A stretch of DNA of 64,000 nt from Azolla caroliniana (lineage: Eukaryota > Plantae > Polypodiophyta), in the NCBI GenBank assembly GCA_043228905.1, contig JBHGNT010000022.1:2914001-2978000 (forward strand). The letters run 5' to 3'. Below the pieces are notes generated by a model. That model saw only the letters and a program-made list of their open reading frames with translations. It did not search any database and was not told the origin of the DNA. Position numbers and translations under genes: made by a program. This document shows positions 1 to 64,000 of this stretch, in pieces; within the stretch, counting starts at the first letter, position 1, and each line of letters opens with the position of its first letter.

Positions 1-71
1 AGGACTTTATCCATTTAGCCCCATGCAAAAAGATTTGGAGGGTTAAACAAGGAACATAATCCAAGTGTAAC

Positions 72-3000
72 CTTCAGTCGCAAAGATTCTACTAGATTTG
101 GAGTTGGTAAAGCTTCAGTTGCACCAATGCCGTATTTATCAAAAATCTGCACAAGATACTCTGATTAACAGACAACCACCAGATTCAACAATATTAATAG
201 AACTAGAAAGGAACATTGTTGGTTACAGACCGGTATGGGTATTCGTCGATCATGATGAGCGGCCTCAGTCACTATAAAAGCATCTCCTAACCTTGCCCCT
301 TTAGCCTATCCAAGTATTTTCAAATGAATTTTAAGTGAGGATAACAATCTTTCACTATAAAAGCATTTCCTAACCCTGCCCTTTTAGCCTACCCAAGCAT
401 TTTCAAGCGCATTTAATTAAGAATAGCAATTGGAGGCACAGCACCCTCTAGACAAAAAACAATATCCAAAGAACAAAATAATAATGCAACAAAATAAAAG
501 AGGAATATACACCTTAAAGCCACCAGCAGTTCCCATGTTAATGATCAAATCAGGCTTAATAGCCTGTATAGATGCATATGTTAATAAGGCAGCAGGTACA
601 GTTCCAACATTGTCCACACCTGTAGGGATGCAATCAAGATCGCAATGAGGTGCAAGTAATGAGCTTGCAAAGAATTGTGCATTTTCTAATCGAAACGTCA
701 AACTCTTCACTCACCAAAAATCAAACACTTCCCTGGCACAACTAGACTTATATTTAATCCGTTATACACCCCATGATATCTCACCCATGGAAATCCAGGA
801 GGAAATCTGCAAAACAAATGACCAATATCGTTGATTCACTTCATACATAGCCACAGATTATGTTGAATTTGGGCTTCGTTGTAAGGAAACATGAATAGCC
901 CTTCCACATCATTAATTTTTGTGACTTCAATGTGCTTCAAGAACACAACTACAGTTTGTTTTTCTATTCAGCTATCTTCAGTCTTATACATTCCCAGACT
1001 CTCAACTGCACATGCTAGAGCTGACCCATGAATGTCAAACATTTTCAATACCGTCAATAAAATGAGATCACTCAACTACCTGATCAATGAAATTTCAAAA
1101 TTCCACTGTAAATCAGTAAGGTGGGTTAGGAAGGATTGAGATCATCAACCCATGAGTTGCATGAAAACATTGGATTATCATTAATACACCTTTCTTATTC
1201 TTTGCAGATGGCACAGTTCACAATTCTTAATGCCAAAACTACACTTGAATGCACCCTTTCCACTATCATGGCACTAAAATGCATTCAGAAGTTTAAGCAC
1301 CGGTACCGCGACTAGTCTCTATGTATTTGTGAAAATAGATCAATCTACAGTGAAAATAGCAAGGAATCTCGTTCATACATATGTAGGTCTATATTGTCTG
1401 TAAACTATCCAAGAAAAGTTCAAACAGACAAATTTGTAGGTATGTGTGTGTGTGTGTGTGTGTGTCAAAAGTAAAGAAATGGAAAGCCCCTATTTTGTTT
1501 TCTAAAATTAGTTTCAAAGCACAAAAATATGGACAAGAACACAAAGGTCTTGATCACATCATCAAAGATAACAATCAATTAGTTATATGCACACCAACAT
1601 CATTCAATCTTTGACATCCCCACAGAACTCTATTGCAAACCCCACAAATATTCAAGAGTTAAGAAAACAACCAAATAAATAATAAACTGAGTCATGACAG
1701 TCGAAGATTACAGGGAACCATCATCTAGCTGGAGTTTTAATGATTGCACAAGCGGATAAGCTTCTACCTTCATTGCTGCAAAAAAGAAAAAGGAAAACAT
1801 CGGGTATCAACAACCACAATTGATTTTAGTAATACATTATGTTAATGGTTTGAAACCTCAGTGTGAGGTGAAAATACACAAAAATGTATTAAGAAGAAAT
1901 GAACTAGTAGGTCACTGTATCTCTCTTAACACAGTATTCAACAAAGAGGTTATGTATAGAGAGAGTGCAATTATATCCCAAACTTGAAGTCCCCTCAGAA
2001 GGCTTGCCATGCAGGCCTACAATGCATGTCCCAAGCCATCCCTTGTTTTGGCATCCAGGAATGTCAAAATGTTTCATTTATTTTTATCACGTATTAAATT
2101 ATACATAAACAACAATTTCATCATATATGGTGGTGACACGCTCTCTGTCTTGAGGTTCTGGAAGAATGCTAATTTTGTTTTCAAGAGACGTTGTTATAAA
2201 GTTGTGTGAGAGCGTTGGCAAATGCCAACCCAACCAATGAGTAGATCATGGGTTCATCTTATAATACAAATGGCCCCTAGTTGCATGTTTCCACCTGCTC
2301 GTCACTTGCGATAATAGCAGCTTTCATCTTGAACTTAGGGGGTAACACTCACCTAACCCCCTTACCCACATACACCCGCATACACATGCTCAAAGTCATC
2401 TGTCCGAACTCCTCTAGATCTCTACTCAAATACCAAGTAAGAACTTATCAAAAGGTTAACCTTTATCTTAATCGTCAGCACCAAACCTGACTACTCCCCT
2501 GATTCGAGTATTCACACACATCTCTTGGCACAAACTTGTGATAAGACTAGACTTTGACTTGACTTTAGGCATCCCTAATCTGTACACAAACGCATATGGT
2601 CGCATGCATATCTCGGGGATTCCTTGACATTTCTGTTTGAATTCCCATGCAAACTTGTCATAGGATTAGCATTCCAGCCTCCAACTCTTAGAAATTTGCC
2701 TAACATAAAAATGAAGGCCCCACCTATGGGACAATATGATCATTTTTGCCTTCAAGTCTTAACTATAAGAAACCTTAGATTTTTGCTGAAGAAATCAAGG
2801 CTTTCAATTTACACATTCATAGCTGAGATTGGATTTGAGTTGGCAATTACATCAGAGCCATCCAAGCTGACCTATATGCATCATTAACAGAGACTGGGTT
2901 TTTTTTACAACAGTTGGTTTCATTCATCTGGCCTGGAACACGCCACGAGATAGATACAGCATACTTGTCTTTGATTCCTCACAACTTTTGGCACCTCGGG

Positions 3001-4397
3001 AATTCTGTGCTCCCAAGTGATCACATGGTTGACATGGGCTGGTGTGCATACATACATTACCAAGCTTCCAATATGGCCTGGACAGTTACTTGCCCGCAAT
3101 GATTAGTGTTATTAGCCAAAACCTCACTAGATTGGACAGTTACAGAACTTGGGAGCAACTAATTTGACCTCTCCAGAAGAAGATGGCTTTCAACAGAAAC
3201 AAACTTCTAACGTTGAAGAATGATGACTTCGTGTTGGAACTAGCTACATGCACAACCACCTCTCTTATATGGTATAAGGTGTGTAATTGGTCGGCTCCAT
3301 ACGTTATCACATGGAAACGGCCAGATCACATTCATTGAGGGCAAGTGTTGGTCAACTCCTTTTGTTTATTATGTGATGGTGAGGCAGAGAGAAGAACGTT
3401 TTACATGTAGGTATCAAGTCTCCAGGAACATGACAGCAATACATTACCACCCTCTTCACAGGCAACTTACCCTCATTACATGAGCCTAGAGTCATTTTCA
3501 ACTAGTGTTCAACAAGAGCTCTGTACTTATTGAGAAGAATTTTAAGACAGCTGGAGCAGATGCCAAAACTGACACAAGGGCTTACAAGTCATACACTACT
3601 TCTAACCTGTGGCTACAGCTTCATCATTACAATTTTCAGATCCCACAACAAAAATACTAGGAGCCTATGCAAACCTTGCCGGGTGTGACTCTTGAGAGAT
3701 CCACGAGGTCTCCACCCTAGGAGGAGATTGAGGAGCGAATATTACAGACACATCTAGACCATCATCACTTGTTTCCAGGATCACCATCAAAACAACCATT
3801 TGATGAGAAGGCCTATATTTGCCATTCTACATAGGTGTGTGCTAAAGATGTTTGGGATTATGCCCACATGGATGAATTAGAATGCACTATAGGGTCATCT
3901 TTTCTTATAGTAACACTAATTCATTTACATAACAATTTCCATTTTAGTTTATAATTTACTCGATGACCTTTTCTTTTAGAATGGGTGAGATATCACATAA
4001 ACATTATGTCTCTTTAACATTTTTGGGTCTCGTACAACACTTTCACCCCTAAAGAGATGATTAATATAGCCTTTCTTTCCTCTTTCTATCCGTGATGATA
4101 ACATCATTGTCATTTGGGTCATTTGTCATTTGTCATTTCTCCATTTTTCATTTATCAGACATTGTCATCATCGTCATCTACCCTTTTTTCACCAGGACAA
4201 AAATCGATCATTTTCTTCTTCTTTCATATTAGGGCTGTACCTTTATGGGTACACAACGTTTTACATACCCATGTATCCGGATTCAAATCTAGCTATATGC
4301 ACTACTTTGCTCAATGTCATTGAGGAAATTCAGGGTTGACAACATGAATTTCTAGTCTCCAACAGAAAGCTATACAGCCTGACTACAATTAAATGGG

Positions 4398-4459
<62 letters not shown>

Positions 4460-4701
4460 CAGTAAAGCATACAACTGCATTATTTGCATGTAAACACCAC
4501 TATTACAACCACTTAACCTTTCTAATAAAATAGAGGTACATTCTCTACAGCCATAAAGAAAACTTGAATATAGACTTGAGGAAATGATCCCCGCATGCTC
4601 CAATACCTAAAAGTGCCACATAGGAATTACCTTTCAAAGTCCTAATATATAACTTCAACTCCATTTCTACCATCAAAAATGAAAGAATTGCGCAGATCAT
4701 C

Positions 4702-4751
<50 letters not shown>

Positions 4752-4935
4752 TACACACACACTCTCTCTCTCACACACACACATACACACACACACACTC
4801 TCTCTCTCTCTCACACACACACACACATACACACACACTCCACATGCAGAAATACGTTGATATAGACTTACCGACTACAAATAGGATGGAAGAGATCTGT
4901 TTGGTCTCTGATGACAGGGCAACAGAAGAAGCCAT
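72..4935 (-). CDS. MTN: 5'-methylthioadenosine/S-adenosylhomocysteine nucleosidase (MTA nucleosidase), 5' six exons; remaining exons lie beyond the window start
   Basis: Exons 4872-4935, 1712-1775, 715-806, 513-619, 231-305 and 72-146 all have GT-AG boundaries and stay in frame: MASSVALSSETKQISSILFVVAMKVEAYPLV...PWVRYHGVY...GVDNVGTVPAALLTYASIQAIKPDLIINMGTAGGFKAKGARLGD...HHDRRIPIPIFDKYGIG. This matches plant MTN1/MTN2 motifs (AMxxEA, GTxGG, HDRRIPIP). Confidence 0.95.
269..414. repeat. 83-bp-period tandem duplication of the MTN exon 5 splice acceptor and exon 5' half
   Basis: tcactataaaagcatctcctaaccttgcccctttagcctatccaagtattttcaa (from 269) vs tcactataaaagcatttcctaaccctgcccttttagcctacccaagcattttcaa (from 352). 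Confidence 0.9.
1443..1465. repeat. (TG)n microsatellite in MTN intron 2
   Basis: Directly visible. Confidence 0.95.
4400..4457. repeat. (CT)n microsatellite in MTN intron 1
   Basis: Directly visible. Confidence 0.95.
4704..4840. repeat. Compound (CT)n/(CA)n microsatellite just inside MTN intron 1
   Basis: Three alternating CT/CA blocks are directly visible. Confidence 0.95.
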
Positions 4936-5152
4936 TCTGCAGTAAAGTCCCCACTATGTACTAGTAGGAATGGCCTCTTCTTCTTCTTTCTCTCCTGCAG
5001 AAGGAGAAGAAGACCCTCCTTTGGGTGGTTTTGGGCATGGGCTTTTTGAAACCACTAGAGGTTTTTTTTGCTTTTGGCGGTTTTGGTGAATACAGGTAGT
5101 TTTTTTGGGGGGAGTAATTATGTCAACGAGGGGTATATTTGGGAATTTTGAG

Positions 5153-5324
5153 AAACCTCAAATCCTTCGGAGGTTTTTAAAGGCTACAAAAATTTCATAT
5201 TCTTCGAAACTTTGTCCGGGCATTCGGTCCAAGTGTGAACACCTCAAATCCTTTAGGTTATTTTATAAGGCTACAAATTTTCATATTCTTCATAACTTTG
5301 TCTCGGCTTTCGGTTCAGCTTGTG
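5153..5324. repeat. ~86-bp diverged tandem duplication in the MTN-RPA49 intergenic region
   Basis: acctcaaatcctt...aaggctacaaa..ttcatattcttc..aactttgtc occurs twice (~5153, ~5240). Confidence 0.8.
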
Positions 5325-5405
5325 TTTCAGGAGATGATCATACCATTGATCGTTCGATGAGGTGCCCATAATAAAACCCAATAGTAGTATAAGTAGGGAT
5401 GACAT

Positions 5406-5914
5406 TAGCAATCGGCAACGGTCGGTTCGAGAGTGTCAAACTCAAAGCATTTTAATCCAAACCGTTACAAAAATTTGATACTTAAACCGAACCAAACCAC
5501 GAAACCATTGAAATCAAACCATTACAAACCAAAATTCAAGCTCAACCCAAATGGTTTTAGAGACTTTCAAACATTTAAAACCGTTAAAATTATAGTTCCG
5601 CGGTTCGGTTCGTTGGTTTTCAAGTTAGGTCAAAATTCAACATTTTGCATTTTAATTTAAAATTTTTTAATATTTTTAATATTTCAAATTATAATTTCTC
5701 GAAATTTAAAGGTTTTTCTTAAAATAGACAAATTAGGCTTAAAGTGTTCAGACAAATATTTACAAAAATTATCAAGAGTCAATCCTAATCCATCAAACCG
5801 TTTGAACCACGGTTTCAAACCGTTAAACTAATCAAGACTTGAACCGAACCAAACAATTTAAAACGTTACGCTGTGGTTTCACGCTTTGGTTTGATTCACC
5901 ATTGCCGATTGTTA
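5406..5914. mobile_element. hAT-like MITE
   Basis: 16-bp TIRs TAGCAATCGGCAACGG (5406) / CCATTGCCGATTGTTA (5899-5914); 8-bp TSD GATGACAT / GATGACAA; internal AAACCG/CGGTT subterminal repeats; non-coding. Confidence 0.85.
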
Positions 5915-6312
5915 GATGACAATGGGATATAGTCATTTAAGAGAACTCGATCATGGTCGCACAATAATATATATTGAACAAGCATTGTCTTCGTCACCCT
6001 AACTAGCAATATAAGCTCATATGATGTTCAACGGAACAAAATTGTAGAAGGTAAAAAATGATAATAATTTGAGAGCGTCAATGTTATGTCTTGACGCTTG
6101 TCCTTCTACTTAATTGAAGTAATCGATTACATATTCGTGTGTAGATCGAACGTTTGGCTGATTGTGTATTAATTTTGAGGGCCAATTTTGTGTTTCAGAT
6201 TACCTTCGATTTTATCGCTGTCAAGATAACTAATATCGTAAAGGCAGTACATATGTAGTGATGTACACTAGAATACTCTTCGCCTATGAGGCGAGGCAGG
6301 GCATTGATATGC

Positions 6313-6445
6313 AAGGGTGTCTCGGGGGGGGCTTGGTTAAACCGGTTTAGAGACCGGTTTGGTTCAAGTTTGAAAACTTCCAAACCGGTTTGGTTTGGGC
6401 AATGCCAAAACCGGTTAAGCCGAAACCGAACCATTGCCGACACCC
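6313..6445. mobile_element. Short remnant of a related AAACCG-rich hAT-like MITE
   Basis: Dense AAACCG/CGGTTT motifs ending in CCATTGCCGACACCC, sharing the CCATTGCCGA terminus of 5406-5914. The left end is damaged and no TSD is seen. Confidence 0.55.
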
Positions 6446-6570
6446 CCCCCCCCCCCCATCAAAGGTTCTGAGAAATGAGAAAAATGACCCCCTCTCTGCT
6501 TGTGTTTGCCACTGTAAAAAAAAGGCTTTAAACCTAATCAGCTCCTCTGTTCTGCTCTGTTTCAGGTGGC

Positions 6571-9347
6571 ATGGAGTCTCCTCAAAGCCTCAAGAAGAAG
6601 AATAAGAAGAAGAAAAAGGATAAGCACAAGACAGAGGTTACCCTAGACTTCATCCCTGCCAAAGAAGGCCATTCCTGCCCCTTTGTTGGTTACTTCCCTT
6701 CTGGTTTCGACCCAGATGGATACAAAGGAAAGAATCACAACAAGAACCCTTTCAAGAAGAAAGGCAATGATATTGATAACGAAAAAGAAGAAGAAGAAAC
6801 AAGGTTGCAAGTGAGAGGCTATCAGAACACGGAAAAATATAAGTCAAGGCAACATCAGCTTGTTGTGACTCCTTCTGATGGTGGAGTCGATTTTGTTGGC
6901 TCTAATTTCTACGGAGAAGGTGCGGTTTGGCAACCGGGTAATTATGCTCTTGGCGTATTTAACAAGGATACTCAAACCTTGCAACTCCTGCCGATCGCTG
7001 GATCAAAGGTAGGCCACATATATTTATCCATCGTGACATATTTGAGTAATTAATGGGAAATTCATGCTGTTTACCACTAGTGGTTTATATGAATTCATAA
7101 TGTTCAAGTAGTTTATACGAAATTCATATTGTTTCAGTGGTAAATACAACGTAATCATGTTGTTTGAGTAGTTTATAGCGAATTCATGTTATTTGAGTAG
7201 ACACGTTATTGAATAGTTCATGTAAATCCATAAATTTTGAGTACATATGCACATTCCCATCATTTGATTACTTTATGTGGATTCATGTTATTTTGAGTAG
7301 TTTATATGAATGCACACTATTTTGAGTGCTTTTAATGCATGTTATGTGAATTAGTTTATATAAAATTCTTTCTATTTAATACGTAATCTCATTTGAGTGA
7401 TTTATGAAAATCCACGTCCTTTACTCCACCTATAGTTGCGAATTCTCATCAGAACCTCTAGTATGATAGGTTTCACCCCTGTTTCGAGGAGCATATCGGA
7501 GTATGGCTTGATCGTACTGACCCCAATGTAGCATCACAAAAACATTGTCGGTACCTTCTCAATGCCATTTGATTTAGAAAGGGAATAGGGACCTCCCAAT
7601 GGCTCCACCCCATATAGCAAAAATTTAGATTACCGATGCAATGAAATGTTCAATCATTGTCTGCCATCTTGGAAAGCTATATCAATATTGCATTTGGATT
7701 CAAAGATTGCCCAACTGACTTTAAACCAACGTTCTATGCATATGCCACAATTATGGTTGGCGGGGAAGTCTCACAGGATTTATAGCTTCACCATTGTTAT
7801 TGAGGCATGGGTAAACATCTGGCTGCTTAGTCTTGACGATCATGTATTTGGTTTTCCTCAATGGTAGGTTGCTCTGTTTGCAGAAATGCTCAACCATGAA
7901 GCAAGCTTTGGAGGATATTGACAACTGCATTGAGATTTAGAGGGAGAGGGAGAGGCCAAAACAGCCTATGAGACTGAAATGATAATTATATATATTTTTA
8001 ATTCCTTCTTGCTTTTGGTTTTTGTTTTGATAATATTTCAAGGTTCTTAGAATGGAACCAAGAGTGCGGGGTGTGAACTATGATATAGAATCGAATTTGG
8101 GAGCCATGGATGTGGAGATCTCAAAGGAAATGATGTTACAAAAGAGAAACTTGTTAACGTCCACATTTGGTACTCATAAGAGCCGAATTCGGGTAAGTGA
8201 TTAATCAGTTTCTAGTATGTTTTTAGCCTGAAAGTGGGCTATATCTCTGATGGTTTGAAAATGCAACACTATAGCTGAATAGATATGAAAGGGGACGAGT
8301 AAAAGATGATGCATTAGGAGACAAAGAGGAGATAGGGCGACTATTTGAGAAAGCAGGTGATAATGCGTCCGTTCTGACGAGTGAAGAAGCGTTGCAAAAA
8401 GCTAATGATGCAATCAAGAGGAATATACCGCCTTATGATCTGACTGCCACAACTTGTGAAAGGGCTTATATTTTGAGTAAGATCATCACTCCCGAGGAGC
8501 AGAGTTGCTTGGATGACATAGACTCCTTGAAAGCAGCTATTGGAAAACAAGAAAAGATCGAGGAGCTTCAAAGAGAAAAACCATATCCTGAATTTGTTCT
8601 TGTTCGTCTACAAAAACTCAAATATTTACAGGTTTGTATAATGCTTTGGTGATCACCTTCTTGATTTTCCATTAGTCACATGTATACCTGTCAAGCTCTT
8701 TATTTTGCTGCTTCACACTAAAATGTAACTGGATATCATGTATTACATAGAATATATCATAGAAAATTAAACCATGATTCTGTATAGTCAACAATGTGTA
8801 CTAATCTTTTACTTTTTTGTAACACGAATCACAGGATGAGTCCAAGAACAGAAGACTCATGATATTGTCATATTTAAGGCATCTCCTTGCATTTTACAAC
8901 CTTCCACGACATGTAATAAAGTCTATAGTGGATCCATTGGGTTCTCATGGGGACAGAGGAACCTCAAAAGCCATAGATTTGACAAGCTATGCAAAAATTC
9001 CAGATACAGTTGCTGCAAAGCTCATAAAGCTTTTTACCGATGTGAATGACAACGAGCCTCGGGTCCAGACAACTGAGAAGAAGAATTTACTCATAAGCTA
9101 TATTCTTGTTCTTGGTTTGATGATAGATGATTATAGAGCTGATCCATATGATCTTGCAGTAGAGTTGAGGATGTCAATCTCAGAGTTGAAAAAGCATTAT
9201 ATGGAAATAGGTTGCAAGTTCAAGGCTGTAAAAGAAGCTGATCGAGGGGCTGTTGATTTGAAAAGTGCACAAAGACTTTATGAGGCCGTTTTGCCAGTTC
9301 CTTTGCAATTCCCCACATTGAGAAACGCCCCGAAAAGGAAGAGATAA
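6571..9347 (+). CDS. RPA49: DNA-directed RNA polymerase I subunit RPA49 (A49/PAF53-like), ~485 aa
   Basis: Exons 6571-7008, 8043-8192, 8275-8631 and 8835-9347 (all phase 0, GT-AG). Motifs PFVGYFPSGFDP, VDFVGSN..GE, YALGVFNK..TLQLLP, RMEP, TFGT.K, RNIPPYD..AT..E.AY, LLISYILVLGL.ID.Y, LAVELRMS...L..HY.EIGCK, LPVPLQFP match plant A49-like subunits. Basic N- and C-termini. Confidence 0.9.
7060..7410. repeat. Degenerate ~27-30 bp minisatellite in RPA49 intron 1
   Basis: Recurrent aattcatgtt(a)tttgagtagtttatat variants. Confidence 0.7.
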
Positions 9348-9582
9348 AAAGAGATGTAAGTAAAACCTCTTCACTAAATTTGGCTAGAGGATTCTTTTTG
9401 CTGTTTTGGTCCTTAAAAGTAAGGATATGTGTATGCTCTTCTCCATGTGTGGAGAATATGTAAGCTGGCATTTCAATACTTCTGTATGCTTTTTTCTTTG
9501 GTCTGGACTTGAGAATGTGAAGATAAAAGCACAATTGCAAGAGCAAATGGAATCTTCTTGAATCTTCCTAAACACAGTTCTT

Positions 9583-9807
9583 AGGTTATGTGCCATGAGA
9601 ATCAAGTGCAAGGAAACTTTTCACGGGGTGTTGGTAGAGATTGTATATGTTTGCATAACGATTACCAATTGAAAACCATTCTACAATGCTTTTTCAGGTT
9701 ATGTGCTATGAGAATCAAGTGTAAGGAAACTTTTCATGGGGTGTTGGTGGAGATTGTATATGTTTGCATAACTATTACCAATTGAAAACCATTCTACAAT
9801 GCTTTTT
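9583..9807. repeat. 113-bp tandem duplication downstream of RPA49 (3' UTR region)
   Basis: aggttatgtgc.atgagaatcaagtg.aaggaaacttttca...gaaaaccattctacaatgctttt at 9583 and 9696. Confidence 0.9.
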
Positions 9808-10642
9808 CTCTCCGGTTTGAATTTGTGAGACTGACTAGCAATTGAAATCTTATTGAATCCGTTTCCCTTAGGCATAGTCATCAGGACTTGATATTGTCTT
9901 CTCAAGACACCTATTGTGTATTTTGATCCTCTTTATACAGACTAACCAGAATTCTGTAAAATGTTGCTATAGGGATACAATGTGAAATCTTCTTTAATAT
10001 CCCCAACCATAGCCATTTCTGACTATTTGTTACTCAAGAGATTTTAGATAGTAAACGCTTGCTTCCGGTTTACTATCTATCATTAGAAGGGCTTAGCTAG
10101 CTATTGCAGTAAAAAGTATAATTACAAGCTAAACCCTAAACTGGCATTCAAGTATTTTGTTCCACGTAATATGTAGAAGTAGTATTCTTCAAATGATGAG
10201 ATAACAAGAGGGAAATTGTCTTCAATCACCCGACATGCTTTATGGTGGTGTCACGAGGATTCGTAGAGAATGTTTTGTATCTTTGTACAATGCTTGAAAT
10301 CCTTTTTGTGGACAAGGAAATAAGAGAATTGTATTTGTTGGGAAGTGTTTACTTAGTGAGATGACAATATCTAGTCATTGGGTTGATTTTCATTTAATCC
10401 CTTTACTTCACCTTCTAGATTTCCATTCATTATTGTGTATCAACAATTGTGTATCCCTTCGGGAAATTTCATTGGCTACTTGCCATTCTTGCTTTCACTA
10501 GGCTCAGTTAGTTGAAATGGTGGAGCGCAAGCTAAAGTTTTGCATAAATCATAAGAGAGCATTTGTTTTTTTGTTAGGAACAATGATGTTCTCGTATTAT
10601 AAATGTATTTATATGGTTGTTGATGTTGTATTGTCAATATAG

Positions 10643-10890
10643 TTTAAGTCAAACTAACATAACAATAATAACCCAATATGTGAATCTTGAGCAATAGTCA
10701 ACATATAGAGCAAGGAATTGCCCTTTCTATGCATGTAAAATTGTTGCATCAAAATGAATGATTTAAGTTAAACTAATGTAACAACAATAACCCAATATGT
10801 GAATCTTGAACTATAGTCAAAATGCATAGTCAAGCATTACCCTTTTTATGGAACCACGAACCATGTAAAATTGTTACATCAAAAGGAATT
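10643..10890. repeat. ~119-bp diverged tandem duplication
   Basis: tttaagt.aaactaa..taacaa.aataacccaatatgtgaatcttga...catgtaaaattgtt.catcaaaa at 10643 and 10762. Confidence 0.8.
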
Positions 10891-11267
10891 TGATCAAGGT
10901 GATCATCTTACACATGGTACTTTACGTATTTAGTATGTAACCATGCTTGATGATGTAAACTTAAGCCATCCATATGCCTACCATAAGCTTACATGAGACC
11001 ATTAGTACATATGCATTATGTAGTTTATATTATGTGTGCACATTGCATACAAGGTCATTGTTTAATTATGTCTCTTAATTGAAGAAAGAAAACTATCTTA
11101 CATTAAAGTTATTTAGAAGTCCATATTATGTATAAACATAACAAGGACATTGTTTTCTTACATCTTTTAGTTGAAGAAAGAAGTGACAACATGAAATTTC
11201 CTAATAGAAAACAGTCTACATTACAAAGTATATGTCGTAAGTTGTAACCGAAATTGCATCTATTATT

Positions 11268-11669
11268 TCCAAAAAAGAATATACTCCTTTAGTTAAAATA
11301 TACACAAACTCGATCCCTTTCTCGAGAAGGCCGAGCCAAGACTATCCTATCCTACACAAGAGATCTTGCTTATTTATCTTACACTTTCACATATGGCTCT
11401 AGCCATCCTTTCATGCACATCACCTACATTCACTATCCCACATGCCATGTCTTTCATGCCCCTCGTTCATCTAATGGGAGGGGGGAACAACCATTTGGGT
11501 ACTTCATACTTCCATATTATATCCATTCCATTTGATGCGGCCATCGGTGTAGTACACCATCGCTTTCGAAAATTCAGCCTCATTAGTTTTGCAGCATCGT
11601 TAGTACCATCAATCCGCTCATATTGAGCTCTTAGTGTAGTTATTAATGTGTGCCAAATTAGCTTAATCG
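11268..11669 (-). mobile_element. 5'-truncated LINE-like insertion (3' end of ORF2 plus 3' UTR) with 18-bp TSD
   Basis: Exact 18-bp direct repeat GAAATTGCATCTATTATT at 11250-11267 and 11670-11687 flanks a 402-bp insert. The minus-strand frame (IWHTLITTLRAQY...FRKRW...IIWKYEVPKWLFPPP*) resembles plant L1 ORF2 C-termini. No clear poly(A). Confidence 0.6.
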
Positions 11670-13088
11670 GAAATTGCATCTATTATTAGTTTTGCTTAAA
11701 ATATGTATAAGGAATGTCTTTTGTTCTTTCAAATTTTGAAATGCCTTTGAGGGTTCATCTCAAGAATACATGAAAAGGAAATACATAGTCTATTCTTACA
11801 ATCAAGTGAGATCTTTATCATTCTTTTGATGATAGCCTCGCATTATATTACTTACAATTTCATTCATGATGTCAAGAAAACTATATTTTGCAAATGCACA
11901 CATACGACACCGCAAATAGGAAAATAATGATTGGATTTAGATTGACATTGTAACACAATAAATACTTTAATCAAATGTTTGCTACATGTAGTATAAATTA
12001 TTTAACATCTTCAAAAAATGTGTGCTCCATGTACAAAATCCAACATGACGTGCATATGTGCTTGCAAATGTTCAAGCAATTCTTACAATAACATAACACG
12101 ATATATTGGAATTATAGAATATTTATCGGGTGCAATGTTGGTCATATTTATATGTTCTCGAGTTTTAATACTTGTGTCATATAAGACTTATATGCCATGG
12201 TGTGACAAGAATCCCAATGAGGTATTTGAGAGCAAATTAATCCACGTGCCCCACAATATACAATATCAATTAGAATAAAACAACTTAATTTTTATGGCCA
12301 TTTCATTGATTTTGGTTCGAGAACGAGAGCTCCAATTGGGAAGGAAAAAGATCATTAGAGAATCATGAAAAAATAAGCACAAGTTTTACATGAAGGGATC
12401 TAGGTTCTTTAGTATGATACTAGAGCAACACAAACTTTTTATACGTGGAGAAATGAAGTGAAAATTTACTACCTCATTTGTGAGATTGCTTGGTCTGTGA
12501 GCTCCTTCACATCTTTGATGAAAGATCGAGCAAGAGATAAATAATACCCAAGATGGGTCTAGTTGCATAGGTAAGGTTGCTTGGGGGAGGTGACTTAGTA
12601 AGAAAGTGGTGCACTCAACCCCTATATTCCATAGTAGTGTCTAGAAAATGCACTAAAACTCAAATTATGTAGCATTCGTTTTTAAGAAGGTGGCTTACCA
12701 TTAGGATTACAACCTCAATACGGAAAGAGTATTTTGTGAAATCTCAAGAAAACGAGGGGTATTTTGGAAATCTTGAAATTCAAGTAGTAGTAGTAACATG
12801 GTTTGCAAGTGGGGATGAGTTGGAACCGAAGGGCCGACATTACACATTACTCCTAGAGATGAAAGAATGGATAGATAGAACTATCATTGAACGCAAACGA
12901 GGGATACAACAATGGGGATATTGGGAATTCATGTGACACAAGGGGTCCTCAGAATTCGACAAGGTTCCAAGAACATCAACCGGTGTATAATGCTGGGGGA
13001 TTTTAGATGATTTGTTAGAGGAAAATGATGAGGGAAATGTTTCTATGACACAAGGTGAGACCAAAACAGGCTGTGCTTATCATCCTCT

Positions 13089-13513
13089 TAACAATTAGCA
13101 ATGGTTCGATTCAAGAGTCTCAAACTCGAACCGTTTAAAAAAATTGAAACTTAAACTGAACTGAACCAAACCACAAAACCTTTTTAACCAAAACATTACA
13201 AAAAATTCAAGCTCAAATCAAATGTTGGAGACTTTCAAACCTTTAAACCGTTAAAACCGTGGTTTGATTTTGGTTTCCAAGTTAGTTCAAAATTCAGAAT
13301 TTCACATTTTAATTTTAAAAATTCTAAAATTTTCAATATTTCAAATATTATTATTTTTAAATTGATTGAACCGTAGTATCAAAAGGCTCGAATTGAACCG
13401 GACTGGTAAACCCACAAACCCAACCATTATACAAAAACCTGAACTTGAACCGAACCGTTTAAACCGTCAAGCTGCGGTTTCACGATTTAGTTTAGAAATG
13501 TTGCCGATTGTTA
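13089..13513. mobile_element. hAT-like MITE, same family as 5406-5914
   Basis: TIRs TAACAATTAGCAATGG / ...TTGCCGATTGTTA; degenerate 8-bp TSD CATCCTCT / CGGCCTCT; colinear internal similarity (aaattcaagctcaa...agactttcaaac..., caagttag.tcaaaattca). Confidence 0.85.
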
Positions 13514-13745
13514 CGGCCTCTCGTGACATGGAGAGGTGAGTGACAGGTGGGTTCTTGGGGTGCACAGGCACGCCAAGCAAACGGAGTGTTGGCTTCTTTT
13601 CCTTGGTACTTCTTTGGGGGGGCAAAATTTGGAAGCTTGAGAGGGGCATTTTGGCAATTTTGGAAATTAGAGGGGTATTTCAGTAATTTAAAAAAATTGT
13701 GGGGCTATATTTGTCAATTCGGAAAATGCGAGGGGTATTTTGGCC

Positions 13746-13781
<36 letters not shown>

Positions 13782-13915
13782 CTGTAGCCTGTGCCTGTGT
13801 CTGCCTTTCTCTCTCTCTGATCTTCACTGCTTCGCCATATCCTTTTGGCAGAGACAGACACACAGAGCTTCGGTTCGCCTTTGCACGTACATATCCTGGT
13901 TCCCGTTTCTTCACT

Positions 13916-13939
13916 CCCCCCCCCCCCCCCCCCCCCCCC
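13916..13939 (+). repeat. 24-nt poly(C) tract 12 nt upstream of the RIK start codon
   Basis: Directly visible; followed by TTTTCCAG (acceptor-like) then CGAC-ATG. Confidence 0.9.
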
Positions 13940-13951
13940 TTTTCCAGCGAC

Positions 13952-16900
13952 ATGACAGAGGAAGCTACCGCTTCTGTGCAGATAAACACAGATTCAAACG
14001 CCTCTACTACCTCTACTAGACAAAGGTAAGCCACCTCCCCTTCGCTTTCCTGAGTTGTTTCAAATGATTGCGTACGTTCTTCGTTTCCTTCAGCGCGCCT
14101 GTAAACGCTTTGTTAAAAGTTGGTTAATTTAGTCATGGTAATCTAGCATTCCATACACAACCAACCGTTTCTGGAAGCAAAGATGGGAGAAAGATGAGGC
14201 TTATAAAAAATACCGAATTTTCCTATGAGATTAGAGAAGGTAGAGTGTAATACGGGGAAGATTTCTGGAATCATTAAGGTCTTGGTTCATCTCTGTATGT
14301 ATGTATGCATATATATAAATATCTGTGAATCGACTCATGCATAGGAAGTCCCTAAGCACGTTGCATGTAAATAATCATACGCTGAAGGTTTTTTATCAGG
14401 ATTAGAAAAGGGAGAGCTTATTAACAGTAAGATTTCTTGATCCATTTATATCTTGGATCGTCATTGTATGTATATAATACAAAATGAAATGGTCTTATGA
14501 GGAATAGAAAAGAGGGAGCTTAATATCACAATGATCACTTCAACTATTCATATCCTTGGTTCAACTTTGCAATCAGTCATACAGGAAAAGCCACATTTTT
14601 TTTAAGGGTTAGAATAGGGGGGGCTCTTTATCGAAATTGATGAACTATTCATATATTGGTTCACGTTTTATGTGTATAATAATCCATGAACATATTTTAT
14701 AAGGAGGAGCTTAATATCAAAACTATTTCTTGAACCATGCATATCCTGGTTCACCTTTTATGTACATCGTCATACATGATTTAATGCGTATCAAAAACAT
14801 CTCTTTGGTTTATATGTGTATGTATATTCGCACAACATGAAAGTACTTTATAAGGACTAAATTATGTCAAAAGATTTGTTGAACCATTTGCATCTTTATT
14901 CGTTTCATCTGGATATAAGCATACAGGAAAGTCTTTCATGAGAAAAGGGAGGGCTTTCTGTCAAAAATGTACTTTGAACAATTCATTTATTGGTGTGTAT
15001 GATCATATAGGATATGCTCGTCAAAGTTTTTTAGGCATAATTTTTGAAATACCTGTAATGCTACAGGTTTTCGTGCCTGAGTTTTTCAATCTCATACTAT
15101 AGAAAGATGGGAATTTTACTTTTGGTTCATGTGTGTACTATCAGTTGATGTGGATACATGCAAAGTTACACACATAAATATATACATTGATAATTCATGG
15201 ATGCAGCTTAATGTCGACAAGATTTCTTGATTTAATCATATATTTGCTCATCTTTGTATGTATGCAATTATATAGGATACGATTGTAAATAAATTCTTTG
15301 GCATCATTCTCAAAAATCTGTAATCATAGATTTTTCCATGGCGGAAATTTTCAACCACTCAGTAGAGCAAGGAGGTAACTCTAGCGTTACCTTTGTGTAT
15401 GTTATACTATGCATGCACATACATACAAATATGCATATGTATACTTGTATGGATGCATTGTTTATTTATATATGCATGGATATACGTTGAATATGAAACT
15501 GGTTTGTTGAACTTTTAGAGGTATTGGTAAAACGTCGATTGAACTACCAGTCTAGCTAAAATTTCTCAAATTTTGAGAAATCTTACATAAACAAAGAAAC
15601 ACCTCCTTAGGACTTAAGACTCACTAAGACTTAATTTTACATTCCAAAATTTATATCGTTCCTGAACAAGGAAGTTGACACCTGTTGGTGTCTTTTTCGA
15701 TATGATGTAGTAGAAATAAGAAGGCACTATACCTTAAGGCTTAGGTGTCTATTGGGAAGCAGATTTAAGGATCGTTGTATGAAAGTCTCCTAAATGCTAT
15801 TTTTATTATTATCTCTTATTTTTCACAATTTGCATTTATAGTTCCTGTTGGTGTCTTTTCGGTATGATGTATAAACAAGAAGGCGGTATAACTTAAGGCT
15901 CAGGTGTCTATTAGGAAGCAGATTTAGGGATCTTTGTGTGAAAGTCACCTAAATTCTAATTTTATTTTTATCTCTTATTTTTACAATTTATGTTTATAGT
16001 TCGACATACATGGTAGTCAGTTAGGACATATTGGATTAATATAAATAGTGAATAAAGCAACTTGTAATTGATTGGGAATTTTTTTTTGCCTAAATACCAT
16101 GGGACTTTAGTTTTAAGGTTAGGACATGTTAGATCGTTATAAGTAGAGAATAAAGCAATTGGTAAGTGTTTGGAAATTCCAGATTTAGGGTTTACATACC
16201 ATGATATGTAAATAATTAAGGTTATGACACATTTTGATAATAACAGAAATTGAGAATAAAGCAACATATAAGTGGTTGGAATTCACATTTTTAGTTCACA
16301 TACAATGAGAGCTAAGTTTTTAGATTAGATATATTGAAGCAATGAAGAATAAAGAAACTCATAAGCCTTTGGAAATTTCACATTTTTAGTCTACATACGA
16401 TGCAACTTAAGTTTAGGCTAGAACATATTGGATTAATGGAAAATAAAGAAACTTGTAAGTATATTGAGTGTTTTGGATTACTATAAGAGAGACTGTGAAA
16501 TGCCCTTGGGATTACTATAAGAGAGAGACTGTGAAAAAGGGGATGACTTGTCCATAAAGTTGCTTGAGGGGGTGATCAAGGGAATTCAGGGAAATAATGA
16601 AGACCCCAGTGGAATGAAAAGCTAGGGGTATTTGTGGAATGTAAAGTTATTGGTATTGGAATAATGAAAAACTCAGGGGTATTTTGAGAATTTTTCCCTT
16701 ACTATGAATAGAGAATAAAGAGGTCTGTAATTATGGTGAAATTTTCAGGAAGAAGCGGAAATGGGATCAGCCTGCTGAGTTTGTTTTGTCGGCAGCAGCA
16801 TCAACTACAAATTTGTTACCTTCTCTGCCAGGGATTGCACTTCCAGGAGTTTTCCCACTTGTTGGTGTATATTCGACGGTGTCCTCCACAACATCTGTAC

Positions 16901-19900
16901 AAATTCCTTCAATTGTACCGAATGTGCAACAAAATGCTGTGGCAATCGTTCAAAAGATAAACCAGGTCTCATGAGGGCCACTTTTTTAATCTTTGGAAGA
17001 CGTAGCAATGTACTATTAAGCGTTGCAGATTTACTATTTACTATTCCATGCATAGTGATACCCAGTTTTAATGGAGCTCTATTAATACATCCATCTATTA
17101 TCAATTGTTTAGAGAGCTCATTTTGCTTCATTTACCATTCTAGGATTTGGCTACTAAAGGTCTGTTGCCTCAAACTAAGATACAGGATGAACTCATTGCA
17201 AGGGAAATTGTTATTAATGATGCAGAACCTAGTGTACGATCCAAACTCACTAAACGCCAAACACAAGAAGAGGTGCACTATTCTTCATTTGCTGAGCTTA
17301 CTATTTTGGCAATGTTTTGTTTTAACAGGATTAGCTAACATATTAGTTCCTCCAGATCCAATCAAAAACTGGTGCAGTTGTCATAACAAGGTGGTTATAA
17401 GAACTTCTTTCCCATGTCATGCAGCCCTTTGTTTGTTCACGGACTTGGCACAGCTGATATACCTTGCTTGCTGACAACGATGTTGTGTTTCGTTGAACTT
17501 TTGTAGAGGGAAGTACAAGCCTCCTAATGGAATTGCTGACCAGGAGAAGCCTTTGTATTTGCACATATCAGCAGGCGTTCATGTAACATCTATAATTATT
17601 TTATGGAAAACTCTGAAGCATCCCTCAGTTTTTCCTTATTTCTTCAAATGCCCCTGCATTTTTTCTATTTTCCTAAATGCCCATACTCCACCAAATGAGA
17701 GAAAGAGGACGAATTGATTATATAATTGCTCAAATAACACATATATTTGAATAGATGATGATGAGTTGACATATAACTGCTCAAATATGGCAATTAATTT
17801 CTCTTTCAGTGGTTAACTAAGGGCATTTGAGGAAATACCAAAAACTTAGAGGCCATTGGGAACTAAGAAAAATGTAGGGGTATTTCAGAGGTTACTTTCC
17901 CGATATTTTTATTAGACTTTCCAAGTTTTAGCATTTTGCTATTCATTGAAATGCTCATTCTTTTGCAGCTTAAAGATACAGCTGACAGAATCAGAGCTGT
18001 TGATCAGGCTGCTGCCTTAGTGGAAGAAATGTTGAAGCAGGGTCGCCAAACATCAGGGGTGAGTTATGGACCTGTTCCTTTCTTTTTACATGTATTCCAT
18101 CTTCATCTAAAATTCGTTTCTTTCAACAGGCTTCGTCATTAACCACAGTTGTCTTTGTGGATTTTGAAGCTGGTTCACATCTTGATCTTGTCAATCGAAT
18201 ACGTGGACCTAATGTACGTTTAGCATTTTTCAAGCTGATATATACATGTGAAGATGAATGTTCTAAAACCTGGTTGGATCTTCTGAATTTGCATGAGGAT
18301 TGTTACTTGTAATGAGATTGTTCTGCTTTATCTTTGTCCTGTAAATTTTAATATCTTTATGACTTCGCCTGACATCTCCACATGTTTTGGGAGAAATTGT
18401 TTTTTTGTTTGTGTGCTGGCCTGGGGTTGGCTTCTGTATACCTGCAGGATCAGTTTATAAATCACATCATGAATGAAACAGGAGCATTGGTTCTTGTAAA
18501 AGGAGGTAGTTGTGAAACTCTTTCAAATGAAGGTATAAATGCTATTCCATTCTGTTATGATATTCCACGGTTCAACCTATTCATCCACAGAAATGGCTAT
18601 TTATTGAGATCTTGTATGGTATGTTATGTTTTGATTATGCAGATATTCCTCAGCCTCTGCACCTTCTCATTTCAGCTGACAATGCCAAGTGTCTAGACGA
18701 TGCTCGTGGTCTGGCTGTGCATCTGCTTGAAACAATTCGTTCCGAGTTCATTGGATCTAGGTAATGATAGCTTATCAAAACTTTAACTGTACATAAACTC
18801 TTAGGCTTGGCTTGAACATGGTTTGTAGAAACCTTGTATACTGCCAATTTATTATTAGTTTATAACTCTACATATGTGCATCTTTCAGTATTGCTTCGAT
18901 TGCCGAAGCTGGTCTAAGGCCATCTGCATTTTTTTTCCAGGCCTCCTTACTTTCCACCTCTCATGTCTTGCAATTTGCAGCCATCTCTTCAAGTTGGAGG
19001 TAACCTAGAGCAAGGAAGTGTACCGACCATCCCGATCGTGCCATCATCAAGTGCTTTAGCTATTCCAATTTTGCCTACTATAGATACAAGTGTTAATAGG
19101 TGAATGCAACAATATATCTTTAGAAAAACTCTGGAATACCCCCATTTTTCTTTATTTTCCCATGTGCCCCTAGTCTCTATTTCCCCGCCATCTCTTTGGA
19201 TCAAACCCAAATGAGGTGCATTTGAGGAAATAAAGGAAACGTCAATGGTATTTTGGATTTTTTACCTAAATGTTTAAAAGGACATACCATGTAGCATATA
19301 TGGGATGTATCTGAATTAACATGCACTTCGGCCATTAAAATACAGGTTAGGATCTATCAAAAACTACAGTGCTGTGCCTCCACCAAGACAACTTTTGGCT
19401 GACGGAGAAAGAACTTTGGTTGGATCGGATACATTGCCTGTAGGTCAACAACCAAAGCCAGATATTGAGGCTTTTACAGTTACCCCATTACCATATACAG
19501 CCATGTCAACACCACCGTATACAACAGGACCTGTTCAAATTTATCCACAGCAAAGTTATGGAATATATCCTCAGGCCTCTGGAGTAGGTTATAGTGCATA
19601 TACTGGATTGTACCCTCAAGCCTCTCCTTTGCAACAAGTCGCCCTTGCTTTGCAACGACCGCCAGTGAATCAATCTTCCGTTCAACCCTCATCTCTGCCT
19701 CTGCAATCTGAAACATACACCAGACCCTTGACAAGTATCATGACATGTCAATTGGAGAAGCAGGAGAAGCAAGAAAAGCAGCGTCGTAAGTTTCAAGAGT
19801 TGCCAGCTGTGAGAAAAGAACCTTCAATTGTTCAGGTAACGTTCTGCTACAGACATATACTTCTTCTGGATTTGAAATTCTACCGGTATTAACATTAACT

Positions 19901-22741
19901 GTTTTGATAACATTTGTTTACTAGATGCCGAAACCAAATTGTATTTCACCCATTTCATAACTTTAGTTTAAAAAATGTCTAAAAATGCTGATCAATTAAA
20001 ACAGATTCATCTTGTAGACTGTGGAGAGACACCTGTCTACGAGAGGGGAAATCCCCAAGACATTGGTTGATGCCAATAGGGCCAGCCATTTTTCTAGTGC
20101 AGGGAAACTTCCTAAGAAATAACGTGATACCGATGGAATAAATATAGTCTAATATCAAAATCATGCACTAGTGTGGTATGTAATTAATAAGGATGTAAGC
20201 ACTTAAATTACCATGCTTGTCATGTGTGTTGTCAAGTGTGAAGATCTAACCTCTGTAGAAAAGCCATACCTAGACGTAGCTTACAAAATTCTTCCCTCTT
20301 ATGCCTGTAGATATCAGAATATAACGTGCCCAGTAGGGGTGATTCAGATGCAGATACTAATGGATCCAGAGAATCTGGACTCACATTTGTGTTAAGTGAG
20401 CAGATACTATGCTACCTAGATTGATGGACATTTTGGGAGAATGACCACCAATCCCCTCGTGGAGTCATACCCTCCATAAGGTAAAAGCTTTGGTTAGCTA
20501 TCTGTTCTACTTCAATAGCGTTTCACAGAAGTATAGAATCATGTAACTTTATTGGATCTCATAGACCACTTTATTGTCTTATTATTATTATTTTATCTCG
20601 CATATCCTTTTATGCATATTGAATTTGTAAGCCACGAGTAGCCTTTTAAAGAATATACACATTGGGTTTTCGAATCTGACTGCCTTTCCATTGTAATGGT
20701 GATCCATCCAAACTTGATTTACTGAGTAATCTGAACCTGCCGTTCAAGTATGCAGTCTCTATGTATGCTGTGAAAGCCTAAGATTGTAAGAAAGATTCTT
20801 ACGACTAATGATTCTTTCAGTTACATTCATTTGGGACAAAGTGATAATGGTTACAACATTCAAGCTTTCTAATTGTAAGAATTAGAACCTTTTGATTTGT
20901 TGTGATGTACTTTTTGTTAGTATATACCATCCAAGGTTGGGTTGCATTTAGTTTTGCTCTATATAAATCTAAGCCCTGAAATCAGAATCTTAAGGAATTA
21001 CGTCAGCTGATTGATGAATTAAGCTTGCAGTGGAGATCCTTCTACGTAGGCAGCCTCTTGATCATGGAGAGGTCAATCATTCAGGGAAAAACAACTCTAC
21101 TATGTGTACTAGTGTGGACATCAGAAAGAAAAACTCGGGAAAAACACAATGGCCCTAATTATGTATGTGTTTCTATCTTTCCAGAAGCTGGCGACTGTTG
21201 TATTTGATCGGAAAAGTTACTTCCTGAAGTTTTGTTTCAATAAATCAACGTGTATCATTTGTTATTTCTTTCATCATTTTTTATCAAATATTTTATTTTT
21301 ACTATATAGACCTAGCTAACAAATGTTGACTGGCTTTGTATGTTACCACACTAATATCAATATTTGATGGAGCATCCTACTGTAACATGGTTTTCTGTTG
21401 GGATTTGTGTTTCTCATTATTTTATGGGAGAAATCCTGAGATATCTCCAATTTTTTCTCCATTTTCTCCCGTGAGGTTTCATTTACCCAAATGCTCTTCG
21501 TCACCCACAAAATAGAGAAAAAGGGGATACTTTATGTTAGTGGCCTCACTTCATGCCAGTTGCCACATCAACAATGCCAATCCTTGCCCATCTTTTCCTC
21601 TCCTATCTTTTCTATGAATCCTTGTCTATCTTTCCCTCTAAATACTTACCTTTTCATCTGAATCACAAAAGGCCTTCTGAAGATTTCTGTAAATATTTTG
21701 GTGTGGCATCTATATGAGTAGATGCCCTCTTTGTCCCACCAACCTTAGCATATTGGATCCCCCCATGACGGATAGATTTAGATTGCAGCAATTTCAATTA
21801 CAATGATGAGGCACTACATTTGTTTGTTGGCTTTTGATGAAAGCCATTTAGTTATTGGAAGGTAGAGTAGAAAGACATTTTTCTTTTGCCACTTGTATTG
21901 AAGAGTTAACATGAACATTGTAATCTTTTATTGGATAAAAATTGGCTAGTATGGTCTTTTAGGGACGTTAATTTGTCATTTTCTATTGTCAGCTGTCAGT
22001 ATCTGAGAGTTCTCTCCAATCGAATCTGTCCTTCTTTCTTAATCAATTGCTTATTTTTTGTCCCTCTCTTTATTCTGTTTTGTGTGACTACCTTAAACTG
22101 TCTACTGATTCTTACGCTTTCACCATGGAATTGCCCAAATAGGGCATATATTTGAGAAGAGGGGAATGTTTTTCCCAAGGGCAGTAAGGGTAGTACTGGA
22201 AACATAGGTATTTGGCAAATGGAAAGAAAAAACTCTGGGGTATTAAGTCGTTTTCTCCTTTATTTATTTGGCCCCATACCATGATTATAATTTTTCAGGC
22301 AGTGTCTATGGATATGAGAGAACAACGGTTATATAAACAACAAGACATGCCACCACCTCTAACAGTACCTTCAGCACCTCCTAGTAGCATGCCACCGCCA
22401 CCTCCAAGACCGAGGTCTCCCACACAATCATTTACACCCATAAATACAAGCACATGTAACTCATCAACATCAAAGACGATTTCTGCCCGAACAGCGGGTG
22501 ATATCAAACCAGAGGCATCAGGTTTGCCAACCTTTTTATATTGAAACTCTATTTTGTTGGCTGTGTAGAAACAAGGTCTGTAATACATCGTTCATTTTTA
22601 TTGGTTATAATAGGGATTAAACTAGTTGAGTATGGAGAAGATGAGGATGAAGAGGATAGTGATGTTGAAACCAATCATTCAATCGAAGATAGCAAGAGCA
22701 AAAAACCCTATTCGAATGGGAAGCCCTTTTGGGCTGTGTAA
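13952..22741 (+). CDS. RIK: Protein RIK (RS2-interacting KH domain protein; KHDC4/BLOM7-like), ~635 aa
   Basis: In-frame GT-AG exons 13952-14025, 16749-16965, 17144-17272, 17356-17390, 17507-17582, 17969-18058, 18130-18213, 18448-18532, 18643-18760, 18941-19099, 19346-19835, 22299-22521, 22614-22741. Motifs RKKRKWDQPAE, DELIAREIVINDAE..VR.KLTKRQTQEEIQ..TGAVVITRGKY, EKPLYLHISAG, RIRGPNDQ.INHIMNETGA, QPLHL.IS, YSAVPPP, YPQASPLQQVALAL, RRKFQELP, IKLVEYG, KPFWAV*. Extra exons between 19.8 and 22.3 kb cannot be excluded. Confidence 0.9.
14225..15300. repeat. Old ~100-bp tandem array (roughly 8-10 degenerate units) in RIK intron 1
   Basis: Recurrent tagaaaaggg.gagctt.at...aagatttcttga.ccatt.atatc.tggttca.ctttgtatgtat unit. 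Confidence 0.65.
15680..15965. repeat. ~163-bp tandem duplication in RIK intron 1
   Basis: cctgttggtgtctttt...aagaaggc..tata.cttaaggct.aggtgtctatt.ggaagcagattta.ggatc at ~15681 and ~15844. Confidence 0.85.
16010..16460. repeat. Degenerate ~100-bp tandem array in RIK intron 1
   Basis: gaataaagcaac...ggaa(a)ttc.acattt...acatac.atg...tag.acat recurs about 4-5 times. Confidence 0.6.
17605..17901. mobile_element. Mutator-like MITE in RIK intron 5
   Basis: Long imperfect TIRs GGAAAACTCTGAAGCATCCCTCAG...AAATGCCC / GGGCATTT...AGGGGTATTTCAGAGGTTACTTTCCC; GG...CC ends in an AT-rich flank; TSD not clean. Confidence 0.55.
19122..19267. mobile_element. Short Mutator-like MITE in RIK intron 10
   Basis: GAAAAACTCTGGAATACCCCCA... 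/ ...GGTATTTTGGATTTTTTACC imperfect TIRs, same motif family as 17605-17901. Confidence 0.45.
21427..22258. mobile_element. Mutator-like non-autonomous element in RIK intron 11
   Basis: GGAGAAATCCTGAGATATCTCCAATTTTTTCTCCATTT at left pairs imperfectly with AAATGGAAAGAAAAAACTCTGGGGTATTAAGTCGTTTTCTCC at right. Confidence 0.4.
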
Positions 22742-23759
22742 GGCAAGTTTGTGCACAGGAAATTTAAGATCCTTTTTACATCTTCCTATCTCACTTCTTA
22801 ACATAGTCTTATATCTTACCAAAGCAGTTTGTATTGGTAACGACATCTATGAGCTGGTCAGTGTATATTTCAGTTGCTAATTTGAGGGAATTGTCTCAAG
22901 TTCGCATGTAAAAGCATCAACATCTAATCTAGGGCATTTATTTATTATTGTTTATGGTCTTCAAAGTGTTAAGGCAGTCCGCGCAGAATCACAATGCTGA
23001 ATTCCTTGGACCATCTATATATGAATGTTTCGCTGGAGCAATGAAGACGAACTAATGGTGGTGAGTTGAACCTTTATTAAAGGTACCTGCGTGCAAATCA
23101 AGGTGTACATGTGCACGCAGTCAATGAGATCCACCAATCGAAAATTATTGCTCAACATGGTCCGGACCTAAGCATCCCCTCAAATAAGTCGAGAATCTAG
23201 ATTTCAAATGATCTTATAACTCTTATGTACAATGTTGTCATCAATTGCCTAAGCAATTTCAAAGGCTAGGTTATTATATCCTCTACTTCGGTTGTCTAAT
23301 TCCCTCCACGCTTATTTTATTTTATCTCGTGGAGTTATCCATGCTTAGGATGTGCACACATTGTAAGCAACCTAGAGCCCCTCCCACATGCATACTTCAA
23401 AGAATACCAAGATCATTTTGTAACAAAATCTCCAAAAAATGAGATGGTAGTATAGATTCTACCAGTGTTATGGAAGAGTTTTTCTATCTCATGGTTGGGC
23501 ATCTATCTCTAATGCAATTTCTAGAAAGTCATGAAGTATAGATTCTGGTTTTTGATGTTGGAGACAATTTTGGAACTTTGAAAATTTAATGTTGCATATT
23601 AAAATGATAAGCAATAACCCATGTGCCACCAGTTGCAAATCAAATATGAGTTTGGAAACAAAATGGTGAAGAGATCTGTGATTGGAAATTTTCAAAAGGA
23701 TAAAAGGGGCCTGAATAAGATGTTGACTTTACATCATTGCTTATTGTTTAGATTAGATA

Positions 23760-24120
23760 TCATGATAGTCTCATGAGTTTGCACTGTAGTGTTTTGGTTG
23801 GATTGAATTCTGCTGCATCATAATTGGTTCTTTTGGTTATATCAGGTTGCATCATGATTGGTTTGTTGGATAGTATCCACTTGTATCATGAGTGATTTGT
23901 CAGATTGTATTATGCTGCATTGTAAATGATTTGTTGGATTCTAATAAATTGCATCACAAGTGATTGGTTAGATTGTAAGAAGCTACATGGTAAATCGATT
24001 ACTGTAGTTTGCATTAGGTTGCATTGTAATTGATAAGTTTGATCATATTAGGTTGCAATGGTTCAATAAGGTGGTTTTATAATTAATTGGTTGAGCTAAG
24101 TAAGTTGCCATATAATATAA
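23760..24120. repeat. Degenerate ~30-bp minisatellite
   Basis: Recurrent gattggtt(t)gttggatt.tat.aggttgcatcat variants. Confidence 0.65.
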
Positions 24121-25819
24121 ATAAGTTCAACTTTTATAGATTGAATGTTTCTAGTATTTACCTTACTTTTCCCTATAAGTATCTCTTTGCCCTACCAACA
24201 ATCTGATTAGGGTAGTTTTGATCTTATGAATATTGGGGTAACTGACTTTGCAAGCTGATGGTGTTGGTTTGTGACTTCTTCCGCCAAGGCATCCTTGGTA
24301 AGTTCCTGTAGTTTGGGTGGCATGTAGACCTCTTATAGAACCTTGATCAAGTTTGGAGTTTCAACGAAGTGGTTGAAACAGAAATTCTCTATTGAAGATT
24401 ATGTTCTTTGTGTTATGATCCAGTTCCCAAAATTAGATCTTGATGGTGACAAGTGATTTATTGCATGCGTGCTACATGGGTTTCCTAACTTTGATCATTG
24501 GATAGTCCATGATATGGATCCTAACATTTCATTTTCTTATGGTCGTACATCAAAGAAAAATCATAAAAAGCCCCTAACTTTTACATCTAACTAGTCAAAA
24601 TTGTTGGGAAATGAAAGGCATCCAACAAAATTTCAACACGCAACTCTAAGCGAATACTTATCTTGGACATTTAATCACTACACAAGGTATGCAAATCGAT
24701 CCTTCTCAAATAGATAGTCTAACAATGGATGAATCCTTGAACCATTGTCATGATGTGGGAAGTGCACGGGAGGAAACAAGTTAAATTGTATATAAAACTT
24801 AAAAGATTGAAGGATAAGGCAAAAAGTATGAAAAGAAGGTCAAGGAATGAGACAAAATTACAAACAATAAAAATACTTAACTCGATTGTCAAGAGCTTAC
24901 ACTTAGAGTGTAAGGTAAGATATTCGCATCTCGTAATGGATGATGAACGAAGAAAGGTGATCTATAGTAAGCAACAAGGTATATGGTAAAAATAAAAGAG
25001 CGATGATATTGTTTTGCGTTAATAGGATCTTGAGGTCAAATGTTACAAAAGAAACCTATTATTTTGGAAATGGACTTCTTAAAACCTAGAAAAGGGAGAT
25101 GAGAGTTCATTGTTAAGGGGTCGAATTTTGGATCGCGGTGGAAGCGTTGTCATAACGTGATGAGTGCACATGAGGAAAGATTTAGACTCAGTATATATAA
25201 AGGATTGAAGGATAGGGTAGACGTATAGAAAGAAAACAAGAAATTGAAAAAATGTAAAGAGATAGCTTAATTGTTAAGAGCTTATTCTACGAACGTAAAG
25301 GTGTAAAGGTCAAGGGTTTTAGTCTTGTCTAGACTACGAGAGATCAAGTGTATGTTAAAGTGATGGACATAGAAATTAACATTTTGCTCATACCAAGCGC
25401 TTGAGAAATAAAGGTGCATGCAAAGTGAAAACGAGACGTGCATACTAAAAACGAAAATTGCTTTTTTTATTTGCACACTAAATGATAAATGAACTTAGGA
25501 TTGCTAATGAAGAGGGCATGTACAACCAACAACAACAAAAGAGGCGATGTGACTGTCATATAATGGGACGTTACAACGAAACTCAAGGATGTTTTCCTAA
25601 AGCTTCATCAAATCTTACATTGCTATCCATTTATCAATCTTCCTTTAAACCCACTCTATGTAACAAAGTCGAGTTAATCTCGTTGTATCTAATCTGAATA
25701 TTTATTGGATGTCTTTATCTTTTAAGAATTCATTCAATTATCTAATATCTAGAATTACTTGGAATTAAATAAGGATTGTGACAAAGTTTTCAGCTCGAAA
25801 ATTTGAGCTTGAGACACGA

Positions 25820-26027
25820 AGTTACATGAGTTTGAATGAGGAGATGCAAGCCCTCTCCCGAAACACGACATGGGATCTCATCCCCTCTTCACCCCCATCA
25901 ACAGGCAATCGGATGCCGATGGATATACAAGGTGAAGCACAATGCCGAAGACATCGTCAATAGGTATAAAGCTCGGTTTGTTGCCAAAGGGAATGCACAG
26001 ATCCACGGGATCGATTACGAAGAGACT
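25820..26027 (+). pseudogene. Ty1/copia reverse transcriptase N-terminal fragment, cut by an LTR insertion
   Basis: NEEMQALSRNTTWDL..(frameshift)..AIGCRWIYKVKHNA...NRYKARFVAKGNAQIHGIDYEET is the canonical copia RVT_2 start. It stops at TGTTG (26028). Confidence 0.9.
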
Positions 26028-26543
26028 TGTTGATCTACCGATAACCGATAGTTGTAACCGGCACGCACAATAGGTCGAACGTTCTATCAAGAGAATTGTG
26101 GTAGGAAATGAATAGACAAACTAGTGGGTAATTACAAATTGTACTAAGTAACCGTGATCGACTACTAGTCTTAATATAATTACTTAGTAAGCACAGATAA
26201 TCAGAGATCGACACTGAAAACAGTAATGAACAGAGATATTGTCGACATAGAGATACTCTAACCACTAATTTATATTAATTCCGAAATAGAACGATAGACT
26301 TACAATGCTTTCGGTCCTTCTTTTATAGGTGAACCGAGAGTATCTTTTCAAGATTACACTTGCCCTTGTTCAACAAGAACTATTACAAAACTGTCCTAAC
26401 TAATTCTAATATATTTTTCTACTTGGCAAAATTACTAATTTCTAACTCATCGATCCGACCCTTGGATCCGACTCCGACACTTTCATACTTGTTCTACTCC
26501 TTCTGACTTCCTTTCACATTTGTCCGACTATGACCGGCTAACA
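26028..26543 (-). mobile_element. LTR (TGTTG...TAACA), Athila-like family
   Basis: TG...CA inverted termini; minus-strand TATA-like CCTATAAAAG near 26325; abuts the interrupted copia RT. Confidence 0.7.
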
Positions 26544-27775
26544 CTTGGCATGCTCGTGGGACAGTGCTTCTTCACTCCTGGTTTTCTTTAGGTTCATCAT
26601 CGACGACATCGTCACTTTCATCCTCATTGAGGATGTCCAACAAAATGGGCTCCTCCTCAGTCCTGGTGTCGGTGCTAGGCGCGCCCTGCTCCTGCGTTTG
26701 TCGCGTTGCGTCCTGGTGTGTGTCCTCGGCCCTCGGGTCAATTGCTTGTGGAATGCGCGCGAAGTCACAATGCTGCATGCAGTCTTCGGCTTTCGACGTT
26801 GTCCTTCTCAGCGTTTGAATATTGTTCACGTAATCGGCCCGCCCGCTGCTGCCGTGGCCCTTCTGCATGCCTCTTCCATGTCTTTTGCTGCCAGTTTTGT
26901 TCTGGTGTATTCTCTATGCACTTCGACTAAGACCGTGTGAAGTGGCGGCATCTGAATTGCTTCACCCTTGTTTTTAGCACTTCATTGTCGGCCGATTCCG
27001 TCTAATTCCTATTGTTCATTTGACTCTGGACTACGCCGAACATGGGCTTTTGAATCATTATGCAATCTTTATGTTCCTAAGCCAGTATGTCGGACGCGTA
27101 TTGTATTGTAATCGATGAGCAAGCCATTCCACAAGTTCATAAGACATGCTGAAATGCAAAAATTGCCGCTAGCTCATGTGCTGCCGGTGGTAACTCAGGT
27201 AAACCAAGCACCTCACTCGGGTGTCGATTTGATTCGGATTATTGGTTGTTAGTTGGTGTTGGCTCGGGTTCTTGCCACTCTTCTCGTGGTACTTCTCTCC
27301 GGGCCATTGGTGTCGGCCGTGGTTGTGGTGGCTGCCCCTGCTCTATTGTTGGGGTCTTTCGCCCAATTCGATCGTCTCCCCTTCATACATACGTGGCGAT
27401 GATGAATCCTGCCCGTTGCTTGGGCATATAGTAAAACCGGGGACTTACGAATGCCACTTCCAACAAAAACTTAGCGACTTCTCGAAATAATTAGTCATCG
27501 CCGCCCTGAGTTTTATATGCTTTCGCTGATGGTGAATGATCTCCGAAGTATGACTTTAGCACCTCAGGTTTGAGAGGATCCATGCCATCAAACCCTTCAC
27601 GTGTTTGATGATAGCCTTGCAGATCCTATCGATGTACCTGTTTATTCGTGATCAACGATTCCCGAAGCTTGGGGATGGGGCTCGACATCTACGATCCTGA
27701 GGTAGCCTTGCAGACCTTTGGTTTGCAACCATTAGCGAAGTCGGTCGGATACAGGAATCGGCATATTTCCATCTT
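26544..27775 (-). pseudogene. Decayed accessory (post-integrase) ORF of an Athila-like element
   Basis: Minus-strand YFGDHSPSAKAYKTQGG..LFREVAKFLLEVAFVSPRFYYMPKQRAGFIIATY aligns by eye with HFGEYSLTGKAHRMHGG..FFWNLAHFLLEYTCIHANPYGMPDKKARLFITAY at 38496-38756; acidic C-terminal tail. Confidence 0.6.
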
Positions 27776-27849
27776 TTGTTACTTCGGAGCAATCAAACAA
27801 CATTCTCAAGGTTCGTCCTTTCGTAACTGACAACCAGAGCAGCGCTTTC

Positions 27850-28114
27850 GCTCTTCTCCGACCGATACAAACAAAAGCCACACTGGTTATATTTATACTT
27901 ATATAACTTTGGGACTATTTACAAATATGACCTCAACGATGACGTTTGAACATATACATATACTAATGTCTGGCCGGATACCAACCAGATCCATCCGATC
28001 CGGTTTTCGGATATCTTTCGGATCCCATATTGTTCGGTTCCTTCCTTCGGCTCATCCGATCCGGCTTGTCCGATATTCATCTGGATCCCATCCGGAGGGA
28101 CCGAATTCCCAACA
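27850..28114 (-). mobile_element. Partial LTR (U3 end, ...CCCAACA)
   Basis: Ends in CAACA exactly where the RT fragment is cut; rich in CCGGATC motifs like the LTRs at 26028 and 54783; TATA-like element near 27900. Confidence 0.5.
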
Positions 28115-28738
28115 AGTGAGCATCTTCTTAAGACAGTTGTACACATCTTGCTCGATTGTTTTCCATTGAAAATGTAATTTATGCACTGCCGCATGTAAGG
28201 GTGTTGCCACATTGGCTAAATACCGAATCATTCGGCTATGCCATCTTATTTGGCCCAAAAATCTTCTCAGAGCTTTGGCATTAGCCGGCGCCGGTGCTTC
28301 CATAATTGCTCTTACTTTGTCGGGATCGACTGCAATGCCTTCTCAACTGACAATATGGCTGAGGTACGTACCACTCGTTACCCCGAATGCACATTTAACA
28401 GGATTGAGACTCAAGCGTCCTTGTTGACACCTTTCCAGACAGAGTCAAAGATGTTCTAGATGATCGGCTTTTCTGCTATAGACTGCAAAATCATCTAGGA
28501 ATACCTGCATAAATTCAAGTATATAATCAATAAAAATTTCATGTATCACCCGATGAAACATTGCCGGAGCTGTTTTTAAATCGAACATCATGACGCCTGC
28601 TACGAATACTCCCCATTCAGTGACAAATGTTGTCTTTTCCTGATCCTCTGAGTGCGTCCGAACTTGATTATAGCCACTAAATCCGTCCAGAAAGCTATAA
28701 ATTTCGTGGCCGACTACTGCATCCAAAACTCCATCCGT
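28115..28738 (-). pseudogene. Athila-like Ty3/gypsy RT fragment
   Basis: DGVLDAVVGHEIYSFLDGFSGYNQVR...EKTTFVTEWGVF...FMQVFLDDFAVY...ALRRFLGQIRWHSR. Confidence 0.9.
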
Positions 28739-29285
28739 TGTTGAGGAAATCCTTGTGTATTCGTGAAATGAAGCGAGAGCACCGGGGTCCTAGACAAGAA
28801 GGATTTGAAGTTTGGACTAGCGTAAGAGAGAAAGTATTTAAGATAGATAGATGGATGGAGAGAGTGCGTCCAAACTTGATTATAGCCACTAAATCCGTCC
28901 AGAAAGCTATAAATTTCGTGGCCGACTACTGCATCCAAAACTCCATCCGTTGTTGAGGAAATCCTTGTGTATTCGTGAAATGAAGCGAGAGCACCGGGGT
29001 CCTAGACAAGAAGGATTTGAAGTTTGGACTAGCGTAAGAGAGAAAGTATTTAAGATAGATAGATGGATGGAGAGAGTGCGTCCGAACTTGATTATAGCCA
29101 CTAAATCCGTCCAGAAAGCTATAAATTTCGTGGCCAACTACTGCATCCAAAACTCCATCCGTTGTTGAGGAAATCCTTGTGTATTCGTGAAATGAAGCGA
29201 GAGCACCGGGGTCCTAGACAAGAAGGATTTGAAGTTTGCACTAGCGTAAGAAAGAAAGTATTTAAGATAGATAGATGGATGGAGA
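28650..29285. repeat. Three near-identical 212-bp tandem units spanning an RT/LTR insertion junction
   Basis: Unit = ~89 bp RT plus ~123 bp LTR start (TGTTGAGG at 28739, 28951, 29163). Confidence 0.95.
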
Positions 29286-29723
29286 GAGAGAGAGAAAGAG
29301 AGAGATTGAGATTGAACCCTTGACTTCAATTTTGAGAGACAAGGTACATCACTAATAAGATAACTAGATCTTTTACTAAATGTTTCTTTCATCAATACAT
29401 AGGTTGCCTCCCCCATTACACAAGCCCAACTAGAGGCTTTTATAGGTCTGTCCATGCAAAAACCATGGGCTAAAATATGTTTGTTTCCTATGGAATACTG
29501 AATATACAAAGAAAATGTACAAAATCTAAAGCACTTAGTAGTAGCTTTAGTGGTAAGTTAATTTGCCTCCTATCTTGGAGGTCCAAGGTTCATACCTTTC
29601 TTGCACCCCTTTGTATGCACTCAAATGTTACGATGCTTTTAATCTTATTTTTATATTTATAAATGTTTGAGCGCTCATCATACATGCACATGTTTAACCT
29701 TACATCGAGCCTTCCTTTTACGA
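29163..29723 (-). mobile_element. LTR of the Trp-primed gypsy lineage, abutted by a second LTR at 29724
   Basis: TG start after target CCGT; shares the U5-side motif (gcaccggggtcctagacaagaagg) with the LTRs at 29724, 35575, 43681 and 52308. Confidence 0.6.
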
Positions 29724-31667
29724 TGTCGGCCTTTTCAACGCCGAATCGTTGCGTGAGTCGGGTGGAAACCGCTGAGGTTATGGACTAGGAAGAGGAGAGT
29801 TTTAAGGCTAAATGAGAATATGTGTTAATTGTAAGGAAGAGATATAGAAACTTGTGAATCCCACAAGTATAGTTTTTTAGTTTTATTGGAATAGACTGGA
29901 AGAGAGATCGAATACACATGAATTCCCACAAGTATTATATTAATCAATGTTTAGAGTATAATATTCACCCAAAATTTTCAACAACCCCTTTACAATTTGC
30001 TCCCCCATCCTTATATAGTGATGGGAGAGTCTAAGTTTACCACATGCAAGCATCATGCCTTTTTCTAACTCTAGTGTTCATGCACACTACATGTCCATGA
30101 TTAACTTTTCCCATCATGCTTTTCCTTTAACTAAAGTGTTCATGCACACTACATGTGCATGATTAACTTTTCTATCATACTTTTTCATTTAACTCGAGTG
30201 TGTATGCATGGATAACTTTTTCTATCATGCTTATCTAGAATATTAACATGGGATAAAGTTTAGTGTACCTTTAATACTCATAATGTGCTAGTACAATGAT
30301 AACGCTTGAAATCGTTAACAGAGAGGTAAAGGGTTCAAATCTTACCCTATGCATGTAAAATAATTATTTTAGTATTTTCTCCTATTTCTTTAAACTTAGT
30401 TAATCAAGTACTCTGTATATATTTCACGTATTATACGAAGTATACTATAACATTCACCCCGTCCGAACCTGCACATCCTCTGGTATGTACCGAAATTGCG
30501 GGTACTTGTTATCCTTCTTCATCCGTTGCACTATTCGATTCTCCCACTATGTCGACTATTAATTTCGGCCCACTTTCTTCGCTTTCCTCTCTTCCGTGAT
30601 CCTTGTCCGATTGCTCCTCTGTGTCGGTTTTGTCTAAGATTACTTAGGGTTCGTCATCACTTTGCTTCTTGAAAATCTTCACCCGCTTCCCCACTATAGG
30701 CAATCGAAGTATTGTTCCATCTAGCTCACTTAGTCGGTAAGTTCCGTTGTTGAATACCTTTCGAACTTCATATGGTCCGAACCACCTTCAAGTGAATTTC
30801 CGTATCGTTGTGTGTTGATGAACAAAACAACTGTCATAGACTATCACACAATCTCCTTCTTCAATCTTCCGTGGTCGTAGTCGGTGCTTTTTTATCGAAT
30901 CAACGTTTGTTCCGAAATTGTGCTTCTTGTTGTCGGTGCACCGCTTCCGCTATGTCTTCCGGTCTTCCTTCTAGCTGTTGTATCCAGATCGCTAATAGTT
31001 CTTCCCAGCTCATCTCTTCCTTCCACGGTAGCACTGTCCATGTCGCATTTGCGGTTTCCGTAGGCCTTACTGGAGCTTGTCCGATCATAAGTTCCGTTGG
31101 CATATATCAGGTTATGGAACTATGCATTGTGCGATCCGCCCATAGTGCATATGGAAGCATCTATGACCAAGTCTTCACCTTTCCATCACACGCTTTTGCA
31201 AGTGCTTTTACGCTTGGACCATGTCCTCGTTTGATCTTCCCATTTGCTTCTGCATTGTATGTCGTGGTTAGTGTCAACTGAACTCCATGTTTGGCGAAGA
31301 ATTCCCTGGAGTCAAGTTCTCCCCGATCCGCAATCACTTGTCCTACACACCTGTACCTGTAGAACACTTCTTCCAAAAGGAATTGGCATACTGTAGAACA
31401 TGTTTTCCTCCGTAGTGCCCGACCTTCTACATGGTTCGACATATCCTCCTGAGCTAGCACCAAGTACTTCTTTTGTCTAATCCCCGTTGGCATGGGTCAC
31501 GATGTTGACCATCCATTTAAATTTGATTGTTGGTGAGAATGTCAGATGTAATTTGTGCCAATGTTGAACTCCGGAGTAGATTTGTGTTAAAAATTAGGTA
31601 AGTAATTAAGCAATGATTAATTGGTACGTAATTATGTGATTAGTTGATAAGTTGAAGATTATGTGAT

Positions 31668-31747
<80 letters not shown>

Positions 31748-33245
31748 CACTTATGAACAACACAAGATGGGGGATGAGTAAGTATATTAAATTAGCATTA
31801 TCATCATCATCATCAAATTCAAAAATACCATCAATGAGGTATATATAGATCTCATGTGCAAGGGTGCACATGTGTGAGGAGAATATAGGTACAACCGTGT
31901 AAGTCCTATATTAAATGTACTTAGGGATGGAGGATCTAGAATATCCCACTTAAGTACAAGGTCCTATTTTAGGCGTTATAGTCAACACTTCTAACTAGAT
32001 TCTATCTAGGTAACTACGAACTTACATGGTTAACTAACTAACTAAACTAAGTTGAGCTTGATCTCTCAACACACCCCCTCAAGATCAAGTGTGAGGCGTT
32101 CGACACGGACACAAACATTTATGTTGATGGAGCCAAGTGAGTCGCAAATGCTCTTGATCTTGGCGGTGTAGTTCGACACGGACATGTCTTTTTGTCGAAT
32201 GTTATTCAACTCTTGTCGGAGTTGAAGCTTTCGGGCGGTTGTGTTGGCGGCGAACATTTTCTTTAAGTTCGCCCATGCCTCTTTGGGCATCTTGGCGTCT
32301 CGAATGTGGCTAAGCATGTGGTCGTGGACACATGTTGCCAAGCAATACGTGACTCGACTAGCCGCTTGCTCCCATGTTGCGTAGTCGGCGTTCTTTGAGT
32401 CGGGTTGATTTTCTTGAGCGCCGTTGATGTACCTCCAATACCCTTGGCAGACGAGGTTTTGGGTTATCTTGTACTCCCAAGATGAATAATTACTCCGGTC
32501 TAGCTTTTCACTAGGGAGCGAGCTACCCATTTGTGTGTTCATGTTGATTGTAGTGTCTTCTCTTCTTTTGCTTTTCTTCCTTCGATCACGTACACGTGCT
32601 ACGTGGCGGCACTACGGTAACCGATAGCCGGATTTTGTCGTCGGCATCTCGAACACACAATCATGGAGTCGGGTGGGCTTAGTGGTCTTTCTAAACCACA
32701 CGCTCTAATACCATGTTAAGAATTAGGTAAGTAATTAAACAAGGATTAATTAGTACTCAATTATGTGATTAGTTGATAAGCGGAAGATTACGTGATATGC
32801 GTGTGTATATGTGTGTGTGTGTGTGTGAGAGAGAGAGATACACTTATGAACAACACAAGATGGGGGATGAGTAAGTATATTAAATTAGCATTATCATCAT
32901 CATCATCAAATTCAAAAATACCATCAATGAGGTATATATAGATCTCATGTGCAAGGGTGCACATGTGTGAGGAGAATATAGGTACAACCGTGTAAGTCCT
33001 ATATTAAATGTACTTAGGGATGGAGGATCTAGAATATCCCACTTAAGTACAAGGTCCTATTTAAGGCGTTATAGTCAACACTTCTAACTAGATTCTATCT
33101 AGGTAACTACGAACTTACATGGTTGACTAACTAACTAAACTAAGTTGAGCTTGATCTCTCAACAATTTGACATTTCTCGCAACTTTCAGTGAATTTTGCT
33201 ACATCTTTATACATATTCTTCCACCAATATTTTTGCTTGAAACGC
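29724..33245 (-). mobile_element. 3' half of a Trp-lineage gypsy element: 3' LTR 29724-30452, PPT, decayed integrase (interrupted by copia 31585-33164)
   Basis: LTR start nearly matches 43681; PPT-side sequence at 30453-30500 matches 44484-44530; IN motifs YWWKNMYKDV...CEKCQ, KYLVLA.ED.S..VEGRALR, FLLEEVFYRY.CVGQVIADRGE, YN.EANGK, PVRPTE....TW. Confidence 0.85.
31585..33164 (-). mobile_element. Non-autonomous mini Ty1/copia element (two LTRs plus truncated gag only)
   Basis: LTRs 31585-32071 and 32714-33164 are nearly identical apart from microsatellite length; TSD ATTTG (31580-31584 / 33165-33169); PBS TGGTATTAGAGC (Met-i, one mismatch); PPT GAGGGGGTG; 642-bp interior with a 158-aa UBN2-type gag fragment (32066-32542). 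Confidence 0.93.
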
Positions 33246-33393
33246 AAAGCCCAGAGCACACAACACCAATTGTCATCTCCCCGTTAGCATTTACCATGAC
33301 AATCATGTATTCTAAGAAGAGTGAGCGCCAAGATACTAGGTAAGCGCCTAACTGTACAGACACTTTTAAAAAATATATGTTTTTCAATCACTA

Positions 33394-33509
33394 GAACTCG
33401 ATACAGGGTATCGAGTTCCTTTCTAGATGTGTCTATTATCATGGGGAACTCGGTACAGCGTATCGAGTTCCTGTATAAAACCCTCACTTTTTACAGGAGC
33501 TCGATACGC
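33394..33509. repeat. Cluster of short palindromes in filler DNA between integrase and protease fragments
   Basis: GAACTCGATAC-AGG-GTATCGAGTTC (33394-33418, perfect 11-bp stem), GGAACTCGGTAC-AGC-GTATCGAGTTCC (33445-33471), and a half unit at 33492-33509. Confidence 0.85.
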
Positions 33510-36187
33510 CACGTGTGCGTACGCTGAACCGTTATCCAGCACTTTCGTCTCCATACGTGCTGCCGTAATGTACGGTTCTCCGAGTATCATCGGATGCGAG
33601 GATGTCTCCTGCATAGAGAAGTGCTGATCGATCTCGACATCACCGATTTTCACCCACACATTCGGGCAGGCCCCATGTAGCTCTTCCGTGGTGCGCGTCG
33701 CCACTCGTATTTTCCACCTGTGCTTGGTGTTGATTGGCCACTTGCCCTTCTTGTAGAAGTCCATAGACATCAGGTTGATCTCCGAACCGTGGTCTACCAA
33801 TGCCACCACCGGCTCCTGAACGTCCCCGATCCTAACCGGGGTCTCCGTAGTGGCTCTTGCCCAGTGTAGCTTTGAATAGTGGCTTTCCGCCAACTCATCT
33901 TCCAGGGCCATGTCTTCTAGGTGCGTCGTTCGCACCTCAACTGGCTTCTCCGGCTCCGGCTCCGTCGAAAGCCTTTTTCTCTTCACTAGGTCCACGATGG
34001 AGTCATGGAATTCTTTCTTGGCGATCCCGAGCACTTCCCCCAACGACAACTCCACCTTGCTGTCCAAGATTATTTCCTCAAGGACCTTCCACAGGTCTGT
34101 CATTCTTTCTATCTCAGTGCTCAACCGGTAACCGGCTTTCTTTGCTTTGTCCGGTGTGTCGGCAACACCAACGTCATTCTGCTTTCGCCCGGATCGGGTC
34201 TTGTACCGCTATGAGGGTCCGGCCCCTCCGGTTTTCCCCACATGCTTATATTCTACCAAAACCTCGTAATTCTGGCACACGACTTCCACAAAGCTAGTCT
34301 TTTCTTCGACCGGGTCGCTCCACCTGGTGACCTCCCGGACCCGTCTCTCCACGCAGTCTGCTTCCTCCCTTCTCAATCACACGCCGACGAGGCCTTCTAG
34401 CACCACTGGCCAGAACTCGGAGTCTTTCGTCTTCCGGCCTTCGTCACTCCCGACCCGGATCCCTGCCGACGCCGAGTAGTGGATGGTCTCCGCGTGGCGC
34501 GCCGCCGCTTCTTCCATCAGCCTCTTCATTCCTCCCCGTCCAATATTCAGCTCCAGGGCTCTTCGGGTCTCGCTAGCGTGCACCCTCCTGTTCCATAGGT
34601 ACACCACATTAGCCCTAATTGCTTCTGCGAAGTCCACACAGTCCTTCTAGATGTGACCAACTGCGTCACATCACAAGCACCGATGCCCACCCGGAGGGCT
34701 TCAGTCGCGAGGCTGCTCGCCGCCGTCCCTCCTCGCTTGTGCAATCTGGGGGTCTCGTACCAACTGCGTCAGTTCTTCCAGAGCCGCTCCGTCGGACGGG
34801 CCCTTGACCACGCTGGACGAGCCTGTATCAAGCCAATCTCAGCTTTCCTCCTTGCGCGTTGGTGGGGGTTCCTCGAGGTTTCTCGCCGCAACCGCTTGTG
34901 CCCTTAACGAGCCCTTGTCGACCCACTCACGCTGTTTGTCGAAATGGCCGCAAACCCCTTTTACCACGGCCTAGTCGGTCGTCAGCCCATCGTCCGTCTC
35001 CAGCAAGAGACCCACTTGCTCCCGATCCCGCACGTCCACAACTTTGACAAATAAGAGAACATGGCTCGTGTCCAGTACAGTCCTGTCTAGTGTTGAAAGA
35101 CGTGCGAAGCGTTCTTCAAAATCCCGGAGGAGCGCTGGCGCATTCCTCTCCTTCCCTGGGGTCTCCACCCAATCCATAAAGTCCCGCTTCGATAACCGAA
35201 GCGTGTCATCAAGCCCGTATTGTTCGAGGAACTGCGATTTGAATTCCACTAGGTCTGGCATCCAACCTACAGCTCGAGGACCTTTGCGTGGATGCCCGGT
35301 GTCGCTACCTGAGGGAACCCAGCCAGACGCCTCTCCTCCGGGGAATCCCTTATCACCATTTTGGCCCGGTAGGCCACCAAATAAATCGTGGCGTCCTTTC
35401 CATCGAACCGGCCTATTGTACCGACAATCACTTCAATGGCCCTGTCGAGGGCGCCAGTGCCCTCGCGAGCACTTACTATCCGATCGACTGCTGCTGCCAT
35501 GGCTTCAACAAGCTCCGATCCCCTCATTTTCGATTCCTCTGCCGCCTTGCTTCACGTCGGGTTCACCAAATAAATGTCGTGTTGTTATGCTCTCGCGTAT
35601 GAAATAAGGCGGGACCGCGGGGGCCCTGAACCGAGGAGCGTGAGAGACGAGAGGGATAGAGATTCGCAGAAGCACAGAGAGATAGAAACGAAAGAATCAA
35701 TTCCAATAACAATATAGATTACAGAGCTTGCAATGGTACAACCGGCAAGCCGGTTACAGACTCAACACAGACGAACACACGCACTGAAATATGCAGTGGG
35801 GCCTCTATCGGAAGCACACAGGCAACCAACCTAACCCAAAATCCCGGCAGAAACAACAATGATGGTGGAGGAGAGAGCTCGGTTCCCAGTCCGACAACAC
35901 TTCTTCCTAAAAAAGAATGCGATCCCCACTTAAGCCCTTTTCCTCTCATTTTATAGCACAAGGAGAGAGAGCCGTTTACAGACAGTTAAATCAATGTTAT
36001 TCTTTGTCCTTTCAGATAGAGATCCTCTTCGATTCCCTTCTTAATGAATTCGTGCAACCTAGGATAATTACATCGCCGACCTGTACTTAACTATGTATGT
36101 AAATATATCAAACATGTGCCCGTGTGTAAGGTCTGGTTCACGCACACCATCCACCGATTCCTCCCAGGGACGGTTTTCTCCACGACA
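33510..36187 (-). mobile_element. 5' half of a Trp-lineage gypsy element: 5' LTR 35575-36187, PBS 35551-35568, decayed gag and protease
   Basis: LTR TGTCGTG...CACGACA; PBS TGGTGAACCCGACGTGAA; gag fragments homologous to 47523-48890; protease ORF 33423-34124 with ALVDHGSEINLM homologous to 46764-47447. Confidence 0.88.
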
Positions 36188-38515
36188 ATGTGTTACAATA
36201 AGGGAAACCAATATCATACTGAGCCATGTTGCTACCCCAATCAGACACACCACACAAACGAGCACTGGCACTGTCATCAGGATCACCACCACTCCTCCAG
36301 GGATTACGGCCACGATGCCCCACGGAATTATCGTGGCTTCCGAAATAATCGTGGTTTCCATAATTTCGGCAACCGTCGACACTTTGAAAATCGTCGCCGC
36401 GATAATCAACGTGACAATCGTCGCCGACAACAAGCTAAGGATTGGGTAGATACAACCAATAATGCCAACATAAACCGTATGAAAGCCGACATAGCGGAAT
36501 CCAATGAACGGAAACACGGCCAACTACAGACCGCACATTCGGATCAACCTAGCTCTAATGATCCCGGGTGGCAGGCACTTGCGGACTCCCAAATCTCAAT
36601 GCCGCTGCATAAACTGCTCCACGTGTTACCTCGCTTCAAGGAGACGGTCCATTCACTCACAAATCGGGATTCGTTGCATCCATCCGTAAACCTCATGGCC
36701 CCGACACCAGGACCTTCTCTGATCGATTCACAAAATACAGCCGTACAACTCATCTTACGAGGTCACGAAGTTCCTGGATGCATTATCGATGGTGGGTCAG
36801 GTGTCAATGTGATTAGTGAAGCGACATGCAACAAGATCGACATCACTCAAGATACACGGTCGATACGCCCAATAGGCCTCATCACGATTATGCCTCAAGA
36901 AATGTCGACACGCATGGCTCAGCCTCAATCCGGCCAAATGTGTTTTCCAAGTGACAAGTGGAGCTTTATTAGGTCACATTGTTTTAAAGAGGGTATCGCT
37001 ATGGACCCAAACAAAGTGCAAGCCATCTTGAATGCCCCAACGCCCCCTACGGCCAAAGCACTCAGCCAATTTCTGAGCCAAATACAGTGGCATAGTCGTA
37101 TGCTCCGATACCTTGCTGATTCTGCGACCCCTTTACATGCAGCAGTCCATACGATGCCTTCTCGATGGACAGAACAAGAAGGCACGACATACCAATCATT
37201 GAAAGTCATGTTGTCACAAGCCCCAGTAGTCCAACCCCCAGATTGGACGGAGCCGTTTCACGTATTCGTGGACGCATCCGATATCGCGATCGGTAGTGCT
37301 TTAATGCAGAAAACCCCACCCAATTGGGATCACCCAGTCTACTACGCCAACCGCCGACTCTCGACAGCAGAAAGGAATTACTCCACCATGGAACGAGAAG
37401 CACTTGGCATGATATATAACGTTATGAAATTTCGGCATTATCTGCTCGGCCAAAAGTTCACGTTCCACGTACATCATTCGGCACTACTTTACCTTGTAAA
37501 TAAGCAAGCTTTGACTAGTTGGTTAGCGCGATGGATGCCGCTCCTTCAGGAGTTTGATTACAAGATTCAACACCGAATAGGAGTTCAACACGCGATAGAC
37601 GATTACCTTAGCCGCTTGGAAATAGGAGAACCGCCGGACCAAGATTGTGGTGACTTGCTAGACGCCGCCCTATTCTCCATCAACACAACACCCATCCAGT
37701 CTGATCCTAACGACGCCTGGATCACCGAAATGACCCAATTCTTAAGTACGAGACTTCCCCCGGATCACCTCCCACTTGACGCTCGAAAACGGTTAACAAT
37801 CTGAAGCCGTAATTTTTGTGTATTCACGAATACACTGTATCGCAAGGCCTCAGTTGGCATCTCGAGGCGCACGGTTCGACAATTTGAGAAAGACACCATA
37901 CTTCGTGAATCTCACCACGGAATCGCGTGCGGGCATTATGCAGGCGAAGCCACAACCCGAAAAAACTGGTAGAGTGGGCTCTGGTGGCCGACCACGTAAA
38001 AGGAAATTTATGGTGCCGTTTCGGTTGTCCAATCGAGCTAGTAAGTGATCACAAAGGACACGTCGTCAATCGAAGAATTAGTGAATTAACCTCCCACTAC
38101 GCCGTTGTACACAAGAAAAGCACCTCGTACTACCCCCAAGCTAATGGTCTTGCGGAATCCACAAATAAAACCCTTCAGACCATTCTTAAGAAAATCATCA
38201 ATGAGAATCGCACGGATTGGGACGATAAATTACACAATGCTTTATGGGCTTATCGCACGACCTTTAAAACCAGTATCGGCTCAACGCCTTTTCGACTAGG
38301 TTTTGGATTAGAAGACGTAATGCCCATTGAAATCCAAGTACCCAGCTTGCGAGTACAAATAGCTGAACGATTGCCGGAATCGGAATCTAAACACCAATGT
38401 CTGGTCCAATTACTCGAACTCGGAGAACAACGAATTGCCAGTTTGGGTCAATTGGAGCACGGAGAGAGACGAAGGAAAGCCTTTGTTGATAGACATTGTC
38501 GAATACCGGACAAAA
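36188..38515 (+). mobile_element. Athila-like gag-pol fragment, copy A (gag end, protease, RT deleted, RNase H, partial integrase)
   Basis: ORF 36116-37804: IIDGGSGVNVI, FHVFVDASDIAIG, ERNYSTMEREALG; ORF 37927-38601: CPIELVSD, YYPQANGLAESTNK, DWDDKLH.ALWAYRT. Confidence 0.9.
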
Positions 38516-40638
38516 CTTGGAACAACATTTCGGAGAATATTCACTTACGGGAAAAGCTCATCGCATGCATGGAGGTCCCAATGAGTTCTTTTGGAACCTA
38601 GCCCATTTCCTCCTCGAGTACACCTGCATCCACGCAAACCCCTATGGCATGCCGGATAAAAAAGCAAGATTATTTATTACGGCTTACCGCGACAGAGCAA
38701 TTGATTGGGGAATCATCAGCAGGGAAGGTGTTCGAGCGGCCATCGCTTCTTTTTAATCGGGGAAATGATTTTGACCCATGCTAGCACAATACACTGTTGT
38801 GTTGTACCTTCCCCAAGCACAACCTCCATGACAGACATTGGCGCTCCCTGCTCCAACCCCTAGGGCTAAACGACAACGAACGTTGCAGTTGTCGCATGAA
38901 GAGTGGCAAGATGAAGATAACCAGGCCCTTTCCACAACCCCAGCTGAGCAAAACACCGAAGACGGGGACAACATCACCATACGCGGTCGTGATAAAACGA
39001 CACGGGCAATACCCTCACGCCGGCCGACGCCACCCTCGAAACCAACCAAACAGGCCGAACAACCAATGTCTGTTCTAGAGGTCCCACGGTTTGTGGAGAC
39101 CAAACGACAACAGGAGCATGAAAAACAAGCATCCCCAGAACCTGATCAGGCCGCAAAACACCGCTGCACCAACATTAACAGCACCACACAGACTAAGGAT
39201 GGAACGATGGATGCCACCAAACAATTGGTCATCATCCCGAAGGAAGCTACCACGATCATGACAACCACCACGCTGGATCCCAATAGACCTATTGTGCAAG
39301 GTCAACAATCACGATTTTCGGAGGATGAAGTATTAACCTTCCGCGATCTGCCAGGGGAAGCATTTGGACTCGGAGCACTTTTGCAACATGGCACGACATA
39401 CAAACTCATCGACTTTTTGGCTCATCTCCAAGTAGCTGTCGCGGCCCGCATGGCCCAAGAAAACGCCGAACAACAAGTCATAGAGAGGGCCTTAGACAAT
39501 GAGCCGGCTTCAAATGAGGAGCCGACTTCAAAAGGTTGGTCGCAAACGGGCCACAAAGAAACGCCGAACACGCATTGAGCTTCCACAACTCAACACGACG
39601 TTGGTCAAAGTTTACCAGCAATTGGACAGAGCGACGCGTGCCGCCAAAGACAAGGCTAACCGTAACAAGGAGGCAAGAAAACAAGCAAAAGTTGTCACAG
39701 ACCTATGGCAGACCTCTAAAGCACAACGGGTAGAATTAGAGCAACAGCTTCAAAAACGGGATCAGCCACCCCCCCTCCCTCTACCGCATCCCCCTTCTAC
39801 CTCCAAGGACCAATCAACACAAATGAACTTACCACACTGGCCTGAACAGACCATCACGACAATATAGACGGACCAGCCCGATGCGTGCGAAAGAACCAAC
39901 ACGGCCGATGAGACCATGCCTCCTTTGCCCTGTCAATCTAGCGACTACGACCGTGCAAACCGATGAAGATATTGGTGAAACTATTCGCCAATACAAAGAA
40001 GAGATTGCCTTGCACAAAGCCATTGTAGAAAAAGCGAAAGAATGCTACGAGGACGCACAAATGGAGGCCGTCAAAAGCAAGGAGAGAGCCATGCAGAAGG
40101 AAGCCGAACTTACGAAGGAGCTACAAGAAAAAATGACTAACGTCACGGAGACAAAATAAAAAGCGGTCGACTCTATTACGTCCTTATAGGACATTGCGAC
40201 CACACAAATCGCCTCACTAAACAAAGAACTCGTGGAAATGTAGGTAAGCTCAAGTCAATTTTTGCAAAAATACGAAGACGCCGAAAACGAGTGCATCTGG
40301 TTATTTAACAAGCTCGACAAACACGAATAGACGCACAAACAACACATAAAAGAACTGGAGGAGGTTAAAACACAGTTTAGCCAACGAATCGACACAGTAA
40401 CGGAGGAAGCAACGGCAAGGGTCAAGGCAGTCAATACATCTTGCGAAATTCTTACGCCGAAATTATGGCTCGACATAGAAAAGCCAAGCACGAGATGTTG
40501 GTTCTTCAAACAATGTACGACATACGGGAGGAACGCATCAATGCGTTAGTTATGAGGCAACGACAGATATTAAACAGGAAGGTCGATGAAATACTAGCTG
40601 TAGGTTGGAAGCAATGGTCGGCTCAAGCAGCGGAATAG
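38516..40638 (+). pseudogene. Decayed accessory ORF downstream of integrase (globular N-terminal part, low-complexity linker, long coiled coil)
   Basis: Chain of same-strand ORF pieces 38496-38756, 38838-39578, 39499-39867, 39881-40159 and 40441-40638 with heptad-rich E/K/Q sequence. Confidence 0.7.
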
Positions 40639-43490
40639 CAAATGGGTTAGGTGGTGCCGTTCCACGGTACGGTTTCAAGAGAAACCCGTTGACCCAATGC
40701 AGTAGTGCTTCGCCAGCTAGTGTGCCGCGTTGAAAGATGCCGTTGTACGTGTCAATGATCCAGAAAAGCCCTATCCACTGGAATCGAAGATTGTTGGTCA
40801 TAGACCCGAGTTTTGTTAGGAAAACTAGGACCGGCTGCCCGATTTCAAAAGTTTTGTCTGGTATCCGACAATGTCTATCGACGAAGGATTTCCTTCGTTT
40901 CTGTCCATGCTCCAATTGAGCCAGACTGACAATTCCTTGCTCTCCGAGTTCGAGTAATTGGACCAGAAGCTGGTGTTCGGATTCTGATTCCGGTAATCAT
41001 TCGGCTATTTGTACTCTCAAGTTGGGTACCTAGAATTCAATGGGCATTACGGCTTCTAATCTGAAAGCTAGCCGAAAAGGCGTTGAACCGATACTGGTTT
41101 TAAAGGTCGTGCAATAAGCCCATAAAGCACTGTGTAATTTATCGTCCCAATCCGTGCAATTCTCACTGATAGTTTTCTTAAGAATGGTCTCAAGGGTTTT
41201 ATTTGTGGATTTGGCATGACCATTAGCTTGGGGGTAGTACGGGGTGCTTTTCTTGCGTACGACGGTGTAGTGAGAGGTTAATTCGCGGACTCTTCGATTG
41301 ACGACGTGTCCTCCGTGATCACTTACTAGCTCGATTAGACAACTGAAATGGCACCATAATTTTTCGTAAATGAATTTTTCGGTTGATGCTGCCGTGTTAT
41401 CTCGAAGACCTTTTGCTTCGACCCATTTCGTACAGTAATCAGTTGCTACTAGTATATATTTGTTTCTGGTGCGTGTGGCGGCAGGTTTAAAAGGGCCTAC
41501 AAGTACAAAAATCGTGAGCATCCTTTTTCGTGGTTGGCCACCAGAGCCCACTCTGCCAGTTTTTCCGGGTTATGGTGTTACCTGCATAATGCTCGCCCGC
41601 GATTCCATGGTGATATTCCCGAAGTATGGCATCTTTCTCGAATTGTTGAACCGTGCACCTCCAGATGCCATCCGAGGCATTGTAATACAGTGTATTTGTG
41701 AATAAACAAAAATTATGGCTTCGGCTCTGCTAACCGTTTTCGAGCGTCAAGTGGGAGGTGGTATGGGGGAAGTCCCGTACTTAGGAATTGGGACATTTCG
41801 GTGATCCAGGCGTCATTAGGATCAGACTCGATGAGTGTTGTGTCGATGAAGAATAGGGCGGTGTTTGACAAGTCACCGCATTCCTGGTCCGGTGGTTCTC
41901 CTGTTTCCAAGTGGCTAAGGTAGTAGACAATCGCGTGTTGAACTCTTGGTCGGTGTTGAATCTCAAAATCGAACTTCTGAAGGAGCAACATCCATCGTGC
42001 TAACCAACCAGTTAGATCTTGCTTATTTACAAGGTAAAGTAGTGCCGAATGATCTATGTGGAACGTGAATTTTCGGCTGAGCAGATAATGCCGAAATTTT
42101 GTAATGCTATATATCATGCCGAGTGCTTCTCATTCCGTGGTGGAGTAATTCCTTTCTACTGGCGTAGTAGACTGGGTGATACCAATTGGGTGGGGTTTTC
42201 TGCATTAAAGCACTACCGATCGCGATATCGGATGCGTCCACGAATGTGTGAAAGGGCTCCGTCCAATCTGGGGGTTGGACTACTGGGGCTTGGGACATTG
42301 TGACTTTCAGTGATTGGTATGTCGTGCCTTCTCGTTCTATCCATTGAAAAGGCACTGTATGGACTGCTGCATGTAAAGGGGTCGCGGAATCGGCAAGGTA
42401 TCAGAGCATACGACTATGCCACCGTATTTGGCCCAGAAATCGGCTGAGTGGTTTGGCCGTAGTGGGGGCTGGGGCATTCAAGATGGCTTGCACTTTGTCT
42501 GCGTCCATAGCGATACCCTCTTTATTAACAATGTGACCTAACAAAGCTTCGCTCGTCACTTGGAAAGAACATTTGGCCGGATTGAGGCTGAGCCGTGCAT
42601 GCCGACATCTCTTGAGGCATAATCGTAATTGCGCAAGGTGTTCCAAGTGTTGTCCATAAACAACGAAATCATCAAGGAAGAGTTGCATAAAGGCTAGAAT
42701 GAAGTCCTCGAAGATTTCGGAGATTATGTGTTGAAATGTGGCGGGGGTTGTTTTCAAGCCGAACATCATTAGCACAGCTACAAATACACCCCATTCTGTT
42801 ACAAAGGTTGTTTTCTCATGATCATCCGGGTGCATGCGAATTTGGTTATAGCCACTGAAACCGTCAAGGAAGCTATAACAATCGTGGCCGGCCACCATAT
42901 CGAGGATGTTGTCAGTGAAGGGAAGTGGGAAGGCATCCGTGATCGTGATGACGTTAAGTTTCCGGTAATCCACACAAACCAGGATTTGTCCATTCTTTTT
43001 TGTGACGACCACAATAGGACTTAGCCATGTGGCCCTTTTTACCGGTCGGAGGAATCCTACACGTAGTAATTTATCTATTTCGTCTTTTACTTTTGCCACA
43101 TAGTTGGGATTCATACGGTATCGTCGTTGATGAATTGGTCGTGCGTCCATTTGAAGGTGTATCTAGTGTTGGTAGTACTAAGGATCTAGGCCTTTCATGT
43201 TGTCGTAGGACCATGTGAACATGTCCTGATACTCTGTAAGTAATCCTATTAAGGCGGATCTGTTGCTAGTTGCCAGGTCTTTGGCAATTTTAACGATGCG
43301 TGGCTCGGAAGGTGAGCCGAGGTTGACCTCTTCTAAGGTGGAGGCTTTTACACGCTGCGATATTGCTAATTCGCGGTCAAGTGCGTCACGGGTTTGTAGA
43401 AATTCTTTTATTGATGCCTGGTCGGGTTCGTGGGGAACTTCGTGATCGATGGCGTTGGCTATGTAGGGTTCGACAACCGTGACTCCTCCT
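40639..43490 (-). mobile_element. Athila-like pol fragment, copy B (RT-RH-IN)
   Basis: ORFs 42401-43150 (YSFLDGFSGYNQI, FLDDF), 41713-42355 (RH), 41030-41551 and 40550-40915 (IN core and C-terminus). Confidence 0.92.
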
Positions 43491-44330
43491 TACAACAACC
43501 CATTATACGCCGAAGGAGTCCATATGTTAGATGGTCTCGCAAAAGACGAGATCAACTCGTTCCTGGATGAGCTCCCTACGATAGTTTCACGAAGTTCCCC
43601 ACGAACCCGACCAGGCGTCAATAAAAGAACTTCTACAAGCCCGTGACGCACTTGACCGCGAACTAGCAATATCGCAGCGTTGTCGTGCCTTTCGGCTCCG
43701 GATCGTTGCGTGAGTCGGGTGGGAACCACAGAGGTCTTGGACTAGGAGAAAGAAGTTCGTGAGATAGAGATTAATTATGAGTAAATAGCAAAGAGAAAGA
43801 TAAGAAACTCGTGAATCACACGAGTATACTATATTAATTGGTACTTAGGGTGTTAAGAGAGAAGTAGATGTATAAATCGTGAATCCCACGAATAATTTTT
43901 GTATTGATTAATACTTAATCCAAATAATCAACAACCCTTTATATATTTCTCTCCTCCTTATATAAGGAAGGAAGAGCTAAGCATGGCTTCATGCTTTTTT
44001 TCATGTCCACTAAATGTGCATGTGATGCTTTTTTATTTCCTAAGTATAGGGCTCATGCACGCTAGATGTGCATGAGTTATTTTTAGTGTCTCGTGTTTTT
44101 TTTTTTTTTTCTTTTTCATATATTAAAAAAATACACGATTTACCTTTTAATAAAGGTATGCATAAATAAAGGTCTTATACGTATTAAATCTATATTTAAA
44201 ACACTTAAGATAAGTTAATGTAATGGTAAGGTTGGGGTTTGTCAATGTGGAGGTGCAGAGTTTGAATCACGCCCTGCGCAGTAGTGAGTATTTCCTTTTC
44301 TTTTTACATTTATGTCTCTTTATCCGGCTC

Positions 44331-44399
44331 TTCCTTGCCGGTATGCCGTTTTCTTCCTTGCCGGTATGCCGTTTTCCTCCTTGCCGGTATGCCGTTTTC
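44331..44399. repeat. Three 23-bp tandem repeats in LTR U3 (also at ~49499-49567)
   Basis: (T/C)TCCTTGCCGGTATGCCGTTTTC x3 in both LTRs. Confidence 0.9.
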
Positions 44400-44475
44400 T
44401 TCCGGTTCTCACCGAGCACTCCATTCTCTATCCGGAGGGACAAAAATATAATTTCCACATAGTGTGCAACCTACA

Positions 44476-46770
44476 CTACGACACTCGCCCCCTCCAAACC
44501 CGCACATCCTCCGGTATGTGCCGAAGTTCTTGATTCTTCGTATCCGTCTTCATCCGAAGCTTCTTCCTTCGGATCTCGGCTCTCCTTTCTTTATCATTGG
44601 TTGAATCCTCGACCTCTTGTAGCATCTTCCCGATCATCAAGGTTTCCCCCTCGTATTCTTCTTCCCGGAATTCTCGGATCACGTTCACTCGGCATATGTG
44701 TTCTGACGTGAAGTAGTCTTCGGAAACTTCTTCATTATCTGATTCGGTTATGTCGTCTTCAAACCGCGCCCTCGATAACATGTCCGCTACCGCGTTGTCC
44801 TTCCCCGAGATGTGTCGAACCTCCGGATTAAGTGACTTGACATATGCAATCCACCTTAGCATAGCCACATCCGGTATCGTACAACACCGCATCATCCCGA
44901 GTATCGGAAGACAATCCGTCTCGATCACCACTTCAGCTCCGATCAAATAATCCCGATCCGATTTTATCGCCGACACGACTCCCCACAATTCTCTTTTGAC
45001 TTGTGCATATCCGCGTTGCCTTTCGTTGAGGACCTTTGCTCCAAATCGGATCGGATACCGCGAACCATCCGAGTCGGCTTGATTGATGACCCACCCGATA
45101 CCGGTTGGACTTGTATCAACCGTTACTATGATTGGCCGCTCGTAGCTTGGCTTCTTAAGTGATTCCGCCCTCCATAGTGTCTTCTTGAGCTTCCTCATGG
45201 CTTTAGTGTGTTCCGGTTTCCACTCGAATTTCTTACCTTTCCGCAACAAGTGATAGAGCGGGTCCGCTATATGTGCATAGTGCGGAATCCATATGTGATA
45301 GAATGCACACGCACCCAGAAACCTTCGGACTTCCGATGTTGACTCACATACTTCCTTCATAGCTTGAATCGCATCGATCTTTGTTGGTGACGGTCTTCGG
45401 CCGTAGGGTCCACATAGATGTCCGACCACCAATATTTCTTCTTGCCCGAATGCCGATTTCTCCCCGGAAAGTGTTAGGTGCACATCTTCTAGCTTTCGCA
45501 ACACTTTCTCGCAATCATGAATATGGTCGACCACGAACTTTCGGCATCCCCAATCATCCATAGTCTCATCTTTTTCTTCCACCGCGCATCCTTTCATCGG
45601 AATGTCATCTAGAAACGGCATCGTTATCTCCGGGATGCAATCTCGAAGCACCTTGTTCATCGCGTTCATCATATGTGCAACCGAGTTTGTCGCTCCTTGT
45701 GGTAGTGTGCACATTCGAACTAGTCCTATCGGTGTCCGCATGGTAGTGATGTCTCGGCTCTCCACGGCTAGTTGGAATTGGTCATACCCCGAGTATAGGT
45801 CCCCGATGGAGTATATCGCACGTCCGGAAAAAGCTTCCGCGAATTCGTCCACTATCGGACCGACTCCCGAGTTCCGGATCGTGACCTTGTTCACCGGTTG
45901 CAAGTCTTGGATGAATCGGAGTGACCCATTCTTCTTCGGAACCGTAAACCATCGATTTGAGTACGGAGCACTTGATGGCTCTAGAATCCCCATCGCCACC
46001 TTCTCCTTGAGCAAGTCGATGACTTTCGGAATATGCGCCCGTGGCACCGGAATCGGCTTCAGGTTCCACGGTACATGATCAATCGTGAAAATCACCATCG
46101 GCTCCACTATCTTTGGATCAATGCATCCGATCTCCCTCGATGTGAACGCGAATGCTTTGCCATGTTGCTCCAACATCTCTCGAAACCGTTTTTCTTCTTC
46201 TTGTAAGAGGAACCCACCTCCACCGATCCGAAGTTTCTTCCGGGTCTCATCTGTGAAGGCATGTCCGATATCCACGGACTTCCGAAGTGTCGGATCTCCC
46301 GAGACTTCTTTCTTCTTTTGTTCGCTATCGGCGGGTAGTGGTCCTGCGGCCGGTTTCACCTTCTTCTCCACGGTCTTGTATTTCGTACTTACCATTGCTT
46401 CTTCTTTGCGGAGCGCATCCGGCCCCATTTTCGCAACGATCTCGTACATCTCGACCGATTCCACCGGGACTACCCGGTTCCCTTGGCTTTTATCTTCCGC
46501 AAGCTCTTCAAGCCGTTGTAGTGTATTCCCATAGAACACTTCCTCGATCACTCCCACGATTTCTTCGTCTTCTTTTATTATTGATGCCGACCGTAACTTA
46601 TCCTCCACTTGTCGGTATTGTTTCTTCATTCCTCCGGTTACGGCCGTGTACGTAGATGCCCCATCCGGGCCGATTCGTACTTGTTTTGCTCCGAGAGTTT
46701 TCTTCCTGTGTGGGGTATCAGGGCTTCTCGGACTATCACTTCCCCACTCCGCAACAGTCCGCTTTAAAAA
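44476..46770 (-). CDS. RT-RNase H polyprotein frame (no integrase), open from the frameshift site to the 3' LTR
   Basis: PYSNRWFTVPKKNGSLRFIQDLQPVN, DLYSGYDQ, LPQGATNS, PFLDD, VRRFLG, VDTSPTGIG, ERQRGYAQVKRELWG, IETDC, NAVADMLSR. The frame is open upstream of ATG 46629 to the slippery site. Confidence 0.9.
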   Translation of the reverse strand, partial: FLKRTVAEWGSDSPRSPDTPHRKKTLGAKQVRIGPDGASTYTAVTGGMKKQYRQVEDKLRSASIIKEDEEIVGVIEEVFYGNTLQRLEELAEDKSQGNRVVPVESVEMYEIVAKMGPDALRKEEAMVSTKYKTVEKKVKPAAGPLPADSEQKKKEVSGDPTLRKSVDIGHAFTDETRKKLRIGGGGFLLQEEEKRFREMLEQHGKAFAFTSREIGCIDPKIVEPMVIFTIDHVPWNLKPIPVPRAHIPKVIDLLKEKVAMGILEPSSAPYSNRWFTVPKKNGSLRFIQDLQPVNKVTIRNSGVGPIVDEFAEAFSGRAIYSIGDLYSGYDQFQLAVESRDITTMRTPIGLVRMCTLPQGATNSVAHMMNAMNKVLRDCIPEITMPFLDDIPMKGCAVEEKDETMDDWGCRKFVVDHIHDCEKVLRKLEDVHLTLSGEKSAFGQEEILVVGHLCGPYGRRPSPTKIDAIQAMKEVCESTSEVRRFLGACAFYHIWIPHYAHIADPLYHLLRKGKKFEWKPEHTKAMRKLKKTLWRAESLKKPSYERPIIVTVDTSPTGIGWVINQADSDGSRYPIRFGAKVLNERQRGYAQVKRELWGVVSAIKSDRDYLIGAEVVIETDCLPILGMMRCCTIPDVAMLRWIAYVKSLNPEVRHISGKDNAVADMLSRARFEDDITESDNEEVSEDYFTSEHICRVNVIREFREEEYEGETLMIGKMLQEVEDSTNDKERRAEIRRKKLRMKTDTKNQELRHIPEDVRVWRGRVS

Positions 46771-46773
46771 TCC
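46710..46773 (-). promoter_or_regulatory. Predicted -1 programmed ribosomal frameshift signal (slippery heptamer plus H-type pseudoknot)
   Basis: G_GAT_TTT (46773-46767) directly before the gag-pro TAA; 5-nt spacer; stem 1 CGGACTGTTGC/GTGATAGTCCG; loop GTGGGG pairs with CCCCAC (46715-46710); the -1 frame is the RT frame. Confidence 0.8.
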
Positions 46774-48803
46774 ATTCTCACTTGGGACAAGAGTTCCCTC
46801 TTGTTCCTTTCGTGATTTGCCGGCACCGTTAGGAATTGGACGGATTTCCCTCCGTTTTGGCTCCGAATTCGCGCAAAAGCCGCACCACTATCGAGCACCT
46901 TCGTCTCCATCCATGAAGCCGTGATAAAGGGTTGGCCGAGGATGACAGAATGTGAAACCTCATCCTGCACAAAGAAATTTTGGTCAATTTCGACATCCCC
47001 GATCTTTACCGTCACATCCGGACAAGCCGCAAATAGGTCTTCTGTCGTTTTCGTGGCTGCCCGAATCTTCCATCCATGGTTGGTGTTTATAGGCCACTTC
47101 CCCTTTCGGTAGAACTCCTTGGACATCAAGTTGATCTCCGATCCGTGATCAATCAATGCTAGCACGGGTTCTTTGATGTTGCCGATTCGGACCGGAGTCT
47201 CCGTAGTCGCACGTGCCCAGTGTGGCCTTGTATAGTGGGAGTTCGGAATTTCGCCTTCCACTTCGGTGTCGTTCATTGAAACGGTATTTGCATTCACCCT
47301 TGGAGCATTTTCCTCCGTACTTTGTCTCTTCCTTTTCACGAGATCCACGAGAAGATCGTGAAACTCCTTCTTCGCTATTCCGAGTAGTTCCCGCAGCGAA
47401 AAATCTACCCGGCTATCCAAAATTCTTTCCTCGAACACTCTTTTCAAGTCGGTTTGTTGTTCTATGTCCGAGGCGAGCTTGAATGCCGGAGTCGCCTTTT
47501 CTTTTCCCTTACCTCCGGAGTTCTAGCTTTCCGGTATCTTCGATGGTCCGGCCGCATCCTCCGTGCGCCGTCGTTTCTCGTCCACATACACCTCATGTAA
47601 TTGACACAGGGCGTATATGCTATTCTTGTCGACAGGGCACTCCCATCCCGTAGCTTCCCGGACGCCTTCCGCGGTGTTTCGGATATCGTTGGAGTCGGTT
47701 TTCTCGGTGTTTCCTAGCACCTCCGGCCAGAAAGACGCCTTCGCTCCCGATGACTCCCCGACACATATTCCCGCGGTTATCGCATAGTTGCTTCTTGCCG
47801 CTAACTCCTCCTCGAGCACCTTCTTCATGCCGTCTTTCCGGAAGTTCGGTCGGAGTGGCTTCCGAGAGTCCATCGAATGAATCCGGTTTCCCTCGTAGTA
47901 GATGAGATCCCGTCGTAGCGCCTCCTTATGGTCGTCGCAATCCCTCCGATCGTGTTCGGCGCTATCGCACCATATGCACCGTCGATCCGTATATTTGGAG
48001 CTTGTGGGGCGGTCATCCGACTTCTTCACCATCGCAATCTTTAGATTCTCCATCTCCTTCAGCAGCTGCTCCACCGTAGACGCGTCGACTCCCTTCTCGG
48101 CCGTAATCTCCCGAGCCCTCGGTTGATGGTCTTCCAGTCCCGTTCTCGGTTTCGGAATCGGTTCCGAAACCCTCTTTTCTTCGTTGGCAAGCCATTGCCC
48201 CCTCTTCGTGTACCGCGCGACGATATCCCGCACGCTTTCCCATGTTTCGGTGAGGCCGCTTTCGGTGGTCGTGTCCTCAAGAAGCACTCCGAGATCTTTC
48301 CGGTCCCGGACGTCCACAGCTCGCAAAAACATGATGACTTTGTCCGGTGCAAGAATAGTTTGATCTCTCGCGGACAACCTCCCGAACCGACTTTCGAATG
48401 TCGAAAACACTTCGAGGACCTTCAGCCCCTTACCTGACGTTTCCACCCAATCCTCGAATCCCCTCCGCGTTGCCTTGGAGGAGTCCTCGATGGCAAACGT
48501 GGTCTTTAACGCCTCTTCGAATGCTTCCCACGTCGGATTTTGTTGTTGCAACCCGTGGATACTCCCTTGAAGCCCGTCGGTCGCCACCTGGTTAAAGGAT
48601 GTCACTTGCAGTCCTTCCGAAGCCCGGCACCGGAGCATCTCCGCCTTGTAGTCCTGCAAATATCGCGACACATCCTTACCATTAAATTGCCCGTTGCGTT
48701 GCACGAGCCGCTCTACTGATGCCGAAATCTCCGACATCGTGCGTTGTTCTTGAAGCATCCGTTCGAACATCGCCATCATATTGTTAGCTTGTTGAGCCTC
48801 CAT
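46764..48803 (-). CDS. Gag-protease ORF (one in-frame TAG at 47523-47525)
   Basis: ATG 48803 just after the PBS; CCHC knuckle CIWCDSAEHDRRDC; protease ALIDHGSEINLM...VILGQPF in the same frame beyond the TAG. Confidence 0.85.
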
Positions 48804-48819
48804 CTCCTTGCCACCCGTC

Positions 48820-48837
48820 TTCACGTCGGGTTCACCA
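48820..48837 (-). promoter_or_regulatory. Primer binding site complementary to tRNA-Trp 3' end
   Basis: TGGTGAACCCGACGTGAA, 4 nt from the LTR and identical at 35551-35568; complementary to the plant cytosolic tRNA-Trp end ...TTCACGTCGGGTTCA-CCA as recalled. Confidence 0.8.
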
Positions 48838-50400
48838 ACTGTGTCGTGCCTTTCGGCTCCGGATCGTTGCGTGAGTCGGGTGGGAACCACAGAGGTCTTG
48901 GACTAGGAGAAAGAAGTTCGTGAGATAGAGATTAATTATGAGTAAATAGCAAAGAGAAAGATAAGAAACTCGTGAATCACACGAGTATACTATATTAATT
49001 GGTACTTAGGGTGTTAAGAGAGAAGTAGATGTATAAATCGTGAATCCCACGAATAATTTTTGTATTGATTAATACTTAATCCAAATAATCAACAACCCTT
49101 TATATATTTCTCTCCTCCTTATATAAGGAAGGAAGAGCTAAGCATGGCTTCATGCTTTTTTTCATGTCCACTAAATGTGCATGTGATGCTTTTTTATTTC
49201 CTAAGTATAGGGCTCATGCACGCTAGATGTGCATGAGTTATTTTTAGTGTCTCGTGTTTTTTTTTTTTTTTTTTTTTTCTTTTTCATATATTAAAAAAAT
49301 ACACGATTTACTTTTTAATAAAGGTATGCATAAATAAAGGTCTTATACGTATTAAATCTATATTTAAAACACTTAAGATAAGTTAATGTAATGGTAAGGT
49401 TGGGGTTTGTCAACGTGGAGGTGCAGAGTTCGAATCACGCCCTGCGCAGTAGTGAGTATTTCCTTTTCTTTTTACATTTATGTCTCTTTATCCGGCTCTT
49501 CCTTGCCGGTATGCCGTTTTCTTCCTTGCCGGTATGCCGTTTTCCTCCTTGCCGGTATGCCGTTTTCTTCCGGTTCTCACCGAGCACTCCATTCTCTATC
49601 CGGAGGGACAAAATTATAATTTCCACATAGTGTGCAACCTACACTACGACAGCGTGTAAAAGCCTCCACCTTAGAAGAGGTCAACCTCGGCTCACCTTCC
49701 GAGCCACGCATCGTTAAAATTGCCAAAGACCTGGCAACTAGCAACAGATCCGCCTTAATAGGATTACTTACAGAGTATCAGGACATGTTCACATGGTCCT
49801 ACAACAACATGAAAGGCCTAGATCCTTAGTACTACCAACACTAGATACACCTTCAAATGGACGCATGACCAATTCATCAACGACGATACCGTATGAATCC
49901 CAACTATGTGGCGAAAGTAAAAGACGAAATAGATAAATTACTACGTGTAGGATTCCTCCGACCGGTAAAAAGGGCCACATGGCTAAGTCCTATTGTGGTC
50001 GTCACAAAAAAGAATGGACAAATCCTGGTTTGTGTGAATTACCGGAAACTTAACGTTGTCACGATCACGGATGCCTTTCCACTTCCCTTCACCGACAACA
50101 TCCTCGATACGGTGGCCGGCTACGATTGTTATAGCTTCCTCGACGGTTTCAGTGGCTATAACCAAATTCGCATGCACCCGGATGATCAGGAGAAAACAAC
50201 CTTTGTAACAGAATGGGGTGTATTTGTAGTCGTGCTAATGATGTTCGGCTTGAAAACAGCCCCCGCCACATTTCAACGCATAATCTCCGAAATCTTCGAG
50301 GAACTTCATTCTAGCCTTTATGCAACTCTTCCTTGATGATTTCGTTGTTTATGGACAACACTTGGAACACCTTGCGCAATTACGATTATGCCTCAAGAGA

Positions 50401-50891
50401 GGTGGGGAGGTGTGGACATCCTGAGAGGCCGTGTCTGGACATCCAGGTGCGGAGTTCTCTAGATACTTCGAGCTGCTTGGCGAGAGGTAGAGAGTTAGGT
50501 AGATAGGGAGAAGGCTGTGGAGATGGAGAACAAGAGAAAGCTTGGTTAGAGAGAGTAGGTGAGTGAGAGTAGTTCTGTGTTGAAGGAGAGAAAGCTTGGG
50601 AATTCTTGCAAGTGTGGTGGCTTTTGCTATTGGTGATGTTTTTGTGTGGGTGCCTCGGTTCTTGTGACCTGCCCTTGTACCCTAGACTCAGAATATTTCC
50701 TACCATGCGGGGAGTTGAGGGCCACGCGTCGTGTGAACTGTTTGTACTTGGTTTTCTTGAACATCGTACCTCGTCTTTAAATAGTGAGTGGGTCTCTCTC
50801 TTCTTCTTTTTCTAATAATATTGTACGTGTACACAATAGGTAGGGTTGTTACCGTAATCGAGGCGTGATGCCCTCGGAAGATCTTATTACA
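50401..50891 (+). mobile_element. PPT plus LTR-like fragment of another family between copies C and D
   Basis: Purine tract GGTGGGGAGG followed by TG at 50411, ending ...TATTACA; non-coding and unrelated to the flanking pol. Confidence 0.45.
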
Positions 50892-50909
50892 CCTACCATT
50901 GGTTGGTAA

Positions 50910-53900
50910 ATGGTTTAGGTGGTGTCATTCCACAGTACAGTTTCAAGCGAAACCCGTTGACCCAATGCGGCAATGCTTTGTCGGCTAGTGTGCCAAGTTG
51001 AAAGGTGCCGTTGTACGTTTCGATGATCCAGAAAGGCCCTGTCCACCAGAATCGAAGCTTGCCGGGCATAGCCCCGAGTTTTGTTTGGAAAACCAGGACC
51101 GGCTGCCCGGTTTCACAAGTTTTGTCCGGTATTCGACAATGTCTATCAACAAAGGCTTTCCTTCATCTGTCTCCGTGCTCCAATTGAGCCAGACTGGCAA
51201 TTCGTTGTTCTCCGAGTTCGAGTAATTGGACCAGACGTTGGTGTTCGGATTCTGATTCCGGTAATTGTTCGGCTATTTGTACTTGCAGGCTGTGTACCTG
51301 GAATTCAATGGGCATTACGGCTTCTAATCTAAAAGCTAGCCGAAAAGGTGTTGAGCCGATACTGGTTTTAAAGGTCGTGCGATAAGCCCATAAAGCATTG
51401 TGTAATTTATCGTCCCAATCCGTGCGATTCTCATTGACGATTTTCTTAAGAATGGTTTGAAGGGTTTTATTTGTGGATTCGGCATGACCATTAGCTTGGG
51501 GGTAGTATGGGGTGCTTTTCTTGTGTACGACGGCTTAGTGGGAGGTTAATTCACGGATTATTCGATTGACGACGTGTCCTCCGTGATCACTTACTAGCTC
51601 GATTGGACAACTGAAACAACACCATAAATTTTCGTAAATGAATTTTGCGGTTGATGCTGCTGTGTTTTCTCGAAGCCCTTTTGCTTTGACCCATTTCGTA
51701 CAGTAATCGGTTGCTACTAGTACATATTTGTTTCCGGTGGGTGTGGCGGGAGGTTTAAAAGGGCCTACGAAATCCAAGCCCCATTTTTGGAATGGTTCTA
51801 GGGGAAGGATCGGCTGCTGAGGCATGCGGTCGCGCTCATTTGGTTGTCCCATTCGTTGACAAAGATCACACTGTTTACAAAAATCGTGAGCATCCTTTTT
51901 CATGGTCGGCCACCAGAGTCCACTCTGCTAGTTTTTTCGGGTTGTGGCTTTGCCTACATAATGCCCGCCCACGATTCCGTGGTGAGATTCCCGAAGTATG
52001 GTGTCTTTCTTGAATTGTCGAACCGCAGGCCTCCAGATGCCATCTGAGGCCTTGTGATATAGTGTATTCATGAATACACAAAAATTACGGCTTCGGACTG
52101 CTAACCGTTTTCAAGCGTCAAGTGGGAGGTGGTCCGGGGGAAGTTCCGTACTTAAGAATTGGGTCATTTCAGTGATCTAGGCATCATTAGGATCGGACTG
52201 GATGGGTGTTGTGTTGATGGAGAATAGGGCGGCGTCTGGCAAGTCACCGCATTCTTGGTCCAACGGTTCTCCTATTTCCAAGTGGCTAAGGTAATCTTCT
52301 ATCGCATTGTCGCGTTGCTACGCGCGTGCGTGGAGAAGGGCGGGACCACGGGGGTCTTGGACTAAGGAGTAGAGGAGAAGGAATCGGACATGGAATGGAA
52401 GCTTTGCTCAAGAAGAAGAAGAATGAACAAGAGATTAGATCGAACAAGAGGAAGATGGAGACAAGATGATCAACAAGATATATTAAAACGAAATGAACGA
52501 TTACAAAAATGGTGGCCGCATAGGCTGCACCGAACGACTACTCGAAACCCTAACCGACGAAGATGAAGATAAAGATGAAGAAACCCTAACCCTAACCCTA
52601 ACGCTCGACCTATGTGGTATACCTCACACACTCAAAATAGGCAACCCCCACAATGGTGCCTTCCCTCTCCTTTTATAGCACAAGGAGGGAAGACTGTTTA
52701 CAAAAGTGAGACTAAAATATCCCCTTTCATTCAAAGGGGATATTTGCCTTGATTTGGGGAGGGTGAGATTGATGGCCCCCTTAACTCCCACCTCCACACA
52801 AACAACTAGGTACGTATGTACCGCATAGTGCCTCTCTCTCTCTCTCGCGTGGATGTGCGCACAAGACCACATCACCTTTATACCTTAGGGATCTTATGGG
52901 GCATTTCTAGCACCATACCCTTTACCCTTATTACTATTACAAATACATTATGCACGTGTGCAACGTTGCACATCGCTCTTTGCCTCTCGTTGCTCGGGTT
53001 TCCGCTTGTGGACGAAAATCTTCACGACAGCGTGTTGAACTCCTGTTCGGTGTTGAATCTTGTAATCAAACTCCTGAAGGAGGAGCATCCATCGCGCTAA
53101 CCAACTAGTCAAAGCTTGCTTATTTACAAGGTAAAGTAGTGCCGAATGATGTACGTGGAACGTGAACTTTTGGCCGAACAGATAATGCCGAAATTTCGTA
53201 ACGCTATATACCATGCCGAGTGCTTCTCGTTCCGTGGTGGAGTAATTCCTTTCTGCTGTCGAGAGTCGGCGGTTGGCGTAGTAGACTGACGATACCAATT
53301 GGGTTGGGTTTTCTGCATTAAAGCACTACCGATCGCGATATTGGATGCATCCACGAATATGTGAAAGGGCTCCGTCCAATCCGGGGGTTGGACTACTGGG
53401 GCTTGTGACAACAGGACTTTCAATGATTGGTATGTCGTGCCTTCTCGTTCTGTCCATTGAAAAGGCACTGTATGGTCTGCTGCATGTAAAGGGGTTGCGG
53501 AATCGGCAAGGTATTGGAGCATATGACTATGCCATCATATTTGGCTCAGAAATCGGCTGAGTGCTTTGGCCGTAGGGGGGGCTGGGGCATTAAAGATGGC
53601 TTGCACTTTGTTTGGGTCCATAGTGATACCCTCTTTAAAACAATGTGACCTAATAAAGCTCCACTTGTCACTTGGAAAACACATTGGCCGGATTGAGGTT
53701 GAGTCGTGCGTGTCGACATCTCTTGAGGCATATTCGTGATGAGGCCTATCGGGCGTATTGGCCGTGTATCCACCATTCGTAACCAGAATGGACACGAATC
53801 ACATTGAGTGATGTTGATCTTGTTGCATGTCCCTTCACTAATCACATTGATGCATGACCCACCATTGATCTTTCATACGGTCTATGTTGGCATTATTGGC

Positions 53901-54458
53901 TGTATCTACCCAGTCCTTAGCCTGTTGCCGAACAGAGTCCTGGATGTCCCACTGTGATTGTTGCGTGGTCTTACTGCGTGTGGTCACCTGTTGCACGTCG
54001 ATCGTGATCATGTTTACGGCTGGTGCTTTGCCCCTATTGTTGGTGGGGCACTCGTTAGCGTATTTGCCTGGTTGATTCCAGTTAAAACAGATGGTGGGTG
54101 TCGAGGTACTAGGGTCGCCGTGCTCGAAGTGGGTTTGTGGTGGATGTTGTGGTTGATCTTCCTGGCCCTGCGGTGGATATCTTTGTGGAGGGTTTACCCG
54201 AGCTTCCATTGGGGGGTTGCGCTAGTTATTGTCACGTTGATTATCACGGTGACGATTGTTAAAGTGTCGACGGTTGCCGAAATTATGGAAACCGCGATTA
54301 TTTCAGAAGCCACGATAATTTCGTGGGGCATCGTGGCCGTAATCCCTGGAGGAGTGGTGGTGGTCCTGATGACAGTGCCAGTGCTCATTCGTGTGGTGTG
54401 GTTGATTGGGGTAGCAACAGGGCTCAATACGATATTGGTTTTCCTGATTGTAACACGT
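50910..54458 (-). mobile_element. Athila-like gag-pol fragment, copy D (RT deleted); inverted counterpart of copy A
   Basis: Gag knuckle remnant (53838-54209), RH (52948-53522), IN (51535-51903 CKQCDLCQ...WGLDFVGP); same protease/RT-end deletion junction as copy A. Confidence 0.9.
52308..53029 (-). mobile_element. Solo LTR of the Trp-primed lineage inserted in copy D
   Basis: TGTCGCG...CACGACA; 4-bp TSD GCAT/GCGT; the uninterrupted site in copy A reads atcGCGTgttg on the same strand. Confidence 0.88.
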
Positions 54459-54782
54459 TGTCGTGGAGAAAACCTTCCCAAGGAGGAACGGTGGATGGTG
54501 TGCGTGAATCAGCCCTTACACACGGGCACATGTTTGATATATTTACATACATAGTTAAGTACAGGTCGGCGATGTAATTATCCTAGGTTGCACGAATTCA
54601 TTAAGTAGGGAATCAAAGAGGATCTCTGTCTAAAAGGACAGAGAATAACAGTGATTTAGCCGTTTATAAACGACTCTCTCTCCTTGTGCTATAAAAGGAC
54701 GAAGTGTTGTCGGGCTGGGAACTGAGCTCTCTCCTCCACCATCATCGTTGTTTTTGCCGGGATTTTGGGTTAGGTTGGTTGT
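54459..54782 (+). mobile_element. Partial LTR, inverted copy of 35823-36187, cut by the element starting at 54783
   Basis: Reverse-complement similarity including the LTR/gag junction. Confidence 0.88.
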
Positions 54783-57700
54783 TGTTACCCGGCCGGCAAA
54801 GGAGTTAAAGACCAGAATGTGAAAGGGATTGTTTATTCAGAATAGATTATAATTAAGTAGTTTATGAAATGTGAACGGACGGACCGGAATCGGTATGCCG
54901 ATCCGGATCCAGACCAGTTCCGAACAGGTGCCGGTTGGCACCGTTTTGTACTCAGCACTGGTGACCTATATAAAGGCCTGGTTACAATGTAAAACTTTGA
55001 CAAATCATTAATAGACCTTCTTGTTTTATCTTTAAGTGTTGATTACTGTTCTGTGCTAATTGTTCTATCATACGCGTGTATCAAGTCTAATGCCATATTG
55101 CTAAGTAACCAATTAAGTCTGATCAATCGTTGTGTCTAAGTTATCTCGCCGTAGCACCCCTTTGGTGAAGTGTCTTCCGTAGACACCCTGTGTTAGGCCA
55201 TTGTCCAGCCCTAAGGAATAACACAATTTTTGGCGACCACGATTCCTGCACAATCGCAACGAACAACGGCGGGAATGGATGACTAGACCAACGAACGACC
55301 CGGTTAGGGAGTGAGCAAGGAGACTTGCTAAACGGCTGAGGAAGTGAGAGGCTTTCCAGCAAGCGGCGGATGAAATCAGAGTGGATCACTCATTTTCCAA
55401 GGTGATCCAGAGAGTGGTCAAGGAGTCACTTCGGTTACCACAAAACGACTCGGTCGAGGAGGAGAGGCCTCCTATACCGAAAGAGGAGCAGGAAAGACCT
55501 CTGACACTGACAGAGGAGCGGGAAAGACCTCCGACGCCCACAGAGGAGGAAAGCCCACCGACACCACCAGCCCGCGTATCGACACCAGTCGACGATATGT
55601 TGTTCCAATATCCCAGATGCCGGGATGATCTGGACGCGGAAGCCCACGTTCATGTGTTTCAGCAGACCTGGGAGGCAAACCATGTGTCCCAACGCTTAAA
55701 TGCGGCCGAAGAGGAACGCTAAAAAATGGCAGAGTTCGGCATGACCCTGGAGGGACCGGCCGCCAGATGGCACCGAACACAAGATCCCAGCACCATCCCC
55801 ACGTTTGAAGCATTAAAAACCAAATTCTTGCATTTCTTTCACAAGGAGATGGACCAACGGGAAATGGTAGGCCTATTTTACATTATCTGGCAGGAACCAA
55901 CGGAGAACATTCAACAGTTCAGCATCTGGTTCCAGCGGATACACAGTCAACTCAGCCGGGCACCACCGAAGGAAGAAACAAAGGCCATATTCTTAGCAGC
56001 ACTCCGGGAACCCTTACGAACGATGTGCACCGTCATTGATTTCTGCAGTAGCAGCATAGATAAAGTGATCGACCGAGTTCGGGAAATGGAAAAATCAAGT
56101 TCATGGCTAACCATGGGCACACTTCAACGTGCACTACCGACACATGAGGACCTCCGCTTCCGGCAAGCAATTCAATGTACGACATGCATGAATGCCGGAC
56201 ATTCGGTGTTGGAATGCACCATGCGTTGCCAATGCTTGCTCTGCCACTCCAGAAGTCACACAATGGAACGGTGTGAGTATAACTTGTTAAATCAGCAAGC
56301 ACCACCAGTCCGGCAAATTGAACCACGAAGCAACCGGGAGGAAGAAGAAGAACGTTGGCGGCGAGAGGAGTGCTACCGGCCGGCATAAGATGTCTAGTAC
56401 ATCGATCGAAGAGACACTTATGACCGGTATGACAGACAGGATAGATATCAGGACTATAGTGGACGGTACAACCGGGATCACTCCCCTGGTTACAACCAAC
56501 GACGGGACGACTATGGCAAGTATGACGACCAGCCCCGTCAAGGTCACCGAAACAAAAAGAACTTCAACAAGAAACATCATTTCAACAAAAAGGGGGGTCA
56601 TCCACAGGAACCGGAAAAGGGCGCTCCAAGCAGCCAACAGCAACCGAAAAAGGGCACTTACCACAGGACCTCAACCGGGGCCGAGCACAAACGCCGAATC
56701 CAGTAACACCCGGAAGGTGTATTGCTATTATTGCCGGCAAGAAGGCCACTATAATAACCAATGTCTGGCGAAGAGCTACGACAAGAGACCAACGATGGAC
56801 ATGGTAGACACGGAAGTTGCGGACTTACAACAAGTCGCTACAAGATCAAAAGGCAAAGCCACGGAGTGGGAAACTCAAGAAGCCATCCAGAAGCAGGCAA
56901 CCGAATGGGTGGAAAAGGCAAACAAGCGGAATGTGGTAGAGCTCGAACAACAAAAGGAGAATGCCGAAGAGCTCACCGGCATAGGCCAGCCCGAAAACCC
57001 AACATGGCAAACATGGCAAGTGTTACAAGAATGCCAAATAATGCTGCCGTTAGGCTGGCTATTGCAACTGGTACCACGCTTCACGGAAGGACGGCAACTG
57101 ACACACCACCGGCTCCGGCTTTCTTTTCAAATCCGGAGGAAGGACCGACGGTAGTAGACACGAGTAGTCCCTCAATCACAGCCATCGTGAAAGGAAAAGA
57201 GCTACCCGGCATGATTATCGATGGAGGATCCGGCGTGAACGTGATCAGCCTCCGAACGTGTAACACTCTAGGAATCCATGATTGGGAACCATGCTCGTTT
57301 TGGCTTCAGATGGCGGACTCAACCTCAGTACGGCCGACCGGATTAATATGGGATCTGGAAGTGACCATCGGGGGTCACACATTTCGCATTTCGGCAGTAG
57401 TTCTCCAGCTACAGGCTCAGGGAGCTTACCCACTATTGTTGGGATGCCCTTGGTTAAAAACAACACACATCAAGCAAAACTGGAGGAAGAATATAATTAC
57501 GATCCGGCGTGGAAAAGCGAAAGTGCGAGTACCGACTCAACCACGGTCGAGTACTAGCAAGGAATTGACGCCGCTATATGAGGAATGTGTCAACATGTTG
57601 GAAGGATTGGCGGACGAAGAGGTCGATCAATACTTACAAGAAAATCCGAAGATCGTACCGTTGTTTGAAATTGATGTAGCCGAAGCAGTATCACCGTACA

Positions 57701-60700
57701 TACTGCAACCAGACGGAACCGACGAGGAACCGGATAAAGAAGCGATCCGGGAGTTACGGCAAGCACAAGAGGCACTGGAAAGAGAAATGGCGGTGTCGCA
57801 ACACGTAAAAGCATCCCAACTAGAAGAGGTAAACCTAGGTACCACAGAGGACACAAGACTGGTTCACATCGCCAAGGAAATGACCCCGGAGAACAAAACG
57901 ACAATGATCACACTCCTAAAAGAATTTCGCGATGTGTTCGCCTGGTCCTATGAGGACATGCGGGGACTCGATCCTCAGTTGTATCAACACCAGATACATC
58001 TAAGTAAAGACGCCAAACCAGTAGCGCAACGGCGTTACCGGATGAACCTGAATTACGCAGCAAAAGTCAAAGAAGAAATCGACAAGTTGCTAAGGGTTGG
58101 CTTCATCCGACCGGTAAAGAAAGCCACATGGCTCAGTCCGATAGTCGTAGTACTGAAAAGAACGGTAAGATAAGAGTTTGTGTCGACTACCAGAAATTGA
58201 ATGCGGCTACGATAATGGACGCCTTCCCACTGCCATTCTCGAATGGAGTCTTGGATGCAGTCGCCGGTCATGAGGTGTACAGTTTTCTGGACGGTTTCAA
58301 CGACTATAATCAGATCCGGATGCACCCCGACAACCAGGAGAAAACCGCTTTTGTCACCGAATGGGGAGTCTTTGTTGCTGTAGTTATGATGTTCAGACTG
58401 AAAACGGCGTCGGCAACCTTCCAGTGGATCATCATGGAGATTTTTGGAGAATTCATTCCGGCATTCATGCAGGTGTTCCTAGAAGACTTCGTTGTTTATA
58501 GCCGGGAAGGGGATCACCTTCATCACCTCCGACTATGTCTAGAGAAATGTAGGGTTTACCGACTAAGCCTGAACCCGACAAAATGCGTGTTTGGAGTGTC
58601 CAGCGCAGCGTTACTTGGCCACATCGTGAGCAAGGATGGTATTGCAGTGGATCCGGACAAGGTCAAAGCTATTAGGCATTAAGCCGGTTCTTAGGACAAA
58701 TTCGGCGGCATAGCCGAATGCTCTGGTATCTAGCAGACCTGGCTACACCATTGCATGCCGCGGTACATCGGACACCGTTCCAATGGACAAACACAGAAGA
58801 CAAGGCTTACCGGGCAATAAAAGTACTATTGTCACAAGTGCCGTTGATGCAACCTCCGGATTGGTCTAAAGAGTTCCATGTGTTCATTGAAGCGTCTGAC
58901 ATCGCAATCGGGAGCACACTTATGCAACTTGCAGAACCGAAGTGGTACCGGCCAGTGTATTATGCCTACCGGAAGCTGTCCCAAGCAGAACATAATTATT
59001 CCACAACGGAAAGAGAGTCCTTGGGCATGATCTACAATGTCACCAAGTTTAGACACTATCTGTTGGGAAGGAAATTTTCCTTTCACGTAGATCATTCGGC
59101 GCGCCTCTACTTGGTGTCCAAAGCATCACTCACCGGTAAGTTGGCCCGGTGGACGTTACTATTACAAGAATTTGAGTTCGAGATATTCCACCGATCCGGC
59201 ATACAACATGTGGTAGCAGACTATTTGAGCTTGCTAGATTCCAGCGAAATCGATGACGGCGTCCTAGATTATTTCCCGGATGCAGAGCTGTTTAGAGTCA
59301 TAGCAGAAATGGCAACGGATGGTACGGTCATAGAGGAAGACAAGTGGCTCACCAACATGCACCAATTTTTGAGCACCGGCTTACCTCCGGAGGAGATGAA
59401 CAGAGACGAGAGGAAACGCTTAGTTGTTCAAAGCCGGCACTTCTGTCTATTACAGGACACACTGTACCACCAAGGCGCAAATGGCATATGGCGGTGTGCA
59501 GTGCACAGCGACGAAAAGGACAATATATTGCGCGAAGCACACTGCGGAGTAGCTGGAGGACATTATGCCGGAGACACTATGACAAGGAAAATATGGCAGA
59601 GTAGACTATGGTGGCCAACAACATTGAAAGATGCAGTCTGGTACGCTAAAGAATGCGACCTATGTCAGCGAATGGGCCAACCAACCGAACAAGCCAGGAT
59701 GCCTCACCAACCCGTGCTACCATTAGAACCATTTCAGAAATGGGGGCTGGACTTTGTCGGTCCATTCAAACCACCAACAATGAGAACCGACAACCGGTAC
59801 GGGATTGTCGTTACGGATTATTGCACAAAAAGCCAAAGCACTATGCGACAACACCGCGGCATCCACGACAAAATTTTTATATGAATCCATTTGGTGCCGG
59901 TATGGATGTCCGATAGAGCTAATAAGTGACCAAGGTGGGCACTTCTTAGGGCAAGTAGTGGACAGTTTGACAACATTCTATGCGGTGGTGCACAAACGGA
60001 GCACTCCCTATTATCCGCAAGCCAATGCATTAGCCGAGTCAACAAATAAAACACTACAGAACATCCTCCGAAAAATCGTCAATGAGAACCAGACGGATTG
60101 GGATACAAAGCTACACAGTGCACTCTGGGCCTATCGAACAACATATAAGACAAGTATCCGCACAACACCATTTCGCCTAGCATTCGGATTGGAGGCAGTG
60201 ATGCCGGTCAAGTTCCAGGTACCGAGCTTACGAATACAGATTCAGGAACACCTAAATGAGAAGGAATCGGAAGCGATCCGGTTAGCCGCGTTGTGCGAAT
60301 TGGAAGAACACCGGCTAGCCAGCATCATGCACCTAGAACTTGAGCAGCGGTGAAGGAAAGCGTTAGTGGATCGTCACCGAAAGCAAACGAAAAGATGTTC
60401 GGAATCGGTAAGCCGATACTAGTATTCCAGACCCGGATGGGTAAGATGTCGGGGAAGCTACGGTTTTAGTGGACCGGACCATACTAGATCACGTGTGAGT
60501 TCAACGGTTCCTACCAGTTAGGGACACTTGCCGGCGAGGTTTTGGGTAAATGGGTCAATGGGTTCCGACTCAAACCATACAATGGACCCATGCCAAGCAA
60601 CCCATTTGAACAAGTAAAGGCCGACACAGAACCAGACACTGGTAAGTCGGAAGAGACGGCAACACGTTTAGCAATCGGCAAGCGCGAAGCCGGTAAGAGG

Positions 60701-62207
60701 GAGCACGAGCCGGCAAACGGCAAGAATGACGCGACTGCAAGTAGTCCAGCAGCCGGCAAGTCCCACAATTCGGATAGGGGTCCGGTGGGACCGGATGCGA
60801 ATTAACCAAACTATTTTATTATAAAATAATAATATTATTAATAATAATAAAATCGAATAAAATAAAATAAAATCAAAGTAAATCATGCAAGGGCGAGGTG
60901 TGAACAGACACATGCAAGAATAAGGAGTGAACATGCACTTTAAAAAGGTACGTAGTGGGCTATTAATAGGGTATTAAACCGCCGCCACATGGCACGATAT
61001 TCTATTTTAGTACACAACGTGCACACATGTGGGGAAGAAAAAAAGGCGCCAACATGCAGCAAGAAAACTGCCATCGCATGGAGGTCTTCACATTTCGCGA
61101 GCAGGAGGAGACACCGGCACGGCCAATCAAGATCATATTTCACCGACCGGTTCAACAAGAGTCGAACCCCTTGGCAGCAAAAATCAACATTGGGACTCAG
61201 GAGGAGGAAGCGGAGGAGGAACCGTTAGAGCACCTCTAGCGGCGCCAGAAGGCAAGCACCGCAGAACAGGCTGGGGAGCGTTCAGAGCCAAAGAAGGATG
61301 GAACGGCTCTACCCCGCACTGAGCACCCCGCACCAAGGGTGGAACCGGAACCGGTTCGGACAGAACCGGTCACAAAGCTCCATGCACAACAAGCTATACC
61401 GGCGGGTCAGGATACGGCAAGATCCGAAAGTCAAGCGTCGGCAGTACAGTTGCCTCCCGCACCAGCAGGTCAAGAGCAATCAGAGGCGGAGCGGCCAACG
61501 GAGGTGCAACCAGAACCAGAACGGCAAAGTGGTCACCAACTAGAGACAGAGTTGCAGCTCGACGCAACCGGACAAGACCGACCACTGGCTAGCGGAACCA
61601 ACAGCCAACCCTCTGTGCAGATGCAACAACAGGGTACCGGAAGCCAATGGCTCCGGTGGATTGGAGAACATATTGCCAGAGTGGTGCAGTACATAGAGGA
61701 GGAAGAGAAAGCGCAGATGGACCGGTTGCTAGTCACAACCGGAGAACTAGAGACGGCCCGGTCAAGGATACAGAGCCTAGAACAAGACTTGGACCTGGCC
61801 ATAGAAGAATTGGCCGCCTTAACCGGACCACAGATCCAAGCACCGGTGACTCCGGTAGATGTACAGAATAAAGACACACCAGCATTTGTACATAGTAATA
61901 AGACCCCGAAGATGGTGGTGGCGCAAGCAAAAGAGCTTGCCGAATTGAAAGATGAACTGGCCGCACAAGAATCATTACGCACCCGAGAAAGGGACTTGAA
62001 GAAAGCAGCAGAAGAAGAACAAAGAAAGACTGTTGAGAACCTCCGCCGGGCAGAAGACAATCTGTGGAAAGGACATTAGGCATATGACCGGCTTAAGGAG
62101 GAGAAAGAGAAAGTGTTGCAAGAAAAGGATAAGGTGTGACGGATGGCGGAAATGGAGATTGAAAGACTTAAAGAAGAACTCCGTCAACAGAAAGATCGGG
62201 AAGACTG
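54783..62207 (+). mobile_element. Near-complete decayed Athila-like Ty3/gypsy element: 5' LTR 54783-55223, PBS 55231-55240, gag, PR, RT, RH, IN (to 60805), accessory ORF; 3' end lost
   Basis: LTR TGTTA...TAACA with TATA at ~54967; PBS TGGCGACCAC (tRNA-Arg-like); retrotransposon gag 55726-56388; CCHC CYYCRQEGHYNNQC; IIDGGSGVN; YSFLDGF..YNQI; RH followed directly by IN (no second RNase H); multiple frameshifts and stops. Confidence 0.92.
61027..62207 (+). pseudogene. Accessory ORF downstream of integrase (P/Q/E-rich linker plus coiled coil), truncated
   Basis: ORF pieces 61027-61239 and 61339-62079 follow an AT-rich spacer (60810-60890); heptad-rich LETARSRIQSLEQDLDLAIEEL, LAELKDELAAQE. Confidence 0.7.
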
Positions 62208-64000
62208 CAAGGAAGTAAACCCACATGTTTCTACTGAAGTCGTCGACTAGCAACATATAGTAGAGAGATCCACCCATTGCAAGAGTCACCATTTTTCCAG
62301 AGAGATCGATGTGTATTAGTTGTAGAGGAGTCTTTGTCCGATTTTGACTCTCTTTTGGAATAGCTGATCTTTGATGCTTGCCCATCATACAAGCATCACA
62401 AACATGACTTAAGTCAGATAGGGTTGGCAACCCAACTACCATATCCGACTTCTTCATCTCCTTCAACACAACAACATTGAGATGCCCAAATCTCTCATGC
62501 CATTGCTTTGTGTTAGTACTTGTGTTGTGGTCAGTAGAAATGGTAAGTGCGCTCAGCTCATAGAGATTGTTGCACCTTACCCCTATTCCTACAATCTTGT
62601 CAGCAGAATCTGTTATGTCTGCACCCGATTTCTTGAATCGAACATCAAGACCCTTGTCGGTCAGTGCAGAAATGGACAATAGATTCTTCTTGAGATCTGG
62701 CATGTACAACACTTGAGAGAGATGCTTTGTCCCGCTGGTCGTTGCTTTGAGGGAGACGGTTCCGATTCCTTTGGCTGGACATCGAGCATTGTTCCCGACC
62801 ACAACATTGATGGGCTCTTGTAGAGGTGTCCAAGAGCTATACCAGTCACGATTACTGGTCATATGTCGGGACGCTCCATATGTCGACAACTTGGGTGTCA
62901 ACTAAAACACACACTTCTTCAGTTGCGACCCATAACTCAAGCTCATGTACGACGTTGTTGGGGGACTCGGGCTCTCTCCAAGAGGTCTTACTAGAACCAT
63001 TCTTCTCGTCCGTCATCTTCTTTCGACAATCCTTGATTGTGTGACCCTTCTTGTCACAATAGAAACACGATCCATTGAACTTCTTCTTTGGTATCCTATT
63101 CACATTGTTTGAATTGGATGCTCCTGTACCCTTAGTCCTAGAGACAAATGCCGAATCTTCCCTTCCTTCTCTTGTCTTCGGCCGAAGCTCCTCTTCAAGT
63201 AGCATCGCACTTAGTTCATCAAATTTTAAAGGAGTGGGTCGAACCTGAGTGTTCAATGTTGTCACAATGCCATCATACTTGAAAGGAAGTACTCGAATGC
63301 ACCGACGAGCCATATCCTCTTGAGAGACGACTACTCCCAACAGCCGCCAGTTGATCTTGAAGATCCTTAATCCTTTTTACAAAGGATTCTACTTTCTCTC
63401 CATCAACGAGCTTCTCTGCCGCAAGCTGATTTTCAAGGTTTTGTATCCTTGTATAGTTTCTGGTCTCATACTGGTTGGCCAATATGCTCCAAGCTTCATG
63501 TGCCTTGGTTGTATGTTGCACTAATGTTAGTACAGAGTCACATACACCAGTGACTATGGTACACAACGCATCAACATTCCTTCTCTTCCAAGCTCGAAGT
63601 AGATCAGCATTTGGAGGGATTGATGTGGTAGGGTGTGTAGGGTCAAAGGTCGTCATGGGCTCAGGGTCTCCTTCTGTTGGTCCCATGATTGTCTCCAACA
63701 ACTCGTAGGAGTTCAAAATGGCAGACATTTTGAACTTCCATAGAGTGTAGTTGGTTCCATCTAGCTTTCCATCAGACAATGGAGGTGGGCGAATGCGTAG
63801 TGGAGCAGCTGCAACATTCATGGACAAGGCCATTGATACTCTCTCTCTCTCTCTATTTCTCGGTGATGCCAGACATCAACTGCATGTATATACCTAATCT
63901 AGATCAACCTCTCTGCTCTGATACCATGTTAGAAATATTGAGAATCGATTAGATAGGTATATAGAGTTACAACTACAGAGATGGGATATATGAAAACAAA
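62208..64000 (-). mobile_element. 5' part of a Ty1/copia element: 5' LTR from 63927, Met-i PBS, gag, protease, GAG-pre-integrase, start of integrase
   Basis: PBS TGGTATCAGAGC (63915-63926); KLDGTNYTLWKFKM, CFYCDKKGHTIKDC, GASRHMT, WHERFGHLN, CDACMMGKH, PLQLIHIDL, LVDDFSR.MWVYFL; truncated at ~62208. Confidence 0.93.

Follow-up and report, generated by a model that had tools for sequence, protein, structure and literature searches.

In alpharetroviruses the protease lies within Gag and one frameshift gives a Gag-Pro / Pol layout, and in MMTV the pro-pol heptamer is of the G_GAU_UUN type. The gag-pol junction of Rous sarcoma virus and the pro-pol junctions of MMTV and HTLV all combine a −1 shift with a pseudoknot or stem as stimulator and yield RT as a minority fusion, and in MMTV and HTLV the shift is placed at the end of pro (PMC5009743). 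A G_GA-type site, which the sequence-only reading of the locus described here had named for dianthoviruses, is documented there and also in umbraviruses (PMC5009743).

For plants, a 2016 review of recoding states that a survey from 2003 found only two types of element with split gag/pol, both of them +1. The separation of Gag-Pro from RT-RH-IN is already known in plants: Ogre and Retand (Tat) encode Gag-Pro apart from RT-RH-IN, as the element described here does (PMC6317226). Ogre, however, has a spacer and a spliced intron and Retand a single in-frame stop, and neither is listed with overlapping frames (PMC6317226); the REXdb table lists no gypsy lineage with overlapping frames between protease and RT (PMC6317226). 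The new part is thus the overlapping −1 cassette. Skipper was considered as a pro/pol precedent and set aside, as it is described with protease and RT in one ORF. No prior description of the cassette was found in the literature searched, which lay mostly outside subscription journals.

The window (the whole 64,000-nucleotide stretch of Azolla caroliniana DNA that was analyzed) carries on its minus strand an element with the marks of Ty3/gypsy, namely, LTRs, a primer-binding site, a polypurine tract, and the order gag-PR-RT-RH-IN (Table 1). The two LTRs are 98.6% identical, with 4 mismatches and 1 gap. A relative, L001, is 98.5% identical to this copy over 4.6 kb and has both ORFs intact: a 712-aa gag-pro frame that is open throughout and a 1241-aa ORF that includes the integrase. 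Integrase is likewise found in a more distant locus, L046, but about 1.3 kb encoding it is absent near 44560 in the window copy relative to L001. The window copy is young and defective. Ribosomes would not normally reach its cassette, because a premature TAG in gag lies upstream, and this copy probably does not use the frameshift signal; the frameshift question therefore concerns the family rather than this copy. The sequence-only reading had the cassette right but overlooked both the premature TAG and the loss of integrase. The primer-binding site putatively matches tRNA-Trp; none of 31 pattern-match loci held a tRNA gene.

Table 1. Coordinates of the element and of the frameshift cassettes (window positions, except for L043 and L046)
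Feature	Position	Strand	Basis or remark
Whole element	43681-49651 (5,971 bp)	-	LTRs, TG...CA ends, flanking duplication
5' LTR	48842..49651	-	TG...CA ends; similarity to 3' LTR
Primer-binding site	48820..48837	-	13-nt core in 36/82 loci
gag-pro frame (DUF4100 + aspartic protease; ATG at 48803)	46764..48803	-	domain matches
Premature TAG in gag, upstream of cassette	47523-47525		breaks gag-pro
Slippery heptamer G_GAU_UUU	46767..46773	-	read from sequence
Gag-Pro stop TAA, directly 3' of heptamer	46764..46766	-	read from sequence
Stem 1, 11-nt loop	46729..46761 (arms 46761-46751 and 46739-46729)	-	folding, covariation
Predicted stem 2, 3' arm CCCCAC	46710..46715 (5' arm = loop 46747-46742)	-	covariation, partner swaps
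−1 frame ORF (linker, RT, RNase H; without integrase)	44476..46887	-	domain matches
Polypurine tract, before 3' LTR	44484-44495	-	
3' LTR	43681..44483	-	similarity to 5' LTR
4-bp target-site duplication GCGT, NCGN type	43677..43680 (partner 49652-49655)	+	
L043 cassette	2835-2912		AG_GUU_UUU
L046 cassette	2497-2574		AG_GUU_UUU

The surroundings of the element are rich in other transposon remains. The regions at 36000-43600 and 49652-60400 hold nested, decayed gypsy elements of another lineage, with RTs 21 to 26% identical to that of the studied element, whose insertion point is the linker upstream of one such decayed RT; about 145 bp of the sequence at the insertion site recur in inverted orientation at 43307-43445. 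The lineage of the studied element is represented again at 29721-35600 on the minus strand by a second, diverged element, whose protease is 61% identical and whose primer-binding site, at 35556, is the same. This second element has lost its junction, RT, and RNase H, and its integrase is interrupted by a short LTR-bounded insert (31585-33164) that contains a copia-like gag fragment. Elsewhere in the window, a 212-bp unit is repeated in tandem in three near-identical copies that overlap an RT/RNase H fragment (28650-29288), and there are copia-like fragments of gag, protease, and integrase (61975-63875, minus strand) and host gene exons for an RNA polymerase I A49-like subunit (PF06870; 6538-9347, plus strand). 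These exons and the named relatives of the studied element suggest that the host is a non-seed land plant.

On the minus strand, the gag-pro frame of the studied element terminates as ATG GAT TTT TAA. The heptamer is followed by a 5-nt spacer and an 11-bp stem that includes 3 G-U pairs, and a CCCCAC located 13 nt past this stem is complementary to the hexamer in the loop. Heptamer, stop, stem, and loop-pairing CCCCAC were all confirmed in the minus-strand sequence where they had been claimed, as was the continuity of the −1 frame with RT-RH: this ORF of 803 aa (46887-44476) runs through FLKRTVAEWGSD into RT and RNase H. Stem 1 and predicted stem 2 would together form an H-type pseudoknot according to the structural model. 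Taken alone, the window structure is within what chance produces. In single-sequence folding the hairpin has a z of −0.40, with 76 of 200 shuffles folding equally well, and the loop pairing is equaled in 6% of 300 shuffles; Rfam has no match in the window. Across relatives, by contrast, the structure is far beyond chance, as described below.

The RT alignment search covered the best 80 of 163 metagenome loci and 2 contigs of a prokaryote genome collection. Most of the loci come from one metagenome assembly series, with narrow host sampling, and the assembled repeats are collapsed sequences. This RT is also encoded by two contigs from assemblies labeled as a cyanobacterium (L081, 68%) and a Streptomyces (L082, 67%), which are probably contamination. 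The set forms 28 clusters at 90% RT identity, window included, and many of the loci have both ORFs intact. Both a protease and an RT match were present in 60 of the 82 loci, with RT identities of 57 to 99%. Relative to protease, RT is in the −1 frame in 58 of these 60 and in the −2 (equivalently +1) frame in two, L043 and L046; none has the two domains in the same frame.

This count bears on the reading of the break as an inactivating indel, private or shared, in decayed copies. In its favor, the window copy is decayed, and random mutations kept REXdb from determining the layout of Phygy, a lineage considered below (PMC6317226). However, a private indel would leave protease and RT in one frame in most members, and the lack of any in-frame locus refutes the idea, to which we assign a negligible probability; the same break point recurs over the whole range of RT identity, including in loci with intact ORFs. 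Contigs of four DNA runs from three organisms (4,188 contigs over 46560-46960) agree, as no indel at ≥2% is listed among them. None of the 40 variants listed of 86 in these runs is a substitution in the heptamer, and the base listed as variant at 46764 gives a different stop codon. Among 56 pattern matches to viral contigs there were no relatives. Stop-codon readthrough was also ruled out, since RT is out of frame.

The heptamer itself is conserved. Over 59 junctions (L058 was left out, its junction being deleted), 54 have G_GAT_TTY, as does the window, two have G_GTT_TTT, and G_GGT_TTT, A_AAT_TTT, and G_AAT_TTT occur once each; most of these variants remain slippery (G_GGT_TTT and A_AAT_TTT), and the G_AAT_TTT of L065 is nonstandard. 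A stop (TAA, TAG, or TGA) immediately follows the heptamer in 23 of 31 representatives, and the open stretch permitting a shift has a median length of 18 nt. In L010, L028, and L036 the RT frame is open from only 3 nt upstream of the heptamer, and the 0 frame ends directly after the heptamer. Among the 22 loci without a protease match, L049 and L056 have the cassette in the −1 register; the covariance model found none in the other 20, several of which begin inside RT. Elsewhere in gag-pro, G_GAT_TTY occurs 5 times among 16,957 other codons. Only 13 of the 96 other Asp-Phe codon pairs have this form, which argues that the bases, rather than the Asp-Phe dipeptide, are under selection.

In a structure alignment of 31 rows, 77.6% of the cells of the two-stem structure are paired, versus 39.5 to 41.9% in slid registers. 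Two-sided changes number 76, compared with 32 ± 5 in shuffles (0 of 500 as high), and affect 9 of the 11 pairs of stem 1 and 5 of the 6 pairs of stem 2. Stem 2 scores 500 with its own partners, whereas swapped partners give 410 ± 14, and none of 10,000 such permutations reached the score of either stem. On an RT tree of 27 rows, from which L053, L061, L065, and L073 were left out, stem 1 shows 18 same-branch co-changes versus a mean of 6.5 with permuted partners (0 of 20,000). In the common register only 4, 1, and 2 of 8 pairs form in L061, L065, and L073, respectively, and these three have weak covariance-model scores; each folds a stem of its own. The alignment of the junction across copies thus bore out the expectation of a conserved heptamer with compensatory stem changes.

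These patterns also speak to transcriptional slippage, in which a base would be added on the T run in some transcripts. Every junction has such a run, but a short one of 3 to 6 bases. Conservation extends to the GGA part of the heptamer, and a pseudoknot that covaries and sits at a ribosome-sized spacing fits decoding and not transcription, making this explanation extremely unlikely.

Frames, heptamer, stop, covarying stems, and the breadth of their conservation are observed directly, and the cassette is a genuine recoding signal under selection, mechanistically of a known kind but in a new setting. We consider pseudoknot-stimulated −1 ribosomal frameshifting at the gag-pro / RT-RH-IN junction of a Phygy-type Ty3/gypsy lineage to be the best reading of these sequences, at a probability of about 0.88. 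At the stop that follows Asp-Phe most ribosomes would terminate, releasing Gag-Pro, and a minority, stalled by the predicted pseudoknot 5 to 6 nt downstream, would slip back one base on G_GAU_UUY. The slipped ribosomes would make Gag-Pro-RT-RH-IN as a minority fusion, which the element's protease would then cut. We infer the slip, its efficiency, the fold of the pseudoknot in vivo, and the processing. The earlier proposal that Gag-Pro is made in bulk and RT-RH-IN by frameshift is therefore supported, as an inference, by the absence of in-frame loci, the conserved heptamer, and the covarying stems. The junction has a heptamer of the X_XXY_YYZ type (with G_GA allowed), an open −1 ORF, and a structure, its fold predicted, 5 to 8 nt downstream; spacers of 5 to 8 nt are typical (PMC3458567). 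In pea enation mosaic virus, G_GAU_UUU functions as a shift site (PMC5009743); the heptamer, the use of plant ribosomes, and a stop close 3' of the site are all shared with that virus. Umbra- and dianthoviruses combine a stem with long-distance pairing kilobases away (PMC5009743), whereas here the pairing is local, about 10 to 23 nt past the stem.

RT-RH-IN could instead be made by separate initiation (reinitiation, an internal start, or a subgenomic RNA), with the structure having another role. The RT-frame ORF does have AUGs before RT, and the case is stronger for L043 and L046, where an in-frame AUG lies 24 and 4 codons upstream of the heptamer, respectively. Over the 31 representatives, however, the first in-frame AUG wanders from −24 to +107 codons, in contrast to the fixed frame, heptamer, and spacing, and RT made in this way would be free, without the Gag tether that, by established retroelement logic, is needed for its packaging. 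We give this route a very small chance.

Protein relatives show how far the split layout extends. Among the 120 matches listed, RT relatives of 441 to 1406 aa include a protease only in 10 Riccia gene models. Of 45 longer relatives, 21 at 59 to 70% identity are all Riccia gene models of >1400 aa. Many of the long Riccia models join protease and RT, skipping differing junction stretches, and because they skip different stretches we read these fusions as annotation bridging by predicted introns. The same models could be taken to indicate Ogre-like partial splicing that removes the stop and joins protease to RT, with the stem regulating splicing, as Ogre does between the same domains (PMC6317226). 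In addition to the inconsistency of the skipped stretches, the ORFs here overlap and are not spaced, there is no conserved donor (the best GT position is common to 11 of 31), and heptamer identity and fixed spacing would be left unexplained; we regard splicing as very unlikely.

Frameshifting as the favored reading also fits the ends of the Gag-Pro proteins, which were searched for among proteins of ≤1189 aa. Of 87 Gag-Pro ORF ends that are not from gene models, 64 are [DNG]F, 20 are [DG]F plus five residues, 1 is VF plus one residue, and 2 lie elsewhere. Named relatives come from Physcomitrium, Riccia, Adiantum, and Calypogeia. The rest of the 45 longer RT relatives comprise 18 long proteins at 35 to 45% identity that appear fused, three of them named from fungi, 2 Chara models, and 4 weak matches. 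A quick RT tree unites the split elements with the Riccia proteins (100 SH-aLRT) and places the fused proteins outside this group, so that the split layout looks derived, although long branches meet in this tree. The proteins P0143 to P0160, P0142, and P0161, with 35 to 45% RT identity, fall outside the split group and include those from Colletotrichum and Zalerion (three) and Chara (two models). We presume that the lineage may ally with fungal Ylt1-like elements. Since the distant relatives found are fused, the likeness to retroviral frameshifts is probably convergent. The element resembles an alpharetrovirus in layout but is not a member: it has a Ty3/gypsy RT, no envelope gene (L001 and L046 each contain only two long ORFs), and one shift, unlike MMTV and HTLV.

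Assignment to the Phygy clade is probable. REXdb describes Phygy, a clade of non-chromovirus Ty3/gypsy elements, as having a 4-bp NCGN duplication, mostly tRNA-Trp priming, and an ORF organization given as "ND" (PMC6317226). The assignment was made because of the 4-bp NCGN duplication, which the GCGT on both flanks fits (one insertion), and because of nested Physcomitrium proteins, although the proteins compared carry no Phygy label. In a quick protease tree, four Physcomitrium proteins fall inside the group, two of them sister to L044 (98 SH-aLRT), and Physcomitrium proteins end in DF plus five residues, as do L059 and L064. Phygy elements have neither a chromodomain nor an extra ORF; no chromodomain was found in L001 or L046, no extra ORF was seen, and, as in Phygy, the coding region fills the interior. 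At 5,971 bp plus the ~1.3 kb missing, the window element is slightly under the 7.7 to 10 kb of Phygy. Differences from the REXdb description are that Phygy is called Physcomitrella-specific, while here relatives also come from Riccia, Calypogeia, and Adiantum; and that its layout is "ND," while here gag-pro overlaps RT-RH-IN.

L043 and L046, which share 87% RT identity, depart from the −1 pattern. Their gag-pro frames end in CAG GTT TTT NAC TAG, and the long ORF, which lies in the −2 frame, is open for 1152 and 1099 codons, whereas the −1 frame closes after 0 and 5 codons. Both stems are kept, but the stem begins 5 nt after the heptamer versus 6 in the −1 elements. L046 is intact, with ORFs of 761 and 1106 aa. 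Three observations show that this is no single-copy accident: in the Gag-Pro cluster of L043 (35 in all), 5 of the 14 other members listed have the QVFD end, the rest being fragments; the RT-frame proteins of both families start in the matching frame; and 9 contigs among the matches listed from four runs span the site without gaps (coverage of L046 is sparse, at 24 contigs).

L043 and L046 are predicted from these frames to slip two bases instead of one. With GAU changed to GUU in the slippery site, tRNA-Phe could re-pair two bases back, and the loss of one spacer base would be a second, coupled change toward −2. A +1 shift is less favored, as the slip gives UUG in L043 whereas −2 gives UUU in both. 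On balance we think it probable that a clade-wide −1 pseudoknot frameshift exists and that one branch re-tuned the same pseudoknot to −2 by the two coupled changes. In three quick trees the pair falls within the −1 elements, although an AU test lets the alternative stand in which all −1 elements group to the exclusion of the −2 pair (P = 0.279), and the direction from −1 to −2 is read from starred branches of the quick trees only. P0423, a Calypogeia fissa gene model for a Gag-Pro fragment, ends in KVFY like L046 and groups with L061 and L065 in the protease tree, possibly hinting at an independent second origin of −2 shifting.

Both kinds of change have parallels elsewhere. −2 shifting is reported to peak at spacers 1 to 2 nt shorter than those for −1 (PMC3458567), and −1/−2 switches within a group are described for Trichomonas viruses and tailed phages (PMC5009743). 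The octamer of L043 and L046 is identical to AG_GUU_UUU, the −2/−1 site for PRRSV nsp2TF, and the early stop in their −1 frame resembles the arterivirus nsp2N truncation. However, the PRRSV site has no RNA structure and needs a protein stimulator (PMC7618472), whereas L043 and L046 keep the pseudoknot-forming sequence. Arterivirus-type signals, of the form RG_GUU_UUU, also include a C-rich motif to which a viral protein and PCBP bind. If the −2 reading is true, these nuclear retrotransposons would offer a natural case of −2 frameshifting driven by RNA structure, and one that evolved in agreement with the in vitro rule of shorter spacers for −2.

A −1 pseudoknot cassette conserved throughout a clade at the boundary of protease and RT closes a gap in the plant recoding record, and it is a likely reason for the fused gene models annotated in liverworts, mosses, and ferns. 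With this lineage, dozens of natural variants of a single plant frameshift signal become available, and its −1 and −2 sister families, evolved sequences that share a pseudoknot but differ by one base in the spacer and one in the slippery site, allow the mRNA-tension model to be tested (PMC3458567).
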